From a virus (Duplodnaviria; Caudoviricetes): DNA of 51,782 nucleotides. The stretch is from the IMG/VR virus record IMGVR_UViG_3300020472_000039, positions 1 to 51,782 of that record, one strand, 5' to 3'. The position numbers were made by a program, and so were the translations under genes. The notes below the pieces were generated by a model. It made no database searches and was not told the DNA's origin. It saw only the letters and a list, made by a program, of their open reading frames with translations. Positions 1 to 51,782 of this stretch are shown piece after piece (the stretch's first letter is position 1; each line of letters starts with the position of its first letter).

Positions 1-188
1 CAATGAATAGGACTGAGAAAGGTGTTCCATTAGGAGATTTAGAGCAGTTTAAAAGTCCAGAAAGAATTACTTACGAAACAGTAAGTTTAACAATACCAGA
101 TGAAGCTAGAATAAAATGGTATTTAGAGGGGAGTGGTAATACTTACTATGCCCCTAAATTAATAGTGGATAATAATGATTTAAATTAA
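1..188 (+). CDS. 3' end of a gene truncated by the window edge (probably tail/fibre-associated)
   Basis: ORF begins at the window edge with no visible RBS and ends at TAA 186-188; lies in the late arm. Confidence 0.45.
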   Translation, partial: MNRTEKGVPLGDLEQFKSPERITYETVSLTIPDEARIKWYLEGSGNTYYAPKLIVDNNDLN

Positions 189-227
189 TAAATTATATGC
201 ACTTAAAATAGTAAATAAGGAGAAAAA

Positions 228-407
228 ATGGCTAAAGAACAAGATAAAGCAAAAGAAATAGTACAAGAACCTATCAATTTAGAAGAACAATTGAAGGTAA
301 TTGAAGCTCAAATTGCTGAATTGCGTGGAACACACAACTACATAAACAGTCTTTTACAACAAGGCTTTAAAGTTGTGCCTCCAGCTGCGGTACAAGCTGA
401 AAAATAG
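228..407 (+). CDS. small coiled-coil hypothetical protein (59 aa, MAKEQDKAKE...VQAEK), not in the ORF track
   Basis: AAGGAG upstream of ATG 228; hand translation open to TAG 405-407. Confidence 0.75.
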   Translation: MAKEQDKAKEIVQEPINLEEQLKVIEAQIAELRGTHNYINSLLQQGFKVVPPAAVQAEK

Positions 408-413
408 AAATGA

Positions 414-434
414 GGGGGGAGTTAATTCTCCCCT
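414..434 (+). terminator. GC-rich hairpin, probable terminator or processing stem
   Basis: GGGGAG-TTAATT-CTCCCC inverted repeat just after the stop at 407; U-tail is weak. Confidence 0.5.
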
Positions 435-463
435 ACTTTAACACTTTAGATTACGGAGATAAC

Positions 464-751
464 ATGGAAGTAGGAAAAGACACCAAATTCAGTCTTACAT
501 TAGAAACAGCAGTTACCGTACTTGTGACCATAGGAATGGTTATTGGTATGTGGTTTACGCTTAAAGCAGACATTGAAGAAGCAAAAGAGTTACCAGAACC
601 ACCAATAGGTAGAACAGAATATGACCTAAAGGACCAAATGATTAGAAATACAATTATTGAAACTGAAAAAGATGTACAAGAGATTAAAGAAGAACAAAAA
701 GAAATGCGTACAGATGTTAAAAACATTGAGCGTATGTTGATGCAAAAGTGA
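464..751 (+). CDS. single-TM membrane protein with C-terminal coiled coil
   Basis: GGAG RBS favours ATG 464 over 410; hydrophobic AVTVLVTIGMVIGMWF followed by a charged heptad tail. Confidence 0.7.
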   Translation: MEVGKDTKFSLTLETAVTVLVTIGMVIGMWFTLKADIEEAKELPEPPIGRTEYDLKDQMIRNTIIETEKDVQEIKEEQKEMRTDVKNIERMLMQK

Positions 752-760
752 GGTATAGAG

Positions 761-1162
761 ATGAATTATTTATATGGTATTGCATACTTAGTTGGTATAT
801 GTTTATCGTTGTCGCCTTTATATGCTCAAAGTAGTTTAAAAGATTTACAGCAAGTTCAGTTATTAAGTCAAAATGAATGTATAGTAGTCCAGGTAAATGC
901 AGATTGGAACTTTAAAGCATCGTTAGATTTAGGTAAACTAAAGAATTGTACGTGGTTTAATGCAAGTATAGATAATAAAGAATATGGTGCTGCAATAGCA
1001 AGTGAATGGAAGATAGCATCAGTTCCAACAATTATTATGTTTGAGTATGGTAAAGAGATTAAAAGATTTGAAGCGGGTTTATCGTTTAACCTAAATGAGA
1101 AAGAAATCATTAGAAAAATAAACGAAGAGATAGATGCAATAATGTTAAGGAGATTTCAATGA
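761..1162 (+). CDS. secreted thioredoxin-fold protein lacking CXXC
   Basis: signal peptide; VVQVNADWN where F.A.WC..C normally lies; IASVPTIIMFEYGKEIKRF is the thioredoxin cis-Pro motif. Confidence 0.7.
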   Translation: MNYLYGIAYLVGICLSLSPLYAQSSLKDLQQVQLLSQNECIVVQVNADWNFKASLDLGKLKNCTWFNASIDNKEYGAAIASEWKIASVPTIIMFEYGKEIKRFEAGLSFNLNEKEIIRKINEEIDAIMLRRFQ

Positions 1163-2250
1163 TATATTTAGCAAGATGGTTTAAGAAATTATTTTATGGT
1201 TCATTGTTATTAGGAACTTTAGTAGCACAAGACTTTTTTAAGTTTAGCACTATATATGGAGCTTATAATTTTAGTAGTCCAGTAACAAAGGAATTACAAT
1301 ATCAAGTATCTGGTGGTCAGTTACAGGAGTTACAAGAAGAGCTAGATGACCATACAGTTATGACCTTTGGTATTCGTAAACTAGCCAGGTTCGGATATGA
1401 GAACAAAAGCGAAGTTTGGTATTCGGGAAAAGAGGCTAGCATTAATGAAAGTGCTGCTATTGGTAATGTTCCTCAGGGTTGGGAATATGTAATTGAGTAT
1501 TCAGACCATAAAGAGTTTGAAGAAGAGTTTACAAATAAACAATTTATGCTTAGATATATGGGTAAACACTTTATTGGTAAAGCTAACTACGATTATCGTG
1601 GATTAGAAGATGTAGAGTTCGCAGCTGTAGATATGAGATATAAGAAAGACCTTGGTAATCTTGCATTATCATTAGGAGTTGCAGGTCGTTCACATCCAGC
1701 ATATTTAGATTTCCTACCTATTGATTTATGGTGGGATGAACAAGGAATTGATATTAGTGAATCTACTCCATTCTGGTTATTTGCATATGAATATGGCTAT
1801 AGCGATGAATGGACACAGCAATTTACTCAATATGGATATTCTTATTATGACTGGAAATGGTATGATGCAGAAGGCAATCTAGTAGCAAATACAGATGATA
1901 TGTTCTATAAACAGGTCTATGGAGAGATTGTTAAAGATTATAATGAAGAGTATGCAAAAAACCTTGGTTATCAGAATGAATTAAGTTTATCAGTAGGTGC
2001 TGATTATTATAAATACACACCTAAGAATTGGTTTCACTTTTGGACCACAGCATATCCAGTAACAAAGGGTATGTCTGACTATTCATTTAATTATGAAGTA
2101 GCAGAAAATGGAATGGATTATGACTTGGGACTAGTTTACGGATGGAAAATAAGTAACAAGTTTGGAATATTTTTAGAAGGTCGTTATTTTAACATGTACG
2201 ATGTTCAAAGTTATGAGTCCAAGGTTGGATTCAATTGGTTAATATATTAA
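1159..2250 (+). CDS. secreted aromatic-rich protein, probable outer-membrane beta-barrel
   Basis: signal peptide; alternating amphipathic strands (LSLSVGADYY, YDLGLVYGW, FGIFLEGRY); C-terminus ESKVGFNWLIY. Confidence 0.6.
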   Translation: MIYLARWFKKLFYGSLLLGTLVAQDFFKFSTIYGAYNFSSPVTKELQYQVSGGQLQELQEELDDHTVMTFGIRKLARFGYENKSEVWYSGKEASINESAAIGNVPQGWEYVIEYSDHKEFEEEFTNKQFMLRYMGKHFIGKANYDYRGLEDVEFAAVDMRYKKDLGNLALSLGVAGRSHPAYLDFLPIDLWWDEQGIDISESTPFWLFAYEYGYSDEWTQQFTQYGYSYYDWKWYDAEGNLVANTDDMFYKQVYGEIVKDYNEEYAKNLGYQNELSLSVGADYYKYTPKNWFHFWTTAYPVTKGMSDYSFNYEVAENGMDYDLGLVYGWKISNKFGIFLEGRYFNMYDVQSYESKVGFNWLIY

Positions 2251-2264
2251 TAATAGGAGAAAAT

Positions 2265-2411
2265 ATGGTAGGATTTATAGTAGGATTAGCTTTAGGCTTT
2301 GGTCTTCATTATGCACTATGTAAGTATAATGACAAATGTAAATGTTTTGAATTTGCAAAACTTAAAGCAAAAGTTGTAAAAGCGAACAAAAAAAAGAAAG
2401 GTAAAAAATAA
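2265..2411 (+). CDS. 48-aa membrane peptide with basic tail (MVGFIVGLALGFGLHYALC...KKKKGKK), not in the ORF track
   Basis: AGGAG RBS; TAATG overlap with the holin start. Confidence 0.7.
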   Translation: MVGFIVGLALGFGLHYALCKYNDKCKCFEFAKLKAKVVKANKKKKGKK

Positions 2412-2782
2412 TGCCTAAACTAAATGTAGTTGCTGGTATTATTGATAAGGTTGCAGGTCATGTAGACAAGTTTACTTTAGACAAACAGGAGAAAGCTGAA
2501 TTAATTGCAGAAATTAATAAAGCACAAATGGAAGTCAATAAAGTTGAAGCTGGTCATACAAGTATCTTTGTTGCGGGCTGGAGGCCCTTCACGGGCTGGA
2601 TATGTGCTACAGCATTAGGGTATCATTTTTTATTGCAACCTTTACTTACATTTATTATGTATAGTTTTGGAAATGAAATAGTATTACCAACCTTTGATAT
2701 GGGCACTCTTACAACAGTACTTCTTGGAATGCTCGGTCTTGGGGGGATGCGCAGTTTTGAGAAGGTGAAACGTAGTGCCTAA
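2411..2782 (+). CDS. holin (3-TM GTA-type / DUF3154-like)
   Basis: FVAGWRPFTGWICA and LLGMLGLGGMRSFEK motifs typical of this family. Confidence 0.85.
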   Translation: MPKLNVVAGIIDKVAGHVDKFTLDKQEKAELIAEINKAQMEVNKVEAGHTSIFVAGWRPFTGWICATALGYHFLLQPLLTFIMYSFGNEIVLPTFDMGTLTTVLLGMLGLGGMRSFEKVKRSA

Positions 2783-4349
2783 ACAAGAATATGTATTACA
2801 AGGATTTCACGGCGGAATTAACAATAATTCAGACTCTAAAGATATACAAGATATAGAATTTAGAGAAGCTGATGGTGTATCTATTCATGAATTAGGTAGA
2901 TTGACTAGCATTGGAAATTTAAATAGTGCTTTGGCTAACTTATCAGGTGCAGCAGCAGATATAGAGCCAGGTTATGGTTTGCATTATTTTTCAACTGATT
3001 ACGACAATTCAGAAGCAAATAGTTCAGAAGATTGGTTAGCAATTTACAATAAAGGCTCTTCACATAAAGTAAAATTTTATTATAGAGATAAAGACGGCAA
3101 TAGTCCTAATTTTACTAGTTCTGGAAATGAAGTAGTAATGGGTAGTGGAACAAAACCTAATTTTTATTATGCTGATGGATTTTTAAGAATAGGGGATGCT
3201 TCTCACACTAATACAAGTCAATACTTTGGTTATATTGATAGCAACTTATTCTGGACAAGTTCTTCTGGTCAATCGCAAAATTTACATGATATTCATAAAT
3301 GGAAACATGGAATTCAAAAATTAAAAGGGTTTGATAGTATACTTGGCGATACAGATAGAATGGTATTGTTTAATGGAAATACTTCTGCCCCAGAAGATGG
3401 AACAGGAACTTCTAACATACATCAAACTGAAAAGAAATTAATTTTATCGTATTGGACAAATGACGGAGGAGATTGGAACGGAATATATGAATTTGCTGCT
3501 ACTCCTGTTTATCTTGGAAACCAAGAAGGCGAATTGAGTATATTTAAATCAGGTTTAAACAATATTAGTACAGCTCATTTTTATAATCAAGAAGTTATAT
3601 TTCAAGTATTTATACCTACTGGAGAAGATAGTAATAGTGGCATTACAGCAGATGCTGACCATAGATTAGGAGATGATAGAATTATAGGTGTCAATTTTTA
3701 TTTTAGAAAACAAGGAGAAGAAGATTGGACTTTTTTAATGGATACTGATTTAATTGAAGGTGGTAAACATTATTGGAAATTATATAATTCAGATACAGAA
3801 ACTAATTACGGATATTGGACTGGAGCTGAAGTTACTCCATCAGCTGGAGGTTCTACTCAAACAGTATTTGAAGGTATAGATATTTTAGAGGATAGTACTA
3901 CTAATGCTACTCACATCGCTTTTTTCGATGCTGTAAATGGAAGTGGGAATAATTGGGAAGGAACTGGAAGCGCCGCTTCTCAAAAAGGTAAATCATATTT
4001 TAATGTACACTTGAGAGTAAAATTAAGCAATACTAATGTTAATGGATTTACTAATAGATATGGATTTTTAAGAATATGGGGTGGAGCAAATTCTCCTTTA
4101 TATGTAGGTACTGTAAGTAATGCTCAAATTCCTTTTTTAACAGGACAAGCTGGAACTCCAGGTACAGATTATGATACATACTATATACCAATAGCTTTAC
4201 CAGGATTAGGAACCGCTAGAGAGTTTAGAGTAGAATTGTTAGATGAAAATTTTACAGTTATAGCTGATAGTGGAATTAAAACTATGGATATTGAAGATAG
4301 TGGAAAAGCTGCACCAGAAGATTTTGAACAAACTGTGGAGATAGGATAA
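2775..4349 (+). CDS. virion tail stabilisation/nozzle-like protein, N-terminal part
   Basis: N-terminal FHGGIN...D..DI pattern; beta-rich; located before the ejection operon. Confidence 0.5.
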   Translation: MPKQEYVLQGFHGGINNNSDSKDIQDIEFREADGVSIHELGRLTSIGNLNSALANLSGAAADIEPGYGLHYFSTDYDNSEANSSEDWLAIYNKGSSHKVKFYYRDKDGNSPNFTSSGNEVVMGSGTKPNFYYADGFLRIGDASHTNTSQYFGYIDSNLFWTSSSGQSQNLHDIHKWKHGIQKLKGFDSILGDTDRMVLFNGNTSAPEDGTGTSNIHQTEKKLILSYWTNDGGDWNGIYEFAATPVYLGNQEGELSIFKSGLNNISTAHFYNQEVIFQVFIPTGEDSNSGITADADHRLGDDRIIGVNFYFRKQGEEDWTFLMDTDLIEGGKHYWKLYNSDTETNYGYWTGAEVTPSAGGSTQTVFEGIDILEDSTTNATHIAFFDAVNGSGNNWEGTGSAASQKGKSYFNVHLRVKLSNTNVNGFTNRYGFLRIWGGANSPLYVGTVSNAQIPFLTGQAGTPGTDYDTYYIPIALPGLGTAREFRVELLDENFTVIADSGIKTMDIEDSGKAAPEDFEQTVEIG

Positions 4350-5527
4350 TGGCTAAATACGCAGTAATGAATCCAGGTAAATATCATTTAGGAAAACCTT
4401 TTAATTTTCCTCCTATACAAAATAGAACATACGATGAAGATAATATGATTTTTGATATAAAGTGGAAAACTTCCGCATACATTAATAGAAGAGTGTATTT
4501 AGGGAATGTAAAAATAACATACAAAGACGGAAAAACAAAATTGTTAACCGATAGTATATTTAAATCTAAAGCTAGTAAGTTTGATAGTTTTACATTGGAT
4601 GGTCGTATAGATGTTGCTATAGGAGATGGAGAAGATATAATTAGACTAGCTGGATATGCAGATAGATTGTTACAATTTAAACAAAACACTTTACATATTA
4701 TTAATGTAAATAAAGGTCAAGAATTTTTAGAAGCAACACATAAGTTTAAAGGAATTTCTCATCACAACGCAGTTTGCGAGTTTGATTATGGGGTTGCTTT
4801 TTGTAATGCTCATGGAATTTATTTGTATGATGGTCAACAAATTAGTGAATTATTTGTGAAACAAGGAATTAGATTAATATCTGAAGCTGATTGGACATCT
4901 TTTTATAAAGAAGGCGAAACAATGGTTGGATATATACCTAATAAAAAACAATTGTTGTTTGTAAAAGGAGTTACAGGAAATGATAGTGGAGATATAATGA
5001 TATATGATTTAATCACACAATCTTTTACAAAAGGAACAGGTAGATTAGGAGTTACAGATAAAACAAACTTAATTAATATGTGGGACAATCAATTAATTCA
5101 TGGATATGAAACCACTAGCAACTCAGGAACAATAACTGTGAAACCTTGGAAATCTATAGGTTCAGTAGCGGTTAATAATTTTAAAGTAGAAAGTAAAGAT
5201 TTTAATTTTGGCACAGAATCTAAGAAAAAAGTATCTAAAGTAAGAATTACTTATAAAGGAGCAAATGGTAGCAATTTAAATATTTTACCAAAATATTCTA
5301 TTAATGGTGGAGATTTTACTCATTCATTTAAAGATAGTGCTGGTAGTAATATAACAAACATAGCAGGTAGCTCTAATTGGACTGAAATTGACCTTTATAC
5401 TGATTCTAATGCTAATAATATAAGAAGTTTTGCATTTCAGCTTACAGACGTTTCTGGGCAAGATGTAGCAAGTGATTTTCAAATTAATGATGTAACAATT
5501 ATTTATAGAAGAAAGAGTGTAAAATAA
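4349..5527 (+). CDS. virion tail stabilisation/nozzle-like beta-propeller protein
   Basis: GDGEDII.L...DRLLQFK, GIYLYDG and ESKDFNFG..KK...V.ITYK motifs of P22 gp10-like tail proteins; TAATG coupling. Confidence 0.6.
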   Translation: MAKYAVMNPGKYHLGKPFNFPPIQNRTYDEDNMIFDIKWKTSAYINRRVYLGNVKITYKDGKTKLLTDSIFKSKASKFDSFTLDGRIDVAIGDGEDIIRLAGYADRLLQFKQNTLHIINVNKGQEFLEATHKFKGISHHNAVCEFDYGVAFCNAHGIYLYDGQQISELFVKQGIRLISEADWTSFYKEGETMVGYIPNKKQLLFVKGVTGNDSGDIMIYDLITQSFTKGTGRLGVTDKTNLINMWDNQLIHGYETTSNSGTITVKPWKSIGSVAVNNFKVESKDFNFGTESKKKVSKVRITYKGANGSNLNILPKYSINGGDFTHSFKDSAGSNITNIAGSSNWTEIDLYTDSNANNIRSFAFQLTDVSGQDVASDFQINDVTIIYRRKSVK

Positions 5528-5838
5528 TGGCAGAACAAGCAGAGAAAAAGTTTCAAGTTAGACAGACTGGAGTAGGCGGAGGAAGTAGAAGCGGAAATCA
5601 AGTTCTTAGAAGAAAAGTACGTCAAGAATTTCTTGGCGAAAAAGAACAATTTATAAATGAACTTCCTTCAAATACCGATGGTAAAGATGGAGACTTAGTA
5701 TTATATGAAAATAAAAAGAATTTTAATGTTATAGAGCAATTATTGAAAATAAGAGGTCAATGGATAAACCTTACTACTGGTAGACCATTAAAGGATTCTG
5801 CTAAAGTAAGAAAATGGATACAGGGGAAAACAGGGTAA
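5527..5838 (+). CDS. hypothetical virion-associated protein
   Basis: translationally coupled ORF; PSNTDGKDGD motif. Confidence 0.6.
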   Translation: MAEQAEKKFQVRQTGVGGGSRSGNQVLRRKVRQEFLGEKEQFINELPSNTDGKDGDLVLYENKKNFNVIEQLLKIRGQWINLTTGRPLKDSAKVRKWIQGKTG

Positions 5839-5850
5839 TAAATAAAACTG

Positions 5851-5879
5851 TTGATATTAATGAATAAAATAAATAAATT
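5851..5879 (+). promoter_or_regulatory. sigma70-type promoter for the ejection/cargo operon
   Basis: TTGATA-17 bp-TAAATT in the intergenic gap; same pattern at 44623. Confidence 0.65.
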
Positions 5880-5908
5880 ATACGGAAAATCTATGAGGGA
5901 AAATTATT

Positions 5909-7249
5909 ATGCCTAAAAAACGTATTAGTCCAATCGGTTCATCAAGACAAAGAGCTAGTTCTATTTTGTCATCAATTAAAGGTTTGCAATATCAGAGGAC
6001 TGCTGACTTAGAAAATGTTCAATATGAAGTAGAAGGTTTAAAATTAGACAATTTAGCAAATCAAGGTTTAATAGAAATAGGTTTACAAACTATACAATAT
6101 GGAAAAAATAAAGCAGAATTAAACGAATTAAAAAACAAAGCTGAAAGAGGCGTTAATGCTTATAGGAAAATGACTGGTAGCCAAGTAACAGAACATAAAG
6201 TTATTAAAATGAAAGATGTTAAAGAAAGAGAGGATTTATCTATTTGGGATATAGGTAAAGAAGAATGGTTTTTTGATGATGGAAAAAGCTTTTCACTTTC
6301 ACAGGTAATGGTTTTTGATGATTATTACCATAAGAATAATTTTGAAAATATTTTTGACTCAGAAGCTACTCAACAATTAATGAGTGGAGAAGGTGAGAGA
6401 GGTTATATTGATTGGAGCTATGAAAATTCTAATGTTTCTACTGTTCCTTTAGAAGGTAGCAAAGAAGACGCTCTTAACGTAGCAATGTTAAAAAATGTTG
6501 ATATTCAAAAAAGAGTTGGTGAGTTTTTATGGAAAACAAGAGGACAAGGGGAAGGTTGGGCTAAAAAAACAGAAGATGGTTTTTTAAGGATGTATAATGA
6601 CCATAATACTGGTACTGAAGGATTTATTAATGCTAAAACTATTCAAGAATTAGGGAAAAGATTTATGGTAGACGGAGAAACTAGTATAATGGGTAAAGAC
6701 TCAGTAGGGCATACTGCTTTTGATTATTTAGCATATCTTGAATCTGGTTATGACCCAGAAGGTCTATTTGGACCTGCAACTGACGAATTTACATTTATTC
6801 ATCCATTAAACGAAGATGGAAGTAGAGATTATGGTGTATTGGGGATTAATGATAGACATGTAAGAGAAATAGATTGGAAAAATTTACATAAAGGCTCAAA
6901 AAGTTTTGGACAAGATGTAGTAACATATCAAAAATCTGCTGTTGATGGAAAACCAGATACTACAAGTAGAGCAATAGGAAATTATTTAGATTCATTTTTA
7001 CCTACACAAACTGAAGAAAAATATGGATTATTTGGAAGAAAAACTCGAATGGTTCAAGGAGAAAATGAATGGGAAGACGAATTAGCAGAATTAGCGGCTT
7101 ATGTTCCAGATAAGAAAAAAAATCCTTATGATATGCCAGTGTTAAACGAAGATTTTGAATTTACTACAACAATAGGTCAACCAATAATAGATGAAGACGA
7201 ACAATATAGTTTTTTAAATGACGATGAAGACGGAGTGTATATAAAATGA
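5909..7249 (+). CDS. internal virion protein with lysozyme/lytic-transglycosylase-like motifs
   Basis: LAYLESGYDP (catalytic Glu-Ser) and NEDGSRDYGVLGIND. Confidence 0.55.
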   Translation: MPKKRISPIGSSRQRASSILSSIKGLQYQRTADLENVQYEVEGLKLDNLANQGLIEIGLQTIQYGKNKAELNELKNKAERGVNAYRKMTGSQVTEHKVIKMKDVKEREDLSIWDIGKEEWFFDDGKSFSLSQVMVFDDYYHKNNFENIFDSEATQQLMSGEGERGYIDWSYENSNVSTVPLEGSKEDALNVAMLKNVDIQKRVGEFLWKTRGQGEGWAKKTEDGFLRMYNDHNTGTEGFINAKTIQELGKRFMVDGETSIMGKDSVGHTAFDYLAYLESGYDPEGLFGPATDEFTFIHPLNEDGSRDYGVLGINDRHVREIDWKNLHKGSKSFGQDVVTYQKSAVDGKPDTTSRAIGNYLDSFLPTQTEEKYGLFGRKTRMVQGENEWEDELAELAAYVPDKKKNPYDMPVLNEDFEFTTTIGQPIIDEDEQYSFLNDDEDGVYIK

Positions 7250-7836
7250 GTAGCTACGGTGGTGGAATAGGTAGTACCGCAGCTACAACTGTAGCTGGAG
7301 GAACTGGAGCAGCAACAGCAGCATCTTGGGTAAATCCAGCAATGTTTGGATTGCAAGCTTTGGCTATGGTAGGTTCAGCAAGAAATCAGGCAAAGCAATC
7401 AAGTGCTCAAATAAGAGCAAATAATACTGCAATAAAAGATATAACTGCTCAAATAGGCATGACAGATGAAGCAGCAGTAGCTCAAGGTGAAGTAGCTCAA
7501 GGTGATTATTATAGAGGCTGGAATCAATCAGGACAAAAATATTCTAATATGTTTGATGATTTATTTCAAAAACATGAAACTAATTTAGGTATTCAAGGTT
7601 TTGCTCATAGTGGTGGTTTAGAAAGAAGCACAGAATTGATGGGCGAAAGAATGAATCAAGAATTTGAAACTGGTAGAGAAAATCTATTAGATAGTTTAGA
7701 CAAAAGTCTAGCAAATATAAGTGAATGGCAACAATCTGAAAAATTTAGATTAGAAGCTGATAAAACAAAATTAAAAGCACAAAATAGAGTTCTAAGAAAA
7801 AGCAATACAACTTGGAAAGCATTAGGATTCGGTTAG
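7246..7836 (+). CDS. small DNA-ejection (pilot-type) protein
   Basis: Gly/Ala-rich hydrophobic N-terminus followed by Gln/Ala helical region, like T7 gp14 or P22 gp7 class. Confidence 0.55.
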   Translation: MSSYGGGIGSTAATTVAGGTGAATAASWVNPAMFGLQALAMVGSARNQAKQSSAQIRANNTAIKDITAQIGMTDEAAVAQGEVAQGDYYRGWNQSGQKYSNMFDDLFQKHETNLGIQGFAHSGGLERSTELMGERMNQEFETGRENLLDSLDKSLANISEWQQSEKFRLEADKTKLKAQNRVLRKSNTTWKALGFG

Positions 7837-7845
7837 GAAACAATT

Positions 7846-9768
7846 ATGCCAAATAAAGTAGCAGATGTAATGGGAACTCTCAATAAAATGATTGAGGGAG
7901 ATATAGCAAAAATTCGTGCTGAGCAACAAGGTGCTTATAGAGGATTAGAGTTATCTTTAAGAGAAAGAGAAGGAGATAGAGCTCATGAATTAGCTTTAAA
8001 AGAATTAGAAGAAAAAGAAAGAGCAAGATTTAAACAGGAAACAGCAGAACTTAATGGTATGGTTACAGCTGCTGAAATTAAACATTCTAATTCTATATAT
8101 GCTCAATTAGAAGGTAGTATAATGGATGGTATTTTTTTAACAAAAGATGGCACAAAATATGATTATACTAAAAAGAATAAAAAGAAATTAGTAGATAAAT
8201 TTAGAGCAGCTGGTTTTCAAGACGCAGAAAGTATGGCAAGATTGTTTATTATGCAATCTCAAGGAACTACTGACGCAAATGGAAATAAAGTAGAAAGCGC
8301 TAACAATGAAAATATAATACAAATTGCTCAAACCTTTGCAACTACATTAGCTGCTGACCCTACTAAAATTAATAGTTTTATTGATGCTGGTATTTTTCCA
8401 GAAAATGAAGCACAATGGTCTTCGCTAACTCAAAACCTAAATCAAATACTTACTTTAAGAGATACTGGACTTCAATTACAAGAAGAATTAATGGGATTAA
8501 CTCGAGGAGATTTAGAATACGATAGAGATTATCATGGTATATTTTGGGATATGGGAATGGGTCAAGCGCCTCCTGGATACGAAAAAGGAAGTGCAAGTGA
8601 AGGTATGGCTGGAACTGAAACTGGAGATAGAGTTGATATTAGAGACCCAGATAAACCGCCTTCATCATTATTTGCAGAGTATAACCAAAATCACGGTGAT
8701 TATACATTGAATAATATGAAATATTTGCTTACTCAAGAAGTAGGCAATAATCCTTCACATAGAAAGAATTTAATGAAACTTGTAACTGAAAATAGTCAAT
8801 ATTTAGAAGACGATTACATATTTATGCCTATAAGCTTTGGAATGGATGATATGGGAGACGATAGAAGAGCTATTGCCAATCAAACTAAGGAAAATGTAGA
8901 TACTTTATCAGACCGAATGAAAACTGAAATAGAAATAATATCGAGGTTAGAAAGTAAATTATCTAGCGGTAGAGGAAGTGGTGATGGAGTTGTAGGACAA
9001 CTTAAAGGAACAACTGATACAGAGAAAATGAATATTCATAGGCAAATAGCTGCACATACTGGAAAACTAGCATTATTACAACAAGATTATAAAACACACC
9101 AAGAATTTTCTAATAGGGCTGTACAAGAATCTTATGGATATACTGACGAACAAGGAAGATATTTTCCTGGAGGAGATAAAACTTTAGGAGATTTTATGAA
9201 AGGTGATTACGCTTTTAATTTCTTAGGTATTAACGATGCTATAGAAGCAGCTAAAAAATTTCAGCAAAGTCCTATGGCAGAAGCTTTAGATGCTTACCAA
9301 CCACTTGGAGTTGGGATTAAAGATGTGCCAATTGGTAATCCATTACAAAATGTGCTTTACGGGATGTCACATATATGGAGTGGAGATAGATGGAAAACAA
9401 AAAATATACCAGCTATTAAATCTGGATTAAGATATTTAGATACAGATAGAGATAAAACATTTACCGCTGATTTAAGTGATGTTCCAGGTTCTTTATTTGA
9501 AATAGATTTAAGAACAGCTAACGAAAAAGACGTATATATGGATAAATATTTAGAAAGAGCATATACATCGCAAAGAGAATCAGTTCCTTCTGAATGGTTT
9601 GAAACGAGAGATGAAAATAGAATAGCTGCTAAAAATTGGTATAATCAAAAAGAAGCCACAGATAATAGTGCAATGGAGAGCTTAGAATATATACAAGGTT
9701 TACCATTTAGAGGAACTTCTATTTTAGAGATGTCAGACGTGTTAATGCCTGAAAACACTAATAAATAA
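7846..9768 (+). CDS. internal virion/cargo protein
   Basis: 640-aa helical ORF between the pilot-like gene and the giant RNAP gene. Confidence 0.5.
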   Translation: MPNKVADVMGTLNKMIEGDIAKIRAEQQGAYRGLELSLREREGDRAHELALKELEEKERARFKQETAELNGMVTAAEIKHSNSIYAQLEGSIMDGIFLTKDGTKYDYTKKNKKKLVDKFRAAGFQDAESMARLFIMQSQGTTDANGNKVESANNENIIQIAQTFATTLAADPTKINSFIDAGIFPENEAQWSSLTQNLNQILTLRDTGLQLQEELMGLTRGDLEYDRDYHGIFWDMGMGQAPPGYEKGSASEGMAGTETGDRVDIRDPDKPPSSLFAEYNQNHGDYTLNNMKYLLTQEVGNNPSHRKNLMKLVTENSQYLEDDYIFMPISFGMDDMGDDRRAIANQTKENVDTLSDRMKTEIEIISRLESKLSSGRGSGDGVVGQLKGTTDTEKMNIHRQIAAHTGKLALLQQDYKTHQEFSNRAVQESYGYTDEQGRYFPGGDKTLGDFMKGDYAFNFLGINDAIEAAKKFQQSPMAEALDAYQPLGVGIKDVPIGNPLQNVLYGMSHIWSGDRWKTKNIPAIKSGLRYLDTDRDKTFTADLSDVPGSLFEIDLRTANEKDVYMDKYLERAYTSQRESVPSEWFETRDENRIAAKNWYNQKEATDNSAMESLEYIQGLPFRGTSILEMSDVLMPENTNK

Positions 9769-9773
9769 AATAT

Positions 9774-12700
9774 ATGTCAGATACAATTACAGATAAATTA
9801 GCTAAAAGTTTAGCAGATAATGTTTTTGATACTAACCAACAAACTAATGTTGGAAATAGAATACCAAGTATAGATGTATTAAGACAAATGGCATCTACTC
9901 CTTTAGAACCTCAAAATACTATAGAAAAAAGTATGCATCAAGGTTTAGGAAGGTCTATGATGAGAAATACTGGAGACTTTTTAAGAGAAGGTGCTGAAGC
10001 ATTTATAGACACAGCATTATTTAGTGCTCCTAGTGCATTTACAGATTGGGACCCATCAGAAGGCGCAGATACTAGTGCTGGAAAATGGGGTGCTGGTATT
10101 GGTGGTACTGCTGGATTTATTAATCCATGGAAAGCGACAGCAAAAGGACTTGGTTGGGCTACAAGAAAAGGTGCTTCTGCTTTTGGAAAAACTACAACAG
10201 ACGACTTAGTTAAACAATTAGACAAAGTTGTTAAGACATCAACTGCAACAGATAAGCTTGGCAAAACAGTAAAAACAAGCGATGATGGAGTTGAAGCTCT
10301 TAGATGGATGGCTGGAGCTAAAGAAAGCGACAATATTATTTCTACATTCGGCAAGATGGTATCTCACCAATTTAAAGAAAAAATTAAACATTGGAGTCAT
10401 TTAGGCGTAAAACAAAAAGACGATTTTACAAAAATGATTAATGAGGGCTTTGGCGATAGTATTAAAAGAATGGCAAACGCTCAAGGAATGGAAGTTTCAG
10501 AAGAAGCTGTAGAACAAATTAGTCGTAGAATGATGAAAGCTTGGGATAAAGCTGGACAAAATCCTATTGATAACATACAATCTTTAATTGCGGGAGCATT
10601 TCCAACAAGTAAATTAGCTAGTTTTTATGGGCATTTATTTGAAGAAGCTGTAACATTCGCAACAGTAGATAGTATTATGCATGGACTGCAAGTTGCTGGT
10701 GGAAAACAAGACGCAGATTTTGGAGCAGTTGCTAAACACGGATTTATGTTAGGACATGCATTGGGTGTTGTAAGATTTGTTCCAAATATGGGTACTGGAG
10801 AAGCTGGTGTAAGAGGAGGATTTGGTGGTTTATTTAACAGAGATGGTAGAGCAAATTGGGTTCGTTTACTTGCTAATAGTAGAAATTATGCTAGAAAGTT
10901 AGACCCTTCAAAAGAAAGCCATAGAGGTTCTATAGGTATTTTATATAAAACATTTGATGATTTAGGTCGTATACCAAAAGAAGGTGGAGAACATGGTGCT
11001 GCTTCAATTTGGAGACAAGTCAAAACACATATGAATGAATGGTATGCTAAATCAGGAAATAAACAATATGACCCAGGAGCATATACTTATGACCATTTAG
11101 CACATTTAATGAAAACAGGTAGCCCAGAACAGGCTAAAAATATAGCACAAGCTATGCAATTTGTTTTAGGACAAGTAAGCAGTCAAGCAAGAAAAAAATG
11201 GAAACCACAATTCTTAAAAGAATGGGCTAAAGATTTTGCTACTGCTACTCCTCGTATGGGGCTTGGTGGTTTAGTTATGGGGAATGAAGTTATATTTGAT
11301 GAAAATGTTCCATTAGAAGATAAAATTATGACAGTAGGTATTGGTGCATTTTTAATGAGAAGTGGTAAAGAATTACAATATAGAGGAGCAGATGGTAGTC
11401 ATAAAGTAATAGGGAGTTTAAGAGATTTTCCTAGAAAACTTAGAGATTTAAAAGAAACTGCTGATGTAGTAGGGCATAAATTTATGAAAGGGTATCATGA
11501 TGCAAGTGGCGAGGTAGTATATGATATAGACCCACAATGGCGAAAATACATGGAAATGGCTGACAAGACTGTAGAAAAATTTAATGAATTTGAAAATACA
11601 GGGTTTTCTAATGTTGACGAAGCAACTAAGATTGTAAATTTATTAAACACTAGTGCAAAATCAGGAAGAGATAATTCAATTAATAAAGAATTAGAATCAA
11701 ACAGTTCTAGAATTAAAGCGTTAGATAGTCGTTTAGTAGAAATGGAAAAAGAACTTCCAAAAATTACTGTTGGAGATAAAGATTACAATGGTAAAAATCA
11801 AGGAGAGGTAAGACCTGAAGATTTAGCAAAACTATCTGAATCAAAAGAAGCTAAAGAGCGACAAGAACTTTTAGAACAAAATGAAATATTAAAAAGTGAA
11901 AAAGAAACTACTATAGATTTAGGTGATTATAAAATATTTGTTACTAATGATAGTCGTATAAGAAAAGGTGCTAATCAAGGAGCAAAATATCAAAAAAATG
12001 TAGATAAGGTTGTAGAAACTATTTACAATCTTATTAAAGAAAGATTTAGCAAAGCAGATGTAATTGGAAAAGGAAAAAGATTAAAAGAAATTGATGAAAT
12101 GACTACAAAAGAATATGAAATGCTAGAACAAGCATTGAAAGATAATAAGTTAGAAACTACTCGTGATGTACAAGAAATTTTTAGAAAAGCTAATAGAGAT
12201 AATATACAAAATACTTCACGTGATAGAGTTAAAACAGCATTAGATATAATAGATTCTCTTAGAGATGGAAACGGAGATAAGCTTTTTGATGTAGAAGTAA
12301 AACAATTAGACAACGGAAAAAACCAATATACTTTTAGAACAATAAATTATGGAGCGCTTGGTAGAAAATTAACCGATAAAACTAAAGAAGCTCTTGATGA
12401 ATATAATTCATTGCTTCAGATAATAAAAGGTGAAGGTGAGCATATAATTTTAGATGGTAATAAAAGAATAGATTTAGATTCTAAGCATGAAAATGCTAAT
12501 TGGGAAGCAGTTGAAATTGTTATGGAAAATTCTTTACTTGCAATGCAAAAAAATTATGGAATTGATGGTCTACCTAAAACATTAACATATCAAGACGGGT
12601 GGTTGAGAGCGGCTATTGAATCTACAATTATAGATACTCAAATTCATCATAGTGTAAAAACTTTTAGTCGTCATTGGGAAGAGGGCACACAACTTGGGCA

Positions 12701-15700
12701 ATTATTAAAAACAATTTTTAAAGGTTCTATGGGAGGAAGAGGTTCTGATAAAGCAATTGCTGAAATATTTGGTATAGATATGACTATTGCTGATATAAAA
12801 GCAGCTTGGAGTAAAGGTAAAAAATTTAAAATTCAAGGAGGTTCAAAAGAAGATAGAGCGATGCTTAAAGATTTGATAGAAATTATGAATCATATGCCAG
12901 GAGCTGAAACTACTTCGCCAGCACCTACTCCAATAGATGCAAAAATTATTTCTTCAATAACTAAAGCTGATTTAATAAAATTAAAAAACCTTTTAAATGA
13001 AGAAGGTATTCATATACTAAATACTGATACTAGATTTACTACTACAGACTATGCAAGAGAAATTGCTAGACAATTGGTAGGAGATAAATTATTCTTAGGA
13101 ACAACAAGAGATGGGAATAAATTAACTGATAATCATAGAAAAATTATTGAAGTTATGATGCATAAAGGGTTAGTAAATTCAAATTTAACTTTAACTCCTA
13201 TAGGTAGATTATTAAATAATGTATTTGGAAAAGCTTATGATGAAGCGGCAAAATTAGAAAAGTTAAGTGACCCCGCTGAAGCTAAAATAATAATTGACCA
13301 AATGGTTAAAGATAAAAAGATTAGCGTAGAAGAAGCTAATTCTATGTATAAAACATTTGAAGAAATGAATGCGATGAGTGTTCAAGCAGGTTTTTTTGCT
13401 CCTATAACATTTGGAGAAATGTCTAAAACTTATAAAGAATTAGTAGAACCTTTAATTGTTGATAATAAAGGAAACGGTGTTTTAACATTATCAACTATAC
13501 AAACTGCTAGTATGGGTAGAGGTGAAATGAGATTACTTCTTGATTCTCTAATGATGATGAAAGATTCTACATTCCAATCAGATACGCATACTTTTGTGAA
13601 AGCATTGCAAGAATCTATTTTAAATCAAAGCGGAAAACCAACTAATGTAAAAAATAAACTTTTAAATTATATGTTTGCAAAAGGTAAAGTAGACCCTGCT
13701 AGAGCATATTTATTAGCTAGAGAATATAAGATATGGGATAGCAAAAATGAAAAAATTGATTTAGATAAATTAAAAGATAGTGAATTGCAAGAAACTTTTA
13801 AAAGGTTGCAAAGTGAAATAGAATCAAATTATAGCAATAGTTATATTGATAATATTAATCAAAGAGTTAAAGAATTAGAATACCAAGCTAAAGATAGAAG
13901 TAATAATGATAGTAAAACTATACAATTTAATAGTTGGATGGAAAAATGGAGTCTTAAAGATACACCATTTGAAAAATCTATGATTACAATAACAGAAAGT
14001 AAGACAACTTCTGAAAGATTATTTACTACGTTGGAATCAGAATATCTTGCTAAAAATAAAACAAGAGCTGATTTTATGAAAGATTTAGAATCAGCATTAG
14101 TAAAAGCTAATCCAGGTATTAATGTAAATGAAGTTAATGCTCACATAACAAAATGGTTAATAGATAGACAAAATACTGTTATGATTCCTGTGATTAAGAT
14201 TAATCAATTTTCCCCTACTATGTCTACATTTAAAGAAACTAAAATAAGAAAATCTTTAATGTTAGAAGAATTGTTAGGAGTTATAAGTCCTGATACAAAA
14301 ATAGCTATGTTCCCTACAGATGGTCATTTATTTATGAAGGGAGAACGTGGAAGATATGGAGATTTAACAGATACTGGAAATCTAGCAACATTACAAGGTT
14401 TAATATATACCGCATCTGGTCAAGGGAATCTTTGGGGAGCAAATAATGCAAGTCCTAATGCTTCTAGTAAATTAAATGCTTTATCTTTTATAAACAGTGA
14501 TATGGTTGTATATAGATATGGTAATTCTCGACATGTATTTGGTTTAGATGCTCGTCAAAGTAATTTAGATTATATGGCTGGTTTATGGGTTCGTGATTTA
14601 GCTAGAAGAACAAAGTTAGATAAAAATGATGCTGAGTATTTATCTGAAGCAAATTTTGATTCTAAAATGAAAAATGACGGTAGGCTATATGGAGAAATAA
14701 GAATACTACGTAAAAACCCTAAAACAGGTATTCAACAAGAAATTGCTGTTAATGCAAAAGATATAAAAAATACTGACCAAATTATATTATCTCCACAAAA
14801 TGCTAGTAAAACATGGAATGCTAACAATTTAGAACAAAGAGTGAAAAATATTTTAGATGATATGATTTTTGGTAAATTGCTTCCTGATGTTTATTGGAGT
14901 CAAAAACTATGGAAAGCCGAAGGTGCAGCATTTCTTGCTATGATGAAACGTACTCCATTAACTCACAATATATCTGCAAATAGATTTAGTTCTGAAGTAA
15001 TTAGAGAAATAGCTGCTGGTTGGACAAAAAGCACTACTAATTTCAGACTACCTGGAGATAAAGGAAGAGATAGAAGAACAGAAGTTAGGAATTTTATTGA
15101 TTCATGGGGAGCAGGTAAACAAAAATTTGTAGTTATTAGAGATGAAGTTGATAGTGGTTTTGGTTGGAATGAAAAAGGAGTATCTGAATCATATAGTGTT
15201 AATAAAAAATTAATAGACCAAAAAACAAGAAAAATAGAAGATTTAAAAAAAGGTAGAGATGAAGTTAATAAACTTGTTAATATTAGCAAAGAAGAGAAAG
15301 CTACGAAATTAGAAGACTATAACCAAATTATTAAACAATTAGAAAATGAAATTAATACTTTACGTAATAACAAAGATGCAAGTAGTGAAAATGGTATATT
15401 TATTATAAGAGACGATGGAGCATTTCAAGCTATGTCAATTTTAGGCGGTGAATATAATTCTATAGAAGTTGGTGGTATTAAACCAACTATACATGGAATA
15501 GATAGTAAAGGAAATTCTTTTGTAATTAAAACTTCATTTCAAAAGAAACTAGAATATGAACAATTTTTTAAAGACAATCCAGATGTTATGGGTATTACTT
15601 TTGCATCAAGTGTAAAAAAAGTTGGTGCTGATTATACAGATTCATTTAAAGGAAGAATGTTAACAGGCGAAGAATTTAATGGAGGAAAAATAGGAACTAT

Positions 15701-18700
15701 TACTGATAGCAATAAGAAAATTACATTAAGACCTGAACATGTATCTCTTACCGCAATTAAAGGGCGTAAAGATAAAGCTACTATAACTATTGGTAATTCT
15801 AACCATATTGTGGACCGTACAGCTAAAATTGATTTTTGGGACCAATATTATGCTCCTTCAATAAAAGCACTTCAAAAAAATCTTGGAGATAGAAATGATA
15901 TTGGTCGTAGTAATGAAAGAATTGCTGATGCAAGGAGAATATTAGGTTCACAATTTGAAGAAAAAAGCTCATCATTTGATATGTCTGAAGGACAATTATC
16001 TGTTATAGACCAATGGTTGAAAGTAGGTGGAGACCCTAGTATGTTTGAAAGACAATATAACGATGCTATAAAGTCTTATTATTTAGACCCTATTTTATCT
16101 CCAAAGGTAAATGGAGGTCAATCAGTTTTATCTTCTGATACTAAAGGAGAGCTTATTAATACAGTTATATTAGATGGTAAAATATGGGATACTGGTGAAG
16201 TTTTTCTTAGTCGTCAAGAAGCTAAAAAAGAAGCAAAGATAGATAGAATTACTATTGCAGAAAGAAATTCAGCTGGATATGATAGACACTATTCTATAAA
16301 TCAAAATAAAAAATTAAAAAATGCTTTTATAGATGCAATGGAAGCTAAAGGAAAAAGAGAAGCAAAATACACATTACAAGATTTTGTAGATTTTGTTAAA
16401 GTTTATTCTGAACAAGCAGGGAAAAAACATAAGTATCAAGTATTAACTGCTGTAGAACGTGTACCTCATGTAAAAGAAAGTAGTGTTATGCTTGTAGGGA
16501 TTAAAGATTTTAGAAATGCATCAGAAGGAAATATTGTAATATTAAATAACGCTGATGTAAAAAGAGCGGCTGAAGGAGATTATGATATTGATATAGCTAA
16601 TATTTTTTGGGAATCTCCATCTAGTGTAGTTAAAGAATATGCTAGAGGTAGAGGAGGTATTCAAGATTCAAGAACTTTTGAAATGGATTCAGAAAGTAGC
16701 TCCGCATCTGGTTTACGTTTTGATAACGCTAAAGATATTAACGAATATAACTCTCGTCTTCATGATGCTGATATGGTTAAAGGAGCAGCAATGAATGTTT
16801 CTAGAATATTGCAATGGTTACAATCTTTAACAACTACTCACAATTATGTAGCTGCAAAAGAAGGTTATTTAGATGCTAAAACAGGAGAACTTAGTCATTA
16901 TACGGATGGAACTTATAAACCTAATTTTGTTATAAAGGCTGGAGAGCAAACTTATCTTGTATTAAAAGAAGGTAAAGAATTAAAAGATGTTCAACAATTA
17001 ATTGCAGATTACATACAATCTTCTTTAGATGCTGTTGGTGGATATAATATGAACAAGGTTACTATAGATAATATGTGGAGAGATTTGTTATATAGACCTG
17101 AAACTTCTATTTTCAATGTTATGAATGTAAATCAGGTTGCTATTAAAAATAGTGGAACAACAAAACCGATATTAGAAAAAACTACTACCACAGATTTATC
17201 TCTTGAAGGAAATAAACAAGTTAGAAAAATACTTGATGGTATAATTGACCCTTATAAAGATATGCTTAAACTTTCTAATAAAATTTATCAAGATGGTAAA
17301 GGTGAAAGTGTAAGTTGGAGTGCATTAATTACAGGTATTCAAAATTCAAATAAAAATTTTAGATATTTAGGTTCTAAAAAATGGTATAAAGATAATTATC
17401 TTAAATATGAAAAGGGTAGAGATAGCATAATAAATTTTCACGATTTAGGTAAAAATGCGGCGTTAGATAAAGCTGCTTCAAATAATGCTAATTTACCAAT
17501 GTACGATAGAGTGTTAGCAAATGTAATGCATCTTCATAATGTTACTATGAATCCAAACAAAAGTATTACTCTTTCTGAGCCATTTAGAGATTCATTTGAA
17601 TTATTAATGACAACAGAAACTGCGAAAGATGCGTATGATGCAGTTAAAAAAGAATTAACTGATTCTTATCAATTGACAGATTTTATTAATCAAGCGCAAA
17701 AAGAATTAAATGAATTACATGAATATAAAGAAAAATTCAGAGATTATAAAACTAGAGATAGAATATTAAAATACAGCATTAAACCATTAGAAAAAAGATT
17801 AAATTATTTAAAAGACCAAATTTCTATAGAGTTTAAAGATTATGGAAAAATTAGAGCTACAAGCAATGTAGAAGCAAAAACAGATTTAAGGAAAGAAACA
17901 AAAAAAAGAGATGGCAAAAAATATGAACAAAATAAAAAAATTGTAGATAATATTATTGAAAGATATGCCCAAAATCTTCGTGCTGAAAAATTGCAAAAAT
18001 TAAAAGAACAAGGAGACCCTAGATTGCTTACTAAAGATGAAATGAAAGCAGTTAATAAAAAAGCTATAGAGATGTTTCTTGAAAAAGGTTTTTATATTGA
18101 ACCAACAGTTACTAATGAAATGATTAAATATATTGCTATTAATGATGTATTTGGTAGACTTAATGTTATGAATCATAATGAATTAAAATTATCTCAAGGT
18201 AGATTTACTGACATTAATAAAGAAATATCTCAGGTAATAAAAGAATTTGGAGAAAGTGTACACGATTTAATGGATGTTCATAAAGAAGTATTGAATTGGG
18301 ACCATTTATATGAAAACACGTTTCAAAAATTAGATAAAATTGCAAGAGACCATGAAAGATTGTTTGAAAGTGAAGATATGGCATATCAATGGATATTAGC
18401 AAAAGTAGCTGCTCCAGGATATGAACCAAACACATTTGTACAATATGGTGGTGCATTTTTTCAAGCTCCTAAAATGAAAGGAGTAGATAAATATATTAAT
18501 TTAGGATTTAGATGGTATATGAGACAATATTCTGAAAAAGGAGGTTTTTCTGGGTTTAATCAAGTAAAAATGTCAAATTTATTTAGACCAATAGCACAAC
18601 AATACAATCAAGCTTGGTGGAAAATGAATGGTATGAATACTGGAGTAAGAGAAGAATTTAAAGATTCAATAAATCAAAATGATTCATATTATTTTCAACC

Positions 18701-19115
18701 ATTTGAATTTACAAAAGGAACTCAAAGACAAGAATTTTTAAATCATATATTCCCTAATGCTGAAAGTTTCTTAGGAGTAGATTATTCTAGAATTGATGCT
18801 TATCAACAAATGAATGATATGCTTGGTTCAGGGTTAATAAGAGATATAGTATTAAGCGAACAACATTTAGATGCTCCTTATATTATGAAAGCTGGAGCTG
18901 AAAGATATAAATATATTGATTCTATAAAAGATATGCACGAAGGAGAAGGAATGGGTGGAGGTGCAGCTATAACTAGAAGAGGGTTTAATGATGTATTTCA
19001 TGACCCTTATACTTTAGATAGTCGTAAACCAGTTCATGATAGAAGTTGGGAAAAGCATAAGAATGTAGTAGATTTGGTTGAATTTGAAGTTAAAAAATCT
19101 ATGGAGGATTGTTAA
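9774..19115 (+). CDS. giant virion-associated single-chain two-barrel (DPBB) RNA polymerase, crAss-like type
   Basis: ERVPH...GNIVILN...AAEGDYDID aligns with beta-prime NRAP...NADFDGD; upstream ENG, GGIKP, IKTS, SSVKK fit the beta-side barrel; located in the cargo operon. Confidence 0.8.
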   Translation: MSDTITDKLAKSLADNVFDTNQQTNVGNRIPSIDVLRQMASTPLEPQNTIEKSMHQGLGRSMMRNTGDFLREGAEAFIDTALFSAPSAFTDWDPSEGADTSAGKWGAGIGGTAGFINPWKATAKGLGWATRKGASAFGKTTTDDLVKQLDKVVKTSTATDKLGKTVKTSDDGVEALRWMAGAKESDNIISTFGKMVSHQFKEKIKHWSHLGVKQKDDFTKMINEGFGDSIKRMANAQGMEVSEEAVEQISRRMMKAWDKAGQNPIDNIQSLIAGAFPTSKLASFYGHLFEEAVTFATVDSIMHGLQVAGGKQDADFGAVAKHGFMLGHALGVVRFVPNMGTGEAGVRGGFGGLFNRDGRANWVRLLANSRNYARKLDPSKESHRGSIGILYKTFDDLGRIPKEGGEHGAASIWRQVKTHMNEWYAKSGNKQYDPGAYTYDHLAHLMKTGSPEQAKNIAQAMQFVLGQVSSQARKKWKPQFLKEWAKDFATATPRMGLGGLVMGNEVIFDENVPLEDKIMTVGIGAFLMRSGKELQYRGADGSHKVIGSLRDFPRKLRDLKETADVVGHKFMKGYHDASGEVVYDIDPQWRKYMEMADKTVEKFNEFENTGFSNVDEATKIVNLLNTSAKSGRDNSINKELESNSSRIKALDSRLVEMEKELPKITVGDKDYNGKNQGEVRPEDLAKLSESKEAKERQELLEQNEILKSEKETTIDLGDYKIFVTNDSRIRKGANQGAKYQKNVDKVVETIYNLIKERFSKADVIGKGKRLKEIDEMTTKEYEMLEQALKDNKLETTRDVQEIFRKANRDNIQNTSRDRVKTALDIIDSLRDGNGDKLFDVEVKQLDNGKNQYTFRTINYGALGRKLTDKTKEALDEYNSLLQIIKGEGEHIILDGNKRIDLDSKHENANWEAVEIVMENSLLAMQKNYGIDGLPKTLTYQDGWLRAAIESTIIDTQIHHSVKTFSRHWEEGTQLGQLLKTIFKGSMGGRGSDKAIAEIFGIDMTIADIKAAWSKGKKFKIQGGSKEDRAMLKDLIEIMNHMPGAETTSPAPTPIDAKIISSITKADLIKLKNLLNEEGIHILNTDTRFTTTDYAREIARQLVGDKLFLGTTRDGNKLTDNHRKIIEVMMHKGLVNSNLTLTPIGRLLNNVFGKAYDEAAKLEKLSDPAEAKIIIDQMVKDKKISVEEANSMYKTFEEMNAMSVQAGFFAPITFGEMSKTYKELVEPLIVDNKGNGVLTLSTIQTASMGRGEMRLLLDSLMMMKDSTFQSDTHTFVKALQESILNQSGKPTNVKNKLLNYMFAKGKVDPARAYLLAREYKIWDSKNEKIDLDKLKDSELQETFKRLQSEIESNYSNSYIDNINQRVKELEYQAKDRSNNDSKTIQFNSWMEKWSLKDTPFEKSMITITESKTTSERLFTTLESEYLAKNKTRADFMKDLESALVKANPGINVNEVNAHITKWLIDRQNTVMIPVIKINQFSPTMSTFKETKIRKSLMLEELLGVISPDTKIAMFPTDGHLFMKGERGRYGDLTDTGNLATLQGLIYTASGQGNLWGANNASPNASSKLNALSFINSDMVVYRYGNSRHVFGLDARQSNLDYMAGLWVRDLARRTKLDKNDAEYLSEANFDSKMKNDGRLYGEIRILRKNPKTGIQQEIAVNAKDIKNTDQIILSPQNASKTWNANNLEQRVKNILDDMIFGKLLPDVYWSQKLWKAEGAAFLAMMKRTPLTHNISANRFSSEVIREIAAGWTKSTTNFRLPGDKGRDRRTEVRNFIDSWGAGKQKFVVIRDEVDSGFGWNEKGVSESYSVNKKLIDQKTRKIEDLKKGRDEVNKLVNISKEEKATKLEDYNQIIKQLENEINTLRNNKDASSENGIFIIRDDGAFQAMSILGGEYNSIEVGGIKPTIHGIDSKGNSFVIKTSFQKKLEYEQFFKDNPDVMGITFASSVKKVGADYTDSFKGRMLTGEEFNGGKIGTITDSNKKITLRPEHVSLTAIKGRKDKATITIGNSNHIVDRTAKIDFWDQYYAPSIKALQKNLGDRNDIGRSNERIADARRILGSQFEEKSSSFDMSEGQLSVIDQWLKVGGDPSMFERQYNDAIKSYYLDPILSPKVNGGQSVLSSDTKGELINTVILDGKIWDTGEVFLSRQEAKKEAKIDRITIAERNSAGYDRHYSINQNKKLKNAFIDAMEAKGKREAKYTLQDFVDFVKVYSEQAGKKHKYQVLTAVERVPHVKESSVMLVGIKDFRNASEGNIVILNNADVKRAAEGDYDIDIANIFWESPSSVVKEYARGRGGIQDSRTFEMDSESSSASGLRFDNAKDINEYNSRLHDADMVKGAAMNVSRILQWLQSLTTTHNYVAAKEGYLDAKTGELSHYTDGTYKPNFVIKAGEQTYLVLKEGKELKDVQQLIADYIQSSLDAVGGYNMNKVTIDNMWRDLLYRPETSIFNVMNVNQVAIKNSGTTKPILEKTTTTDLSLEGNKQVRKILDGIIDPYKDMLKLSNKIYQDGKGESVSWSALITGIQNSNKNFRYLGSKKWYKDNYLKYEKGRDSIINFHDLGKNAALDKAASNNANLPMYDRVLANVMHLHNVTMNPNKSITLSEPFRDSFELLMTTETAKDAYDAVKKELTDSYQLTDFINQAQKELNELHEYKEKFRDYKTRDRILKYSIKPLEKRLNYLKDQISIEFKDYGKIRATSNVEAKTDLRKETKKRDGKKYEQNKKIVDNIIERYAQNLRAEKLQKLKEQGDPRLLTKDEMKAVNKKAIEMFLEKGFYIEPTVTNEMIKYIAINDVFGRLNVMNHNELKLSQGRFTDINKEISQVIKEFGESVHDLMDVHKEVLNWDHLYENTFQKLDKIARDHERLFESEDMAYQWILAKVAAPGYEPNTFVQYGGAFFQAPKMKGVDKYINLGFRWYMRQYSEKGGFSGFNQVKMSNLFRPIAQQYNQAWWKMNGMNTGVREEFKDSINQNDSYYFQPFEFTKGTQRQEFLNHIFPNAESFLGVDYSRIDAYQQMNDMLGSGLIRDIVLSEQHLDAPYIMKAGAERYKYIDSIKDMHEGEGMGGGAAITRRGFNDVFHDPYTLDSRKPVHDRSWEKHKNVVDLVEFEVKKSMEDC

Positions 19116-21892
19116 TGGGTTGTTTACCAAGAGATAAAAGTACAGAATTAAGACAACAAGAATATCTGGCAATTGCAAAAAAGTTTCAGGAAATACCTGA
19201 AATAAAACAATTAGGACCTCACGCTGTTAATGTGTTTAGGACTATAAGAGATACAGTTGTAGGAGATTTTATGCCAGAAACTGGTATTCCTAGTGAAATT
19301 CAATTAGCAAAACTTAGAAAAGCTATAGATAGAGAAGTAGGACAGATGAATAGAGGTCGTGGTTTTATTGCTGAATGGGCATATTTGCCAAAAGAAATAT
19401 TTGAAGATGTTGGATTTGTTAGAGATTGGTATAGAAGTGTAGAAAGAGCTAACAATGCTTATAAAGGAAATTCTCAACGTTTTCAATCTCAGCTTAATGA
19501 TTTATATGTATTTTTAAAAGATGCGGCTTTTGATATAGGAGGTAAAAGCTCTTTAAGAGATTTAGTTCCAGGAGCAAGAACAAAAGCTCAAAGAGATTTA
19601 GCTAAAATGAATGCTAATTATTTGAAATACAAAAGACAAGGAATGCATAGAGAAGCTAGAAAGTATTATAGAGATTTTATTGAACCATTTGTAACTAAAG
19701 GCGAAGGGCGTGTATTCAAGATATTTCATGAAATTGCTTCTGCTCCTAAATCTAATAATGGATTTAAAAAAGCTATACAAAAACATAAAGGCACTATATC
19801 AGACAAAGCATTAAACAATATAGCGAATGCAGCTCAAGTTTGGAGAAATAAAATACAACCTAAATCAGTAGAACTAATGATAAAAGGTTTAGAAAATTAT
19901 AAATATGCATTTACTAGCAATAAAAATCTTCTTGGAAAATTTAAAAATTATGAAAAAGCTTTATCTGTTATAGATAATTTGGTTCGTAGATATAGTAGTG
20001 GAGAACTCCAAAAAGATGGATATTTTCCTATTATATCATTAGATGTTATGCCTACTCTTGCAGAAGCTTCTTCTCATCTGTTCCCAGGATATGGTAAAGG
20101 AGCTAAAAATGAATCAAATTTTGATAGAGGTGTAGATTTATTAAAAAACTTAGAATCAATGGTAGATAAAAATCTATACATTCATAAAAATTTAAAAGAA
20201 CAAAGCAAAATGAATGAAAATATAAATTATAATGTTTTACCTTTAATGGATTCTTATGCAAAGTCTGCAGCAAGATTTAATTATGTAGCATTTAATAATA
20301 ATAAATATATGGAAGTTACAAAAGATTTATGGGATACATTACAAAGAGGTAAAGATACTGGAAGCGAAAATTCTCAATTAGATAAAAAATTAAGATTTTT
20401 AGAAGGTTATATATCTGATACTCATTCTATGTTAGTTGGAACAAAAAATAGAGATTCACATCTAACAAATAATATCGCAAGAACTATTACTGCATTTCAG
20501 TTTGCTAGTAAATTAGGTTTAAATATTCGTGGTGCTGTTCGTAATTCAACACAAAGTTTATATAACTATGTTTATTTTGGACATAAAGGAATTAAAGAAG
20601 CAGGAACATTATTATCTGATGCTCAAATGAAAACAAGAGTTCAACAAGGATTAGAAAACAATGGTACATTATTTGGTGAAATACCTGAAATTTATGCAGA
20701 CTTTCAGCCTAAAATAGAATACGATGCTAAAACAGGAACATATAGAGAAAAGTTAGATTTATCTGCAAGTGATATGTTAGCCGAAAGTATGTCTCAAGTT
20801 GCTGCAAAATTAGGTAAACCTATGCAATGGGTTGAAAATAATATTAATCGTAGATGGACATTTCAATTAGGATATGCGTATGCTTGGAAAGCAGATAGTG
20901 GAAATAAATCATCTTTATATGGTAAATTTGATTATAAATTAAAAAGAGAATTAAAAAAAGAAAGAAGAAAAGAATCTATTAAAGATTTAAAAAGCGAAAG
21001 TGCTAAACGTAATTACAAAATATTTGAAAAGAATGATGCTACTGAATATGAATTTAGATTTGAACAATGGAGAAGAGAACGTGCTGAATTAGAAGCTAAT
21101 AATATTGTTAATCTTCTTCATTATGATTATGCTATGACAGCAAAATCTAAAATATTATCTACAAAAGTGGGTTCAATATTAGGTCAATTCCAACATTATG
21201 GTATTTCATATTTTAATTTGCAAAGAAATATTATAAGAAAAGGAAAAGATGATGTCTTTACTGGAAATTGGAATGGTACAGATGCTTATAGAATGTATAG
21301 ATTAGGTACGCTTCACTTAGCTGTTGCTGGTTTATTTGCTCCATTATTGAATATAGACCTTACAAATCTTGTACAGAACGATACTATAGAGCGTATTAAA
21401 TCATATCATGACGTTGTTCTTGGAGACGAAGAAACTAAACAAAGAGCATTCTTTGGTAAAGGTCCTATTATTGGAACATTTGGTGGTCCTTTTATATCAG
21501 ATATGATTAATCTAGGAAGTCTTGCTGGTATACAAGGATTTGAAGAAGATGATTTTCTTTCTTATTTATTACCTATGCAAGATGATTTAGACCCTGGTTC
21601 TTCGGAATGGAAACGTAAATTATTATCTACTTTAAATACTCAAGCTGCAAGAGCTGTATATAGTACATATCCTAAATGGAGAGAAGGTACTAATCTTGGA
21701 GTATTGGTACAGAGTGAATTAGGATTGTTCCCAGATAAGAATACTAGAGAAATTAGAGATTTTTACAATAAAAAGTTTCCAGCCCTTGGACCTGACCCTG
21801 AAAAGAAAAAGAAAAAGAATAAAAAAGAAACTCCTAAATTTTCTGCAAATCAAGGAGTTCTAGATGCTTTAAATACTTTAGCTGGAAATTAA
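19115..21892 (+). CDS. large internal virion/ejection protein
   Basis: TAATG coupling gives ATG 19115; KLGLNIRGAVRN and ILGQFQHY motifs resemble large polyvalent/ejectosome-type proteins. Confidence 0.55.
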   Translation: MGCLPRDKSTELRQQEYLAIAKKFQEIPEIKQLGPHAVNVFRTIRDTVVGDFMPETGIPSEIQLAKLRKAIDREVGQMNRGRGFIAEWAYLPKEIFEDVGFVRDWYRSVERANNAYKGNSQRFQSQLNDLYVFLKDAAFDIGGKSSLRDLVPGARTKAQRDLAKMNANYLKYKRQGMHREARKYYRDFIEPFVTKGEGRVFKIFHEIASAPKSNNGFKKAIQKHKGTISDKALNNIANAAQVWRNKIQPKSVELMIKGLENYKYAFTSNKNLLGKFKNYEKALSVIDNLVRRYSSGELQKDGYFPIISLDVMPTLAEASSHLFPGYGKGAKNESNFDRGVDLLKNLESMVDKNLYIHKNLKEQSKMNENINYNVLPLMDSYAKSAARFNYVAFNNNKYMEVTKDLWDTLQRGKDTGSENSQLDKKLRFLEGYISDTHSMLVGTKNRDSHLTNNIARTITAFQFASKLGLNIRGAVRNSTQSLYNYVYFGHKGIKEAGTLLSDAQMKTRVQQGLENNGTLFGEIPEIYADFQPKIEYDAKTGTYREKLDLSASDMLAESMSQVAAKLGKPMQWVENNINRRWTFQLGYAYAWKADSGNKSSLYGKFDYKLKRELKKERRKESIKDLKSESAKRNYKIFEKNDATEYEFRFEQWRRERAELEANNIVNLLHYDYAMTAKSKILSTKVGSILGQFQHYGISYFNLQRNIIRKGKDDVFTGNWNGTDAYRMYRLGTLHLAVAGLFAPLLNIDLTNLVQNDTIERIKSYHDVVLGDEETKQRAFFGKGPIIGTFGGPFISDMINLGSLAGIQGFEEDDFLSYLLPMQDDLDPGSSEWKRKLLSTLNTQAARAVYSTYPKWREGTNLGVLVQSELGLFPDKNTREIRDFYNKKFPALGPDPEKKKKKNKKETPKFSANQGVLDALNTLAGN

Positions 21893-22068
21893 TTTTTATC
21901 AAATTTTTTCCAAGGATGAATTTTCTGTTCTAATTGTTCTATTCTTATTCTAAGTTCTGCTAATTTTGTTGATTCTATGATGTTTTCAAAATGTTCAAAT
22001 TCTAAATTTTTTAAGTTTGATTTAAGTAGGTTTACTATTACTGCTAATTTAATTTGATTATTGTTCAT
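21889..22068 (-). CDS. 59-aa hypothetical protein (MNNNQIKLAV...WKKFDKN), last gene of the early arm, not in the ORF track
   Basis: GGAGG RBS; its stop overlaps the stop of the convergent + gene. Confidence 0.65.
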   Translation of the reverse strand: MNNNQIKLAVIVNLLKSNLKNLEFEHFENIIESTKLAELRIRIEQLEQKIHPWKKFDKN

Positions 22069-22509
22069 TTATTCCTCCGTTAATGCGTACATTCCGATAC
22101 AGATTGCGTCTGCATTCTTTAATGTAACTTTTTGATTATTACCTGCCCAATCTTGAGCAACTTTCTTAAAATATCTTTTTCGTTCTGCATAGTCTTTTGG
22201 TATATCTCCTCCAATGAACTGTTGCCATACCTTAGGCAATACATCTACTCTCTGTAACTTTAATGATGCTATAATACCTAACCAAACACCATAATTTTCT
22301 CCAAAAGTAAAAGCACCTCTTTCGTAAGGTCTAGCCCACACTCTTTCTATGTATACTTTAGGTTTTTTACGACCTATAGCATTTCTTATAACTTTAACCA
22401 TATCTTCAGGTTCCCTGGAGGTAGGACAATTGGTAGTGAATTGGAGGTTCATCGAGTCGAAGAAAGCAACTGCCCCACTCCATCCAGGGTCTATAGTTAT
22501 AATTTTCAT
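22069..22509 (-). CDS. RuvC-like Holliday junction resolvase
   Basis: IDPGWSGA, VYIERV, FTFGENYG, PKVWQ and ADAICI motifs. Confidence 0.85.
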   Translation of the reverse strand: MKIITIDPGWSGAVAFFDSMNLQFTTNCPTSREPEDMVKVIRNAIGRKKPKVYIERVWARPYERGAFTFGENYGVWLGIIASLKLQRVDVLPKVWQQFIGGDIPKDYAERKRYFKKVAQDWAGNNQKVTLKNADAICIGMYALTEE

Positions 22510-23858
22510 TTATTCATCATTTGTATAGCTTCTGTTCTGTCAAAGTATATACTACACTTATCTCCATTGAAGCCCATATTATATGAACCCAATTGACCAT
22601 ATCTAGCTTTTTGACATATGATTTCAATCTCATACCTATCATTGTCTCTATTATCTACCGCATAAGGATAGTATACAAAGAACGCCGCTTCAGCAGTTTG
22701 TTCAATTACACCACTTTCTGCAAAGTCTGATAGTTTTGGTCTAGGGTCTAATCGTCTTTCAATTTCTCTATTAAGCTGCGATACCAATATAGCACTACAC
22801 TTAATTTTCTTACAAATCCACTTATAGTCAAGCATTATATCTTCTATTTCAAACCTTCTGTCCTTATTCTTTCCGTCTGTACGAATAAGTTGGATATAAT
22901 CATCGAGGATTACATCTGGTTTTTCCTTTCCTATCTCTTTCATTGCATCTGCAAGAGTTTTACAATCATCTAACATTATTAGATTCTTATACTTTTCACC
23001 CAAAGCTTCTCTTTTAAGATTAATTTGAGTTATCTCTTTATCTATATTACTAGCTTTTCTAATCTTTTCATAACTAAACTCTTGAAATTCCATTACTAAA
23101 ATTTTCTTCATCATTTCAACATTAGTCATTTCACGATTAAACAACATAACTTTCTTACCTTGTTCTAGTAATCGTTTAACAATATTGATAACCATAGTAG
23201 TTTTACCATGTCCTGGTCTACCACCAATAACTGTTATCTCACCTCTAGTCATACCACCAGCTGCTTTATCTAGCTGTTCAATGCCAAAGGGTATTAAGTT
23301 ACTACCTTCTTTTAACGCTTCTAGTGTATTAGCTAATATATCTTTAGTTTCAACTACTTTACTTGGAGCAATATCTTTTAACTCTTGAACTATTTTTTCA
23401 TGCTGATGTAATACTTCAACAATATCATCCGTATTTTGTAAAGTTAAGTTATAAAGTATTTGGGAACTCTTTACTGCTTTACGTTGTATAAACTTATACC
23501 AAATATTCTTAGCGTAAGTCTCAGCGTTTGCAGTAGTAGGAACTCCATTAGCTAATCCAGTTAAATAATAAGTAGTTAGTGTATGGTCTGTAACATTATC
23601 TTTAATATCTCCGAATACAGTAACTGTATCAATAGGAACATTGTTTTTATATAATCTGTTAAATGAGTTCCATAGTTCTTGATGTTTACTTGTATAAAAT
23701 GCATCAGCTTCTTTAATAACTGATTTAGCTTTTTCAAAGATTTCATCGCCTTCTAATAAAATACTACCTAATAAGGCTATCTCTGCTTCTTCATTCTTGG
23801 GCATAGGTTCCAGTCCATTTGTCTGTTTAAGCTCTTTATTGTCTGTTAATGGTTTCAT
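22506..23858 (-). CDS. dnaB: replicative DNA helicase
   Basis: N-terminal EAEIALLGSILL; Walker A GGRPGHGKT; DYIQL; SQLNREIE; PKLSDFAESGVIEQTA. Confidence 0.95.
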   Translation of the reverse strand: MKPLTDNKELKQTNGLEPMPKNEEAEIALLGSILLEGDEIFEKAKSVIKEADAFYTSKHQELWNSFNRLYKNNVPIDTVTVFGDIKDNVTDHTLTTYYLTGLANGVPTTANAETYAKNIWYKFIQRKAVKSSQILYNLTLQNTDDIVEVLHQHEKIVQELKDIAPSKVVETKDILANTLEALKEGSNLIPFGIEQLDKAAGGMTRGEITVIGGRPGHGKTTMVINIVKRLLEQGKKVMLFNREMTNVEMMKKILVMEFQEFSYEKIRKASNIDKEITQINLKREALGEKYKNLIMLDDCKTLADAMKEIGKEKPDVILDDYIQLIRTDGKNKDRRFEIEDIMLDYKWICKKIKCSAILVSQLNREIERRLDPRPKLSDFAESGVIEQTAEAAFFVYYPYAVDNRDNDRYEIEIICQKARYGQLGSYNMGFNGDKCSIYFDRTEAIQMMNK

Positions 23859-23866
23859 AATACCTC

Positions 23867-24688
23867 CTATTCTTTAAATAGACTAATTTGCTTTTCTTCT
23901 GGTACATAATTTGTAATGACCAGTTCTATCTTCTTTTCTTCGCTATGTAATTGACCAGTATACTTAATAGGTATTTCAATTATTCTCCAATGTTTGTACA
24001 TATCCCAAATTGCAGGACTATTATCATATGATAGCATAAACTTTCCCCCGCTATCATCAATTTCATGGCACATAGCACATAAATCAATATGGTCATTCCA
24101 ATTAAACGAATGTATATAGTAATCATTTCGTTTAGTTGCTGCAACATAAGGAGGGTCTAAATACCAGACATCTCCTTCTTTTGGTTCATACTTGTCAATT
24201 AACTTTCTAAAATCCATATTCTCAATGAATGTGTCATTTAGTTTTTGTCTGCTTAGTTCTAAGTCGTCTAATATCTCATCATTCCATTTAGCAACGCTGC
24301 TTAATGGTAAGAAAGGCGTTTTGTTGAATGCTGTCTTTATGATAAAGAAATATTCTGCTGCTCTCTTAACATCTGGAATATCTATCTTGTTTTCGGCGTG
24401 TATCTTCTTTCTATAAGTCTCGTGAAGTGTTCTTGATAACAATATGTGTTTAGCATAGTGTTTAAATTTATCGAAATCCTCCGCTATTGAAATATACAAA
24501 TTTATTACATCATTATGCAAGTCATTTAATATGTTTATCTTAGCTTTATCTTTACGAAAGAACATACTTCCTCCCCCAAAGAATACTTCAATATATCTAT
24601 CGTGTCTAGGTAACATTTTCACTAGCTGTTTACTTAGTGTAAACTTACCTCCGTAATATGGAAATACTGTAGGACAATCATTCTTCAT
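23867..24688 (-). CDS. D12-class (Dam-family) N6-adenine DNA methyltransferase
   Basis: YYGGK, YIEVFFGGGS, LND and YLDPPY motifs. Confidence 0.92.
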   Translation of the reverse strand: MKNDCPTVFPYYGGKFTLSKQLVKMLPRHDRYIEVFFGGGSMFFRKDKAKINILNDLHNDVINLYISIAEDFDKFKHYAKHILLSRTLHETYRKKIHAENKIDIPDVKRAAEYFFIIKTAFNKTPFLPLSSVAKWNDEILDDLELSRQKLNDTFIENMDFRKLIDKYEPKEGDVWYLDPPYVAATKRNDYYIHSFNWNDHIDLCAMCHEIDDSGGKFMLSYDNSPAIWDMYKHWRIIEIPIKYTGQLHSEEKKIELVITNYVPEEKQISLFKE

Positions 24689-24960
24689 TTTTTGGTCCTT
24701 CCTCTATCATATGTTTTCCAATATATTAAATCATGTGCATTTTCATAATATTTAAACATCCATTTATCTACAACGCCACCAGCGTAATCTGGATGATATT
24801 CATTATTTAAGCACATATTAGACATCATTTGATGATATACAGCTGTATAAAACATTCTTTCATTATGATTATCACCAATTATCCACCAAGGGTTTTCTCC
24901 ATTTTCATATATATCACATAGTTCTTCATATTTATATCTCTTCATTAATCCCTCCAACAA
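24685..24960 (-). CDS. hypothetical protein (likely start at MKRYKY)
   Basis: tightly packed ORF in the early arm. Confidence 0.6.
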   Translation of the reverse strand: MLEGLMKRYKYEELCDIYENGENPWWIIGDNHNERMFYTAVYHQMMSNMCLNNEYHPDYAGGVVDKWMFKYYENAHDLIYWKTYDRGRTKK

Positions 24961-25181
24961 TCATTACATAAAGCATCACCATTTTTATGTTGACTCCAAT
25001 ATAATTGGTCTTTTTTATTCATACATTCCCACCAATTTAAATCGTCTGAATACTGTACAACTCCACATTCATCACAAGTATTTAAATCAGTCATATCTAA
25101 AACATAAGCAACTAATTCAGATATATGTTTTGTATTATCACTTAAAGCATTCAAACCGACCATTTCGTTTTCATCAATCAT
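24945..25181 (-). CDS. small Cys-rich, probably Zn-binding protein
   Basis: CDEC...CNDC. Confidence 0.65.
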   Translation of the reverse strand: MIDENEMVGLNALSDNTKHISELVAYVLDMTDLNTCDECGVVQYSDDLNWWECMNKKDQLYWSQHKNGDALCNDCWRD

Positions 25182-25521
25182 CTTTGTCTCCTTTTAATTC
25201 ATTATATAAATTAATAAATGAATCATTGCTTTCTACACCAACTGGTAAACAATCAGAAAAAAGTCCAGCCTTCTGAAATCCTTTTCTACGTGCATCACTC
25301 ATACCAACGTGTAAAGCACCTGGACCATTTCCTTCGTCATCCATTCCAACAAAGAAAACATCACCTTTATCTGTTTTAAAACAAAGCCCAGTACCTTCTT
25401 CTGGATAATCTTTATCCCATTCTTGCCACCAAACATCTGTTATAGTTCTTCTTTTTAATAGCGTTTGTGCTGATTGATACCACATTTTAGTTCTATCGTA
25501 TTTTTTTTGTAAACTTTCCAT
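25174..25521 (-). CDS. conserved phage hypothetical protein
   Basis: MDDEGNGPGALH motif; GGAGG RBS. Confidence 0.7.
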   Translation of the reverse strand: MESLQKKYDRTKMWYQSAQTLLKRRTITDVWWQEWDKDYPEEGTGLCFKTDKGDVFFVGMDDEGNGPGALHVGMSDARRKGFQKAGLFSDCLPVGVESNDSFINLYNELKGDKDD

Positions 25522-25731
25522 TTAACCCTCCATATGTTTAAGTCTTAAATGTTCATCTCTTAAGTGATTTAATTCAGATATATCATCTTCTATTTCACCT
25601 AATCTTGACATAAATTCATCTGTTATACTTTCTGCGTCTAAATAATATCCTGTTTCTTCGTCAAAAGAATAGTATACATCTACACTGATATTATCATCTA
25701 TCTTAGTTTTTTTTATTTCTGAGCTTATCAT
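25522..25731 (-). CDS. acidic hypothetical protein
   Basis: ATGA overlap with the upstream gene. Confidence 0.65.
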   Translation of the reverse strand: MISSEIKKTKIDDNISVDVYYSFDEETGYYLDAESITDEFMSRLGEIEDDISELNHLRDEHLRLKHMEG

Positions 25732-26096
25732 AACTCAGCCTCAAACCAACAGTCACCATTTTCTTTAATGCAATTTCTAATTTGTATTCCTAATTCTAAT
25801 CTTGCATAATTAACTAGTAATATTCTAACATGTTCTTCATCTATCTTAAGATATTTTGCTAACATATTATCGTTATATCCACCTGGTCTTTTAAAGAATT
25901 TATTCATCTTTGTTAAAAATCCACGTAAATTTTTCTTACACTTTCTAATACCTTTTTCTGCTAATTCTAAATCAGCTGCATGGTATTGTAAATAAGAAGG
26001 GTCACATTCTGTTGCTCCAAAGTGTTCTCCATCATCTGAAGATTGTACAGCAAACCAGAATTTTCCTTCTATGTCTCCGTGATAATATCTACCCAT
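25728..26096 (-). CDS. conserved phage hypothetical protein
   Basis: MGRYYHGDIEGKFWFAVQSS N-terminus; TAATG coupling. Confidence 0.75.
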   Translation of the reverse strand: MGRYYHGDIEGKFWFAVQSSDDGEHFGATECDPSYLQYHAADLELAEKGIRKCKKNLRGFLTKMNKFFKRPGGYNDNMLAKYLKIDEEHVRILLVNYARLELGIQIRNCIKENGDCWFEAEL

Positions 26097-26227
26097 TATT
26101 TTTCTCTCTTTCTTCTTATTGAGCTTATTTGGTTATAATACATATAGTCAAATCCAAGCTCATTTAGTTTATCTATTAGCTTTGCTATTTTTTCTTGTAA
26201 ATCAAATGCTTTTTCAGCGTCACTCAT
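26096..26227 (-). CDS. 43-aa hypothetical protein (MSDAEKAFDL...), not in the ORF track
   Basis: AAGGAG RBS; fills the gap with overlaps at both ends. Confidence 0.6.
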   Translation of the reverse strand: MSDAEKAFDLQEKIAKLIDKLNELGFDYMYYNQISSIRRKREK

Positions 26228-26492
26228 TTTTATGCTCCTTCAATTTATCATTAACTTTTTTAACGTTTTGGTAAAGTTCTTGATATTTATTATCATGGAA
26301 GATAATATTATTTTTATTCAAGTGTCCCTCGTGTTTAATACTCCAAGTAGTATCTTCTTTAGTATCTTCTATTTCCTCTTCTGTAGGTATATGGGGCATA
26401 GGATACCTATAATTTTCCATAAGACCTTCAATCTCTTCTTCTGTATAACCTAACTCAGTAAGGTCAAGCAGTATCTTTTTGAAATTTCCCAT
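26220..26492 (-). CDS. hypothetical protein (start MGNFKK)
   Basis: GAGGAGG RBS before ATG 26492. Confidence 0.65.
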   Translation of the reverse strand: MGNFKKILLDLTELGYTEEEIEGLMENYRYPMPHIPTEEEIEDTKEDTTWSIKHEGHLNKNNIIFHDNKYQELYQNVKKVNDKLKEHKNE

Positions 26493-26688
26493 GTTTTTCC
26501 TCCTCATATTCTTCAATATTACATTCTTCATTACAGTCTTCACACCAAAATGTACTATCATCTACAAAATCAATTAATGCATAAGGGTAATTTACATTTG
26601 CCCAAGCACTTTGGCTTACATCTGACCTATAACATTCACTACAAACCCATTCAATACCATGTTCATCTATTCTATTTTTCTTGCTCAT
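26464..26688 (-). CDS. small Zn-ribbon protein
   Basis: CSEC...CEDC. Confidence 0.65.
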   Translation of the reverse strand: MSKKNRIDEHGIEWVCSECYRSDVSQSAWANVNYPYALIDFVDDSTFWCEDCNEECNIEEYEEEKHGKFQKDTA

Positions 26689-26918
26689 CTTTCATCCTTC
26701 TTTCTAAATTGCTCTATCCATGTATTTTGATATTTTTTAGGAGATGATAGACCTGAAAATATCCACCAACCTCTACCATTTTCTTTTGCAAGTTTTTCAG
26801 ATATTTCATTATGCTCTTTTGTATAAGCATAAACTGTTTTATAACTTTTAAGTCTTTCTTCAAAACTGCTTTCACATTTTAAGGGATTGTTGTTTTTATC
26901 ATGTAAACTTAAACTCAT
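26685..26918 (-). CDS. hypothetical protein
   Basis: AAGGAG RBS. Confidence 0.65.
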   Translation of the reverse strand: MSLSLHDKNNNPLKCESSFEERLKSYKTVYAYTKEHNEISEKLAKENGRGWWIFSGLSSPKKYQNTWIEQFRKKDER

Positions 26919-26940
26919 ATTTTTTTCTCCTTTTTAAGTT

Positions 26941-27244
26941 TTCAGAACTGAGGTAGTAATGCTCCTAGCTAAGCCGTCAGACTTATATACTACCTCTATT
27001 CTGATTTAAGCCACTCAGGAACCTAAGTACAGGGACCTGTAATGTGACTAATGATTAAGCGGCTTATAAACTCTAGAGTCTACTGGCTAATCCATCACCG
27101 CCTAAATTACTAGCAAGAGAATAAACTTTGAAGAGAGGGTCGTGCTACATGTTTTATACGACTTTAGTTAACGTAGCCAGTCTCTATCAAGTGGTTTATC
27201 TTTTCAGGGACCTTTATTAAGAAGCTATCTCTTTTCAGGAACCT
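26941..27244 (-). other. structured intergenic region with four CAGG(A/G)ACCT repeats and nested stems
   Basis: repeats at 27016, 27030, 27205, 27236; long inverted repeat TCAGAACTGAGGTAGTA / TACTACCTCTATTCTGA. Confidence 0.6.
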
Positions 27245-28016
27245 ACGCTCTTGCTAATCTTGTTATTGTTGGATAAATCTGATTCTCCATAATATGAATA
27301 GATTCTCTATCTCTATGTGCAACGTGTGTCGCTACATAAGTACAAGCATTCAATAAATCCCAATATGTATTCATATTATTATTTAAACAATACCTTGTAA
27401 ATTCTTCCATATATTGTTGTGGAATCAGTTTAGCCATATCAACTAAATGCTTACTTCTTAACTTAGTCTTTGTTAGTCTTGGAAATTCTGTTTCAAACAT
27501 CTGAACTAACATAGCAACTGTATCAGTAATAGTACTATCTATTTCACCAATACTAGTATTATTATTCTTATGTACAGCTTTCTTCTTTGTTAAAACATTA
27601 CCAATTGTCAATCCATTTAAGCATACAAGCCTAAATGCACCACCCATAATATTAACAGATGTAGTACCATCGTAACTATTTGCTACTATTAATTGTGGAT
27701 TTATTAAATCTCCTTTTTCAATCTTAACTTCAGTCTTAGGGAAATTCCATTTCCAAATAGCTCTTTGACCATTTGAGAATGTTTTAGCTTCTGATAACTC
27801 AGCACCAGAACCTTTTAATACTTTTTGAACTTTATTAACAACTGATTTGTTGTCAACTACTTTGTATTCATCAGTCATACAAGATAATACATCTCCTGTA
27901 TCTTCTCTTATGATGAATTTATGACCTGTTCCTTCTGTTCTCATTACATCATCTGCGAGAACTGCTGGAACCTCCTTTACTGGAAACAGCGTTTCCTCCA
28001 TTGCTACTATAGACAT
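27243..28016 (-). CDS. DUF932/DUF945-family protein
   Basis: Y.VVDN and ANSYDGT...GAFRLVCLNGL motifs. Confidence 0.85.
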   Translation of the reverse strand: MSIVAMEETLFPVKEVPAVLADDVMRTEGTGHKFIIREDTGDVLSCMTDEYKVVDNKSVVNKVQKVLKGSGAELSEAKTFSNGQRAIWKWNFPKTEVKIEKGDLINPQLIVANSYDGTTSVNIMGGAFRLVCLNGLTIGNVLTKKKAVHKNNNTSIGEIDSTITDTVAMLVQMFETEFPRLTKTKLRSKHLVDMAKLIPQQYMEEFTRYCLNNNMNTYWDLLNACTYVATHVAHRDRESIHIMENQIYPTITRLARA

Positions 28017-28404
28017 TTTTATACTCTCCTCTTTCTACTTTTACTTTCTTTGGTGTTCTACCAAACTTTTTTATTTCATTTTTTAACATCTTATCTTCAT
28101 TTTCATATCCAGATACTATCATTTGTTGTAAATATGCAAATCCTTTACCTTGATATACGTGTTCATCCATATTGTATCTGTATACTATACGTTCTATTGT
28201 TTCATCAGGTATATTAGATATTGCTTGCAAGAAATAGAATGTCTTTTGATTATCCTTCTCAGAAGGAATATTTTGTCGAATTAATTTTATAATTCTTTGT
28301 AATCTTCTTTGACATAATTGATTTCTTTCTTCCAAAAGCGAAATGATACGCCTTGTTGGGTTGTATTTTCTTGTGCTGTCGTGTCCACATGCTACGCATT
28401 TCAT
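27949..28404 (-). CDS. hypothetical protein with N-terminal CxxC
   Basis: MKCVACG start with ATGA overlap; located in the replication region. Confidence 0.6.
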   Translation of the reverse strand: MKCVACGHDSTRKYNPTRRIISLLEERNQLCQRRLQRIIKLIRQNIPSEKDNQKTFYFLQAISNIPDETIERIVYRYNMDEHVYQGKGFAYLQQMIVSGYENEDKMLKNEIKKFGRTPKKVKVERGEYKNVYSSNGGNAVSSKGGSSSSRR

Positions 28405-28613
28405 ACCTTTGTCACTTCCGTATAAGTTGACCATATATGTTTACCTTTATAATAGCTTTCATTGTTTTTAAAATGACTTCTGTTTGGTAATGTCAAAACT
28501 AGTACTTCTGCATTTATTTCACAACCCAATAATATACCTTCTGTACCATTTTGGTTAAACATATCACCAACATTTAAATCTTTTAAAAACATTTTTCCTT
28601 TACTACACTTCAT
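28401..28613 (-). CDS. hypothetical protein
   Basis: GAGG RBS; packed ORF. Confidence 0.65.
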   Translation of the reverse strand: MKCSKGKMFLKDLNVGDMFNQNGTEGILLGCEINAEVLVLTLPNRSHFKNNESYYKGKHIWSTYTEVTKV

Positions 28614-28615
28614 TT

Positions 28616-28828
28616 TTACCTCATATTCTGTTTAATTTCATGCTCTCTTCTTTTTTCTATTACTTTTACTTGTATCTGTTTTAAGTCTTTCTTTAATGTT
28701 TCATATGGTACTTTCCATTTCCCATTATCTACACAAGGGACAACTGCTGACTCTAGCATGCCAAGACTATTTATTAATAATCCTATTTCATTGTCACTTA
28801 GTTTAATTGTTACTACTGCTTCGTTCAT
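28616..28828 (-). CDS. hypothetical protein
   Basis: packed ORF. Confidence 0.6.
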   Translation of the reverse strand: MNEAVVTIKLSDNEIGLLINSLGMLESAVVPCVDNGKWKVPYETLKKDLKQIQVKVIEKRREHEIKQNMR

Positions 28829-28976
28829 TTTCTTTTTCCCATTCGTCTTTTACAATAAAATCAATCATGTCTTTTGCGCTGGAACCTATCTCTAGGTTAA
28901 TTTTTATACGTTGTATAATTTTATTCCAAACAGTATTAACACGTCTTAATTCTTCTGCCTGTTTAAGTTTATCCAT
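28803..28976 (-). CDS. 57-aa hypothetical protein (MDKLKQAEEL...), not in the ORF track
   Basis: AAGGAGGT RBS; hand translation. Confidence 0.7.
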   Translation of the reverse strand: MDKLKQAEELRRVNTVWNKIIQRIKINLEIGSSAKDMIDFIVKDEWEKENERSSSNN

Positions 28977-29276
28977 GATACCTCCTTATATATAAGGGCT
29001 TGAGTAGCCAACCTTTCTCAACTTTTCTTCCATAGAATCCGTTTGGAATTCCTGGACCAAAGCATAAGACAAGCCCTCATATAATTTACAAAATTATCTT
29101 TATAAAACAAAGTTTATTCTCTAATTTTTTGAGGATTAGCTATCCCATCGACTCTATATAGCTTCGTTGCAAATGGAATCCTCAAATCTTATAAGTTAAG
29201 TGCCTAATAATCTAGTAGATAACCGAATATAAACTAGATAAAAGACACTTTAACTTACTCTCGCAACATATGCCAT

Positions 29277-29840
29277 TTAGAATGGCAAATCATCCGCTTC
29301 TACCTCTTCTGAAGATAATTTATCTCCATCATCCCAAGGGTGAACATTTGTAACTTTTAAAGATGTTTTCTTTTCTCCATCTTTATTAGTAAAACTTGTT
29401 TCTCTTAATTCTATTAAACAAGGAAAACCAATTACATCTGATTCTTCTACTTCACCAAGAACTACATTTCCTTCTTTATCTGAAGGGAACTTTACATTTA
29501 TTCCTTCAAAGAATTCTTTGTATCTTTTGTTCTTCCAACCTTCTCCTTCTTTAGGACTAGGTGTTAACCATACACCTTTATCAACTCTGTATTCTCTACC
29601 TGTAACATATGCTGCACTAATAGTTTCACCTGTTGGTACATAATTATCATTGTTATCTTTAGTTAATTTAGGTACTTCTAGTTTATTTGCTTCATCAGCA
29701 ACACGAAAAGTTAAATTGAATACTTTACTTCCATTGTATTCACTAGATTCAAATTTACTAACGTGAGCTGGATAAGTTGCTTCAGCTACTGGTGTAAAAT
29801 CGTTATCTTTTTCGTTATATATTGCATCTACTTCTTTCAT
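29277..29840 (-). CDS. single-stranded DNA-binding protein (phage OB-fold, DUF669-like)
   Basis: acidic C-terminus ending DDLPF; near Sak. Confidence 0.75.
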   Translation of the reverse strand: MKEVDAIYNEKDNDFTPVAEATYPAHVSKFESSEYNGSKVFNLTFRVADEANKLEVPKLTKDNNDNYVPTGETISAAYVTGREYRVDKGVWLTPSPKEGEGWKNKRYKEFFEGINVKFPSDKEGNVVLGEVEESDVIGFPCLIELRETSFTNKDGEKKTSLKVTNVHPWDDGDKLSSEEVEADDLPF

Positions 29841-30106
29841 TTCATTTCCCCTTCTGTATGTTCAATGATTAGTTCATTTATTTTATGTTTAAGCTCAGTC
29901 ATCTTTTTAGAGTACTTTGCTCCTTTGAGTCCAGCGAAATATAACATAGGTGATACCCAAGTGTTATCTCCTGTTTTAATATATCTACGATTGACTCCTC
30001 TACCTGCACTTATTTCTCCATTATTTCTCATTTCTTCAAATTGCGAATTTGTTAAAATGCCTTTTTCTAATAAGTCCGTAGCTTGTTTTATTGTTAGTTT
30101 ACCCAT
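29837..30106 (-). CDS. hypothetical protein (start MGKLTIKQ)
   Basis: AAGGAGG RBS. Confidence 0.7.
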   Translation of the reverse strand: MGKLTIKQATDLLEKGILTNSQFEEMRNNGEISAGRGVNRRYIKTGDNTWVSPMLYFAGLKGAKYSKKMTELKHKINELIIEHTEGEMK

Positions 30107-30368
30107 TTGTTTCCTCCTTAGGTTCTTCAATACTATAAGACAAATAACTTTGATTAATATTTAAATTAATATAATTATTCCTAGCAAAGTCATCAGTTGT
30201 TTTCATAACAAATGTTAGCATTGGCTTTCCATGATATAGTTTAGTTCCTGTAAATACTGCATTACGAAACTCTTTACCATCATTTACTCCAATAGTATAA
30301 CTATTATTTGTCTGATATAGTTCATCTCTATAGTTTTCTTTTGGTTTATTTATTTCACTTAGTTTCAT
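30099..30368 (-). CDS. hypothetical protein
   Basis: ATGA overlap. Confidence 0.65.
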   Translation of the reverse strand: MKLSEINKPKENYRDELYQTNNSYTIGVNDGKEFRNAVFTGTKLYHGKPMLTFVMKTTDDFARNNYINLNINQSYLSYSIEEPKEETNG

Positions 30369-30976
30369 TTAGCCGCTCTCTTTTCATCAAGTTCGTCTAT
30401 AGCTTTCTTTACTTTATCCGCTTTACGCTTCAATTTATTAAAAGCCGCTTTATAGTTAGCATCGTTAATTGTTTCATCACCGATTTGTTCAACTATCATA
30501 GCCTCAAACTCTTTATCGCCAATAATAGCAAGTAAATCTAACATTGATTTGTATTGCTCTTTATTTAACGCATCTGGAGCTTGTGGTAAATCTTCACCAG
30601 CATAGATATATAAACCTAATCCATGTAATGCTATGGCTTTTGCTAAACAACGTTGTATTGATGTATTTATTTGAAAAGCATTAGGTTCATCTACAGTTTT
30701 ATTCATATGGTCTAATACTGGATGTACTTGTGTTCTTTTTACTGAGTCTATATCTACTGTTACTTGTACAAATGCTCCAGCTGGTGTTTGCATATAAGGT
30801 TGATTTGTAAAACCATTACCCAAACCATCATCATATTCATGAACTATCCAAGTTGCTTCTGGAAAATGTTCTAGTAATGTTCTTACTGCCCATGCCCAAG
30901 AAAGATATGTAAATTTACCTTTCTTTTCTGTATGCTCACTTACATCTATTTTACTTAATACATTAAACGCACTCAT
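30365..30976 (-). CDS. Sak-type single-strand annealing protein (DUF1071, Rad52-like)
   Basis: YLSWAWA and INTSIQRCLAKAIALHGLGLYIYAGED motifs. Confidence 0.9.
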   Translation of the reverse strand: MSAFNVLSKIDVSEHTEKKGKFTYLSWAWAVRTLLEHFPEATWIVHEYDDGLGNGFTNQPYMQTPAGAFVQVTVDIDSVKRTQVHPVLDHMNKTVDEPNAFQINTSIQRCLAKAIALHGLGLYIYAGEDLPQAPDALNKEQYKSMLDLLAIIGDKEFEAMIVEQIGDETINDANYKAAFNKLKRKADKVKKAIDELDEKRAAK

Positions 30977-31208
30977 TTAAATCCCCCCATTTATCATACA
31001 AATTGTCAAAGTTACTCATAATTTGTTTCCAAGTATCTTTGTCTATACTAGCACTATTTCTAGCTTCAGAACTAAACATATTATGTTGTCCATCTTGTCT
31101 AACTTCAAGAAATGCTATCCATTCATCTTTGTATATTTTGTTTATTGGATTATTATTTTTTCCGTCTCCAACTATTGCATAATTATCTTCATTTGTAATT
31201 TTTAACAT
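30963..31208 (-). CDS. hypothetical protein (DUF5049-like)
   Basis: VRQDGQHNMF motif. Confidence 0.55.
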   Translation of the reverse strand: MLKITNEDNYAIVGDGKNNNPINKIYKDEWIAFLEVRQDGQHNMFSSEARNSASIDKDTWKQIMSNFDNLYDKWGDLNECV

Positions 31209-31825
31209 ATTCTAAATCCTCCTGATTGTCTACAAAATTTTGAAAATTGTATTAGATTTTCTTTATCGAAAGGGTATCTTCCAGCCCAATCTTCTTTGTC
31301 ATTTAGTTTATCCCAAAGTTTTCTAAAATCTTCTGGATAATCCATAGGTGCTATATCTTTTTTACCAGTAGCTTTACGAACAATTTCTCGTAATTCTTCC
31401 TTTTCTTTAGATATTGCTTCATTAATTATTCTTGCTTTTTCAACTCCAGCCATTATTTCTTTTTCAATAGTATCAACTGTTCCGTCTTTTATTAATACAT
31501 CTAATAAATCAGCCATAGCTAATGCTTTCTCTTCTGAAATCAAATGATTATCATTAAATGAACCACCAGCCATATCTTCTTCAGTTAATACATCTTCACA
31601 AGCATTACAAACAAAATTCCACATTTGTCTCCACCACCAAACATTATTTCTAAAATAATCACCTGGATTAGTTTCTCTTAACTGTTTTTGTAATTCAAAA
31701 TATTCTTCTTTCTGTTCATCAGTTATTTTATCATCTTCCCACAATCTATCTAATTCTTCTCTTCTGTTTAAATCATCTTCCATTGCGTTATTCTTAGGGT
31801 TTTCACCATATAAATCAAATCCCAT
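31202..31825 (-). CDS. conserved phage hypothetical protein
   Basis: MGFDLYG, YFRNNVWWWR and SGGFRIC motifs; GGAGG RBS. Confidence 0.75.
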   Translation of the reverse strand: MGFDLYGENPKNNAMEDDLNRREELDRLWEDDKITDEQKEEYFELQKQLRETNPGDYFRNNVWWWRQMWNFVCNACEDVLTEEDMAGGSFNDNHLISEEKALAMADLLDVLIKDGTVDTIEKEIMAGVEKARIINEAISKEKEELREIVRKATGKKDIAPMDYPEDFRKLWDKLNDKEDWAGRYPFDKENLIQFSKFCRQSGGFRIC

Positions 31826-31826
31826 C

Positions 31827-32051
31827 TTATTCTCCTCCGTATCTCTTTTTAAATCGTTTAATTTTAGCTATTATATCTTCAGCTACTGTTGCATCTTTGT
31901 TACTAAACATAAGTCTTATTCTCGTTGGGAGCACCACATCAGAATTACACACACTACAACACTTTCCATTATTAATAGGCTCAGCATTATGTCCGTATGG
32001 GTCATCATGTTCTCCTTCACATATACTACATTTTAGTTTTTTATCTTTCAT
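31827..32051 (-). CDS. small Zn-finger protein
   Basis: CSIC...GHNAEP...CCSVCN. Confidence 0.7.
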   Translation of the reverse strand: MKDKKLKCSICEGEHDDPYGHNAEPINNGKCCSVCNSDVVLPTRIRLMFSNKDATVAEDIIAKIKRFKKRYGGE

Positions 32052-32075
32052 CTAAGTTCCTCCGTATTATATAGT

Positions 32076-32804
32076 TTAGACACTATATAGACCAGGACAA
32101 TGTTTGCCCTGAAATTCACAATATTTGCATTCCCAATTATATACAGGAACATTCATAGTTCCAGGTTTTAACTGTTCAGGCTCATTATCTATTTTCTCTT
32201 GCACTTCATTAAGTTCAGTCCAGTAGTCAAATGCTTCTTCTATGTAAAGATTAGATATATTTTCTTCTCTCATCATAGAGCTATCTTTATTATACCACAT
32301 TATAGATAAGTTTACATCAGTAATATCATGTTCATTACCTAAACCCATTCCATAAGTAGCTAATTGTAATTCATAGTTAACTGAAGGATTCTTGTCTGGA
32401 TTTCTACCAAACTTCATTCTCCATTTCCATGCTCCTGCAGTCTTAATATCATAGACGTGTATCTTGTCTGTTTGTTTGTTTACAACTCCTACATCCAGAT
32501 GACCTACTACATTAAGCTCAGGTATCTCTATTCGGTGTTCTGTAACAACTTCTAAACCTTTCTCTTTATACTTGTCTAGTGATTTTTCAAAGTCTGCATG
32601 TACTAGAGTTCCAAGTCTTAATAATCTATTAGATTTTTCATCCATTGGTTCTAGTGGTAAATCTTGTGTTCTGTGCAATTGCTTTCTAAAACAACTACCA
32701 GCTGCACTAGCTGAAAACCAACCACGATGTTTAGAGTATTTTTCTCTATTTTCATGGCGTAGTTTTTCTAAGTAATCGTTATATATTTTTGGTATATCTA
32801 TCAT
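32076..32804 (-). CDS. Cas4/RecB-like PD-(D/E)XK exonuclease
   Basis: SAAGSCFRK, GTLVH, GHLD, YDIKT, QLATY, CKYCEF...C. Confidence 0.85.
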   Translation of the reverse strand: MIDIPKIYNDYLEKLRHENREKYSKHRGWFSASAAGSCFRKQLHRTQDLPLEPMDEKSNRLLRLGTLVHADFEKSLDKYKEKGLEVVTEHRIEIPELNVVGHLDVGVVNKQTDKIHVYDIKTAGAWKWRMKFGRNPDKNPSVNYELQLATYGMGLGNEHDITDVNLSIMWYNKDSSMMREENISNLYIEEAFDYWTELNEVQEKIDNEPEQLKPGTMNVPVYNWECKYCEFQGKHCPGLYSV

Positions 32805-32820
32805 TGATTCCTCCGTCTAC

Positions 32821-32849
32821 AATATAAACATATTTCAGGTTAAATACAA
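32821..32849 (-). promoter_or_regulatory. sigma70-type promoter for the recombination/replication operon
   Basis: minus-strand TTGTAT-17 bp-TATATT just upstream of the GGAGG RBS. Confidence 0.6.
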
Positions 32850-32947
32850 CACCTATTCAGGCTATCGGGACATTTTTGATAATATTAATACAAGAAAATA
32901 TTACTAAATCGAATGAATAGACGACATCCTAGTCCCGTGCCTAATTA

Positions 32948-33214
32948 TTATACTAATCTTCTATAATCATAAAATAACTGATTATTGTTTTGAGTATCTT
33001 CTAATACATATTTACCAAAATTTGCTTCTTTATGTTGAACTCTTCTCATATCTATATCAAAGCCTTCAGTATGTCTAAGTCTATGTATTATTGAACTTAG
33101 CCTAGTTACACGATATAATTCAAATGCATCAAGGCTAGTGATATTACCATATTTTCTTAAGTGTTTTAATATCTTAACTGTCTGAGTATCTTTACCATAT
33201 CTAAATCTTAACAT
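32948..33214 (-). CDS. helix-turn-helix DNA-binding protein
   Basis: ILKHL...ITSLDAF...RLSSIIHRLR..G.DI winged-HTH pattern. Confidence 0.8.
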   Translation of the reverse strand: MLRFRYGKDTQTVKILKHLRKYGNITSLDAFELYRVTRLSSIIHRLRHTEGFDIDMRRVQHKEANFGKYVLEDTQNNNQLFYDYRRLV

Positions 33215-33215
33215 A

Positions 33216-33449
33216 TTAATCTCCTTTATATAATTTTATGTTAATTCTCCAATTAAATAAATCTTTAATCTTGTAATACCATCTTACCAAAGGATGTGAT
33301 AAGCGATAACTTGCAAATGCATTAACAATATGACCTGCTTTAGGTTCATAGTTATAAAATTCCCATTCATCTCCTGTTGACATTGGTTCTATTCTATATT
33401 GATTGAATTTATCAACTATATTTAATAATCTTTTTCTTGATTCATTCAT
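33216..33449 (-). CDS. hypothetical protein
   Basis: ATGA overlap. Confidence 0.6.
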   Translation of the reverse strand: MNESRKRLLNIVDKFNQYRIEPMSTGDEWEFYNYEPKAGHIVNAFASYRLSHPLVRWYYKIKDLFNWRINIKLYKGD

Positions 33450-34009
33450 GATTCTTCTTCCTCTTCTTCTTTCTTTTTCATTTGTGATAAGTATTTCATT
33501 TTACTTCTACCTTTAAGAACAGTTCTAGTTTTCCAGTCATTTGCTTCTAAATACTTAATATGCTCTTTATAATCTTTAACAACTTGATAGTTTATATCAG
33601 AACTATTGTCAAAGTTACTTAATAAGTCTGGACTAAGCCTACTATATTTACTTCTGATTATATATCTTTTTCTAGCTTCTATAATCTTTCGTTTCTTTTC
33701 ATCGGCTTCATCATATTCTTGTTGCCATTTAACTAATAAAATACACTCTTCCATATATTTATATTTAATTTTAAATCTCTTTAAATCTCTATAATGTTTA
33801 GGGTCGTGTTTAAATTCTCTATCTGATGTTTCAATAGTATAACTTTTAACTTGTTCTATTGATTTAGCTTTAGCTTCTTTGAATCCATCTCTATTTTTAA
33901 GATATAGTCTTTGATAATGTTTAAAACATAATTTAAGTCTTTTATGATATCTATATCTCTTACAACCTGAATGCATACAATAGTATTTCTTCCAATTTTT
34001 CTTCTTCAT
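33446..34009 (-). CDS. basic hypothetical protein with N-terminal C-x4-C...C-x2-H
   Basis: Lys/Arg-rich ORF. Confidence 0.6.
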   Translation of the reverse strand: MKKKNWKKYYCMHSGCKRYRYHKRLKLCFKHYQRLYLKNRDGFKEAKAKSIEQVKSYTIETSDREFKHDPKHYRDLKRFKIKYKYMEECILLVKWQQEYDEADEKKRKIIEARKRYIIRSKYSRLSPDLLSNFDNSSDINYQVVKDYKEHIKYLEANDWKTRTVLKGRSKMKYLSQMKKKEEEEEES

Positions 34010-34245
34010 CTGTTTCTCTTTACATCTTTATAAATGCTCTCCCAATCATGATGTCCACAATTTTCACAAACTGTTACACCTGCGTTAGCACACTTATGAC
34101 ATATTTCGCCACTAGTAACTAACTCATGCCATATATTTTCAGTTATCTGTATATTCGCACCAGTCTTCTCACCATAATAAGCACCAATATAGTATGCTAA
34201 TAATGATGAAAGTATTGCTATAAGTATTACATATTCAATATTCAT
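34006..34245 (-). CDS. membrane-anchored small Cys-rich protein
   Basis: N-terminal TM; CHKC...CENC. Confidence 0.65.
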   Translation of the reverse strand: MNIEYVILIAILSSLLAYYIGAYYGEKTGANIQITENIWHELVTSGEICHKCANAGVTVCENCGHHDWESIYKDVKRNR

Positions 34246-34282
34246 CTTTGCCTCTTTTCTATTTATTTATTTATTAAATTTT

Positions 34283-35075
34283 AATATATCTTGAGATTAT
34301 AGATATATTCGTTAGTTCTTTGAGATGCGTACGGCTTATATTCCTTACATCTATTATCCACAAAGATTTCTCCGTGTAAACTAACATTCCCAATAGGTAT
34401 TGCCTATCACTCTTTCTCTTAGGTTGTTTAAACGACTACTTATTCAAATGTAAAAGTGCCCTTCTACGAATCAATTTTCATCATTTGTATAGCGACTTGA
34501 GGTCATCTATACCCTGTCGTATTTCAGACAGGACAAGGGAACTATGCTCCCAAGAGTTTAAAGATTCTTTTCCTTTGTTATCTAATATAACTAATAATGC
34601 ACAAGTGCACTATTCTATGCTTAGTGTAACAATGTAGCAATTAGTGTATCCACTTTAAATTATATACCTTAATACCTTTTGAGTACTAAATAGTATAAGA
34701 TACCCTTATGCTTCTAGCAAGAACTAGATTTACATGGTCTTGGTAACTATCATCTAACACTTTCGTATTAGCTAGACATATACCGACTAATAATAACAAC
34801 CTTGCTCTTAACAATTATGTCATTATCTATGGATTCTCCTGTTGATGTCACCATCTCACTCAATATTGCTGTACTGAGATATTATCCTACTACTCGCCTA
34901 AAAGGACTTAAGTGATAGTTTAATATGTACTCCACATGCATACTCAAACACCAAAGTATATTGATGTCGCTTTATTTACATTGTTTATAAATAAAACTTT
35001 ATCTATGTTTCCATAGTTTATCTAACGACTATATGCAGCCGACTCTTATGTATCGTAGAGTAAACGAATTCTTTG
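34283..35075 (-). ncRNA. large structured ncRNA, GOLLD-like (boundaries approximate)
   Basis: ~800 nt without ORFs; many hairpins including GAAA tetraloops on the minus strand; terminal stem with UAAUCUCA loop. Confidence 0.55.
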
Positions 35076-35273
35076 GGAGAGGTACTAACGGTTTAAAGAA
35101 CCCCTCCCGCAATTACACTATATCAATTTCATCATTGTGTAGTTAAATACATTGGTAGTCTTGCATACCTTCAACACTAGAAAGATTTTCATGTATAATT
35201 CTATAAAATTAGGGCGCCTTTAAGTATATTACTACGTATACTAACTGATTAGGTAAAGAGGCAAAGCACCCTA

Positions 35274-35480
35274 TTAATTATTAATACTATATAATGCCCT
35301 CTTAATCATTATATCATCAAGCTCATCAATAAGCTTCTTTAATTCTTGTTCTGATACTTCACTACGTATTAATATCAATTCATCTATATTTGATAATTGC
35401 TTACCATGTACATCTAGATAACATTGTTTATACGTTAAAAATAATTCATCTCTTCTACTAAAAGTCATATCTTGTAACAT
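35274..35480 (-). CDS. hypothetical early protein
   Basis: GAGG RBS. Confidence 0.6.
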   Translation of the reverse strand: MLQDMTFSRRDELFLTYKQCYLDVHGKQLSNIDELILIRSEVSEQELKKLIDELDDIMIKRALYSINN

Positions 35481-35522
35481 TTGTATACCTCTTTTCTTAG
35501 TTTTAATAGTATCTAAGGGACA

Positions 35523-35672
35523 CTAATCTAGCGCCCCTTTAAAGAACTTACATACATATAAGAATAACTCTATCAAATCATATATCTTTACAGGCTTACC
35601 TGTATCAATAATGACTAGATAGCGACCTTTCTCATCACTATGTAGTTCAGATGCAATATGTATATATCGCAT
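35523..35672 (-). CDS. 49-aa early protein (MRYIHIASEL...), not in the ORF track
   Basis: perfect AAAGGAGGTGAT RBS. Confidence 0.65.
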   Translation of the reverse strand: MRYIHIASELHSDEKGRYLVIIDTGKPVKIYDLIELFLYVCKFFKGALD

Positions 35673-35960
35673 GTATATCACCTCCTTTCTTATCTTTATC
35701 TATAAGGAAATGATATTTAAATTCTTTGGGTATATTTCAAGAGATGTTGTGTCTCTTTTCTTTCTTCTCCGTATATACCCTTAACGTGATAATATTTATT
35801 TTAGATTTTAATAGCTACTACTACTATTAATTCTTATATCTAGTTTATCCCCATGTTATACACATATTACTATATAATAGGGTAATGTATGTCTATACAA
35901 GTCTAATTAAACTATATTCACACTATTTGCCATGTTTATAACAATAATAGTAGAATAATG

Positions 35961-35993
35961 AGAGAAAAGGGACAACCTAGCGTCATCCCTTTA
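35961..35993 (-). terminator. intrinsic terminator
   Basis: GGGATGAC-GCTAG-GTTGTCCC then TTTT immediately after the 35999..36286 stop. Confidence 0.7.
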
Positions 35994-35998
35994 ATCAA

Positions 35999-36286
35999 CT
36001 ACTTGGTTACGGCTTCTGCTGCATCTACCTGTTTAGCTAAATTAGCTACATTAGGTCCCATACTAGCAAATAACGTATCCATCACATTGACACCGGTTCC
36101 AAAACCTTCGATGTTCCACTCTCTACCCTTCTCGATAATCTGACCAAGGGCATACCATAATTTGTTAGGAGATAGACCATACTTACTACTAGCATCTTTC
36201 TCTAACTTAATTAAGGTGAGTTGGACTCCAATGTTGAATAAGGCTTGCTTATCCATAGATTCCTCCAATCGTTTAATTAAACTCAA
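35999..36286 (-). CDS. first gene of the early arm, hypothetical (start may be the internal ATG of MDKQAL)
   Basis: ORF with its own terminator; GGAGG precedes the internal ATG. Confidence 0.65.
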   Translation of the reverse strand: MSLIKRLEESMDKQALFNIGVQLTLIKLEKDASSKYGLSPNKLWYALGQIIEKGREWNIEGFGTGVNVMDTLFASMGPNVANLAKQVDAAEAVTK

Positions 36287-36368
36287 CTAAATTTTCTTAG
36301 TATAAAAACCCCAACAAAGGGGTACCCCCCCTCTATATAGGTGCATATCAAAATGCTACAATTTTTTG

Positions 36369-36397
36369 TTGCAAATAACATGGGGTATGATTAGATT
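36369..36397 (+). promoter_or_regulatory. sigma70-type promoter at the start of the late arm
   Basis: TTGCAA-17 bp-TAGATT before the AAGGAG RBS. Confidence 0.55.
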
Positions 36398-36418
36398 AGT
36401 CTAAACAAAGGAGCATTT

Positions 36419-36622
36419 ATGTCTAGAATTACAAGTGATGATTTAAGTGGCAACCAGGCATTAACTGGAGTAGCACGTAAAGAAAAAGAAGAGAAAGAAC
36501 GTCTACAACAGCAAATGGAAGAACGCTTATTAGAAAACGCAATAGAGCACATTAGAAAAGAGCAGATTAAAGCTAAAGATTTAAAGAAAAAGAAAGAACC
36601 AAAGAAAAAGAAATCTACATAA
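36419..36622 (+). CDS. small charged hypothetical protein
   Basis: AAGGAG RBS. Confidence 0.7.
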   Translation: MSRITSDDLSGNQALTGVARKEKEEKERLQQQMEERLLENAIEHIRKEQIKAKDLKKKKEPKKKKST

Positions 36623-36659
36623 TCTACTATTATCTATAAGTAGCTGCTAGTAGCTATCT

Positions 36660-36688
36660 AAGATAAAGTGTTTTATTAGGTTAGTCAA
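36660..36688 (-). promoter_or_regulatory. leftward sigma70-type promoter
   Basis: minus-strand TTGACT-17 bp-TATCTT. Confidence 0.55.
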
Positions 36689-36699
36689 GGAAAAAATGT

Positions 36700-36975
36700 A
36701 TGGGTACATCAATTAATTGGTTAAGTAAACTTCCTCAAGAGGACCAAGAGCGTATTTTAGGTCAAATTGAGAAACTAGTTAAACTAGAGCGCATCTTAAC
36801 TAAAGAACTAGAAGACGAAGAGCATATAATGACGGTTATAGACGATGAAGCCGATGCTGCCGAGGGAACAAATAGTGTACCTATAGAAATCAATGGAATA
36901 AAACATTGGGTTCACAAGGATGTTATGTATTTGATTGAGTCCTTGCATAAACAATTAGCAAAACGTGGAAAGTAA
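36700..36975 (+). CDS. hypothetical protein
   Basis: ORF overlapping the next gene. Confidence 0.7.
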   Translation: MGTSINWLSKLPQEDQERILGQIEKLVKLERILTKELEDEEHIMTVIDDEADAAEGTNSVPIEINGIKHWVHKDVMYLIESLHKQLAKRGK

Positions 36976-37744
36976 AAAAATTAGAAATAAAAGACATTAC
37001 GTCTATGATACAAAAGAGGAGTTTATGAAGGACCATCCCAAAGGGATACTTCACTCCGAATGGAGAGATGCAAAGGAGGGAGATTGGGTTTTGAGTGATG
37101 ATAAACGTATTGTTCAACTTCTTAAAGTGTCTGATAAACTTAGTCATCCAAAAGATTCTAAAAACTATAAACAATCTAAAGGGTATGTAAGAACTATAGT
37201 TGGAACATTTATCAATGCTAAGAAAACTAATATGGATACGGACTTTGAGAAACACCCGAATCGTTACACATTTAGCACCAAAATCAAGAATACTTCCTCT
37301 AGGGTAAAGGAGAGGTCGAATTGTACAAACAGAGAAAAAATTTTCGCCACGAGCGTGGCAGTAGGAAAAGATGCAGTAAGTGCATATATGAAAGCATTTT
37401 CAGAAGCAAACAAAGGTAAGGCTAGAAAAAAAGCAGTAGTCTTACTTAAACAGGAGAGAGTAATGAGCGAAATTGAAAAAACTTCAAAAGAAATCGCTAA
37501 ACAGCTAGGAATTGACCATGCATATATATTAGGTTCCCTAAAGCAGTTAGCAGATACAAGTGAAGACCAAAATATAGCATTGCAGTCCTTAAAGGAATTA
37601 GGGAAAGCAATTGGTACATTAGGTAATCAAGTTAAAAGAATAGAAACTGGAGTCGTAGGAATGTTCCAAGGGTTTAGTCCTGATGAAATAGAAGGAGCCT
37701 CAAGAGCTATACTTCCAGAAACAACATCCAAGGAGGATAAATGA
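36965..37744 (+). CDS. probable terminase small subunit
   Basis: C-terminal AY.KAF...A..LLK...V..EI...LKELGK pattern; upstream of TerL. Confidence 0.55.
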   Translation: MESKKIRNKRHYVYDTKEEFMKDHPKGILHSEWRDAKEGDWVLSDDKRIVQLLKVSDKLSHPKDSKNYKQSKGYVRTIVGTFINAKKTNMDTDFEKHPNRYTFSTKIKNTSSRVKERSNCTNREKIFATSVAVGKDAVSAYMKAFSEANKGKARKKAVVLLKQERVMSEIEKTSKEIAKQLGIDHAYILGSLKQLADTSEDQNIALQSLKELGKAIGTLGNQVKRIETGVVGMFQGFSPDEIEGASRAILPETTSKEDK

Positions 37745-38625
37745 TTTGTCCACATTGCAGTAGCATGTTAACAAAAAAAGAGGGTAAGAAGAGAAACAAA
37801 GAAACTGTAAAGCAGCAATTTAGTTGTAAGTCTTGCGGTAAATGGTTTTCTATTCCTATACCTTCAGATGTAAAAGAGTATGATAAGAAACACATAGAGC
37901 CTGGAAAACTATTCCAAGTAAAGAGTTCTGAGAAACTACGAATACATGGATTAACTGATATACACGTTGGAGCAAATGAATTTGATTTGAAGAAATTTCA
38001 AGAGGCAATCAAAATTATATATGAAGACCCGAATGCACGATGGTTTGGGAATGGAGATATGATAGAACTGATTCCCCCTAATTATAAAATAAATCAAAGA
38101 GGGCAAAGTATTCCACCAGAAGAGCAATATCTAAGCTTCTTAAAACTGGTACAACCCATACAGGATAAGTGCCTATTTGTAAGAGGAGGGAATCACGACT
38201 ATCTAAGAAGTTTTAATATACTAGATTTTGATGTATGTAAAACATTAGCAAGTGAAATGGATGTTCCATATTTTAGATTGCCAGGATATGCACAAATTAC
38301 TATTGGGGATAAAGATTGGTTTCTAGTTAGTGGACACGGAAAAAGTGGAGCTAAAAACGGAGACATGGAATTGAATCAAATGGCATCAGTATATAGTGAT
38401 GGAGATGTTTACTTTTTAGGACATAACCACCAGTTGTATTGTAAGCCAATAGATTCATTGACAATAGATGAAGGAGAAGAAAGTCTAAAACGTAAATGGT
38501 TTGTAAGAGGAGGGTCGTTCCTCAGATACGCAGACTATGCTCGTTATAGCTTCTATGGGATTCAACGTACGGGTTGGATTACTATGGAATTTACTAAAGA
38601 TAAAATAAACTGTTGGGAGAACTAA
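37741..38625 (+). CDS. calcineurin-like metallophosphoesterase with N-terminal Zn ribbon
   Basis: TDIHVG, NGDMIE, GNHD, GHG and GHNH motifs; CPHC...CKSC. Confidence 0.85.
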   Translation: MICPHCSSMLTKKEGKKRNKETVKQQFSCKSCGKWFSIPIPSDVKEYDKKHIEPGKLFQVKSSEKLRIHGLTDIHVGANEFDLKKFQEAIKIIYEDPNARWFGNGDMIELIPPNYKINQRGQSIPPEEQYLSFLKLVQPIQDKCLFVRGGNHDYLRSFNILDFDVCKTLASEMDVPYFRLPGYAQITIGDKDWFLVSGHGKSGAKNGDMELNQMASVYSDGDVYFLGHNHQLYCKPIDSLTIDEGEESLKRKWFVRGGSFLRYADYARYSFYGIQRTGWITMEFTKDKINCWEN

Positions 38626-38626
38626 A

Positions 38627-38731
38627 ATGCCATACGGAAAAGGAACATACGGAAGTGCAGTTGGAAGACCTAAAAAAAAGAAACCTGCAATGCCAAAGAA
38701 AAAACGTAAAGTAGTTAAAAAAAGAAAATAG
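38627..38731 (+). CDS. 34-aa very basic peptide (MPYGKGTYGSAVGRPKKKK...)
   Basis: GGAG RBS; hand translation. Confidence 0.65.
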   Translation: MPYGKGTYGSAVGRPKKKKPAMPKKKRKVVKKRK

Positions 38732-38866
38732 ATGAAAAACGTTGGAATACAAGTTAGAAGAAGTAACGGAAAAAAGAAGACTCGTCAGGGTCAAAGTAAA
38801 AATACGAAGTTTGGAAATAAGTTAAGTCCAAAATACTATAAGAAAAGGAGTAGGGGACAAGGATGA
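38732..38866 (+). CDS. 44-aa basic peptide (...KKTRQG...KKRSRGQG)
   Basis: abuts the previous stop; ATGA overlap with the next gene. Confidence 0.65.
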   Translation: MKNVGIQVRRSNGKKKTRQGQSKNTKFGNKLSPKYYKKRSRGQG

Positions 38867-39120
38867 AAAATAAGAAAAGTCTATCAAAACATGATATTAT
38901 GAGAGCTATTAAAGGTATGTCTTTTCAATTAGAAGCATTACAACGTCATGTATTAATGATAGACGATGTATTAGATAAATACATTCGCATGAATAAAGAC
39001 GATAAAAAGCTTGTAAAATATTTGGAAAAAATACGTAAGGAACAAGAAGAAAAAGCTGAAAAAGATGAACAAGATTCAAAATATAAGCAAAGCAGAAGAA
39101 GCGCTCCAGCTAGCAAGTAA
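38863..39120 (+). CDS. hypothetical protein
   Basis: packed ORF. Confidence 0.65.
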   Translation: MKNKKSLSKHDIMRAIKGMSFQLEALQRHVLMIDDVLDKYIRMNKDDKKLVKYLEKIRKEQEEKAEKDEQDSKYKQSRRSAPASK

Positions 39121-40636
39121 GGATATGATTGCTTTTGGTAAATTATTTTTACCAGACGATTTTATGCGAAGCGAAACTCCAGCATTTCATTATGAGATGG
39201 CGGATGCTATTGATAACCCAGAAGTAAAACAACTAGCGGTTATTTTGCCTCGTGGTCACGGAAAAACTGTGCTTACTAAATGCTCAATTATTAAGGACTT
39301 TTGTTTTTGTCCAAAAGATGATATGCTATTTTATGCATGGGTATCTGCGACACAAAAACTGAGTACTGGTAATATGGACTATATTAAGTATCACTTTGAA
39401 TATAACGATAAAATCAAATACTATTTTGGTAATTTGAAAGGAAGGAAATGGACAGAAGAAGATGTTGAATTACAAAATGGATGTAAGCTCATTAGTAAAT
39501 CGAATGTTGCAGGGATTCGAGGAGGGGCTAAATTACATAAGAGGTACGACCTTATTATTCTCGATGACTTCGAACATGAAGCAAACACGATTACAGCTGA
39601 AGCACGTAGTAAAAACTCTAACCTCGTTACTGCTGTGGTTTATCCTGCTATCGAGCCTCATACTGGTAGGCTTCGGGTTAATGGTACTCCTGTGCATTAT
39701 GATAGTTTTATCAATAATCTTATCATTAATTACGAACGTCAAAAAAAAGGTAAAGACGATTTTGCGTGGAGAGTAATTACATATAAAGCAATATTGCCAG
39801 ATGGCAGCTCTTTGTGGCCTGGATGGTTTCCTCTTTCTAAGTTAGCAGAAAAAAAGAAATTCTATCAAGATAGTGGTACTCCATCAAAATTCTATCAAGA
39901 GTATATGATGCAGGTACAATCTGAAGAAGATTCAGTTTGGACACAAAAACATATTAAATATTGGGAAGGATATTATGAATATGACAAGGAATCGGAAATG
40001 GGATATATTGTTCAAGACGGAGAAAGAGTTCCTGTTAATACATTCATAGGATGCGACCCAGCTACAGATATTGATACAAAAGAATCAGACTTTAGTGTAA
40101 TAATGGTTATTGCTGTAGACTCAAATAACAATAGGTATGTATTGGAATATGAAAGACATCGTAGTGTTCCTACTTTAGGAGCAAAAGATAAGGATGGAAA
40201 AGTTTTTGATAGAAAGGGTGTAGTAGATTATATTATTGAATTGTATAATAAATATAATTGTAAGAGTGCTACAGTAGAAGATGTAGCTATGAATCGTAGT
40301 ATTTTTCAAGCATTGAATGACGAAAGAAGACGAATAAACAGATATGATATTAGCGTTATTCCTGAGAAGCCAGGAGGGACTCAAAAAAGAAATAGAATTT
40401 ATTCAGGTTTATCTGGCATTTTTAGTGTAGGTTCATTATATTTTAGAGAAAATATGTTTGATTTAATTAATGAAATCATTACATTTGGACCAAGAATGGC
40501 ACATGATGATACAATTGAGGGACTATATTATGCTAATTTACACGCTTTTCCCCCTAATTTTAAACAAAATGGGACAAAAGAGAAGCCAAAATGGTATAAA
40601 CCGAAAAGAAAAGCAAAACATTGGTTGGTATCATAA
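39065..40636 (+). CDS. terL: terminase large subunit
   Basis: PRGHGKT Walker A; IILDDFE Walker B; GTP; FYQEY; GCDPA and HDDTIE nuclease motifs. Confidence 0.95.
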   Translation: MNKIQNISKAEEALQLASKDMIAFGKLFLPDDFMRSETPAFHYEMADAIDNPEVKQLAVILPRGHGKTVLTKCSIIKDFCFCPKDDMLFYAWVSATQKLSTGNMDYIKYHFEYNDKIKYYFGNLKGRKWTEEDVELQNGCKLISKSNVAGIRGGAKLHKRYDLIILDDFEHEANTITAEARSKNSNLVTAVVYPAIEPHTGRLRVNGTPVHYDSFINNLIINYERQKKGKDDFAWRVITYKAILPDGSSLWPGWFPLSKLAEKKKFYQDSGTPSKFYQEYMMQVQSEEDSVWTQKHIKYWEGYYEYDKESEMGYIVQDGERVPVNTFIGCDPATDIDTKESDFSVIMVIAVDSNNNRYVLEYERHRSVPTLGAKDKDGKVFDRKGVVDYIIELYNKYNCKSATVEDVAMNRSIFQALNDERRRINRYDISVIPEKPGGTQKRNRIYSGLSGIFSVGSLYFRENMFDLINEIITFGPRMAHDDTIEGLYYANLHAFPPNFKQNGTKEKPKWYKPKRKAKHWLVS

Positions 40637-40851
40637 TGTTTGATTTATTTAAGGATGAAAATGAATATAACGAAAAGAATATCATTGGATTTCTTTCATT
40701 CGCACTTATGTGTGTATTTGGAATTGTAGATTTAGCAATGGGAATTATAGGTATTGAACTTATGGTTAATGACTATATTTACAATTCATTTGTTTGGATT
40801 ACACTTGGTTCGTTTGGAATTTCAGGAGCAGAAAAAGTTTATAAAAAATAG
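40636..40851 (+). CDS. small two-TM membrane protein (holin-like)
   Basis: TAATG coupling gives ATG 40636; two hydrophobic segments; close to the endolysin. Confidence 0.6.
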   Translation: MFDLFKDENEYNEKNIIGFLSFALMCVFGIVDLAMGIIGIELMVNDYIYNSFVWITLGSFGISGAEKVYKK

Positions 40852-40859
40852 GAACAATT

Positions 40860-41996
40860 ATGCAACAAGATAAAAAAAAGTGGATAGATAGGCAATGGCA
40901 TACTGATTATGGCTCAGAATATGAAGAAAGTTTTGAAGAAAGAAAGATTCGAGAAAATAGAAAAAGCAAATTATTTAGTGGATGGAAAGAAAAAAGAGCG
41001 GAAAAATTAAGAAATAAAGCAGATAAACTAGACCCTCCAAAACCAGAACCAACAATGGGAAAAGGGGTTGTAGAATCTTTAGTAATGGATAATTTTGTAA
41101 AAGGAGAAGATAAAAGTAGTCTATACAATTATTCTTTGGAAGACGAAAAAAAACAAGTAAAATTAGCAGATTTAGGATTTATGACTCACGATGAAGTAGA
41201 TGGGAAATGGGGACCTCAATCTGTTCAAATGGATTCCTTGTATGTAATATTAAAAGGAAAAGGTTTTGATGACAAAACTATTACCGCTAGAAATTATGCA
41301 GAACGTGAAGGATATAGTGAAAAAGTTTTAAATTTATTAGACCCAGTTAATGGAGAAGCTGGAAAAGAATTATTTATGTATGCAACAACTCCTAATTTAC
41401 AACAATTTTTAACAAAAGAAGAAAAACAAGTATTATTCAAAGATTCTTTACCAAAACAAATACCAAGCGGTAGAGGGGATAGAATGGTTGACGCAGAATA
41501 TAGCGATGCAAGTGTTGAAGATATTGTTATGGGTAAAATGGAAAGTATGGATAAAAATAAATTAGATGAAGATAAAATAAAACATCTTTATGGAAAAGTG
41601 GGATTAGCAGCTTTAGATGTAGGAAGATATACTGCTGGTAAGCTTGGTACTATAGGAGAAAAATTTGAAAAAATAAGAAATAATCCTGAAACTCTTGCAA
41701 GATTTCTAGGACTTTCTAATCCGCTATTAGTTGAAGAAATGGTACAAGCTAGTAAATTTGTTGTGAAAAAAGGCAGTGAAAAAATTAAAGATATGAAAAA
41801 TAAAAATAAAGAACAAGTTGTTCCTTGGATTGAAAATCAAGAACGTCTTAATGAATCTAAATATGGTAGAAAAGATATTAGACAAGCTACTAATCAAGAA
41901 ATAGTAAATCCTCGTATGCCTGGAGAATTAAGAAGAGAAGCAGAAGAAGCTGGTTTAGAAGATAAAAGTCCTTATGTAGGGAAAAGGAATTATTAA
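40860..41996 (+). CDS. hypothetical protein with a peptidoglycan-binding-like motif
   Basis: KQVKLADLGF...VDGKWGPQS resembles the PG_binding_1 DG.xG..T motif. Confidence 0.5.
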   Translation: MQQDKKKWIDRQWHTDYGSEYEESFEERKIRENRKSKLFSGWKEKRAEKLRNKADKLDPPKPEPTMGKGVVESLVMDNFVKGEDKSSLYNYSLEDEKKQVKLADLGFMTHDEVDGKWGPQSVQMDSLYVILKGKGFDDKTITARNYAEREGYSEKVLNLLDPVNGEAGKELFMYATTPNLQQFLTKEEKQVLFKDSLPKQIPSGRGDRMVDAEYSDASVEDIVMGKMESMDKNKLDEDKIKHLYGKVGLAALDVGRYTAGKLGTIGEKFEKIRNNPETLARFLGLSNPLLVEEMVQASKFVVKKGSEKIKDMKNKNKEQVVPWIENQERLNESKYGRKDIRQATNQEIVNPRMPGELRREAEEAGLEDKSPYVGKRNY

Positions 41997-42388
41997 TGCC
42001 AAGTTTTGGAAAAAAATCACAAGAAAAATTAAATACATGCGACCCTAGATTAGTAGAACTATTTGAAATAGTAGTAGAAGATTTTGATTGTACTGTTTTG
42101 CAAGGACATCGTGGAGAAGAAGAACAGAACAAGCTATTTGAAGAAGGATTTAGTAAATTAAAATATCCAAAAGGAAATCATAACAAATATCCTTCATTGG
42201 CTGTAGACGTTGCTCCTTATCCAGTAGACTGGGAAGATAGAGAACGATTTACGTATTTTGCTGGATTTGTTATGGGGATTGCTGCTTCAATGGGACTTAC
42301 TATTCGTTGGGGTGGAGATTGGGACAGAGATACAAATTTAAAAAATAATAATTTTGATGATTTACCACATTTTGAAATAAGGGACTAA
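41996..42388 (+). CDS. endolysin, M15-family L-Ala-D-Glu peptidase (T5-like)
   Basis: GHRGEEEQ, H...PSLAVD, RWGGDW and DLPHFE motifs. Confidence 0.9.
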   Translation: MPSFGKKSQEKLNTCDPRLVELFEIVVEDFDCTVLQGHRGEEEQNKLFEEGFSKLKYPKGNHNKYPSLAVDVAPYPVDWEDRERFTYFAGFVMGIAASMGLTIRWGGDWDRDTNLKNNNFDDLPHFEIRD

Positions 42389-42389
42389 T

Positions 42390-44642
42390 ATGGCTAAAAG
42401 AGGAAGAAAAAATAAAGCTGATGTAAATAAACAATTGTTTGATAAAGCAAATAATTATTATAGAAAAAAATGGTTTACTGATTCTCAGCAAAGTATGGAT
42501 TTTTATTTAAATGAGCAATTATCAACTCAAGAATTAGAAGATTTAAGAGAAGGAGGTATGCCAGACTTTATTATTAATCGTATTACTCCAGCAATTGATA
42601 TTATGAAATATTTTGTTACAGCTAATAATCCTAGATGGCAAGCAATTGGAACAGAAGGTAGTGATAGTGATATAGCGCATATTCATAGTATGATTGCTGA
42701 ACATTGTTGGCATCTTTCTAATGGTAAAAGTTTGTTTGGAAATGTTATACAAGATTCTTTAGTAAAAGGTATGGGTTTATTTAAAATTGATATTGACCCT
42801 GATGCTGATAAAGGAATGGGTGAAGTAATATTTAACTCTATAGACCCTTATGATTTGTATGTAGACCCTATGAGTAGAGATTTTTTATTTAGAGATGCTA
42901 GTTATGTAATAGTTCAAAAAAACTTATCAAAAACAGCATTGGCTTCTATGTTTCCACAATTTAAAAAGAAAATTGTAAGAGCATCTGGTCAAGCTCAAAG
43001 CAAACAATATTCTCAAAGAGATGTACATTCTTCAGAAACAATACAACCAGGAGATGTAGAATATGAAGCATATACTTTAGAAGGAGAACAAGATGAAATT
43101 ATAGATTTCTATGAAGTATATACAAAAGAAAAAATTCCTTATGTAAATATTTGGATTAAACAACCTCCTACTCCACAAGAATTAGAACAAATTAAAGCTC
43201 AAGCGCAAGAACAAATTCAATTTATGATAAATGAAATTCAAGTTTCTTTAGCTGAAGAGCAACAAAAATTAGCAGAATTAGTTCAAGAAGGTGAAATGCT
43301 TCCAGAAAGAATGCAATTAGAGTTAGAGAAATTGCAAAAAGATGCTCAAATGAAAATGGAAGAACAACAAGCTATATTAGAAGCTCAATTAATTGAAACA
43401 CAATCTAGAACTGTTCAACAAACAATGGAAAAAGCTTTATATGATGATTTAGCAAAAGATGAAAATTATTTAAAAAATGTTGTAGACTATGTAAGTTTTT
43501 TTAAGACACAAATTAAAATGTGTGCTTCGGCGGGAGATATATATTTATATGAAACAATTTTACCAATAAAAGACTATCCAATAATTCCTATTTGTTTTAC
43601 TTATACAAACACTCCATATCCAGTAGGTGCAGTATTACCTATGATTGGAAAACAAAGAGAAATAAATAAAGCACATCAAATTATGCTACATAATGCAAAT
43701 TTAGCTTCTAATCTTAGATGGCTATATACTGAGGGTAGTGTAAATGAAGAAGAATGGGAAAAATATTCAAGTAGTCCTGGAGCTATGTTAAAATATAGAC
43801 AAGGATTTGAGAAACCAGACCCAGTACAACCTTTACCAATTAATAATGCTTTTTATACAGTAACTCAACAAGGAAAATCTGATATAGAATATATTAGTGG
43901 TATATCTTCTAGTATGCAAGGAGTAGGAGACCAAAGTCACGAAACTTATCGTGGTATGTTAGCAATGGATGAATATGGAACGAGAAGAGTTAGACAATGG
44001 GTTAATAATATTGTAGAACCTGCTTTAGAGCATATGGGAAGTATATTTAAAGACATTTCTCAATTTGTATATACAACACAAAAAGTTTTTAGAATAGTTC
44101 AACCAGAAGAAGGTCAAACAGAAGGTGAAATTAATGAAGTGACTATTAATATTCCAATGTATAATAGTTTTGGTGAGGTAGTAGAAAGATTTAATGATTA
44201 CCCTTCAAGTCAATTTGATGTTAGAATTGTTGCAGGTTCAACACAACCTATAAATAGATGGGCATTATTAGATGAATATTTCAAATGGTATCAATCTGGA
44301 TTAATAGACGATATTGCTATGATTGAACAAACCGATATAAGAAATAAAAAAGCATTATTACAAAGAAAAAGCTTATATTCTCAATTGCAAGGACAATTAG
44401 GAGAAATGGAAGAAATTATTAAAAATCAAACTGGAACTATTGAAACATTAGAAAGACAAGTGGTTCAATCTGGTATTAAAGATAAAATTAATGAAGGTGC
44501 TGCTGCGATAGATAAATCAGTAGTAGAATCACAAGCTCAACAAAAAGTATTGCAAGGAAGGATGAAAGATTCCGTAGAAATGCATAAAAAAGAATTAGCA
44601 CTAGATAAAGAAAAGAATAGTGTTGATAATAAAGAAAAATAA
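42390..44642 (+). CDS. portal protein (P22-like, podovirus type)
   Basis: INRITP, YVDP.SRD..F.DA, YPIIP, QREINK motifs; coiled-coil tail; position. Confidence 0.88.
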   Translation: MAKRGRKNKADVNKQLFDKANNYYRKKWFTDSQQSMDFYLNEQLSTQELEDLREGGMPDFIINRITPAIDIMKYFVTANNPRWQAIGTEGSDSDIAHIHSMIAEHCWHLSNGKSLFGNVIQDSLVKGMGLFKIDIDPDADKGMGEVIFNSIDPYDLYVDPMSRDFLFRDASYVIVQKNLSKTALASMFPQFKKKIVRASGQAQSKQYSQRDVHSSETIQPGDVEYEAYTLEGEQDEIIDFYEVYTKEKIPYVNIWIKQPPTPQELEQIKAQAQEQIQFMINEIQVSLAEEQQKLAELVQEGEMLPERMQLELEKLQKDAQMKMEEQQAILEAQLIETQSRTVQQTMEKALYDDLAKDENYLKNVVDYVSFFKTQIKMCASAGDIYLYETILPIKDYPIIPICFTYTNTPYPVGAVLPMIGKQREINKAHQIMLHNANLASNLRWLYTEGSVNEEEWEKYSSSPGAMLKYRQGFEKPDPVQPLPINNAFYTVTQQGKSDIEYISGISSSMQGVGDQSHETYRGMLAMDEYGTRRVRQWVNNIVEPALEHMGSIFKDISQFVYTTQKVFRIVQPEEGQTEGEINEVTINIPMYNSFGEVVERFNDYPSSQFDVRIVAGSTQPINRWALLDEYFKWYQSGLIDDIAMIEQTDIRNKKALLQRKSLYSQLQGQLGEMEEIIKNQTGTIETLERQVVQSGIKDKINEGAAAIDKSVVESQAQQKVLQGRMKDSVEMHKKELALDKEKNSVDNKEK

Positions 44643-44651
44643 CTGTAAATT
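44623..44651 (+). promoter_or_regulatory. sigma70-type promoter for scaffold/capsid
   Basis: TTGATA-17 bp-TAAATT before the AAGGAG RBS. Confidence 0.65.
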
Positions 44652-44665
44652 AGAAGGAGTGCAGT

Positions 44666-45523
44666 ATGAATGATAACAAGGACAACTTAATGGTTGACGA
44701 TACAGACAGACCATTAACCCCACAGGAAAATGATACTGTGGCTGAAGAATTTTTTTCTCAGCTTGACAAACAAGTTATGGGTGAAACACTAGAACAGCCA
44801 ATTGATGAAGCTCAGGTATCACAGACAACTTCTCCACAAGAGAACCCTGTTGAAGAGCAACAGTCTACACTAGGTGTAGATAATTTAGAAAAGAGATATT
44901 CGGACTCTTCTCGTGAAGCTAAGCGACTTAATAATCGTTTAACAGAGTTAGAACCTTATATGCCTTTACTAAATGCAATGAAAGAAGACCCTAATTTAAT
45001 TTCTCATGTGAAAAATTATTTTGAGGGTGGCGGCTCAGCTCCAACGAGCGTAAAAGAGCAGCTTGGCTTAGACGAAGATTTCGTATTTGATTATGATGAT
45101 GCTTTGTCAGACCCTAACTCTTCATCTGCTAAATTGTTTAGTGCAACAGTAGATGGGGTGGTGCAAAGAAGATTGGGAGATTTTGCTAAAAAACAATCCA
45201 TGCAATCACGTAGAGCATCTGAAGAAACAGCTTTTAAAAGTAAGCATGATGTTTCAGAAGCAGACTATAATGATTTAATGGATTATGCAAAATCACATAA
45301 GCTAACATTAGAAGATGTATATTATTTGAAAAATAGAGATAATAGAGACTCACAAGTCGCTAATAACACTAGAGATGAAGTAATACAACAAATGAAAAAT
45401 GTTAGACAAATGCCACAAAGTGTTGCATCAGCTGGGAATACACAAAGGGAAGAAAAATCAGTAGACGATGCCGTTTTTGACAAGCTACTTGCTCAAGGTT
45501 CTGGGTTAGACAAGTTAATGTAA
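44666..45523 (+). CDS. capsid scaffolding protein
   Basis: acidic; LEKRYSDSSREA motif; between portal and capsid. Confidence 0.7.
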   Translation: MNDNKDNLMVDDTDRPLTPQENDTVAEEFFSQLDKQVMGETLEQPIDEAQVSQTTSPQENPVEEQQSTLGVDNLEKRYSDSSREAKRLNNRLTELEPYMPLLNAMKEDPNLISHVKNYFEGGGSAPTSVKEQLGLDEDFVFDYDDALSDPNSSSAKLFSATVDGVVQRRLGDFAKKQSMQSRRASEETAFKSKHDVSEADYNDLMDYAKSHKLTLEDVYYLKNRDNRDSQVANNTRDEVIQQMKNVRQMPQSVASAGNTQREEKSVDDAVFDKLLAQGSGLDKLM

Positions 45524-45553
45524 ACAACCTAAAACCCCTAGGAGGGAAATAAA

Positions 45554-47155
45554 ATGGCAGATAATCCATTCTTTTTGTCAAGCTCAACAGGTTTGACAGA
45601 ATCAAGCGCAGCAATAGCTGCAAGTGGGAAGCTGACTGGTGATTTACGTAGACGATATGATTTTTCTGAAAGATTTTCGGAATTGGCTTTAGACCAAACC
45701 CCATTTTTCAGACTAGTGTCTATGTTATCAAAAAAACCAACAGACGACCCTGAATTTAAATTCACCGAAAAGAGACAATCATTTCTTAAGCGTTATGCTT
45801 ATGTAGTTGGTTGGGCTCATGGTTCAGCTGGAGCAGCTGGAACCGCAGTTTGGAACGATGCACAAGTACGTGCAATCGACAACGACTCAGGTGTATTAGT
45901 AGTAGGCGATACAGTAAAATTACTTATGGCTGGAGACTACTTAAGTGCTGGTAACATTCAAAATGTTTCTGGACAATCAAACGGAAAAATTATGGTTGGA
46001 GCAGCTGGAACAGCTCCTGAATTTTTCCTTAAAAATCAAATCATCAAAGTACCTATGAGTTCAACAGCTAATGGTGGTGCAATGACTGACTATATGTTAG
46101 TTCGTATTACCTTAGACCCTGCTGCTGTTACAGGACACGACTTTAGTGCAAATAGCATTGGCGGTCCATCTGGCGGTACATATGTAAGAATAGAAGGTAC
46201 AGTACTTAGATATGATGGTACTCATAAAGAGTTAGCATCATTCTCAGGTAATAAAGCTGACTATGAAGTATATGATGAAAGCATTGCTGAATCATTAGAA
46301 GCTAAACGTTCATACGTTGTTGGTAATTCTTTTGAAGAAGGTTCTGGCTTAATTGATAAACAATGGAAAGATAATCCATACTCAACTGGTTATGGTGCAA
46401 CTCAGATTTTTAGAACTGAGTTCGGTATGACTAATACTGCAAGAGCAACAGCTCTAAAGTATGAACCAAATGAGTGGGCGAGAATCTGGAAAGACAAACT
46501 AATTGAACACAAATGGGATATTGAGCACGCTGGACTATTCAGTACTCAATATAAATCAGGTAGCGTTCAACATACTCAAGGTGCAATTGACTACGTATTA
46601 AACTATGGTAATTTATTTAGTTTAGATACAGGAACTAAGACAATCGATGATTTCTTAGATGATATGTCAAAATATCAAGACCCAAGATACAATCAAGACA
46701 AAGCAACAGTATTCTTATGTAGTACTGCTGTATATACTTGGTTGCATAAACTAGGTGGATTCTTTAGAAATAATCTAGCTATTGGGAATCAAGCAACTCA
46801 AAATGTAGCAGGTAATGAAAATGTCGGAGGACATGGACTATTTGGTGCAGACCTTGCAGTTACTGGTCGTAAAAAAGTAATGGGACTAGACGTAACAACT
46901 TTCTCAACAGTATATGGAGACATGAATGTGTCAAGATGTATTGCTTTAGATGGTTCACAAGTTAAAGTTCTTGCATTAAATTTAAATAATGTAGCTTACA
47001 GACCATTAGTTGGTAATGGAATTAATAGAGACACTTCTATCTATGTCGGAGTTCAAGGATTAGAGAACACTGGTAGAGATGAAAGAGTAGATATGATTCT
47101 AACTGAAGCTGGTTTCGAATATAAGATGCCAGAATCACACGCTATTTGGACATAA
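45554..47155 (+). CDS. major capsid protein (HK97 fold, DUF5309-like) with a large insertion
   Basis: QTPFF, QIFRT, EHKWDIE and TEAG motifs; position; strong RBS. Confidence 0.88.
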   Translation: MADNPFFLSSSTGLTESSAAIAASGKLTGDLRRRYDFSERFSELALDQTPFFRLVSMLSKKPTDDPEFKFTEKRQSFLKRYAYVVGWAHGSAGAAGTAVWNDAQVRAIDNDSGVLVVGDTVKLLMAGDYLSAGNIQNVSGQSNGKIMVGAAGTAPEFFLKNQIIKVPMSSTANGGAMTDYMLVRITLDPAAVTGHDFSANSIGGPSGGTYVRIEGTVLRYDGTHKELASFSGNKADYEVYDESIAESLEAKRSYVVGNSFEEGSGLIDKQWKDNPYSTGYGATQIFRTEFGMTNTARATALKYEPNEWARIWKDKLIEHKWDIEHAGLFSTQYKSGSVQHTQGAIDYVLNYGNLFSLDTGTKTIDDFLDDMSKYQDPRYNQDKATVFLCSTAVYTWLHKLGGFFRNNLAIGNQATQNVAGNENVGGHGLFGADLAVTGRKKVMGLDVTTFSTVYGDMNVSRCIALDGSQVKVLALNLNNVAYRPLVGNGINRDTSIYVGVQGLENTGRDERVDMILTEAGFEYKMPESHAIWT

Positions 47156-47167
47156 TCTAAATAGATA

Positions 47168-47230
47168 ATTTGCATTGGGTCTTTGTAGGTTCTTTACCTC
47201 CTTTCTCCCTACGGGGACCCATTTGCGAAT
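47168..47230 (+). promoter_or_regulatory. long stem-loop after the capsid gene with an anti-SD-like loop
   Basis: TGGGTCTTTGTAGG / CCTACGGGGACCCA stem; loop contains ACCTCCTTTCT. Confidence 0.65.
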
Positions 47231-47242
47231 ATGGAGATATAT

Positions 47243-48100
47243 ATGAAATTATGGGAAAAAGTAAATAATATAACTGGAAACGCTTCCAAAGCTAGATTTC
47301 TAGTAGAACATCTAAATGCAGGTGCTAAGTTTATTGTATCTAGTTTGCCTGAAAAGTTTTTATGGTCTATTGCTTCTGAAGTGGAAATTTTAGGTTTTAA
47401 CAGTAGTGATGAAAATTTAATAGGTGCAGGTTCTTCTTTAGCTTATGATAAAATATTAGCAGTATATCGTATGGATAATAGCAAAAAAAGAATAGCTCAA
47501 GAAATTCCAGATATAGCAATTCATTTAACTGATGAAGCAGATAGTATACAATTTCCTACAAAAATGTTTCCTAAATATTATAGACTGAGTGGTAAAATAT
47601 ATATTAAACCAGACCCTGATTATAATGACCATTCAGGTAGTAATGATTATAGAAAACCAGGGGATGCATCAGACACTACTGTTGCTGCGGGCGCAGGAGA
47701 TAAAGGAGTTATTGTTTATTCAGCACCCCCTATAATTGACGAAAATACAGATTCTTGGGTATTAACGGAATTTGAAAATGTTGCGTTATTTTATGCGGCG
47801 TCATTAGATATGTTAAGATTATCAAATACTTTAGACGCTGAAAAGATTTTAGAAGGAGGAATTGCTTCTACTGATGCTACAAGTAAAACAAGTTTATCAG
47901 CAATACATTGGCTAGAAGATGAAGACTCAGAAATGGCACAAGCAGTATTGCAAGTTTCTCAAGGAGATTTAGCAGTTGCAAATCAAAGACTACAAACAGC
48001 TATTTCTTATTATCAAAGAGCTATTGCAGAATTACAATCAATTACAGGAGCTTTAGGAGCGCCTGAACAACAACAACAATCTCAAAGGAGAGAAAGATAG
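47243..48100 (+). CDS. head-tail adaptor/ring-type structural protein
   Basis: GGAG RBS favours ATG 47243; GKIYIKP.P motif; follows the capsid gene. Confidence 0.55.
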   Translation: MKLWEKVNNITGNASKARFLVEHLNAGAKFIVSSLPEKFLWSIASEVEILGFNSSDENLIGAGSSLAYDKILAVYRMDNSKKRIAQEIPDIAIHLTDEADSIQFPTKMFPKYYRLSGKIYIKPDPDYNDHSGSNDYRKPGDASDTTVAAGAGDKGVIVYSAPPIIDENTDSWVLTEFENVALFYAASLDMLRLSNTLDAEKILEGGIASTDATSKTSLSAIHWLEDEDSEMAQAVLQVSQGDLAVANQRLQTAISYYQRAIAELQSITGALGAPEQQQQSQRRER

Positions 48101-48378
48101 TGAAAGTTTTAGAAATAATGGAAAGAGTTAATTCTCGTGATACAAGTTTAGTAATTGCTTATATAAAAGATGCTATAAATTTATTAAATTCTCAAAATGA
48201 AATATTTACAAAAACTAAAAAAATTAATATTACTAAAAATACAAGAGATTATGATTTACCAGGTGATTTAGTTTCTATTAAAAGTGTAAGCGTATTAGAT
48301 ACTGAAGATGATAATAAATATAAAAAAATTAGAAGATTGGGAAGTGACCCAGTTGTTAGTGAGGACACAAATCCATGA
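48100..48378 (+). CDS. structural protein (adaptor-like N-terminal domain)
   Basis: YIKDA and YDLPGD motifs. Confidence 0.55.
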   Translation: MKVLEIMERVNSRDTSLVIAYIKDAINLLNSQNEIFTKTKKINITKNTRDYDLPGDLVSIKSVSVLDTEDDNKYKKIRRLGSDPVVSEDTNP

Positions 48379-48863
48379 GTTTTGAAACAAATAGAAATTA
48401 TGTTTACAAATTAAAAAATAACAAATTAGAGTTATATAGAATTGTAAGAACTTCAGATAGATTACCAGATACTCAAGGAAGAGTTTCAGGTAGAAGTTCT
48501 GATGATGTGATTTATCCAGATGAAACAATTGCTAATGGGTTAAGAATTGAATATACTGCTCCAGTAGATATATTTGTAGATAAAGACCCTACTACGTTAG
48601 CTAGTGATTCAAGTGAAACTAGTTGGTCAAATCAATCATTAACTGCTCAAACAAGTCCAGATGAAAGTTCGCATTTAAATTTAAATAGAACATTATGTTT
48701 AGCGGTAACTTGTTTTGTTAAAGCTTCTTTAGCGGAAAGAACTGGAGATTTACAAGCAAAAGAATATTATATAAGAGAATTTCAGAAAAAAGTAGCAGAT
48801 AATGAAAGTAATAAAAATAGAGTATTTATTGGACAAACAATAAAAACATACTCAGTTAAATAA
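48375..48863 (+). CDS. structural protein (adaptor-like C-terminal domain)
   Basis: ATGA overlap; GLRIEY and LAV..FVKA.L motifs. Confidence 0.55.
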   Translation: MSFETNRNYVYKLKNNKLELYRIVRTSDRLPDTQGRVSGRSSDDVIYPDETIANGLRIEYTAPVDIFVDKDPTTLASDSSETSWSNQSLTAQTSPDESSHLNLNRTLCLAVTCFVKASLAERTGDLQAKEYYIREFQKKVADNESNKNRVFIGQTIKTYSVK

Positions 48864-48875
48864 CAGGAGAATAAA

Positions 48876-49112
48876 ATGGCAAAAGGACTTAATGATTACG
48901 CAGTACAAGAAAGTGTAGCTCCATATATCAAAGCAGTCGTTGCAACACAAAGCGACCAAGATGCATGTAGAGCAGTTCACATGAAAGGCACAGCAGCAAA
49001 TGTTACCTTAACGGTAAATGGAGTTGATGTAGCATTTCATTTGTTAAAAGGACACACATATCCAATTTGTGCAACAAAAAGTAGTTCAACAGACGTGATA
49101 CTTTTATATTAG
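48876..49112 (+). CDS. small structural protein
   Basis: AGGAG RBS; CRAVH...G..YPI pattern. Confidence 0.6.
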   Translation: MAKGLNDYAVQESVAPYIKAVVATQSDQDACRAVHMKGTAANVTLTVNGVDVAFHLLKGHTYPICATKSSSTDVILLY

Positions 49113-49121
49113 GAGATACAG

Positions 49122-49466
49122 GTGATAGAGTTAGAACAATATCAAGATATACAAATAATTCAAAATACAGATTTTGAAAATACTATTACATTTGAAGCGC
49201 CGCATGATACGAGTAACTATGATTACAAAGTAGTTATAGCGCCTGACTATGCTTCTTCAGCAACATATACTTTAGGAGTAGGTAGTGGATTAACAAAAAC
49301 TAATGCAACTACATTAACAATGAAATTAACTGATGCACAAACAGATGATTTTTTAGATAATTATGAAGGCGTTTGGGAATTGGTATCTAAAGCTAGTGAT
49401 GGAACTTTAACAAGAGAATTACAAGGCGATGTTGTAGTTTCTCCTGGATTGGTACCTATTTGGTAA
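49122..49466 (+). CDS. tail-associated beta-sandwich protein
   Basis: I.Q.TDF, LTDAQT and LQGDVVVSPG motifs. Confidence 0.6.
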   Translation: MIELEQYQDIQIIQNTDFENTITFEAPHDTSNYDYKVVIAPDYASSATYTLGVGSGLTKTNATTLTMKLTDAQTDDFLDNYEGVWELVSKASDGTLTRELQGDVVVSPGLVPIW

Positions 49467-49972
49467 TGGCTATTTCAGCAAAAGTTACAAGTCCAGTAGA
49501 TGTAAAGGCAACTGTACAAAATAATAGTGCTACAAAAAGTGTAGGATTGCAAAATGTTAGTAAGGTTACAGATAGTTTTACTATAGACGCTAGTGAAATA
49601 CCTATAAGTTTAGATAATAGTACTGCTAAGAATGTAAGAGATGCATTAAATGGAACAGCAACAGCTGATGCTACACAAACATTAACAAACAAAACAATTA
49701 ATGCTGATAATAATACACTCAGCAACGTAGAAGTAGATAATTTGAAAGCGGGAGTACTAGATACAGACTTAAGTTCAGTAGTTGGTACTGATACAACATT
49801 GCCTAGCGCTAAGGCAGTAAAGAATTATGTGGATAATTTTAGCGGTGATGATACTATCGCTGAAATGGATGATACAAATATTACATCCCCAATTAATGGA
49901 GCTGTTTTACAATACGATAGCAGTTCTTCAAAATGGGTAGATGCTGATGGAATAGATGGGGGAGTATATTAA
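49466..49972 (+). CDS. short tail-fibre-like protein
   Basis: TQTLTNKTI, SAKAVKNYVD, GAVLQYD...KW; ends IDGGVY. Confidence 0.65.
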   Translation: MAISAKVTSPVDVKATVQNNSATKSVGLQNVSKVTDSFTIDASEIPISLDNSTAKNVRDALNGTATADATQTLTNKTINADNNTLSNVEVDNLKAGVLDTDLSSVVGTDTTLPSAKAVKNYVDNFSGDDTIAEMDDTNITSPINGAVLQYDSSSSKWVDADGIDGGVY

Positions 49973-49990
49973 TGTTAATAGGAGAGAACA

Positions 49991-51286
49991 ATGGCAAATA
50001 AAATACAATTAAAAAGAAGTAACACTTCTTCTGCTGTTCCTACTGTTGCTTATGGAGAGTTAGGATTAAACGTTAATGACAAAAAGATGTATTACGGAAA
50101 CGCTTCTGGTACTGCAACTGATATTTCCGAATTAATACTAATTGCAACTTCATCAGTAAAAGGTAGAGCTTCATTCAGCACAGATAATTTTGCTGTATCA
50201 AGCGGAGCAGTAACAATTAAAGATAGTGGAATTGCAAACGCTGAATTAGCGGGTAGTATTGCAGATAGTAAATTAAATCAAATTACCACAGCTGGAAAAG
50301 TAGCTTTATCAGCATTAGAAATAGATGGTGCAAGTGATATAGGTTCTGCTTTAGCAACTGGTGATTTAATTATAGTAGATGATGGTGCAGGTGGAACAAA
50401 TAAAAAGTCTACCATTGATAGAGTAGCAACATTGTTTGCTGGTGCTGGTTTAGCAGCATCTAATGCAGTACTATCAGTAGGAGTAGATGATTCTACTATA
50501 GAAATTAATTCAGATGCACTAAGAGTAAAAGCTGATGGTATAACTTCAGCTCAAATAGCAGATGACGCAGTAGATACAGAACATCTTGCAGATGATGCTG
50601 TAGAAGCAGCGGCAATAGCTGATGGAGCAGTTACTACTGCTAGAATAGCAGCAAATGCAGTAGATGAAAGTAAATTAAAGCAAACTGATGGCGGTGAAGC
50701 GGTAACAACAGCAACTATTAGAGCTGGTGCCGTAACTACAACCGAGCTTGCAGCTGATGCAGTAACTGGTGCTAAGATTGCAGATGATGCAATAGATAGT
50801 GAACATTATGCGAATGGTTCTATTGATACAGCTCATATTGCAGATAATGCAATTGATGGAGATAAATTAGCTGATAGCATTACAGTTGCTTCAAATCTAA
50901 CAGTATCTGGAAATTTAACAGTATCTGGAAGTACTACTACTTTAAGTGTAGCAACATTAGAAGTTGAAGACACTTTTATTGAATTAAATAAAGGTATTCA
51001 AGCTGGTGGAACTGAAGATACCGTAGATGTTGGTATTTATACTGCTTATGATGCAACAAGTGGTGGTACTGATTTATGGCAATGGACTGGATTAGGTAGA
51101 GATTCAAGTGAAGGTAAATGGGTATTATTCCAAGCATTAGATACTGAACCTTCAGCAACGCCTGGAGCAGTAAGTATGGGTTCTACAACAGCAAGAACTG
51201 CGAAATTACAAGCTAATATAGAAGGATTGTCAAACCTTACAAATACTATTGAAAATATGACCATCGATTGTGGTACATTTAGTTAA
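49991..51286 (+). CDS. tail fibre protein
   Basis: MANKIQLKR...GEL N-terminus; Ala/Asp-rich repeats; ends IDCGTFS. Confidence 0.75.
   Translation: MANKIQLKRSNTSSAVPTVAYGELGLNVNDKKMYYGNASGTATDISELILIATSSVKGRASFSTDNFAVSSGAVTIKDSGIANAELAGSIADSKLNQITTAGKVALSALEIDGASDIGSALATGDLIIVDDGAGGTNKKSTIDRVATLFAGAGLAASNAVLSVGVDDSTIEINSDALRVKADGITSAQIADDAVDTEHLADDAVEAAAIADGAVTTARIAANAVDESKLKQTDGGEAVTTATIRAGAVTTTELAADAVTGAKIADDAIDSEHYANGSIDTAHIADNAIDGDKLADSITVASNLTVSGNLTVSGSTTTLSVATLEVEDTFIELNKGIQAGGTEDTVDVGIYTAYDATSGGTDLWQWTGLGRDSSEGKWVLFQALDTEPSATPGAVSMGSTTARTAKLQANIEGLSNLTNTIENMTIDCGTFS
50520..50885 (+). repeat. ~10-aa coding repeat (IADDAV-T/D-xx) in the tail fibre
   Basis: IADDAVDTEH, LADDAVEAAA, IADGAVTTAR, IAANAVDESK, LAADAVTGAK, IADDAIDSEH, IADNAIDGDK. 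Confidence 0.8.
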
Positions 51287-51294
51287 GGAGTTAA

Positions 51295-51782
51295 ATGGCT
51301 AATAAGATTCAGATTAAAAGAGGTGGAGACCTCTCAAATGCTGGTACTCCAGCTGCAGGTGAGTTAGTTTACAAAACTGGAACCAATGAACTTTTTGTTG
51401 GTGATGGTTCTACTGCAGCTAGTAGTTTAACAGCAGTCGGAGGTAGTGCTACTAGTGTTACACTAGGCGGGCATACAATGAATGATGTTGACATTGGTTC
51501 AGAATTTAATGATGTTGACGACCACTTAATGACATCGGGTGCAATCAAAGAAAAGATTGAGAGTTATGGTTATTCAACCACTTCAGGAGATATTACAGGT
51601 GTAACTGCTGGAACAAATTTATCTGGTGGTGGCACGAGTGGTGCTGTTACTTTAAATGTAGATGATGCTTTCCTAATTAATAGTGGTAATGATACTACAA
51701 GTGGCACAATAACTGCTGCTGGATTTATATTACCAGCAAGTCACGCTACAGATAAAATTCAATTATATAATGGTGGTAATGA
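51295..51782 (+). CDS. second tail fibre protein, truncated by the window end; not in the ORF track
   Basis: AAGGAG RBS; MANKIQIKRG...PAAGEL...LFVGDG; GDITGVTAGTNLSGGGTSGAVTL motif. Confidence 0.8.
   Translation, partial: MANKIQIKRGGDLSNAGTPAAGELVYKTGTNELFVGDGSTAASSLTAVGGSATSVTLGGHTMNDVDIGSEFNDVDDHLMTSGAIKEKIESYGYSTTSGDITGVTAGTNLSGGGTSGAVTLNVDDAFLINSGNDTTSGTITAAGFILPASHATDKIQLYNGGN

What the first reader, a model, noticed from the sequence alone, without database searches (positions are those of the whole stretch)
464..2782. Envelope cassette next to the holin: TM coiled-coil, redox-dead thioredoxin, beta-barrel and basic membrane peptide
Seen: four coupled genes for exported or membrane proteins immediately before a holin. 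The thioredoxin has NADWN in place of WCxxC, and the 363-aa protein has porin-like strands, a very acidic Trp/Tyr-rich insert and an aromatic C-terminus. No lipobox-type o-spanin is evident. Inference: an uncharacterised trans-envelope system, such as non-canonical outer-membrane disruption, superinfection exclusion or a receptor decoy, possibly with its own periplasmic chaperone.
Basis: partly seen in the sequence, partly recalled or inferred. Interest (0 to 1): 0.72.

Follow-up and report, generated by a model that had tools for sequence, protein, structure and literature searches.

The report
Phage lysis-linked envelope module with barrel
An uncultured marine phage, probably of Bacteroidota, carries next to its holin a conserved set of genes for an inner-membrane coiled-coil protein, a cysteine-less periplasmic thioredoxin-fold protein and an outer-membrane barrel, which may be a new way for phages to break the outer membrane at lysis.

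Summary
Window 464-2782 encodes a 95-aa one-TM coiled-coil protein (TMcc), a signal-peptide thioredoxin-fold protein without CxxC (Trx), a signal-peptide 12-stranded outer-membrane barrel (OMP), a small TM/cationic peptide and a PF11351 holin. No credible lipoprotein gene exists in the 97%-complete genome.

The barrel fold is supported (Z 13.4 to Tsx). TMcc, Trx and OMP lie in order in 37 of 37 evaluable close loci. In 71 of 84 loci whose OMP is only about 30% identical to the window's, all three genes are present, in two gene orders.

Context points to lysis. An endolysin lies within three genes in 67 of those 84 loci. A window-type holin follows the OMP in 39 of 52 close loci. In two complete relatives without the module, the same slot holds a lipoprotein plus TM coiled-coil genes.

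Two corrections. The obligate unit is TMcc-Trx (44 of 44), with the OMP in only 10 of 44 TMcc-selected loci. The small peptide is variable (20 of 52).

Best reading (0.4): a spanin-like outer-membrane disruption module with a barrel as outer-membrane subunit. Function is inferred, not shown.

The parts
464..751 (+). TMcc: a 95-aa protein with a short N-terminus, one transmembrane segment (residues 15-33), a conserved juxtamembrane motif (FTLQxDIxEAKxLPxPxVxRTEYxxKDxxxR) and a C-terminal amphipathic or coiled-coil helix. Predicted topology is N-in, C-out (type II).
   Evidence: start at 464. (alignment A3: 14 invariant columns, 35-41% identity to distant members). (TM segment, charge flanks, heptads); no Pfam, PHROG, PADLOC or NCBIfam family; at least 7998 protein clusters match the profile (cap reached).
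761..1162 (+). Trx: a 133-aa secreted thioredoxin-fold protein. The signal peptide is probably cleaved at LYA|Q. WNFKA replaces WCGPC and the cis-Pro is retained.
   Evidence: A2; profile against PDB, 211 sequences at E<=1, best 1.1e-8, all 60 listed are thioredoxins or Trx-fold proteins. PF00085 in 14 of 14 members, best 8.3e-7. AF2 pLDDT 76.5; Foldseek TM about 0.72, rmsd 2.4 A to thioredoxins; 436 homologues.
1159..2250 (+). OMP: a 363-aa protein with a signal peptide (cleavage LVA|Q) and a predicted 12-stranded outer-membrane beta-barrel. It has a long, conserved first periplasmic turn (RKLARFGYE, residues 73-81) and a 90-residue acidic, aromatic loop (181-270). The family is unannotated.
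   Evidence: VIA Z 13.4 Tsx, 12.6 EstA barrel, 12.4 OpcA, 12.0 KdgM and NanC. Foldseek top hits NanC, FapF, OmpG; no family and no sequence match to PDB; 461 representative clusters; at least 497 viral contigs.
2265..2411 (+). Small membrane peptide of 48 aa from ATG 2265 (58 aa from TTG 2235). It has one TM segment, a Cys-rich stretch and a C-terminal tail with net charge +11. It is translationally coupled to the holin and varies among relatives.
   Evidence: detected in 20 of 52 close loci; phrog_20082 'membrane protein', E 0.0026, weak.
2411..2782 (+). Holin of the GTA_holin_3TM family.
   Evidence: PF11351, E 9e-13, above the cut-off; phrog_3427 holin, E 5.8e-27; a homologue within 1.2 kb downstream of the OMP in 39 of 52 close loci.
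41996..42388 (+). Endolysin (M15-type peptidase), encoded apart from the cassette, between the terminase and portal genes.
   Evidence: phrog_465 endolysin, E 7.4e-36. PF13539 Peptidase_M15_4, E 8.7e-4, below the cut-off.

Best explanation
The three genes TMcc, Trx and OMP form an exported envelope module of the phage's lysis cassette, and it acts at the last step of lysis, disruption of the outer membrane.

Proposed mechanism (inferred, not shown):
- TMcc is anchored in the inner membrane with its coiled-coil in the periplasm, as an i-spanin is.
- The barrel is inserted in the outer membrane and takes the place of the lipoprotein o-spanin.
- The redox-dead thioredoxin-fold protein is the periplasmic adaptor that links the two. 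It may dock on the conserved juxtamembrane motif of TMcc and on the conserved long periplasmic turn of the barrel.
- Once the holin and endolysin have removed the peptidoglycan, the complex destabilises or fuses the membranes.

What is shown: the predicted location and fold of each part, their co-conservation, and their genomic association with holins and endolysins.

What is inferred: that they bind one another, and that they disrupt the outer membrane.

The host is probably a marine member of Bacteroidota.
For: 1. Parts in both membranes and the periplasm.
- A type-II-like TM coiled-coil protein.
- Sec-type signal peptides on Trx and OMP, with Gln at +1. This position is invariant Q23 in 14 of 14 A2 rows and Q19 in 13 of 13 A4 rows, and is Q24 in at least 90% of the 20 A1 rows.
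- A 12-stranded outer-membrane barrel fold.

2. Co-conservation.
- The order TMcc-Trx-OMP holds in 37 of 37 close loci with enough upstream sequence.
- In 84 loci whose OMP is about 30% identical to the window's, all three genes were found in 71. Several of the 13 misses are cut by contig ends or lost to ORF-calling conflicts.
- Two gene orders occur (TMcc-Trx-OMP and OMP-TMcc-Trx), plus duplications.

3. Lysis context.
- An endolysin lies within three genes in 67 of 84 distant loci. It is Peptidase_M15_3 in 59, directly downstream in 28. It is Amidase_2 in 8, always directly downstream.
- A PF11351-like holin occurs in 18 of the 84.
- The window-type holin lies within 1.2 kb downstream of the OMP in 39 of 52 close loci.
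- Cassettes such as 'TMcc Trx OMP amidase holin' leave the three genes in the position where spanin genes normally sit.

4. Complementary distribution among five syntenic genomes.
- The window and G003 carry the triad, and G006 carries TMcc-Trx only. None of the three has a credible lipoprotein gene.
- G008 and G011 lack Trx and OMP. Each has exactly one lipoprotein gene, in the same slot, beside TM coiled-coil genes.

5. No known module fills this role in the window. No lipoprotein was found, and the spanin review explicitly leaves open that 'an OMP could act as an o-spanin' (PMC6139136, section 15 read in full).

6. The most conserved motif of the barrel (R73 K74 A76 R77 F78 Y80 E81) lies at the predicted long first periplasmic turn. 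This is a plausible docking site (the topology is my reading of the strand order).
Against: 1. The OMP is not obligatory. Among 44 loci fetched by TMcc with enough flank, Trx follows TMcc in 44, but an OMP is present in only 10. The 99%-complete genome G006 has TMcc and Trx, no OMP, and no credible lipoprotein. An inner-membrane subunit without an outer-membrane partner does not fit a spanin.

2. In 15 of 84 distant loci a lipoprotein gene sits in the same cassette as the triad. The two are therefore not strictly exclusive.

3. The periplasmic part of TMcc is only about 60 residues, shorter than in known i-spanins. For comparison, the T4 i-spanin is 117 aa in total, as quoted in PMC6139136.

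4. In OMP-less loci a recognisable lysis gene was found nearby in only 9 of 34, using a small query set.

5. The module is accessory within the terminase-defined lineage. The OMP is in 3 of 11 long records, and in 1 of 5 records that are at least 90% complete.

6. A cationic TM peptide next to the holin could be an alternative outer-membrane disruptor in this phage (compare the abstract of 10.1101/515445).

7. There is no experimental evidence, and no sequence relationship to any known spanin.
Confidence: 0.4

Rival explanations
1. Lysis-timing pair. TMcc is a single-TM holin, or a holin partner, with a periplasmic domain. Trx is a secreted periplasmic regulator that binds it, as T4 holin T binds antiholin RI. 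The barrel, where present, is an accessory sensor or anchor.
For: TMcc-Trx is the obligate unit: 44 of 44, always in that order, and duplicated as a pair. It occurs without any OMP in 34 of 44 loci. In G006 my hydropathy scan found no other credible small membrane protein on the coding strands, and no window-type holin. Many distant cassettes have an endolysin without a signal peptide but no recognised holin; a holin-like gene was seen in only 18 of 84.
Against: The window, G003 and 18 distant loci carry a PF11351-type holin as well as TMcc. My hydropathy scan also missed the bona fide holin of the window, so 'no other holin' in G006 is weak. This reading does not explain why an outer-membrane barrel is linked to the pair across deep divergence. 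The T4 comparison is recalled, and no similarity to T or RI was tested.
Confidence: 0.2
2. Superinfection exclusion or receptor masking. The exported proteins remodel the envelope of the infected cell so that further phages cannot adsorb or inject, or so that progeny are not lost on cell debris. The acidic, aromatic surface loop of the barrel would act as a decoy or blocker.
For: In the window the module follows the tail-fibre genes across the window ends: 49991-51780, then 3-407, then the module. The module is accessory among close relatives. The large predicted surface loop is the least barrel-like part. Phage-encoded outer-membrane barrels exist among uncultured phages in BFVD.
Against: The association with endolysins and holins persists across very divergent phages (67 of 84), which is not typical of exclusion genes; that typicality is from general knowledge. 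There is no match to any PADLOC defence model. The linkage with an inner-membrane coiled-coil protein is not explained.
Confidence: 0.15
3. The barrel acts by itself, either as a channel or as an outer-membrane lipid-degrading enzyme. As a channel it would be Tsx-, KdgM- or NanC-like, taking up nucleosides or sugars. As an enzyme it would be OMPLA-, LpxR- or PagL-like. TMcc-Trx would be an unrelated neighbour.
For: The best structural matches are small specific channels (Tsx Z 13.4, KdgM and NanC Z 12.0). Outer-membrane enzymes also match (OmpT 11.4, LpxR 9.8, OMPLA 9.5, PagL 9.3). The family has many invariant charged residues and one invariant His, H293.
Against: These Z-scores reflect the common barrel fold, and sequence identity is 4-10%. 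There is no H-x-S motif around the invariant His; this is my reading, and the motif itself is recalled. The barrel was always found next to TMcc-Trx. It has no homologues in cellular genomes apart from 5 phage-like loci found in the genome-contig scan; the tool description puts that collection at 185,579 species genomes.
Confidence: 0.1

Closest known systems
Two-component spanins (lambda Rz/Rz1, T4 PseT.3/PseT.2)
   Same: An inner-membrane protein with a periplasmic coiled-coil is paired with a protein of the outer membrane. The genes are clustered with holin and endolysin genes. In relatives the module is positionally interchangeable with a lipoprotein plus TM coiled-coil gene set.
   Different: The outer-membrane part is an integral 12-stranded barrel, not a lipoprotein. 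A third, periplasmic thioredoxin-fold subunit is obligatory. The gene pair is neither embedded nor overlapped. The periplasmic arm is short. There is no sequence similarity to any PHROG or Pfam spanin family. The barrel is absent from many relatives.
T4 holin T with periplasmic antiholin RI (recalled, not tested here)
   Same: A single-TM membrane protein with a periplasmic domain is encoded with a secreted periplasmic partner, in a lysis context.
   Different: Sizes and folds differ: TMcc is 95 aa and the partner has a thioredoxin fold. A separate 3-TM-family holin is present in the window. No homology was tested.
phiKT gp28 'disruptin' (abstract of 10.1101/515445 read)
   Same: It is a spanin-independent route to outer-membrane disruption by a small cationic peptide of 56 aa. 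The window's 48-aa peptide has a +11 tail and sits against the holin.
   Different: The window peptide has a clear TM segment and a Cys-rich stretch. It is variable among relatives (20 of 52). No sequence comparison with gp28 was made.
Phage-encoded outer-membrane proteins (lambda Lom, recalled; Pfam PF24653 Phage_OMP; barrels of uncultured phages in BFVD)
   Same: It is a phage gene for a Sec-exported outer-membrane beta-barrel.
   Different: There is no match to PF24653 or to any Pfam OMP family. The barrel has 12 strands and a 90-residue acidic loop. It is always linked to TMcc-Trx and usually to lysis genes, rather than being a lone accessory gene.
Redox-inactive thioredoxin-fold proteins (E. 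coli YbbN/CnoX appears among the Foldseek hits, 3qou)
   Same: It has a thioredoxin fold without a working CxxC, and the cis-Pro loop is kept. This suggests binding rather than redox chemistry.
   Different: It is a stand-alone 110-residue periplasmic domain with a signal peptide, encoded by a phage, with no TPR domain. The link to chaperone function is inference only.

Membership tests
Two-component spanin | i-spanin: a type II inner-membrane protein (N-in, C-out) with a periplasmic coiled-coil domain | tested here: inconclusive
   There is one TM segment at residues 15-33. The flank after it is acidic and the N-flank is neutral to basic (+4 in L016). Hydrophobic residues fill 8 of 14 a/d heptad positions. 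Orientation is predicted only, and the periplasmic part is about 60 aa.
Two-component spanin | o-spanin: an outer-membrane lipoprotein with a lipobox signal | tested here: not met
   The relaxed lipobox scan of all frames found no credible lipoprotein ORF in the window. The outer-membrane candidate is a barrel with a signal peptidase I-type signal.
Two-component spanin | Genes clustered with holin and endolysin genes | tested here: met
   A holin lies 161 nt downstream of the OMP in the window. A holin follows in 39 of 52 close loci. An endolysin lies within 3 genes in 67 of 84 distant loci.
Two-component spanin | The subunits bind each other across the periplasm | not testable with these tools
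   No tool available here measures binding. It needs pull-down or cross-linking of the three proteins.
Two-component spanin | Required for outer-membrane disruption (spherical-cell arrest when absent) | not testable with these tools
   This needs genetics in a host-phage pair.
Thioredoxin (PF00085) | Thioredoxin fold | tested here: met
   Profile against PDB: best E 1.1e-8, hits are thioredoxins. PF00085 in 14 of 14 members, although the window protein itself is below the cut-off at 17.7 bits against 23.5. Foldseek TM about 0.72, rmsd 2.4 A.
Thioredoxin (PF00085) | Catalytic CxxC (WCGPC) motif | tested here: not met
   WNFKA aligns to WCGPC. No CxxC occurs in any of the 14 aligned members.
Thioredoxin (PF00085) | Conserved cis-proline loop | tested here: met
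   P89 is invariant in A2 and aligns with the cis-Pro of thioredoxins.
Outer-membrane beta-barrel protein | N-terminal Sec signal peptide | tested here: met
   There is a hydrophobic N-terminus ending in A|Q in all aligned members. No dedicated signal-peptide predictor was available.
Outer-membrane beta-barrel protein | Closed antiparallel barrel with an even number of strands, resembling solved OMPs | tested here: met
   I read 12 long strands in the AF2 model. VIA Z 13.4 to 12.0 to Tsx, EstA, OpcA, KdgM and NanC, with 155-190 residues aligned at rmsd 3.8-4.6. Model confidence is moderate (pLDDT 73).
Outer-membrane beta-barrel protein | C-terminal aromatic beta-signal | tested here: inconclusive
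   The window and all nine close relatives aligned in A1 end in ...LIY. The ten distant members end in K, R or L.
Pfam PF24653 Phage_OMP | Match to the family model | tested here: not met
   No match in the window at E<=10, and none in the Pfam scan.
Holin, PF11351 GTA_holin_3TM | Match above the gathering score | tested here: met
   49.3 bits against a cut-off of 24.8. phrog_3427 holin, E 5.8e-27. Holin activity itself was not tested.
Known anti-phage defence or exclusion systems (PADLOC) | Match to any model | tested here: not met
   0 families for 8 proteins at E<=0.01.

The most novel reading that the evidence does not exclude
This would be the first example of a spanin-type outer-membrane disruption machine in which the outer-membrane subunit is an integral beta-barrel and a redox-dead thioredoxin-fold protein bridges it to a short inner-membrane coiled-coil protein. 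It would be a three-part, Bacteroidota-adapted solution that is widespread in marine phages. The TMcc-Trx pair would be its ancient core.
Probability: 0.33. Interest if true: 0.85.

Novelty: new variant of a known kind. Interest (0 to 1): 0.72.

Why it matters
About 13% of phages of Gram-negative hosts have no recognisable spanin. How they break the outer membrane is an open question, and the review that says so also notes that an outer-membrane protein might serve as o-spanin (PMC6139136, section 15).

The module found here is abundant. The TMcc profile matches at least 7998 protein clusters. None of its parts is annotated.

If it is a lysis device, three things follow:
- It gives a testable candidate for outer-membrane disruption in phages of marine Bacteroidota.
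- It gives a new use for the thioredoxin fold.
- It provides three marker families for finding lysis cassettes in viromes.

If it is instead a lysis-timing or exclusion system, it is still a large uncharacterised envelope system of ocean phages.

Tried and rejected
- Complex prediction (OMP 25-363, TMcc 33-95, Trx 24-133, with Trx as the scored partner): no answer, score 0.00 against a mark of 0.32, and the controls were not run. This is evidence neither for nor against binding.
- Family searches for TMcc, OMP and the small peptide: nothing usable in Pfam, PHROGs, PADLOC or NCBIfam. TMcc matched only weakly to PHROGs of unknown function (phrog_20984 in 7 of 13 members, best E 1.5e-4).
- OMP profile against PDB sequences: only a chance hit at E 0.74.
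- tblastn of the window OMP and of a distant OMP against 50,697 phage records: no match. The terminase is at most about 24% identical to those of cultured phages.
- Profile comparison of TMcc with the TM coiled-coil proteins of G011 and G008: probabilities 62% and 20%. This is too weak to claim homology.
- Sigma-70 promoter and terminator scan of 1-6000: below the shuffle expectation, with no plus-strand terminator.
- RNA libraries: error-free contigs from metatranscriptome runs of 3 studies cover parts of all five genes. Contigs cannot prove transcription and DNA carry-over is possible. Stretches without cover mean nothing.
- Catalytic motifs in the barrel: I looked by eye for an OMPLA- or PagL-type H-x-S around the invariant His and found none. 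No coordinates were available to map residues.
- GH108-type endolysin hits in the close loci: many are artefacts of an alternative frame over the holin. Only the L030 protein was checked; it matches NMB1012-like solved proteins at E 2.6e-24.
- Literature: three full-text searches found no paper describing a barrel-type o-spanin or a thioredoxin-fold lysis protein. The library lacks most subscription journals, and supplementary files were not seen, including the spanin tables of PMC6139136.
Full report
WHAT THE WINDOW IS

The window is a whole IMG/VR virus record of 51,782 bases, estimated 97% complete, with about 31% G+C. It encodes a terminase, portal, major head protein, tail fibres, a helicase, a methyltransferase and an M15-type endolysin. 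It also encodes a 3113-aa protein with no family match. Its terminase is at most about 24% identical to that of any cultured phage, so this is an uncultured lineage.

The reported region lies in a long co-directional block. It comes after the tail-fibre genes, which run across the window ends, and before further large, presumably structural genes.

THE OBSERVATION

All five ORFs are present as described.

TMcc. Relatives show that it starts at the ATG at 464, giving 95 aa. It has one hydrophobic segment and a conserved juxtamembrane motif. Its acidic C-terminal helix has hydrophobic residues at 8 of 14 a/d positions.

Trx. A profile of 14 family members finds thioredoxins in the PDB at E 1.1e-8. 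PF00085 is hit by 14 of 14 members. The AF2 model superposes on thioredoxins at TM about 0.72. WNFKA lies where WCGPC lies, the cis-Pro is kept, and no member has CxxC.

OMP. It has no family match in Pfam, PHROGs, PADLOC or NCBIfam, and its profile finds nothing in PDB sequences. The AF2 model has pLDDT 73 and pTM 0.63. In a search of 48,161 chains it matches only outer-membrane barrels at the top:

| Solved chain | Z |
|---|---|
| Tsx | 13.4 |
| EstA barrel | 12.6 |
| OpcA | 12.4 |
| KdgM | 12.0 |
| NanC | 12.0 |

Foldseek agrees. I count 12 transmembrane strands. By strand parity the 90-residue acidic, aromatic insert is a surface loop (18 D/E, 4 K/R and 24 aromatics). The family's most conserved motif, RKLARFGYE, falls in an unusually long first periplasmic turn. 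That topological reading is an inference.

Holin. It is a bona fide PF11351 and phrog_3427 member.

Lipoprotein. No credible lipoprotein gene exists anywhere in the window.

HOST

Both secreted proteins have Gln directly after the predicted cleavage site. This Gln is invariant in alignments A2 (14 of 14) and A4 (13 of 13), and present in at least 90% of the 20 rows of A1.

This is the 'Q-rule', described as specific to signal peptidase I substrates of Bacteroidetes (abstracts of PMC5837995 and PMC10653852). It has been noted for phage proteins of Porphyromonas (passages of PMC10367356).

Two of five cellular-bin loci are labelled Flavobacteriaceae and one Bacteroidetes. Binning of phage contigs is unreliable. 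A Bacteroidota host is therefore likely but not shown.

CO-CONSERVATION

Close relatives were fetched by the OMP (57 loci). They keep the order TMcc-Trx-OMP in 37 of the 37 loci that extend far enough upstream.

A second, much larger group has an OMP only about 30% identical to the window's. Of 84 such loci examined (80 viral and 4 from genome bins), 83 had the OMP called and 71 had all three genes. Several of the 13 misses are cut by contig ends or lost to ORF-calling conflicts.

The genes occur in two orders, TMcc-Trx-OMP and OMP-TMcc-Trx, and sometimes with a second TMcc or a second TMcc-Trx pair. Linkage that survives this much divergence and rearrangement indicates a functional unit.

The converse test changes the picture. 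Among 80 loci fetched by TMcc, 44 have enough flank:
- Trx follows TMcc in 44 of 44.
- An OMP is present in only 10 of 44.

The obligate unit is therefore TMcc-Trx, and the barrel is a frequent but optional third member.

The small cationic peptide is not conserved. It is detected in 20 of 52 loci. It lies in a hypervariable slot that elsewhere holds very basic small proteins, one family of which matches DUF5872.

CONTEXT

In the 84 distant loci:
- An endolysin lies within three genes of the module in 67.
- It is Peptidase_M15_3 in 59, directly downstream in 28.
- It is Amidase_2 in 8, always directly downstream.
- A PF11351-like holin occurs in 18.

Typical cassettes read 'TMcc Trx OMP amidase holin' or 'OMP TMcc Trx M15-peptidase'. 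In the close group, a window-type holin follows the OMP within 1.2 kb in 39 of 52 loci. The three genes thus occupy the place in a lysis cassette where spanin genes are normally found.

COMPARISON OF SYNTENIC GENOMES

Among 11 long records with a related terminase (75-99% identity), only 3 have the OMP. None of five OMP-less records has the window-type holin.

I read four of them in full:

| Genome | Completeness | Content of the slot | Lipoprotein gene |
|---|---|---|---|
| G003 | 100% | Syntenic with the window: triad, peptide and holin | None |
| G006 | 99% | TMcc (60% identity) and Trx (49%), no OMP | None credible |
| G008 | 100%, terminal repeats | Lipoprotein (109 aa), two TM coiled-coil proteins (118 and 117 aa), small TM peptides | One, in the slot |
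| G011 | 99% | Lipoprotein (101 aa) and several TM coiled-coil proteins (77-90 aa) | One, in the slot |

G008 and G011 lack Trx and OMP. In each of them the slot lipoprotein is the only lipoprotein gene found in the genome. So in five genomes the Trx-based module and a canonical-looking lipoprotein plus type II protein set replace each other in one slot. The sample is small. Homology between TMcc and the coiled-coil proteins of G011 and G008 is weak (hhalign 62% and 20%).

INTERPRETATION

The best-supported reading is a lysis-cassette envelope module acting at the outer-membrane step. TMcc would be an i-spanin-like inner-membrane arm, the barrel would be the outer-membrane subunit, and the cysteine-less thioredoxin fold would be a periplasmic adaptor. 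The review of spanins states that 13% of phages lack recognisable spanins, and that 'an OMP could act as an o-spanin' (PMC6139136, section 15 read in full). I found no paper describing such a case (searches; limited library).

I put this at 0.4, not higher, for four reasons:
- The barrel is absent from most TMcc-Trx loci and from the complete genome G006.
- A lipoprotein co-occurs with the triad in 15 of 84 loci.
- The periplasmic arm is short.
- Nothing shows binding or function.

RIVALS

- Holin/antiholin-like timing pair (0.2). This fits the obligate pairing and the scarcity of other membrane proteins in G006. My hydropathy scan also missed the true holin of the window, so that argument is weak.
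- Superinfection exclusion or receptor masking (0.15). This fits the position after the tail fibres and the accessory distribution. It fits poorly with the persistent endolysin and holin linkage and with the absence of any PADLOC match.
- The barrel acting alone as a channel or lipid-degrading enzyme (0.1).

MEMBERSHIP

The module is not a member of the two-component spanin family as defined, because the lipoprotein o-spanin criterion was tested and not met. It may nevertheless work like one.

Trx is a member of the thioredoxin fold but not a redox thioredoxin. The OMP is an outer-membrane barrel of a new, unannotated sequence family with 461 representative clusters. BFVD holds one homologue with no name at hand, at 26% identity. 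TMcc belongs to no described family.

EXPRESSION

Contigs from marine metatranscriptome libraries of three studies match parts of all five genes without differences. This shows the sequences occur in RNA libraries, not that they are transcribed.

VERDICT

The finding is real, widespread and uncharacterised. Two corrections apply: the core is the TMcc-Trx pair, and the barrel and the peptide are optional. The function is inferred from anatomy and neighbourhood only.

Noticed in passing
window 2250-2411, and the same slot in L004, L008, L012, L022, L028, L036, L040: The gap between the OMP and the holin is a hypervariable slot of 0.1-1.1 kb. In relatives it holds one to four very basic (K/R-rich) small proteins. 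A member of one such family, taken from a distant locus (L115), matches DUF5872. In some loci the slot instead holds a small TM plus Cys-rich peptide.
   Followed up: partly
window 40636-40851: A small protein of about 71 aa (from the ATG) with one or two hydrophobic segments. Its start overlaps the terminase stop codon and it lies 1.1 kb upstream of the endolysin. It is conserved in G003 but not found in G006. It could be a second holin-like protein.
   Followed up: partly
window 9774-19115 and 19109-21892: Giant ORFs of 3113 aa and 927 aa with no Pfam match; the 927-aa one also has no PHROG match. Similar giant genes of 2100-2330 aa lie directly upstream of the OMP in 39 of the 84 distant loci.
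   Followed up: no
L070, L077, L078, L080, L092, L094, L100-L103, L105, L115, L120, L121, L141: A lipoprotein of about 137 aa with a Tyr/Asn/Pro-rich, low-complexity C-terminal half lies in the same cassette as the triad, usually right after the M15 endolysin. It has no Pfam or NCBIfam match. It could be an o-spanin-like partner of one of the duplicated TMcc copies.
   Followed up: partly
L061 7374-7697, L136 6652-7017 and 8 further loci: A small exported protein with a K-x-x-H-F-A-A-G motif, weakly similar to YfiM family lipoproteins (NF008028, E 4e-9, below the cut-off), recurs beside the module.
   Followed up: partly
G006 (L226-L228), G008 (L229), and L012, L261, L263, L274, L290, L300: A conserved 50-53-aa amphipathic ORF (MNIV.SKLLT...DDEIWAEVKKALK) sits directly upstream of the large structural gene, exactly where the PF11351 holin sits in the window. 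In the loci I looked at, the two seem to replace each other.
   Followed up: no
L063 (genome bin labelled Flavobacteriaceae), 14-1411 and 5980-7874: OMP-TMcc-Trx lies at the end of a 27.8-kb contig whose upstream ORF looks like an Hsp90/HtpG fragment by eye. This may be a prophage junction in a Flavobacteriaceae chromosome. It was not tested.
   Followed up: no
P0138 (167 aa) and P0099 (604 aa): One Trx homologue carries an internal duplication of about 34 residues. One OMP-related protein is fused or mis-assembled with polysaccharide-export domains (PF10531, PF02563, PF22461) on a 3.1-kb contig.
   Followed up: no
G006 contig ends (171-1315 and 51703-52856): The same genes, homologues of window 47231-48378, appear at both ends of this 'linear' record. 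It is therefore probably a circularly permuted complete genome with an assembly overlap.
   Followed up: no

What the first reader, a model, noticed from the sequence alone, without database searches (positions are those of the whole stretch)
9774..19115. 3113-aa virion RNA polymerase with a DYDID active site in a compact phage outside the usual crAss layout
Seen: ERVPH at 16455-16469, followed about 40 aa later by AAEGDYDID (DYDID at 16578-16592), matching the spacing of beta-prime NRxP...NADFDGD. Upstream ENG (15387), GGIKP, IKTS and SSVKK fit the second barrel. Known: crAss-like phage phi14:2 gp66 is a virion-delivered single-chain two-barrel RNAP with a DFDID motif, related to eukaryotic RNAi polymerases. 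Inference: this is a divergent member of that class (Tyr variant), encoded among ejection genes of a phage whose other modules are not typical Crassvirales, which may mark an undescribed lineage with a pre-packaged RNAP.
Basis: partly seen in the sequence, partly recalled or inferred. Interest (0 to 1): 0.92.

Follow-up and report, generated by a model that had tools for sequence, protein, structure and literature searches.

The report
Giant crAss-type RNA polymerase, small marine phage
A 3113-residue late gene of an uncultured 52-kb tailed phage contains a single-chain, cell-type (two-barrel) RNA polymerase most like the one that crAss-like phages carry in their particles, so this unrelated and much smaller phage lineage probably also injects its own transcription enzyme.

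Summary
ORF 9774-19115 (+) encodes 3113 aa, and every motif sits at the stated coordinates.

A DxDxD motif alone is not beyond chance: it appears in 66% of shuffles. Conservation and fold carry the case.
- In 156 family proteins all three Asp are kept in 126 of 126 that cover the site. P2231 is 126/126, R2229 119/126, K1903 120/120, K1919 123/123 and K1948 123/124.
- An AlphaFold2 model of aa 1750-2750 (pLDDT 79, pTM 0.77) has one PDB match at E<=1e-3: 6VR4, the virion RNA polymerase gp66 of crAss-like phage phi14:2. Multisubunit RNA polymerases follow.
- A profile-profile comparison puts RxP...DYDID on crAss YRIP...DFDxDK (92.5%, E 4.9e-7).

The phage is not a crassvirus. Its TerL, portal and capsid belong to other families. 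It is half the size and has no recognisable DNA polymerase or primase.

Virion packaging is inferred from gene position only.

Verdict: a new variant of a known kind. None of 50,697 deposited phage genomes held a detectable relative. This scan noted the same kind before on other DNA (e1-6083847).

The parts
9774..19115 (+). Giant gene, 3113 aa (P0001): the whole polymerase-bearing protein
   Evidence: Open frame. Full-length homologues of 2686-3181 aa make up most of the family, and more distant ones reach 4466 aa. It starts 5 nt after the upstream ORF and overlaps the downstream ORF by 7 nt.
9774..11453 (+). N-terminal about 560 aa, strongly conserved, Gly-rich, function unknown
   Evidence: Conservation peaks at aa 251-350 and 451-550 are as high as at the active site. 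No window of 19 residues has Kyte-Doolittle hydropathy above 1.6; the maximum is 1.12 at aa 318-336. The Atlas gave only unnamed viral clusters, plus weak leads below 0.9 to LPD22, LPD14 and P22 gp16.
11721..15320 (+). Middle region, aa 650-1849, mostly helical, no recognisable fold relative
   Evidence: The AlphaFold2 model has pLDDT 65 and pTM 0.41. Foldseek against the PDB gave 0 of 37 matches at E<=1e-3 and no match to 6VR4.
15021..17390 (+). Confidently modelled two-barrel polymerase core, aa 1750 to about 2539
   Evidence: Model mbba9ee7ae537 has pLDDT 79.3 and pTM 0.77, with blocks mostly at 85-95 up to model residue about 790. Foldseek top PDB hit is 6vr4_A at E 1.1e-7. The BFVD search gave 26 hits at E<=1e-3, including crAss-like phage proteins and phi14:2 gp66.
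15480..15617 (+). First (beta-like) barrel motifs: K1903 (GGIKP), K1919-T1920 (IKTS), K1948 (SSVKK)
   Evidence: K is kept in 120/120, 123/123 and 123/124 homologues. hhalign against the crAss core profile gave E 5.9e-4 and probability 29%, pairing these lysines with gp66 K1012, K1027 and K1065.
16113..16121 (+). Conserved GGQ (aa 2114-2116) at the end of the connector
   Evidence: Invariant in 7 of 7 sequences of A1. It is paired with gp66 N-G-G-S (1234-1237) in two non-significant hhalign runs. It serves as a collinear anchor only.
16458..16592 (+). Second (beta-prime-like) barrel catalytic segment: R2229-x-P2231 ... E-G-D2269-Y-D-I-D2273
   Evidence: D, D, D and P are each 126/126 and R is 119/126. 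hhalign of the family profile against the crAss RNA polymerase profile gave probability 92.5% and E 4.9e-7 over 55 columns, with DYDID on DFDvDK. The register is the same against gp66 alone, residues 1316-1382.
16728..16826 (+). Long helix aa 2319-2351 with invariant Gly2337: candidate bridge helix (inferred only)
   Evidence: Helix H570-602 of the model. G588 of the modelled piece is invariant in 68 of 68 sequences. No residue-level superposition was available, and profile comparison of this part was not significant (E 0.33).
19109..21892 (+). Conserved 927-aa partner gene directly downstream
   Evidence: A same-strand ORF of about 900 aa follows the giant gene in the window and in L010, L012 and L013 (959, 901 and 900 aa). 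In L014 it is cut at 603 aa. It is 23% identical over its full length to the L013 protein, E 7e-33. It shows no similarity to phi14:2 gp65.
7846..9768 (+). 640-aa upstream gene of the same operon, unknown function
   Evidence: No PHROG or Pfam family. ORFs of 430-625 aa precede the giant gene in L010, L011, L013 and L014.

Best explanation
The middle of this 3113-aa protein (about aa 1850-2540) is a single-chain two-barrel, double-psi beta-barrel RNA polymerase. It is homologous in its core to the virion RNA polymerase gp66 of crAss-like phages.

Shown:
- A beta-like barrel carrying three invariant lysines (K1903, K1919, K1948).
- A connector of about 200 aa.
- A beta-prime-like barrel carrying RxP and the invariant Asp triad D2269/D2271/D2273.
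- The fourth motif position is not Gly, as in gp66.

Inferred from established knowledge of two-barrel polymerases: the Asp triad binds the catalytic Mg2+ and the lysines contact the incoming NTP.

Inferred from gene position and analogy with phi14:2 gp66:
- The protein is made late with the structural genes and packed into the capsid.
- It is ejected with the DNA and transcribes the converging minus-strand early arm (22069-36286) before any phage gene has been expressed.
- The host RNA polymerase would then take over middle and late genes.

The N-terminal 1750 aa and the conserved 927-aa downstream protein have no known relatives. I take them to serve packaging, ejection or template handling.
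For: Fold:
- The AlphaFold2 model of aa 1750-2750 has pLDDT 79.3 and pTM 0.77.
- Of 469 PDB matches at E<=10, the only one at E<=1e-3 is 6vr4_A (phi14:2 gp66), E 1.1e-7, probability 1.00.
- Every other row shown is an entry of a multisubunit RNA polymerase. I read the chains as the largest subunit; the output does not print chain identity.
- BFVD gave 26 hits at E<=1e-3. They include uncultured crAss phages cr118_1, cr50_1 and cr4_1, 'Putative RNA polymerase' of cr111_1, and phi14:2 S0A2C3.

Sequence:
- The family profile against a profile of 6 crAss RNA polymerase cores gave probability 92.5% and E 4.9e-7, with DYDID on DFDvDK and RxP on RIP.
- The first barrel gave E 5.9e-4.
- Five anchors are collinear with similar spacing.
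  - This protein: K1903, K1919, K1948, GG2114, R2229, D2269.
  - gp66: K1012, K1027, K1065, GG1235, R1322, D1361.

Conservation:
- The profile search found 175 cluster representatives at E<=1e-3.
- D, D, D and P are 126/126 and the lysines 120/120, 123/123 and 123/124.

Context:
- The gene lies at the 3' end of the late plus-strand operon, tightly coupled to its neighbours.
- This is the same place as g066 in phi14:2.
- The giant gene plus a partner of about 900 aa is conserved in 4 of 4 loci that have downstream flank.

Function of the reference: gp66 is virion-borne and transcribes early genes, and Asp-to-Ala mutants are dead (bioRxiv 10.1101/2020.03.07.982082, passages read).
Against: - There is no direct evidence of packaging, ejection or activity.
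- The global superposition on 6VR4 is poor (TM 0.26 by query, rmsd 28 A over 1050 columns), and I could not inspect a residue-level structural alignment.
- Plain HMM searches of PDB sequences found nothing. Pfam and PHROG found nothing significant, though gp66 itself also has no Pfam or PHROG family.
- Profile similarity is significant over 55 columns only. The connector and the region where the bridge helix and trigger loop should lie were not significant (E 0.059 and 0.33).
- The region aa 650-1849 shows no likeness to the N-terminal 950 aa of gp66 (low-confidence model).
- QDE-1 and P23-45 gp96 are not among the 50 PDB rows shown.
- The sigma-70 promoter scan gave fewer sites than shuffles (80 against 91.5), so the division of labour with the host enzyme is unknown.
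Confidence: 0.65

Rival explanations
1. It is a real two-barrel RNA polymerase but is not packaged. It would be made in the cell and transcribe middle or late genes, like the non-virion polymerases of P23-45 or phiKZ-like phages.
For: The fold and motif evidence says nothing about location. P23-45 has both a virion and a non-virion two-barrel enzyme (PMC10770324, sections 11-13 read).
Against: The gene sits last in the late structural operon and is translationally coupled to its neighbours. An enzyme made there is too late to start the programme unless it is carried over. Its 3113 aa include 1750 extra N-terminal residues, which resembles virion-fused forms. The position matches virion-borne gp66. 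No second polymerase gene was seen.
Confidence: 0.12
2. The two-barrel enzyme also, or instead, serves replication. It would make primers, or even DNA as PolD does, for a phage that has a DnaB helicase but no primase or DNA polymerase of its own.
For: Nothing recognisable as a DNA polymerase or primase was found in a record rated 97% complete. DnaB, a Sak annealing protein, a Cas4-like nuclease and a resolvase are present. PolD is a two-barrel DNA polymerase (PMC7281927, passages read).
Against: The best structural relatives are RNA polymerases, not PolD. Many small phages rely on the host replisome. Several small ORFs remain unassigned.
Confidence: 0.1
3. It is an ejection or internal-core structural protein in which a polymerase-derived domain survives as an inactive scaffold.
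For: Most of the protein (about 2400 of 3113 aa) has no polymerase likeness. The top hits of the middle region were phage core proteins, but they were not significant: E1004 at E 0.73 and T7 at E 3.9.
Against: The three Asp, the Pro, and three Lys are strictly kept across proteins that are otherwise 15-30% identical. That pattern is expected of a working active site, not a relic.
Confidence: 0.06
4. It is a chance motif in a protein unrelated to polymerases, or an N4-type (T7-like) virion polymerase.
For: A DxDxD turns up in 66% of shuffles. Size and context resemble the giant N4 polymerase.
Against: Fold and profile evidence point to the two-barrel class. No T7- or N4-like polymerase appears among the 50 PDB rows or the 50 BFVD rows shown.
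Confidence: 0.02

Closest known systems
Virion RNA polymerase gp66 of crAss-like Cellulophaga phage phi14:2 (PDB 6VR4) and its orthologues in Crassvirales
   Same: - Single chain with the beta-like barrel first, then a connector, then the beta-prime-like barrel.
- DxDxD with a non-Gly fourth residue, followed by Lys or Thr.
- An RxP motif 39-40 residues upstream of the Asp triad.
- Three lysines in the first barrel at similar spacing.
- It is the best structural match.
- A giant late-gene product at the 3' end of the structural arm, next to another large unknown protein.
   Different: - Sequence likeness is detectable only profile-to-profile over 55 columns.
- No detectable likeness outside the core.
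- 3113 aa against 2180 aa, with about 900 more residues before the first barrel.
- Tyr rather than Phe dominates the second motif position.
- The partner protein is unrelated to gp65.
- The phage has other capsid, portal and terminase families, half the genome size, and no DNA polymerase or primase.
Largest (beta-prime, Rpb1 type) subunits of cellular multisubunit RNA polymerases
   Same: Foldseek matches at E 2e-3 to 5e-2 to many entries. Shares the catalytic Asp-triad loop in a double-psi barrel.
   Different: Here both barrels lie in one chain. The fourth motif residue is not Gly. There is no sequence-level match.
Other single-chain two-barrel polymerases: Neurospora QDE-1 and Thermus phage P23-45 gp96 and gp64
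   Same: Same superfamily and single-chain layout according to the literature (PMC10770324). P23-45 gp96 is likewise fused to a giant virion protein.
   Different: Neither appears among the 50 PDB rows shown. P23-45 gp96 is fused to a tape measure in a long-tailed phage. No tape-measure, sheath or tail-tube family was recognised among this window's genes, and its portal is P22-like, so I take it to be short-tailed.
N4-type giant virion RNA polymerase (gp50, T7-like fold)
   Same: A giant (about 3500 aa) ejected polymerase in a short-tailed phage. This is the same strategy by analogy (PMC13434306, abstract seen in the listing).
   Different: It has an unrelated catalytic fold, and no structural or sequence match was found here.

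Membership tests
Two-barrel (double-psi beta-barrel) RNA polymerase superfamily | Beta-prime-like barrel with a DxDxD metal-binding loop, conserved in relatives | tested here: met
   D2269, D2271 and D2273 are each kept in 126 of 126 homologues. The loop aligns to the crAss DFDxD loop at E 4.9e-7. Fold matches go to RNA polymerases.
Two-barrel (double-psi beta-barrel) RNA polymerase superfamily | Second, beta-like barrel with conserved basic residues facing the active site | tested here: met
   K1903 is 120/120, K1919 123/123 and K1948 123/124. hhalign to the first barrel of gp66 gave E 5.9e-4 and probability 29%. The region is modelled at pLDDT 84-93. I could not inspect the barrel topology itself.
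Two-barrel (double-psi beta-barrel) RNA polymerase superfamily | Bridge helix and trigger loop after the catalytic barrel | tested here: inconclusive
   A 33-residue helix (aa 2319-2351) with invariant G2337 is a candidate. The profile comparison of this part was not significant (E 0.33), and no residue-level superposition was available.
Two-barrel (double-psi beta-barrel) RNA polymerase superfamily | Template-dependent, Mg2+-dependent RNA synthesis | not testable with these tools
   Needs purified protein.
crAss-type virion RNA polymerase (gp66 family) | Single chain, barrel A then connector then barrel B, DxDxD with a non-Gly fourth residue, and closest fold relative is gp66 | tested here: met
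   Collinear anchors with similar spacing. The fourth residue is I 42, V 31, A 23, L 6, T 6, Y 4, F 4, S 3, which accounts for 119 of 126; the other 7 were not printed. 6vr4_A is the only PDB hit at E<=1e-3.
crAss-type virion RNA polymerase (gp66 family) | Homology over the non-core parts of gp66 (N-terminal about 950 aa, including the cleft-blocking domain) | tested here: inconclusive
   The model of aa 650-1849 has pLDDT of only 65. It gave 0 of 37 PDB matches at E<=1e-3 and none to 6VR4.
crAss-type virion RNA polymerase (gp66 family) | Presence in the virion and delivery into the host | not testable with these tools
   Only gene position speaks for it.
Crassvirales (the phage, not the protein) | Crassvirus capsid, portal and terminase families, plus a replication block with primase and DNA polymerase | tested here: not met
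   - Window capsid is SU10_MCP / phrog_1328, portal is P22_portal / phrog_156, TerL is phrog_38.
- phi14:2 has Crass_capsid / phrog_11589, phrog_6547 and phrog_6681.
- 0 of 3 families are shared.
- BLASTP of portal and capsid against phi14:2 was not significant.
- No primase or DNA polymerase was found.
N4-type virion RNA polymerase (T7-like) | T7-like palm, fingers and thumb catalytic fold | tested here: not met
   No such protein appears among the 50 PDB rows or the 50 BFVD rows shown.

The most novel reading that the evidence does not exclude
One polypeptide joins an ejection or conduit module to a two-barrel polymerase. The ejection module would be the N-terminal 560 aa, which are as conserved as the active site, plus about 1200 helical residues. 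The enzyme would sit at the cell envelope and pull the genome in by transcribing it. Because this lineage has a DnaB helicase but no primase or DNA polymerase, the same enzyme would also make the primers that hand the phage DNA to the host replisome. This would be a minimal 'bring your own polymerase, borrow the rest' life style, spread through ocean phages of about 50-60 kb. It would also be a second, independent branch next to crAss from which the eukaryotic RNAi polymerases could derive.
Probability: 0.15. Interest if true: 0.85.

Novelty: new variant of a known kind. Interest (0 to 1): 0.58.

Why it matters
Virion-borne two-barrel RNA polymerases have been shown by experiment in very few phages: phi14:2, P23-45 and the phiKZ/AR9 group. 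The gp66 type has been treated as a hallmark of Crassvirales.

Here the same polymerase core turns up in a separate lineage:
- It has a different capsid, portal and terminase.
- It is half the genome size and has no replication polymerase.
- The protein family is large: at least 175 clusters at 50% identity, with contigs of 42-61 kb.

This widens the pool of phage enzymes from which the eukaryotic RNAi polymerases are proposed to derive. It supplies a small genome in which the minimal needs of an injected two-barrel polymerase could be worked out. It also gives a function to the largest gene of an abundant group of ocean phages that is so far annotated only as hypothetical.

Tried and rejected
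- **Direct sequence searches.** Pfam, PHROG and PDB-sequence searches of the whole protein or of profile A1 found nothing usable. The one PHROG hit (phrog_13581, E 2.8e-4) has no function.
- **Deposited phage genomes.** tblastn of aa 1701-2700 against 50,697 records gave no match.
- **Single-sequence locus search in IMG/VR** gave none. The profile search then gave 5 loci.
- **hhalign of the thin 7-row profile against gp66** was not significant (probability 1.8%). The 68-row profile against a crAss profile was needed.
- **hhalign of the connector and post-motif parts** was not significant. A full-length run with very low mact gave a meaningless end-to-end alignment.
- **BLASTP against phi14:2.** Portal and capsid showed nothing. 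The 927-aa partner against gp65 showed nothing.
- **Second fold, aa 650-1849.** The model was low confidence and had no significant PDB match.
- **Search for a shared promoter or hairpin motif at the head of the early arm.** Only short, chance-level repeats turned up. The sigma-70 scan was below the shuffle mean.
- **Other quick checks.** No tRNA genes and no terminal repeats. A membrane-spanning N-terminus is not supported by simple hydropathy.
- **Complex prediction, sequencing-run tools and the metagenome and genome contig scans** were not used.
- **Literature.** Four searches found no paper describing gp66-like polymerases in non-crAss phages of about 50 kb.
- **Limits on that novelty claim.** The final Nature version of Drobysheva et al. 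is not held and supplements are closed. I therefore could not see the list of 23 two-barrel families mentioned in PMC10770324, and this family may be among them.
Full report
**Observation**

The window is a complete IMG/VR virus record of 51,782 bases. It is linear, rated 97% complete by CheckV, and has 31.8% G+C. ORF 9774-19115 on the + strand encodes 3113 aa, 18% of the genome.

A DxDxD alone is not evidence. With 7.2% Asp, 1.17 are expected, and 66% of 5000 shuffles contain one. RxP followed 30-45 residues later by DxDxD occurs in 1.5% of shuffles.

**The protein family**

- Pfam, PHROG and PDB-sequence searches of the whole protein were blank or insignificant.
- A word-indexed search with aa 1750-2450 found 8 proteins of 2814-3108 aa, all from metagenomes.
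- A 7-row profile of aa 1866-2320 (A1) was scored against 1.84 billion cluster representatives. It found 175 proteins at E<=1e-3, 121 at E<=1e-10 and 51 at E<=1e-30. Of the 150 listed, most complete ones are 2686-3181 aa, a few distant ones are 3.2-4.5 thousand aa, and the rest are fragments.
- I realigned all 156 proteins in hand to the profile and counted only those with a residue in the column:

| Residue | Kept in |
|---|---|
| D2269, D2271, D2273 | 126 of 126 each |
| P2231 | 126/126 |
| R2229 | 119/126 |
| K1903 | 120/120 |
| K1919 | 123/123 |
| K1948 | 123/124 |

- The second motif residue is Y 89, F 24, H 10, N 3.
- The fourth is I 42, V 31, A 23, L 6, T 6, Y 4, F 4, S 3. These are the 8 commonest printed and account for 119 of 126.
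- ENG is not conserved.
- No source gives the sampled members a name other than 'hypothetical protein'. Their longest contigs are 42-61 kb.

**Fold**

An AlphaFold2 model of aa 1750-2750, built with 31 homologues, has mean pLDDT 79.3 and pTM 0.77. It is confident up to about aa 2540.

Foldseek against the PDB gave 469 matches at E<=10 and one at E<=1e-3:
- All other rows shown are entries of multisubunit RNA polymerases: bacterial, archaeal, Pol I, II, III and IV, poxvirus, and phage AR9. Their E-values run from 2e-3 to 5e-2.
- Global TM-scores are low (0.26 by query). The match is therefore local and piecewise, and I could not view the residue pairing.

Against predicted viral structures there were 26 hits at E<=1e-3:
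- First come unnamed proteins (best E 4.9e-37, TM 0.68), presumably the same family.
- Then come proteins of uncultured crAss-like phages.
- These include one annotated 'Putative RNA polymerase' and phi14:2 gp66 itself.

**Sequence link to the crAss enzyme**

I built a profile of six crAss polymerase cores (A4): gp66 aa 950-1700, cr55_1, PhiCrAssBcn25, cr85_1, cr111_1 and a Kolpuevirus. A seventh, cr273_1, was dropped because its matched stretch has two in-frame stops.

- The 68-row family profile (A2) against A4 gives probability 92.5% and E 4.9e-7 over 55 columns. It lays ERVPH...EGDYDID on YRIPte...GsDFDvDK.
- Against gp66 alone the same register is the top alignment (gp66 1316-1382), but at E 0.11.
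- The first barrel gives E 5.9e-4 and probability 29%. It pairs K1903, K1919 and K1948 with gp66 K1012, K1027 and K1065.
- The connector and the part after the motif are not significant.
- The anchor spacings agree:

| Interval | This protein | gp66 |
|---|---|---|
| K to K | 16 | 15 |
| K to third K | 45 | 53 |
| K to GG | 211 | 223 |
| K to R | 326 | 310 |
| R to D | 40 | 39 |

**The rest of the protein**

- The N-terminal 560 aa are as conserved as the active site. They have no strongly hydrophobic segment and only unnamed viral look-alikes.
- A model of aa 650-1849 is poor (pLDDT 65, pTM 0.41). It has no significant PDB match and none to the N-terminal half of gp66.
- Homology with gp66 is therefore shown for the polymerase core only.

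**The phage**

- The late + strand reads TerS, a nuclease, TerL, portal (P22_portal), capsid (SU10_MCP) and tail fibres. After the record's ends it continues with unknown genes, the giant gene and a 927-aa gene ending at 21892.
- The minus-strand arm 22069-36286 carries a resolvase, DnaB, a methyltransferase, DUF932, a Sak annealing protein and a Cas4-like nuclease.
- No DNA polymerase or primase was recognised.
- phi14:2 has the same order: TerL, portal, capsid, tail, g067, g066 (the polymerase), g065, all converging on the replication arm.
- Its capsid, portal and TerL, however, belong to other Pfam and PHROG families, with 0 of 3 shared. BLASTP of portal and capsid finds nothing.
- In 50,697 deposited phage genomes the window's capsid has no match and its portal has 9 weak partial ones. 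Its TerL is at best about 24% identical to those of marine short-tailed phages.
- In related IMG/VR loci the giant gene is always followed by a same-strand ORF of about 900 aa. That ORF is homologous to the window's 927-aa protein (E 7e-33) and unrelated to gp65.

**Reading**

- The two-barrel polymerase core is, in my judgement, established as far as computation can go.
- Catalytic competence is inferred from the strict conservation of the metal and NTP-binding residues.
- Virion packaging and early-gene transcription are inferred from three things. The first is late-operon position. The second is tight coupling to neighbouring genes. The third is analogy with gp66, for which packaging, delivery, early transcription and the need for each Asp were shown by experiment (bioRxiv 10.1101/2020.03.07.982082, passages read).
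- Fusions of virion polymerases to large proteins of unknown function are noted for crAss-like and N4-like phages in PMC10770324 (section 13 passage).

**Novelty**

- The kind, an injected single-chain two-barrel polymerase, is known.
- The carrier lineage and this protein family are not described in anything I could search.
- I could not see the list of 23 two-barrel families or any supplement.
- PMC7281927 already states that many phages encode single-subunit two-barrel polymerases.
- This scan reached the same reading earlier for a 2980-aa protein of a marine phage of about 55 kb on other DNA (e1-6083847). I did not test whether that protein belongs to the family defined here.

Noticed in passing
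window 19109-21892 (+): A 927-aa protein of unknown function is conserved directly downstream of the giant gene across the family. The Atlas gave only unnamed viral clusters, with LPD39 on 28% of members of one. It sits where phi14:2 has the 'RNA polymerase associated protein' gp65 but shows no similarity to it.
   Followed up: partly
window 21889-36286 (- strand arm): The replication arm has DnaB, a resolvase, a Sak annealing protein, a Cas4-like nuclease, a methyltransferase and DUF932. It has no recognisable DNA polymerase or primase, in a record rated 97% complete.
   Followed up: partly
window 34245-36419: About 2 kb at the head of the early arm holds only three short ORFs of 61-95 aa. 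Two overlapping G+C-rich terminator-like hairpins lie at 36308-36336 on the minus strand, between the diverging arms. No repeated promoter-like motif stood out.
   Followed up: partly
homologues P0003, P0004, P0007, P0008, between the GGQ motif and the catalytic barrel: Four of nine close homologues carry an insertion of about 150 aa, with a conserved 'RPEHPGDxG' stretch, that the window protein lacks.
   Followed up: no
P0122 (4466 aa), a distant family member: It carries a DprA-like DNA recombination-mediator segment at aa 1541-1661 (phrog_768, E 1.9e-9). Some relatives therefore fuse further DNA-handling domains to the polymerase.
   Followed up: no
L004 and L009 (crAss-like phages cr55_1 and cr273_1): The annotated genes holding the polymerase core span 13.7 kb and 17.4 kb, so crAss forms range from 2180 aa to well over 5000 aa. 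The cr273_1 match has two in-frame stops, which may reflect the stop-codon recoding reported for crAss-like phages (PMC7886860).
   Followed up: no
window 11721-15320 (aa 650-1849): The two best phage rows in the fold search of this region were internal core proteins of phages E1004 and T7. Both were far from significant, at E 0.73 and 3.9.
   Followed up: no

Follow-up and report, generated by a model that had tools for sequence, protein, structure and literature searches.

GOLLD RNAs usually adjoin tRNAs. They rank with the largest non-coding RNAs of bacteria and phages, and their cage structure was solved in 2025. The env-38 GOLLD, an 833-nt RNA from a marine metagenome, assembles into a 14-mer with D7 symmetry (PDB 9MEE; PMC12990946), and the 700-nt GOLLD of Streptococcus agalactiae forms a 12-mer (PDB 9L0R; PMC12990946). 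In the solved cages, the 3′ domains form the ring and the 5′ domains the caps, loop L20 kisses the end of linker J13/15 within a layer, and the two layers are joined by self-kissing L21a and L21b together with an L24 tetraloop contact (PMC12286853, PMC12990946). The partner of the L24 tetraloop is given as P21 of the other half-shell, and L14 is described as touching P21 of a neighbouring chain in a minor-groove contact (PMC12990946); L11a is given as GAAA (PMC12286853).

With these systems as reference, we analysed a stretch of 51,782 bases, hereafter the window, which is a whole or nearly whole virus record, estimated to be 97% complete, without end repeats and with a G+C content of ~31%. 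Its phage origin follows from terminase, portal and capsid genes as well as from the virus record itself. The genes for the small and large terminase, portal, major head protein and tail fibre lie on the plus strand, in an arm that runs from ~36.4 kb to the window end and continues from 1 to 21.9 kb, and the minus-strand arm (22–35.5 kb) encodes a DnaB-like helicase and a Cas4-like exonuclease. The terminases of the closest cultured phages are just 23–24% identical, and blastn against INPHARED phages gave no match for the gap (distant mode) or for 20 kb (near mode); hence we assign no host.

Next to the region where the two gene arms diverge, positions 34246–35273 (1028 nt) form the longest stretch of the window without an ORF of at least 60 aa on either strand, the next-longest internal gap of this kind measuring 477 nt. 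Six ORFs, all of 31–50 aa, lie inside it. It is bordered on the minus strand by an upstream ORF of 68 aa (35274–35480) and a downstream ORF of 79 aa (p79, 34006–34245), both without family match, and the ribosome-binding site of p79 comes 36 nt after the RNA described below. A first-pass annotation had singled out the element as the longest non-coding stretch, located at the front of the minus-strand replication arm with no tRNA nearby. The length comparison and the gene layout agree with this, and ARAGORN finds no tRNA in the window. The RNA may be an early transcript.

The same annotation had taken the element as a candidate GOLLD-like giant ncRNA, for which covariance-model searches and covariation among homologues were suitable checks. 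The Rfam model RF02032 (GOLLD) matches the minus strand at 34705–34288 over its full length (model 1–416 of 416) with 114.7 bits and an E value of 4.7e-31, and a second search gave the same placement with E 3.6e-33. A default gathering-score scan of the window is empty because 114.7 bits lies below the Rfam gathering score of 150 bits for RF02032. ROOL gave no covariance-model match at E up to 10 within 34000–35600, and the sole other Rfam match, to a yeast snoRNA at E 7.1, is a chance hit. The UCAAAAG loop, GUGGAUA / GUGGAUAA and the terminal UAAUCUCA loop are all in register with the Rfam GOLLD consensus, in agreement with the first-pass annotation, which had named UCAAAAG, GUGGAUAA and UAAUCUCA as GOLLD motifs. 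The alignment is gapped by 16 nt at the site of a small hairpin of the model (positions 233–246). GOLLD RNAs measure ~700–830 nt and have a less conserved, separate 5′ domain; the element measures 786 nt and has a 360-nt 5′ domain with covarying helices.

Three scans of viral contigs, with a GOLLD motif pattern, the neighbouring 294-aa protein and a 24-nt 5′ motif as queries, yielded 209 loci, and nhmmer with the window's element gave 35 hits. Once 7 hits cut by contig ends and 6 duplicates were dropped, 22 distinct full-length homologues with 47–83% identity to the window remained, which together with the window make up the 23 sequences of alignment A2. Four homologues exceed the Rfam threshold (L016 with 278.9 bits, L208 with 205.4, L206 with 191.9 and L201 with 175.6) and align with the window at 47–60% identity over both domains. 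Others score below it (141.2, 136.3, 121.7, 120.8, 118.9, 116.5, 110.8 and 70.3 bits), and the scores across the homologues form a continuum. Of the phage lineage to which the window belongs, 11 members were tested, window included, and not one reaches 150 bits, i.e. the gathering score misses a whole clade. The 23-sequence profile aligns end to end with many other GOLLDs from viral contigs, which identifies the 5′ half of the window's RNA as the common GOLLD 5′ domain.

Two further observations concern the reach of such searches. L147 and L158 match the window with nhmmer E values of 1.8e-45 and 1.1e-42, and neither was picked up by the Rfam GOLLD model when 68.5 kb from multiple loci were searched at E up to 0.001; filters and model can thus miss members of the clade entirely. 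In bacterial and archaeal genomes, the 5′-motif pattern found 36 stretches, by our estimate about the number that chance would give for 17 fixed bases, and the GOLLD profile recognised just one of these, the contig-end fragment L238, which provided no host clue.

The minus strand from 35066 to 34281 folds at −211.8 kcal/mol (z −9.41, with 0 of 20 shuffles as good), compared with −152.1 kcal/mol (z −1.71) for the plus strand of the same stretch; the fold is far beyond chance and strand-specific. For the 23 sequences, RNAalifold proposes 105 pairs, and 82 of these show compensatory change; a long-range pairing in its output (A2 columns 21–23 with 913–915) has no double changes and was left out. 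In a 154-pair structure, assembled from separate domain folds and then counted on A2, the paired cells amount to 91.0%, compared with 70.4±0.5% after shuffling and 38.6–45.2% with slid partners. Double-sided changes occur in 118 of the 154 pairs, against 83.9±3.6 after shuffling (0 of 500 shuffles reached this number) and 45–63 after sliding. Both domains contribute to this signal, and in the 3′ domain (A2 helices 18–32, P14–P27) the helices are mostly 88–100% paired with compensatory changes, the exception being the absent P21 hairpin. The RNA is homologous to GOLLD over both domains, and its fold has been kept by selection. Altogether, the candidate put forward in the first-pass annotation is supported by the full-model RF02032 match, which is positive for GOLLD where ROOL is nil, by the homologues and by covariation that is strong on 23 sequences, both in RNAalifold and in pair counts against shuffles. 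We thus conclude that minus-strand positions 35066–34281 are very probably the GOLLD RNA gene of a divergent sub-lineage, carried by an uncultured ~52-kb marine tailed phage, and we include the proposed cage assembly in this reading. Points against it are the sub-threshold Rfam score, the consensus hairpin that is missing and, in a family usually found beside tRNAs, the lack of a tRNA in the window.

The whole RNA comprises ~785 nt on the minus strand (34281–35066), with its 5′ end at ~35066 and its 3′ end at ~34284–34281, as judged from the edges of homology with L176, the ends of RNA contigs, the start of conservation and the fold. Its extent had initially been put at 34283–35075; the element is real, but the RNA proper spans ~35066–34281 and the upstream part, 35067–35273, is unconserved among relatives. 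All features given in the following lie on the minus strand, and the P and L names were taken from the order of the helices and the text of the cited papers. The 5′ domain (34707–35066) holds ~12 helices with compensatory changes and aligns end to end with the corresponding part of GOLLDs that exceed the Rfam threshold in their 3′ halves. It includes the hairpin CUAUG-GAAA-CAUAG (35003–35016; A2 columns 48–52 with 57–60), in which three of four pairs have changed on both sides and the GNRA loop reads GAAA, GUAA or GCAA among relatives. A second hairpin with a GAAA loop (34751–34774, with CUAAUAC-GAAA-GUGUUAG at 34754–34771) sits within a longer stem (34738–34786) and is covered by the covarying A2 helices 14–16; its loop is possibly the conserved L11a.

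The 3′ domain (34288–34705) is the part matched by RF02032. It begins with a long hairpin (34643–34706, P14/L14 by position) capped by UCAAAAG (34676–34682), for which we rely on the Rfam alignment and on covariation of A2 helices 18–21. The variable linker J13/15 (34577–34642) that follows has ~66 nt, one local hairpin and no tRNA according to ARAGORN; it is unalignable and its length varies (A2 columns ~500–620). At the 3′ end of the linker stands AAAGGAAAAG (34567–34576), the presumed partner of L20 in the inter-chain kissing contact, which covaries with L20 across 58 GOLLDs as judged by eye. The Rfam alignment places next the hairpin CCUGUC-UGAAAUAC-GACAGG (34513–34532) and the hairpin GAC-CUCAA-GUC (34494–34504, P20/L20), the latter backed also by the L20 covariation. 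The P21 region (34431–34485) consists of a stem, 34480–34485 with 34431–34436, and a single hairpin at 34450–34467 with the loop GGCA; here the Rfam alignment has its gap, and helices 23–25 covary. Further towards the 3′ end lie the hairpin GAUAGG-CAAUA-CCUAUU (34392–34408) inside the conserved GAGUGAUAGGCAAUACCUAUUGGG, with A2 helix 27 being 100% paired and four of six pairs changed on both sides, and the hairpin ACACGGA-GAAA-UCUUUGU (34354–34377), whose tetraloop is L24 by position (Rfam alignment; helix 30) and which is followed by the conserved GUGGAUAA (34354–34361; Rfam alignment). The RNA closes with a terminal hairpin (34284–34308, P27/L27 by position) that exposes the loop UAAUCUCA (34292–34299); it is placed by the Rfam alignment, and all seven pairs of helix 32 have changed on both sides. 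The five minus-strand hairpins read in the first-pass annotation are all present where it had located them.

Among the listed runs that hold the 6-kb stretch, eight are RNA libraries. Four RNA runs were compared over 28000–42000 on the level of contigs, each of which has one depth and an unreadable strand, and depth is a poor measure of expression. In run X10, the contig covering 34040–35066 has a depth of 436.9, compared with 4.0–13.6 for the seven other listed phage contigs; the corresponding values are 14.7 (34568–35066) against 3.4–6.2 in X19 and 10.7 (33946–35268) against 3.3–6.2 in X18. Run X20 holds only fragments of a relative, at a depth of 2.2–2.95 compared with 2.4–7.1 for the other listed phage contigs, and shows no enrichment. 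In three of the four RNA libraries, the contig of the element is thus the deepest listed phage contig. The contigs of X10 and X19, which come from different studies, both end at 35066 without a loose end. This position coincides with the edge of the block to which homology with L176 is confined in the slot (34285–35067) and with the start of conservation, which begins near 35060 in alignments A2 and A3. The shared stop is a weak hint that 35066 is the 5′ end of the RNA. On the 3′ side, the X10 contig runs 240 nt past the RNA into the next ORF and the X18 contig passes both ends, and hence these contigs show no discrete 3′ end. Stretches that the RNA contigs leave uncovered were given no weight as evidence.

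This continuation of the contigs would fit an element that serves the downstream genes mainly as their structured 5′ UTR, a cis-acting leader within the replication-arm mRNA and no free-standing RNA particle, as would the position of the next ORF only 36 nt after the terminal hairpin and without an intervening terminator. However, the module sits before different genes in different phages (a p187-like gene in L147 and L158, p79 in the window), the homology blocks stop at 34285 and at 35067, and the homologous GOLLDs are free, self-assembling RNAs. We therefore regard the leader as an improbable explanation and keep to that of a GOLLD RNA gene.

As to how this gene may be transcribed, a promoter scan returned 20 promoter-like sites against 15.6±3.1 expected, which is the chance level, and no terminator was found near the RNA. 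A block at 35828–35896 is 86–100% conserved in five siblings that otherwise have unrelated DNA around it, and its minus strand carries, by our reading, the sigma-70-like TTGTAT-17-TTATAT. It could be a promoter of the replication arm, in which case the RNA would be processed from a longer transcript. The stretch 35067–35273 was considered as a tRNA remnant or conserved promoter and rejected, with a fold z of −1.60 and no conservation among 8 relatives beyond ~20 nt. Just upstream of the RNA 5′ end, the minus strand has a G+C-rich hairpin at 35070–35103 (GGGAGGGGUU...ACCUCUCCC), which is specific to the window, being absent from 7 aligned relatives, and has no U run after it. In the X19 contig, position 34568 is preceded on the plus strand by 12 additional T, which correspond to an A run after the linker motif AAAGGAAAAG on the RNA strand. 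Seen in this single contig, the run could mean that the RNA was cleaved at the linker and then polyadenylated, or it could be an artefact of assembly or of priming where the sequence is rich in A.

We then asked which of the contacts known from the solved cages have counterparts in the window. The L20 partner was found only by setting the linker motif beside L20; a mutual-information search on the profile alignment, in which the linker is poorly aligned, did not recover it. Across 58 distinct GOLLD 3′ domains, compared by eye and without a shuffle control, the L20 base and the linker base are G-C in 37 rows, C-G in 7, A-U in 3 and U-A in 4, and in six further rows the L20 loop is one base longer and paired to CGG. 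In the window, L20 (CUCAA) stands opposite AAAGGAAAAG with either U·G or a one-base shift to GA, and without a Watson–Crick pair at the covarying position. Judging from the bases, the window keeps a pairable L20–linker combination. It also keeps the GAAA tetraloop at the L24 position and one P21 hairpin (34450–34467, loop GGCA), and the other P21 hairpin (Rfam model 233–246) is absent. The P21 region has 55 nt in the window; in 41 of the 58 GOLLDs it has 70–75 nt with two hairpins, 15 are without one of the hairpins, and 2 are ambiguous. All but one of these 15 belong to the window's phage lineage, whose 17 distinct GOLLDs comprise 14 without the hairpin and 3 with it. Two P21 hairpins are not universal in the GOLLD family, as the S. 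agalactiae GOLLD has a single one as well, and single-hairpin variants are possibly already listed in the alignments or covariation tables of PMC12286853.

The lineage differs from other GOLLD carriers also in its surroundings. Besides the window, all 16 GOLLD-bearing loci of the lineage are free of tRNAs, compared with tRNAs at 17 of 24 other GOLLD loci scanned, several of which have tRNA-Met directly beside the RNA. A ~52-kb phage that carries GOLLD and no tRNA argues against a function that needs neighbouring tRNAs. At the other loci, we observed tRNA-like genes in tRNA arrays near GOLLD (L053 1198–1288, L027 5643–5733, L041 2005–2096 and L105 10863–10937), to which ARAGORN assigns four-base anticodons (ctta, ccct) and one stop-codon anticodon (tta). 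Three unrelated viral contigs have a tmRNA within a few kb of GOLLD (L016 9059–9474, L094 2090–2486 and L118 13563–13958).

Sibling loci were fetched via the 294-aa protein, and those that extend 3.2 kb or more beyond the small terminase gene on its upstream side were counted; among these 42 loci, counted with duplicates and for the slot only, GOLLD is present in 19 and absent in 23. The GOLLD-less sibling L122 is 96–97% identical to the window over 31000–34021 and 91% identical over 36334–39000, and its slot (3395–4113, minus strand) holds a different ORF-free sequence of 720 nt that has no Rfam match at E up to 1. Parts of this cassette recur in other siblings without GOLLD. Such near-identical phages, with GOLLD or with another cassette in the slot, offer a natural presence/absence handle on function. 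Specific to this lineage are, altogether, the single P21 hairpin, the lack of tRNAs, Rfam scores below the threshold and the swapping with other cassettes.

Further ORF-free cassettes occupy the slot in L120/L121/L130, L133, L134, L136, L139, L140, L142–L144, L150, L153, L154, L156, L157 and L163. A module of ~230 nt in the L122 cassette (3420–3655) has a predicted closing stem of 14 bp, occurs in at least 9 distinct sequences and has no Rfam match at E up to 1. Double changes affect 3 of its 67 predicted pairs, the copies being too similar for a covariation test; it may be an undescribed RNA.

Could the RNA of this lineage be the degenerating remnant of a GOLLD gene that has ceased to function? 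This would explain both the low Rfam score and the lost hairpin, and it would agree with the failure of all 11 lineage members to reach the Rfam threshold and with the absence of the RNA from many sibling phages. Yet compensatory changes continue inside the hairpin-less clade, e.g. between the window and L067 or L127, the signature loops are intact, and the element provides the deepest phage contig in three RNA libraries, all of which makes a relic very unlikely. Scarcely credible at all is that the six ORFs of 31–50 aa encode small proteins, or that the location near the arm divergence point marks a replication origin or packaging site, given that the differences among relatives are double substitutions in paired bases and indels of lengths not divisible by three, that no small ORF was seen conserved by eye, and that an RNA would account for both the match to the covariance model and the strand-specific fold.

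We thus favour a GOLLD RNA gene, whose product would be cut from, or started within, the minus-strand replication-arm transcript, with its 5′ end at ~35066. By analogy with the two GOLLDs solved by cryo-EM, the RNA would assemble by itself, without protein, into a two-layered homo-oligomeric cage, in which the 5′ domains would serve as caps and the 3′ domains as ring, with each layer held by L20–linker kissing. With only one P21 kissing hairpin, a single loop–loop contact would connect the two layers in addition to the L24 tetraloop contact. As the S. agalactiae GOLLD, with its single P21 hairpin, is a 12-mer, the copy number here may differ from that of the env-38 14-mer. We infer oligomerisation of the window's RNA from these solved relatives. 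Our best guess at the role of the cage is that of an accessory which the phage can do without and in which a macromolecule of the host or phage would be enclosed or sequestered in the course of infection. A natural variant without one of the two layer-joining loop–loop contacts would test how the hairpin content sets the copy number.

More tentatively, and with some doubt on our part, the lineage might represent a distinct structural subclass of GOLLD, defined by one P21 hairpin, no tRNA and scores that escape the Rfam threshold, whose cage would not be a 14-mer or would be closed more weakly, and which would behave as an exchangeable accessory module. The last point is suggested by siblings with 96–97% identical flanks that carry an unrelated cassette in the slot. 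If true, GOLLD would be an accessory, e.g. a device for host takeover or counter-defence, that stands outside the core phage programme and outside tRNA biology.

In comparison with known systems, the GOLLD described here is a new, divergent member of an already known family. ROOL RNA (~580 nt, from phages and plasmids) is likewise a large, ornate, cage-forming and phage-associated RNA, but it is unrelated to the window's RNA in sequence and fold. The S. agalactiae GOLLD shares with the window the single P21 hairpin, which leads to one loop–loop contact between the layers. The two RNAs differ in which hairpin is missing: the S. agalactiae GOLLD is reportedly without P21b, P9 and P11a–c, whereas the window is instead without the first P21 hairpin according to the Rfam alignment. 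They differ also in their setting, a Firmicute prophage in the one case and a marine phage in the other. The env-38 GOLLD, which lies downstream of tRNA-Met and has both P21a and P21b, is unlike the window in these two respects, the latter having no tRNA and a single P21 hairpin. By its published description, it shares with the window the two-domain layout, the variable linker, the signature loops and the L20–linker kissing, and it resembles the window in its marine phage origin and its length, 833 nt compared with 786 nt.
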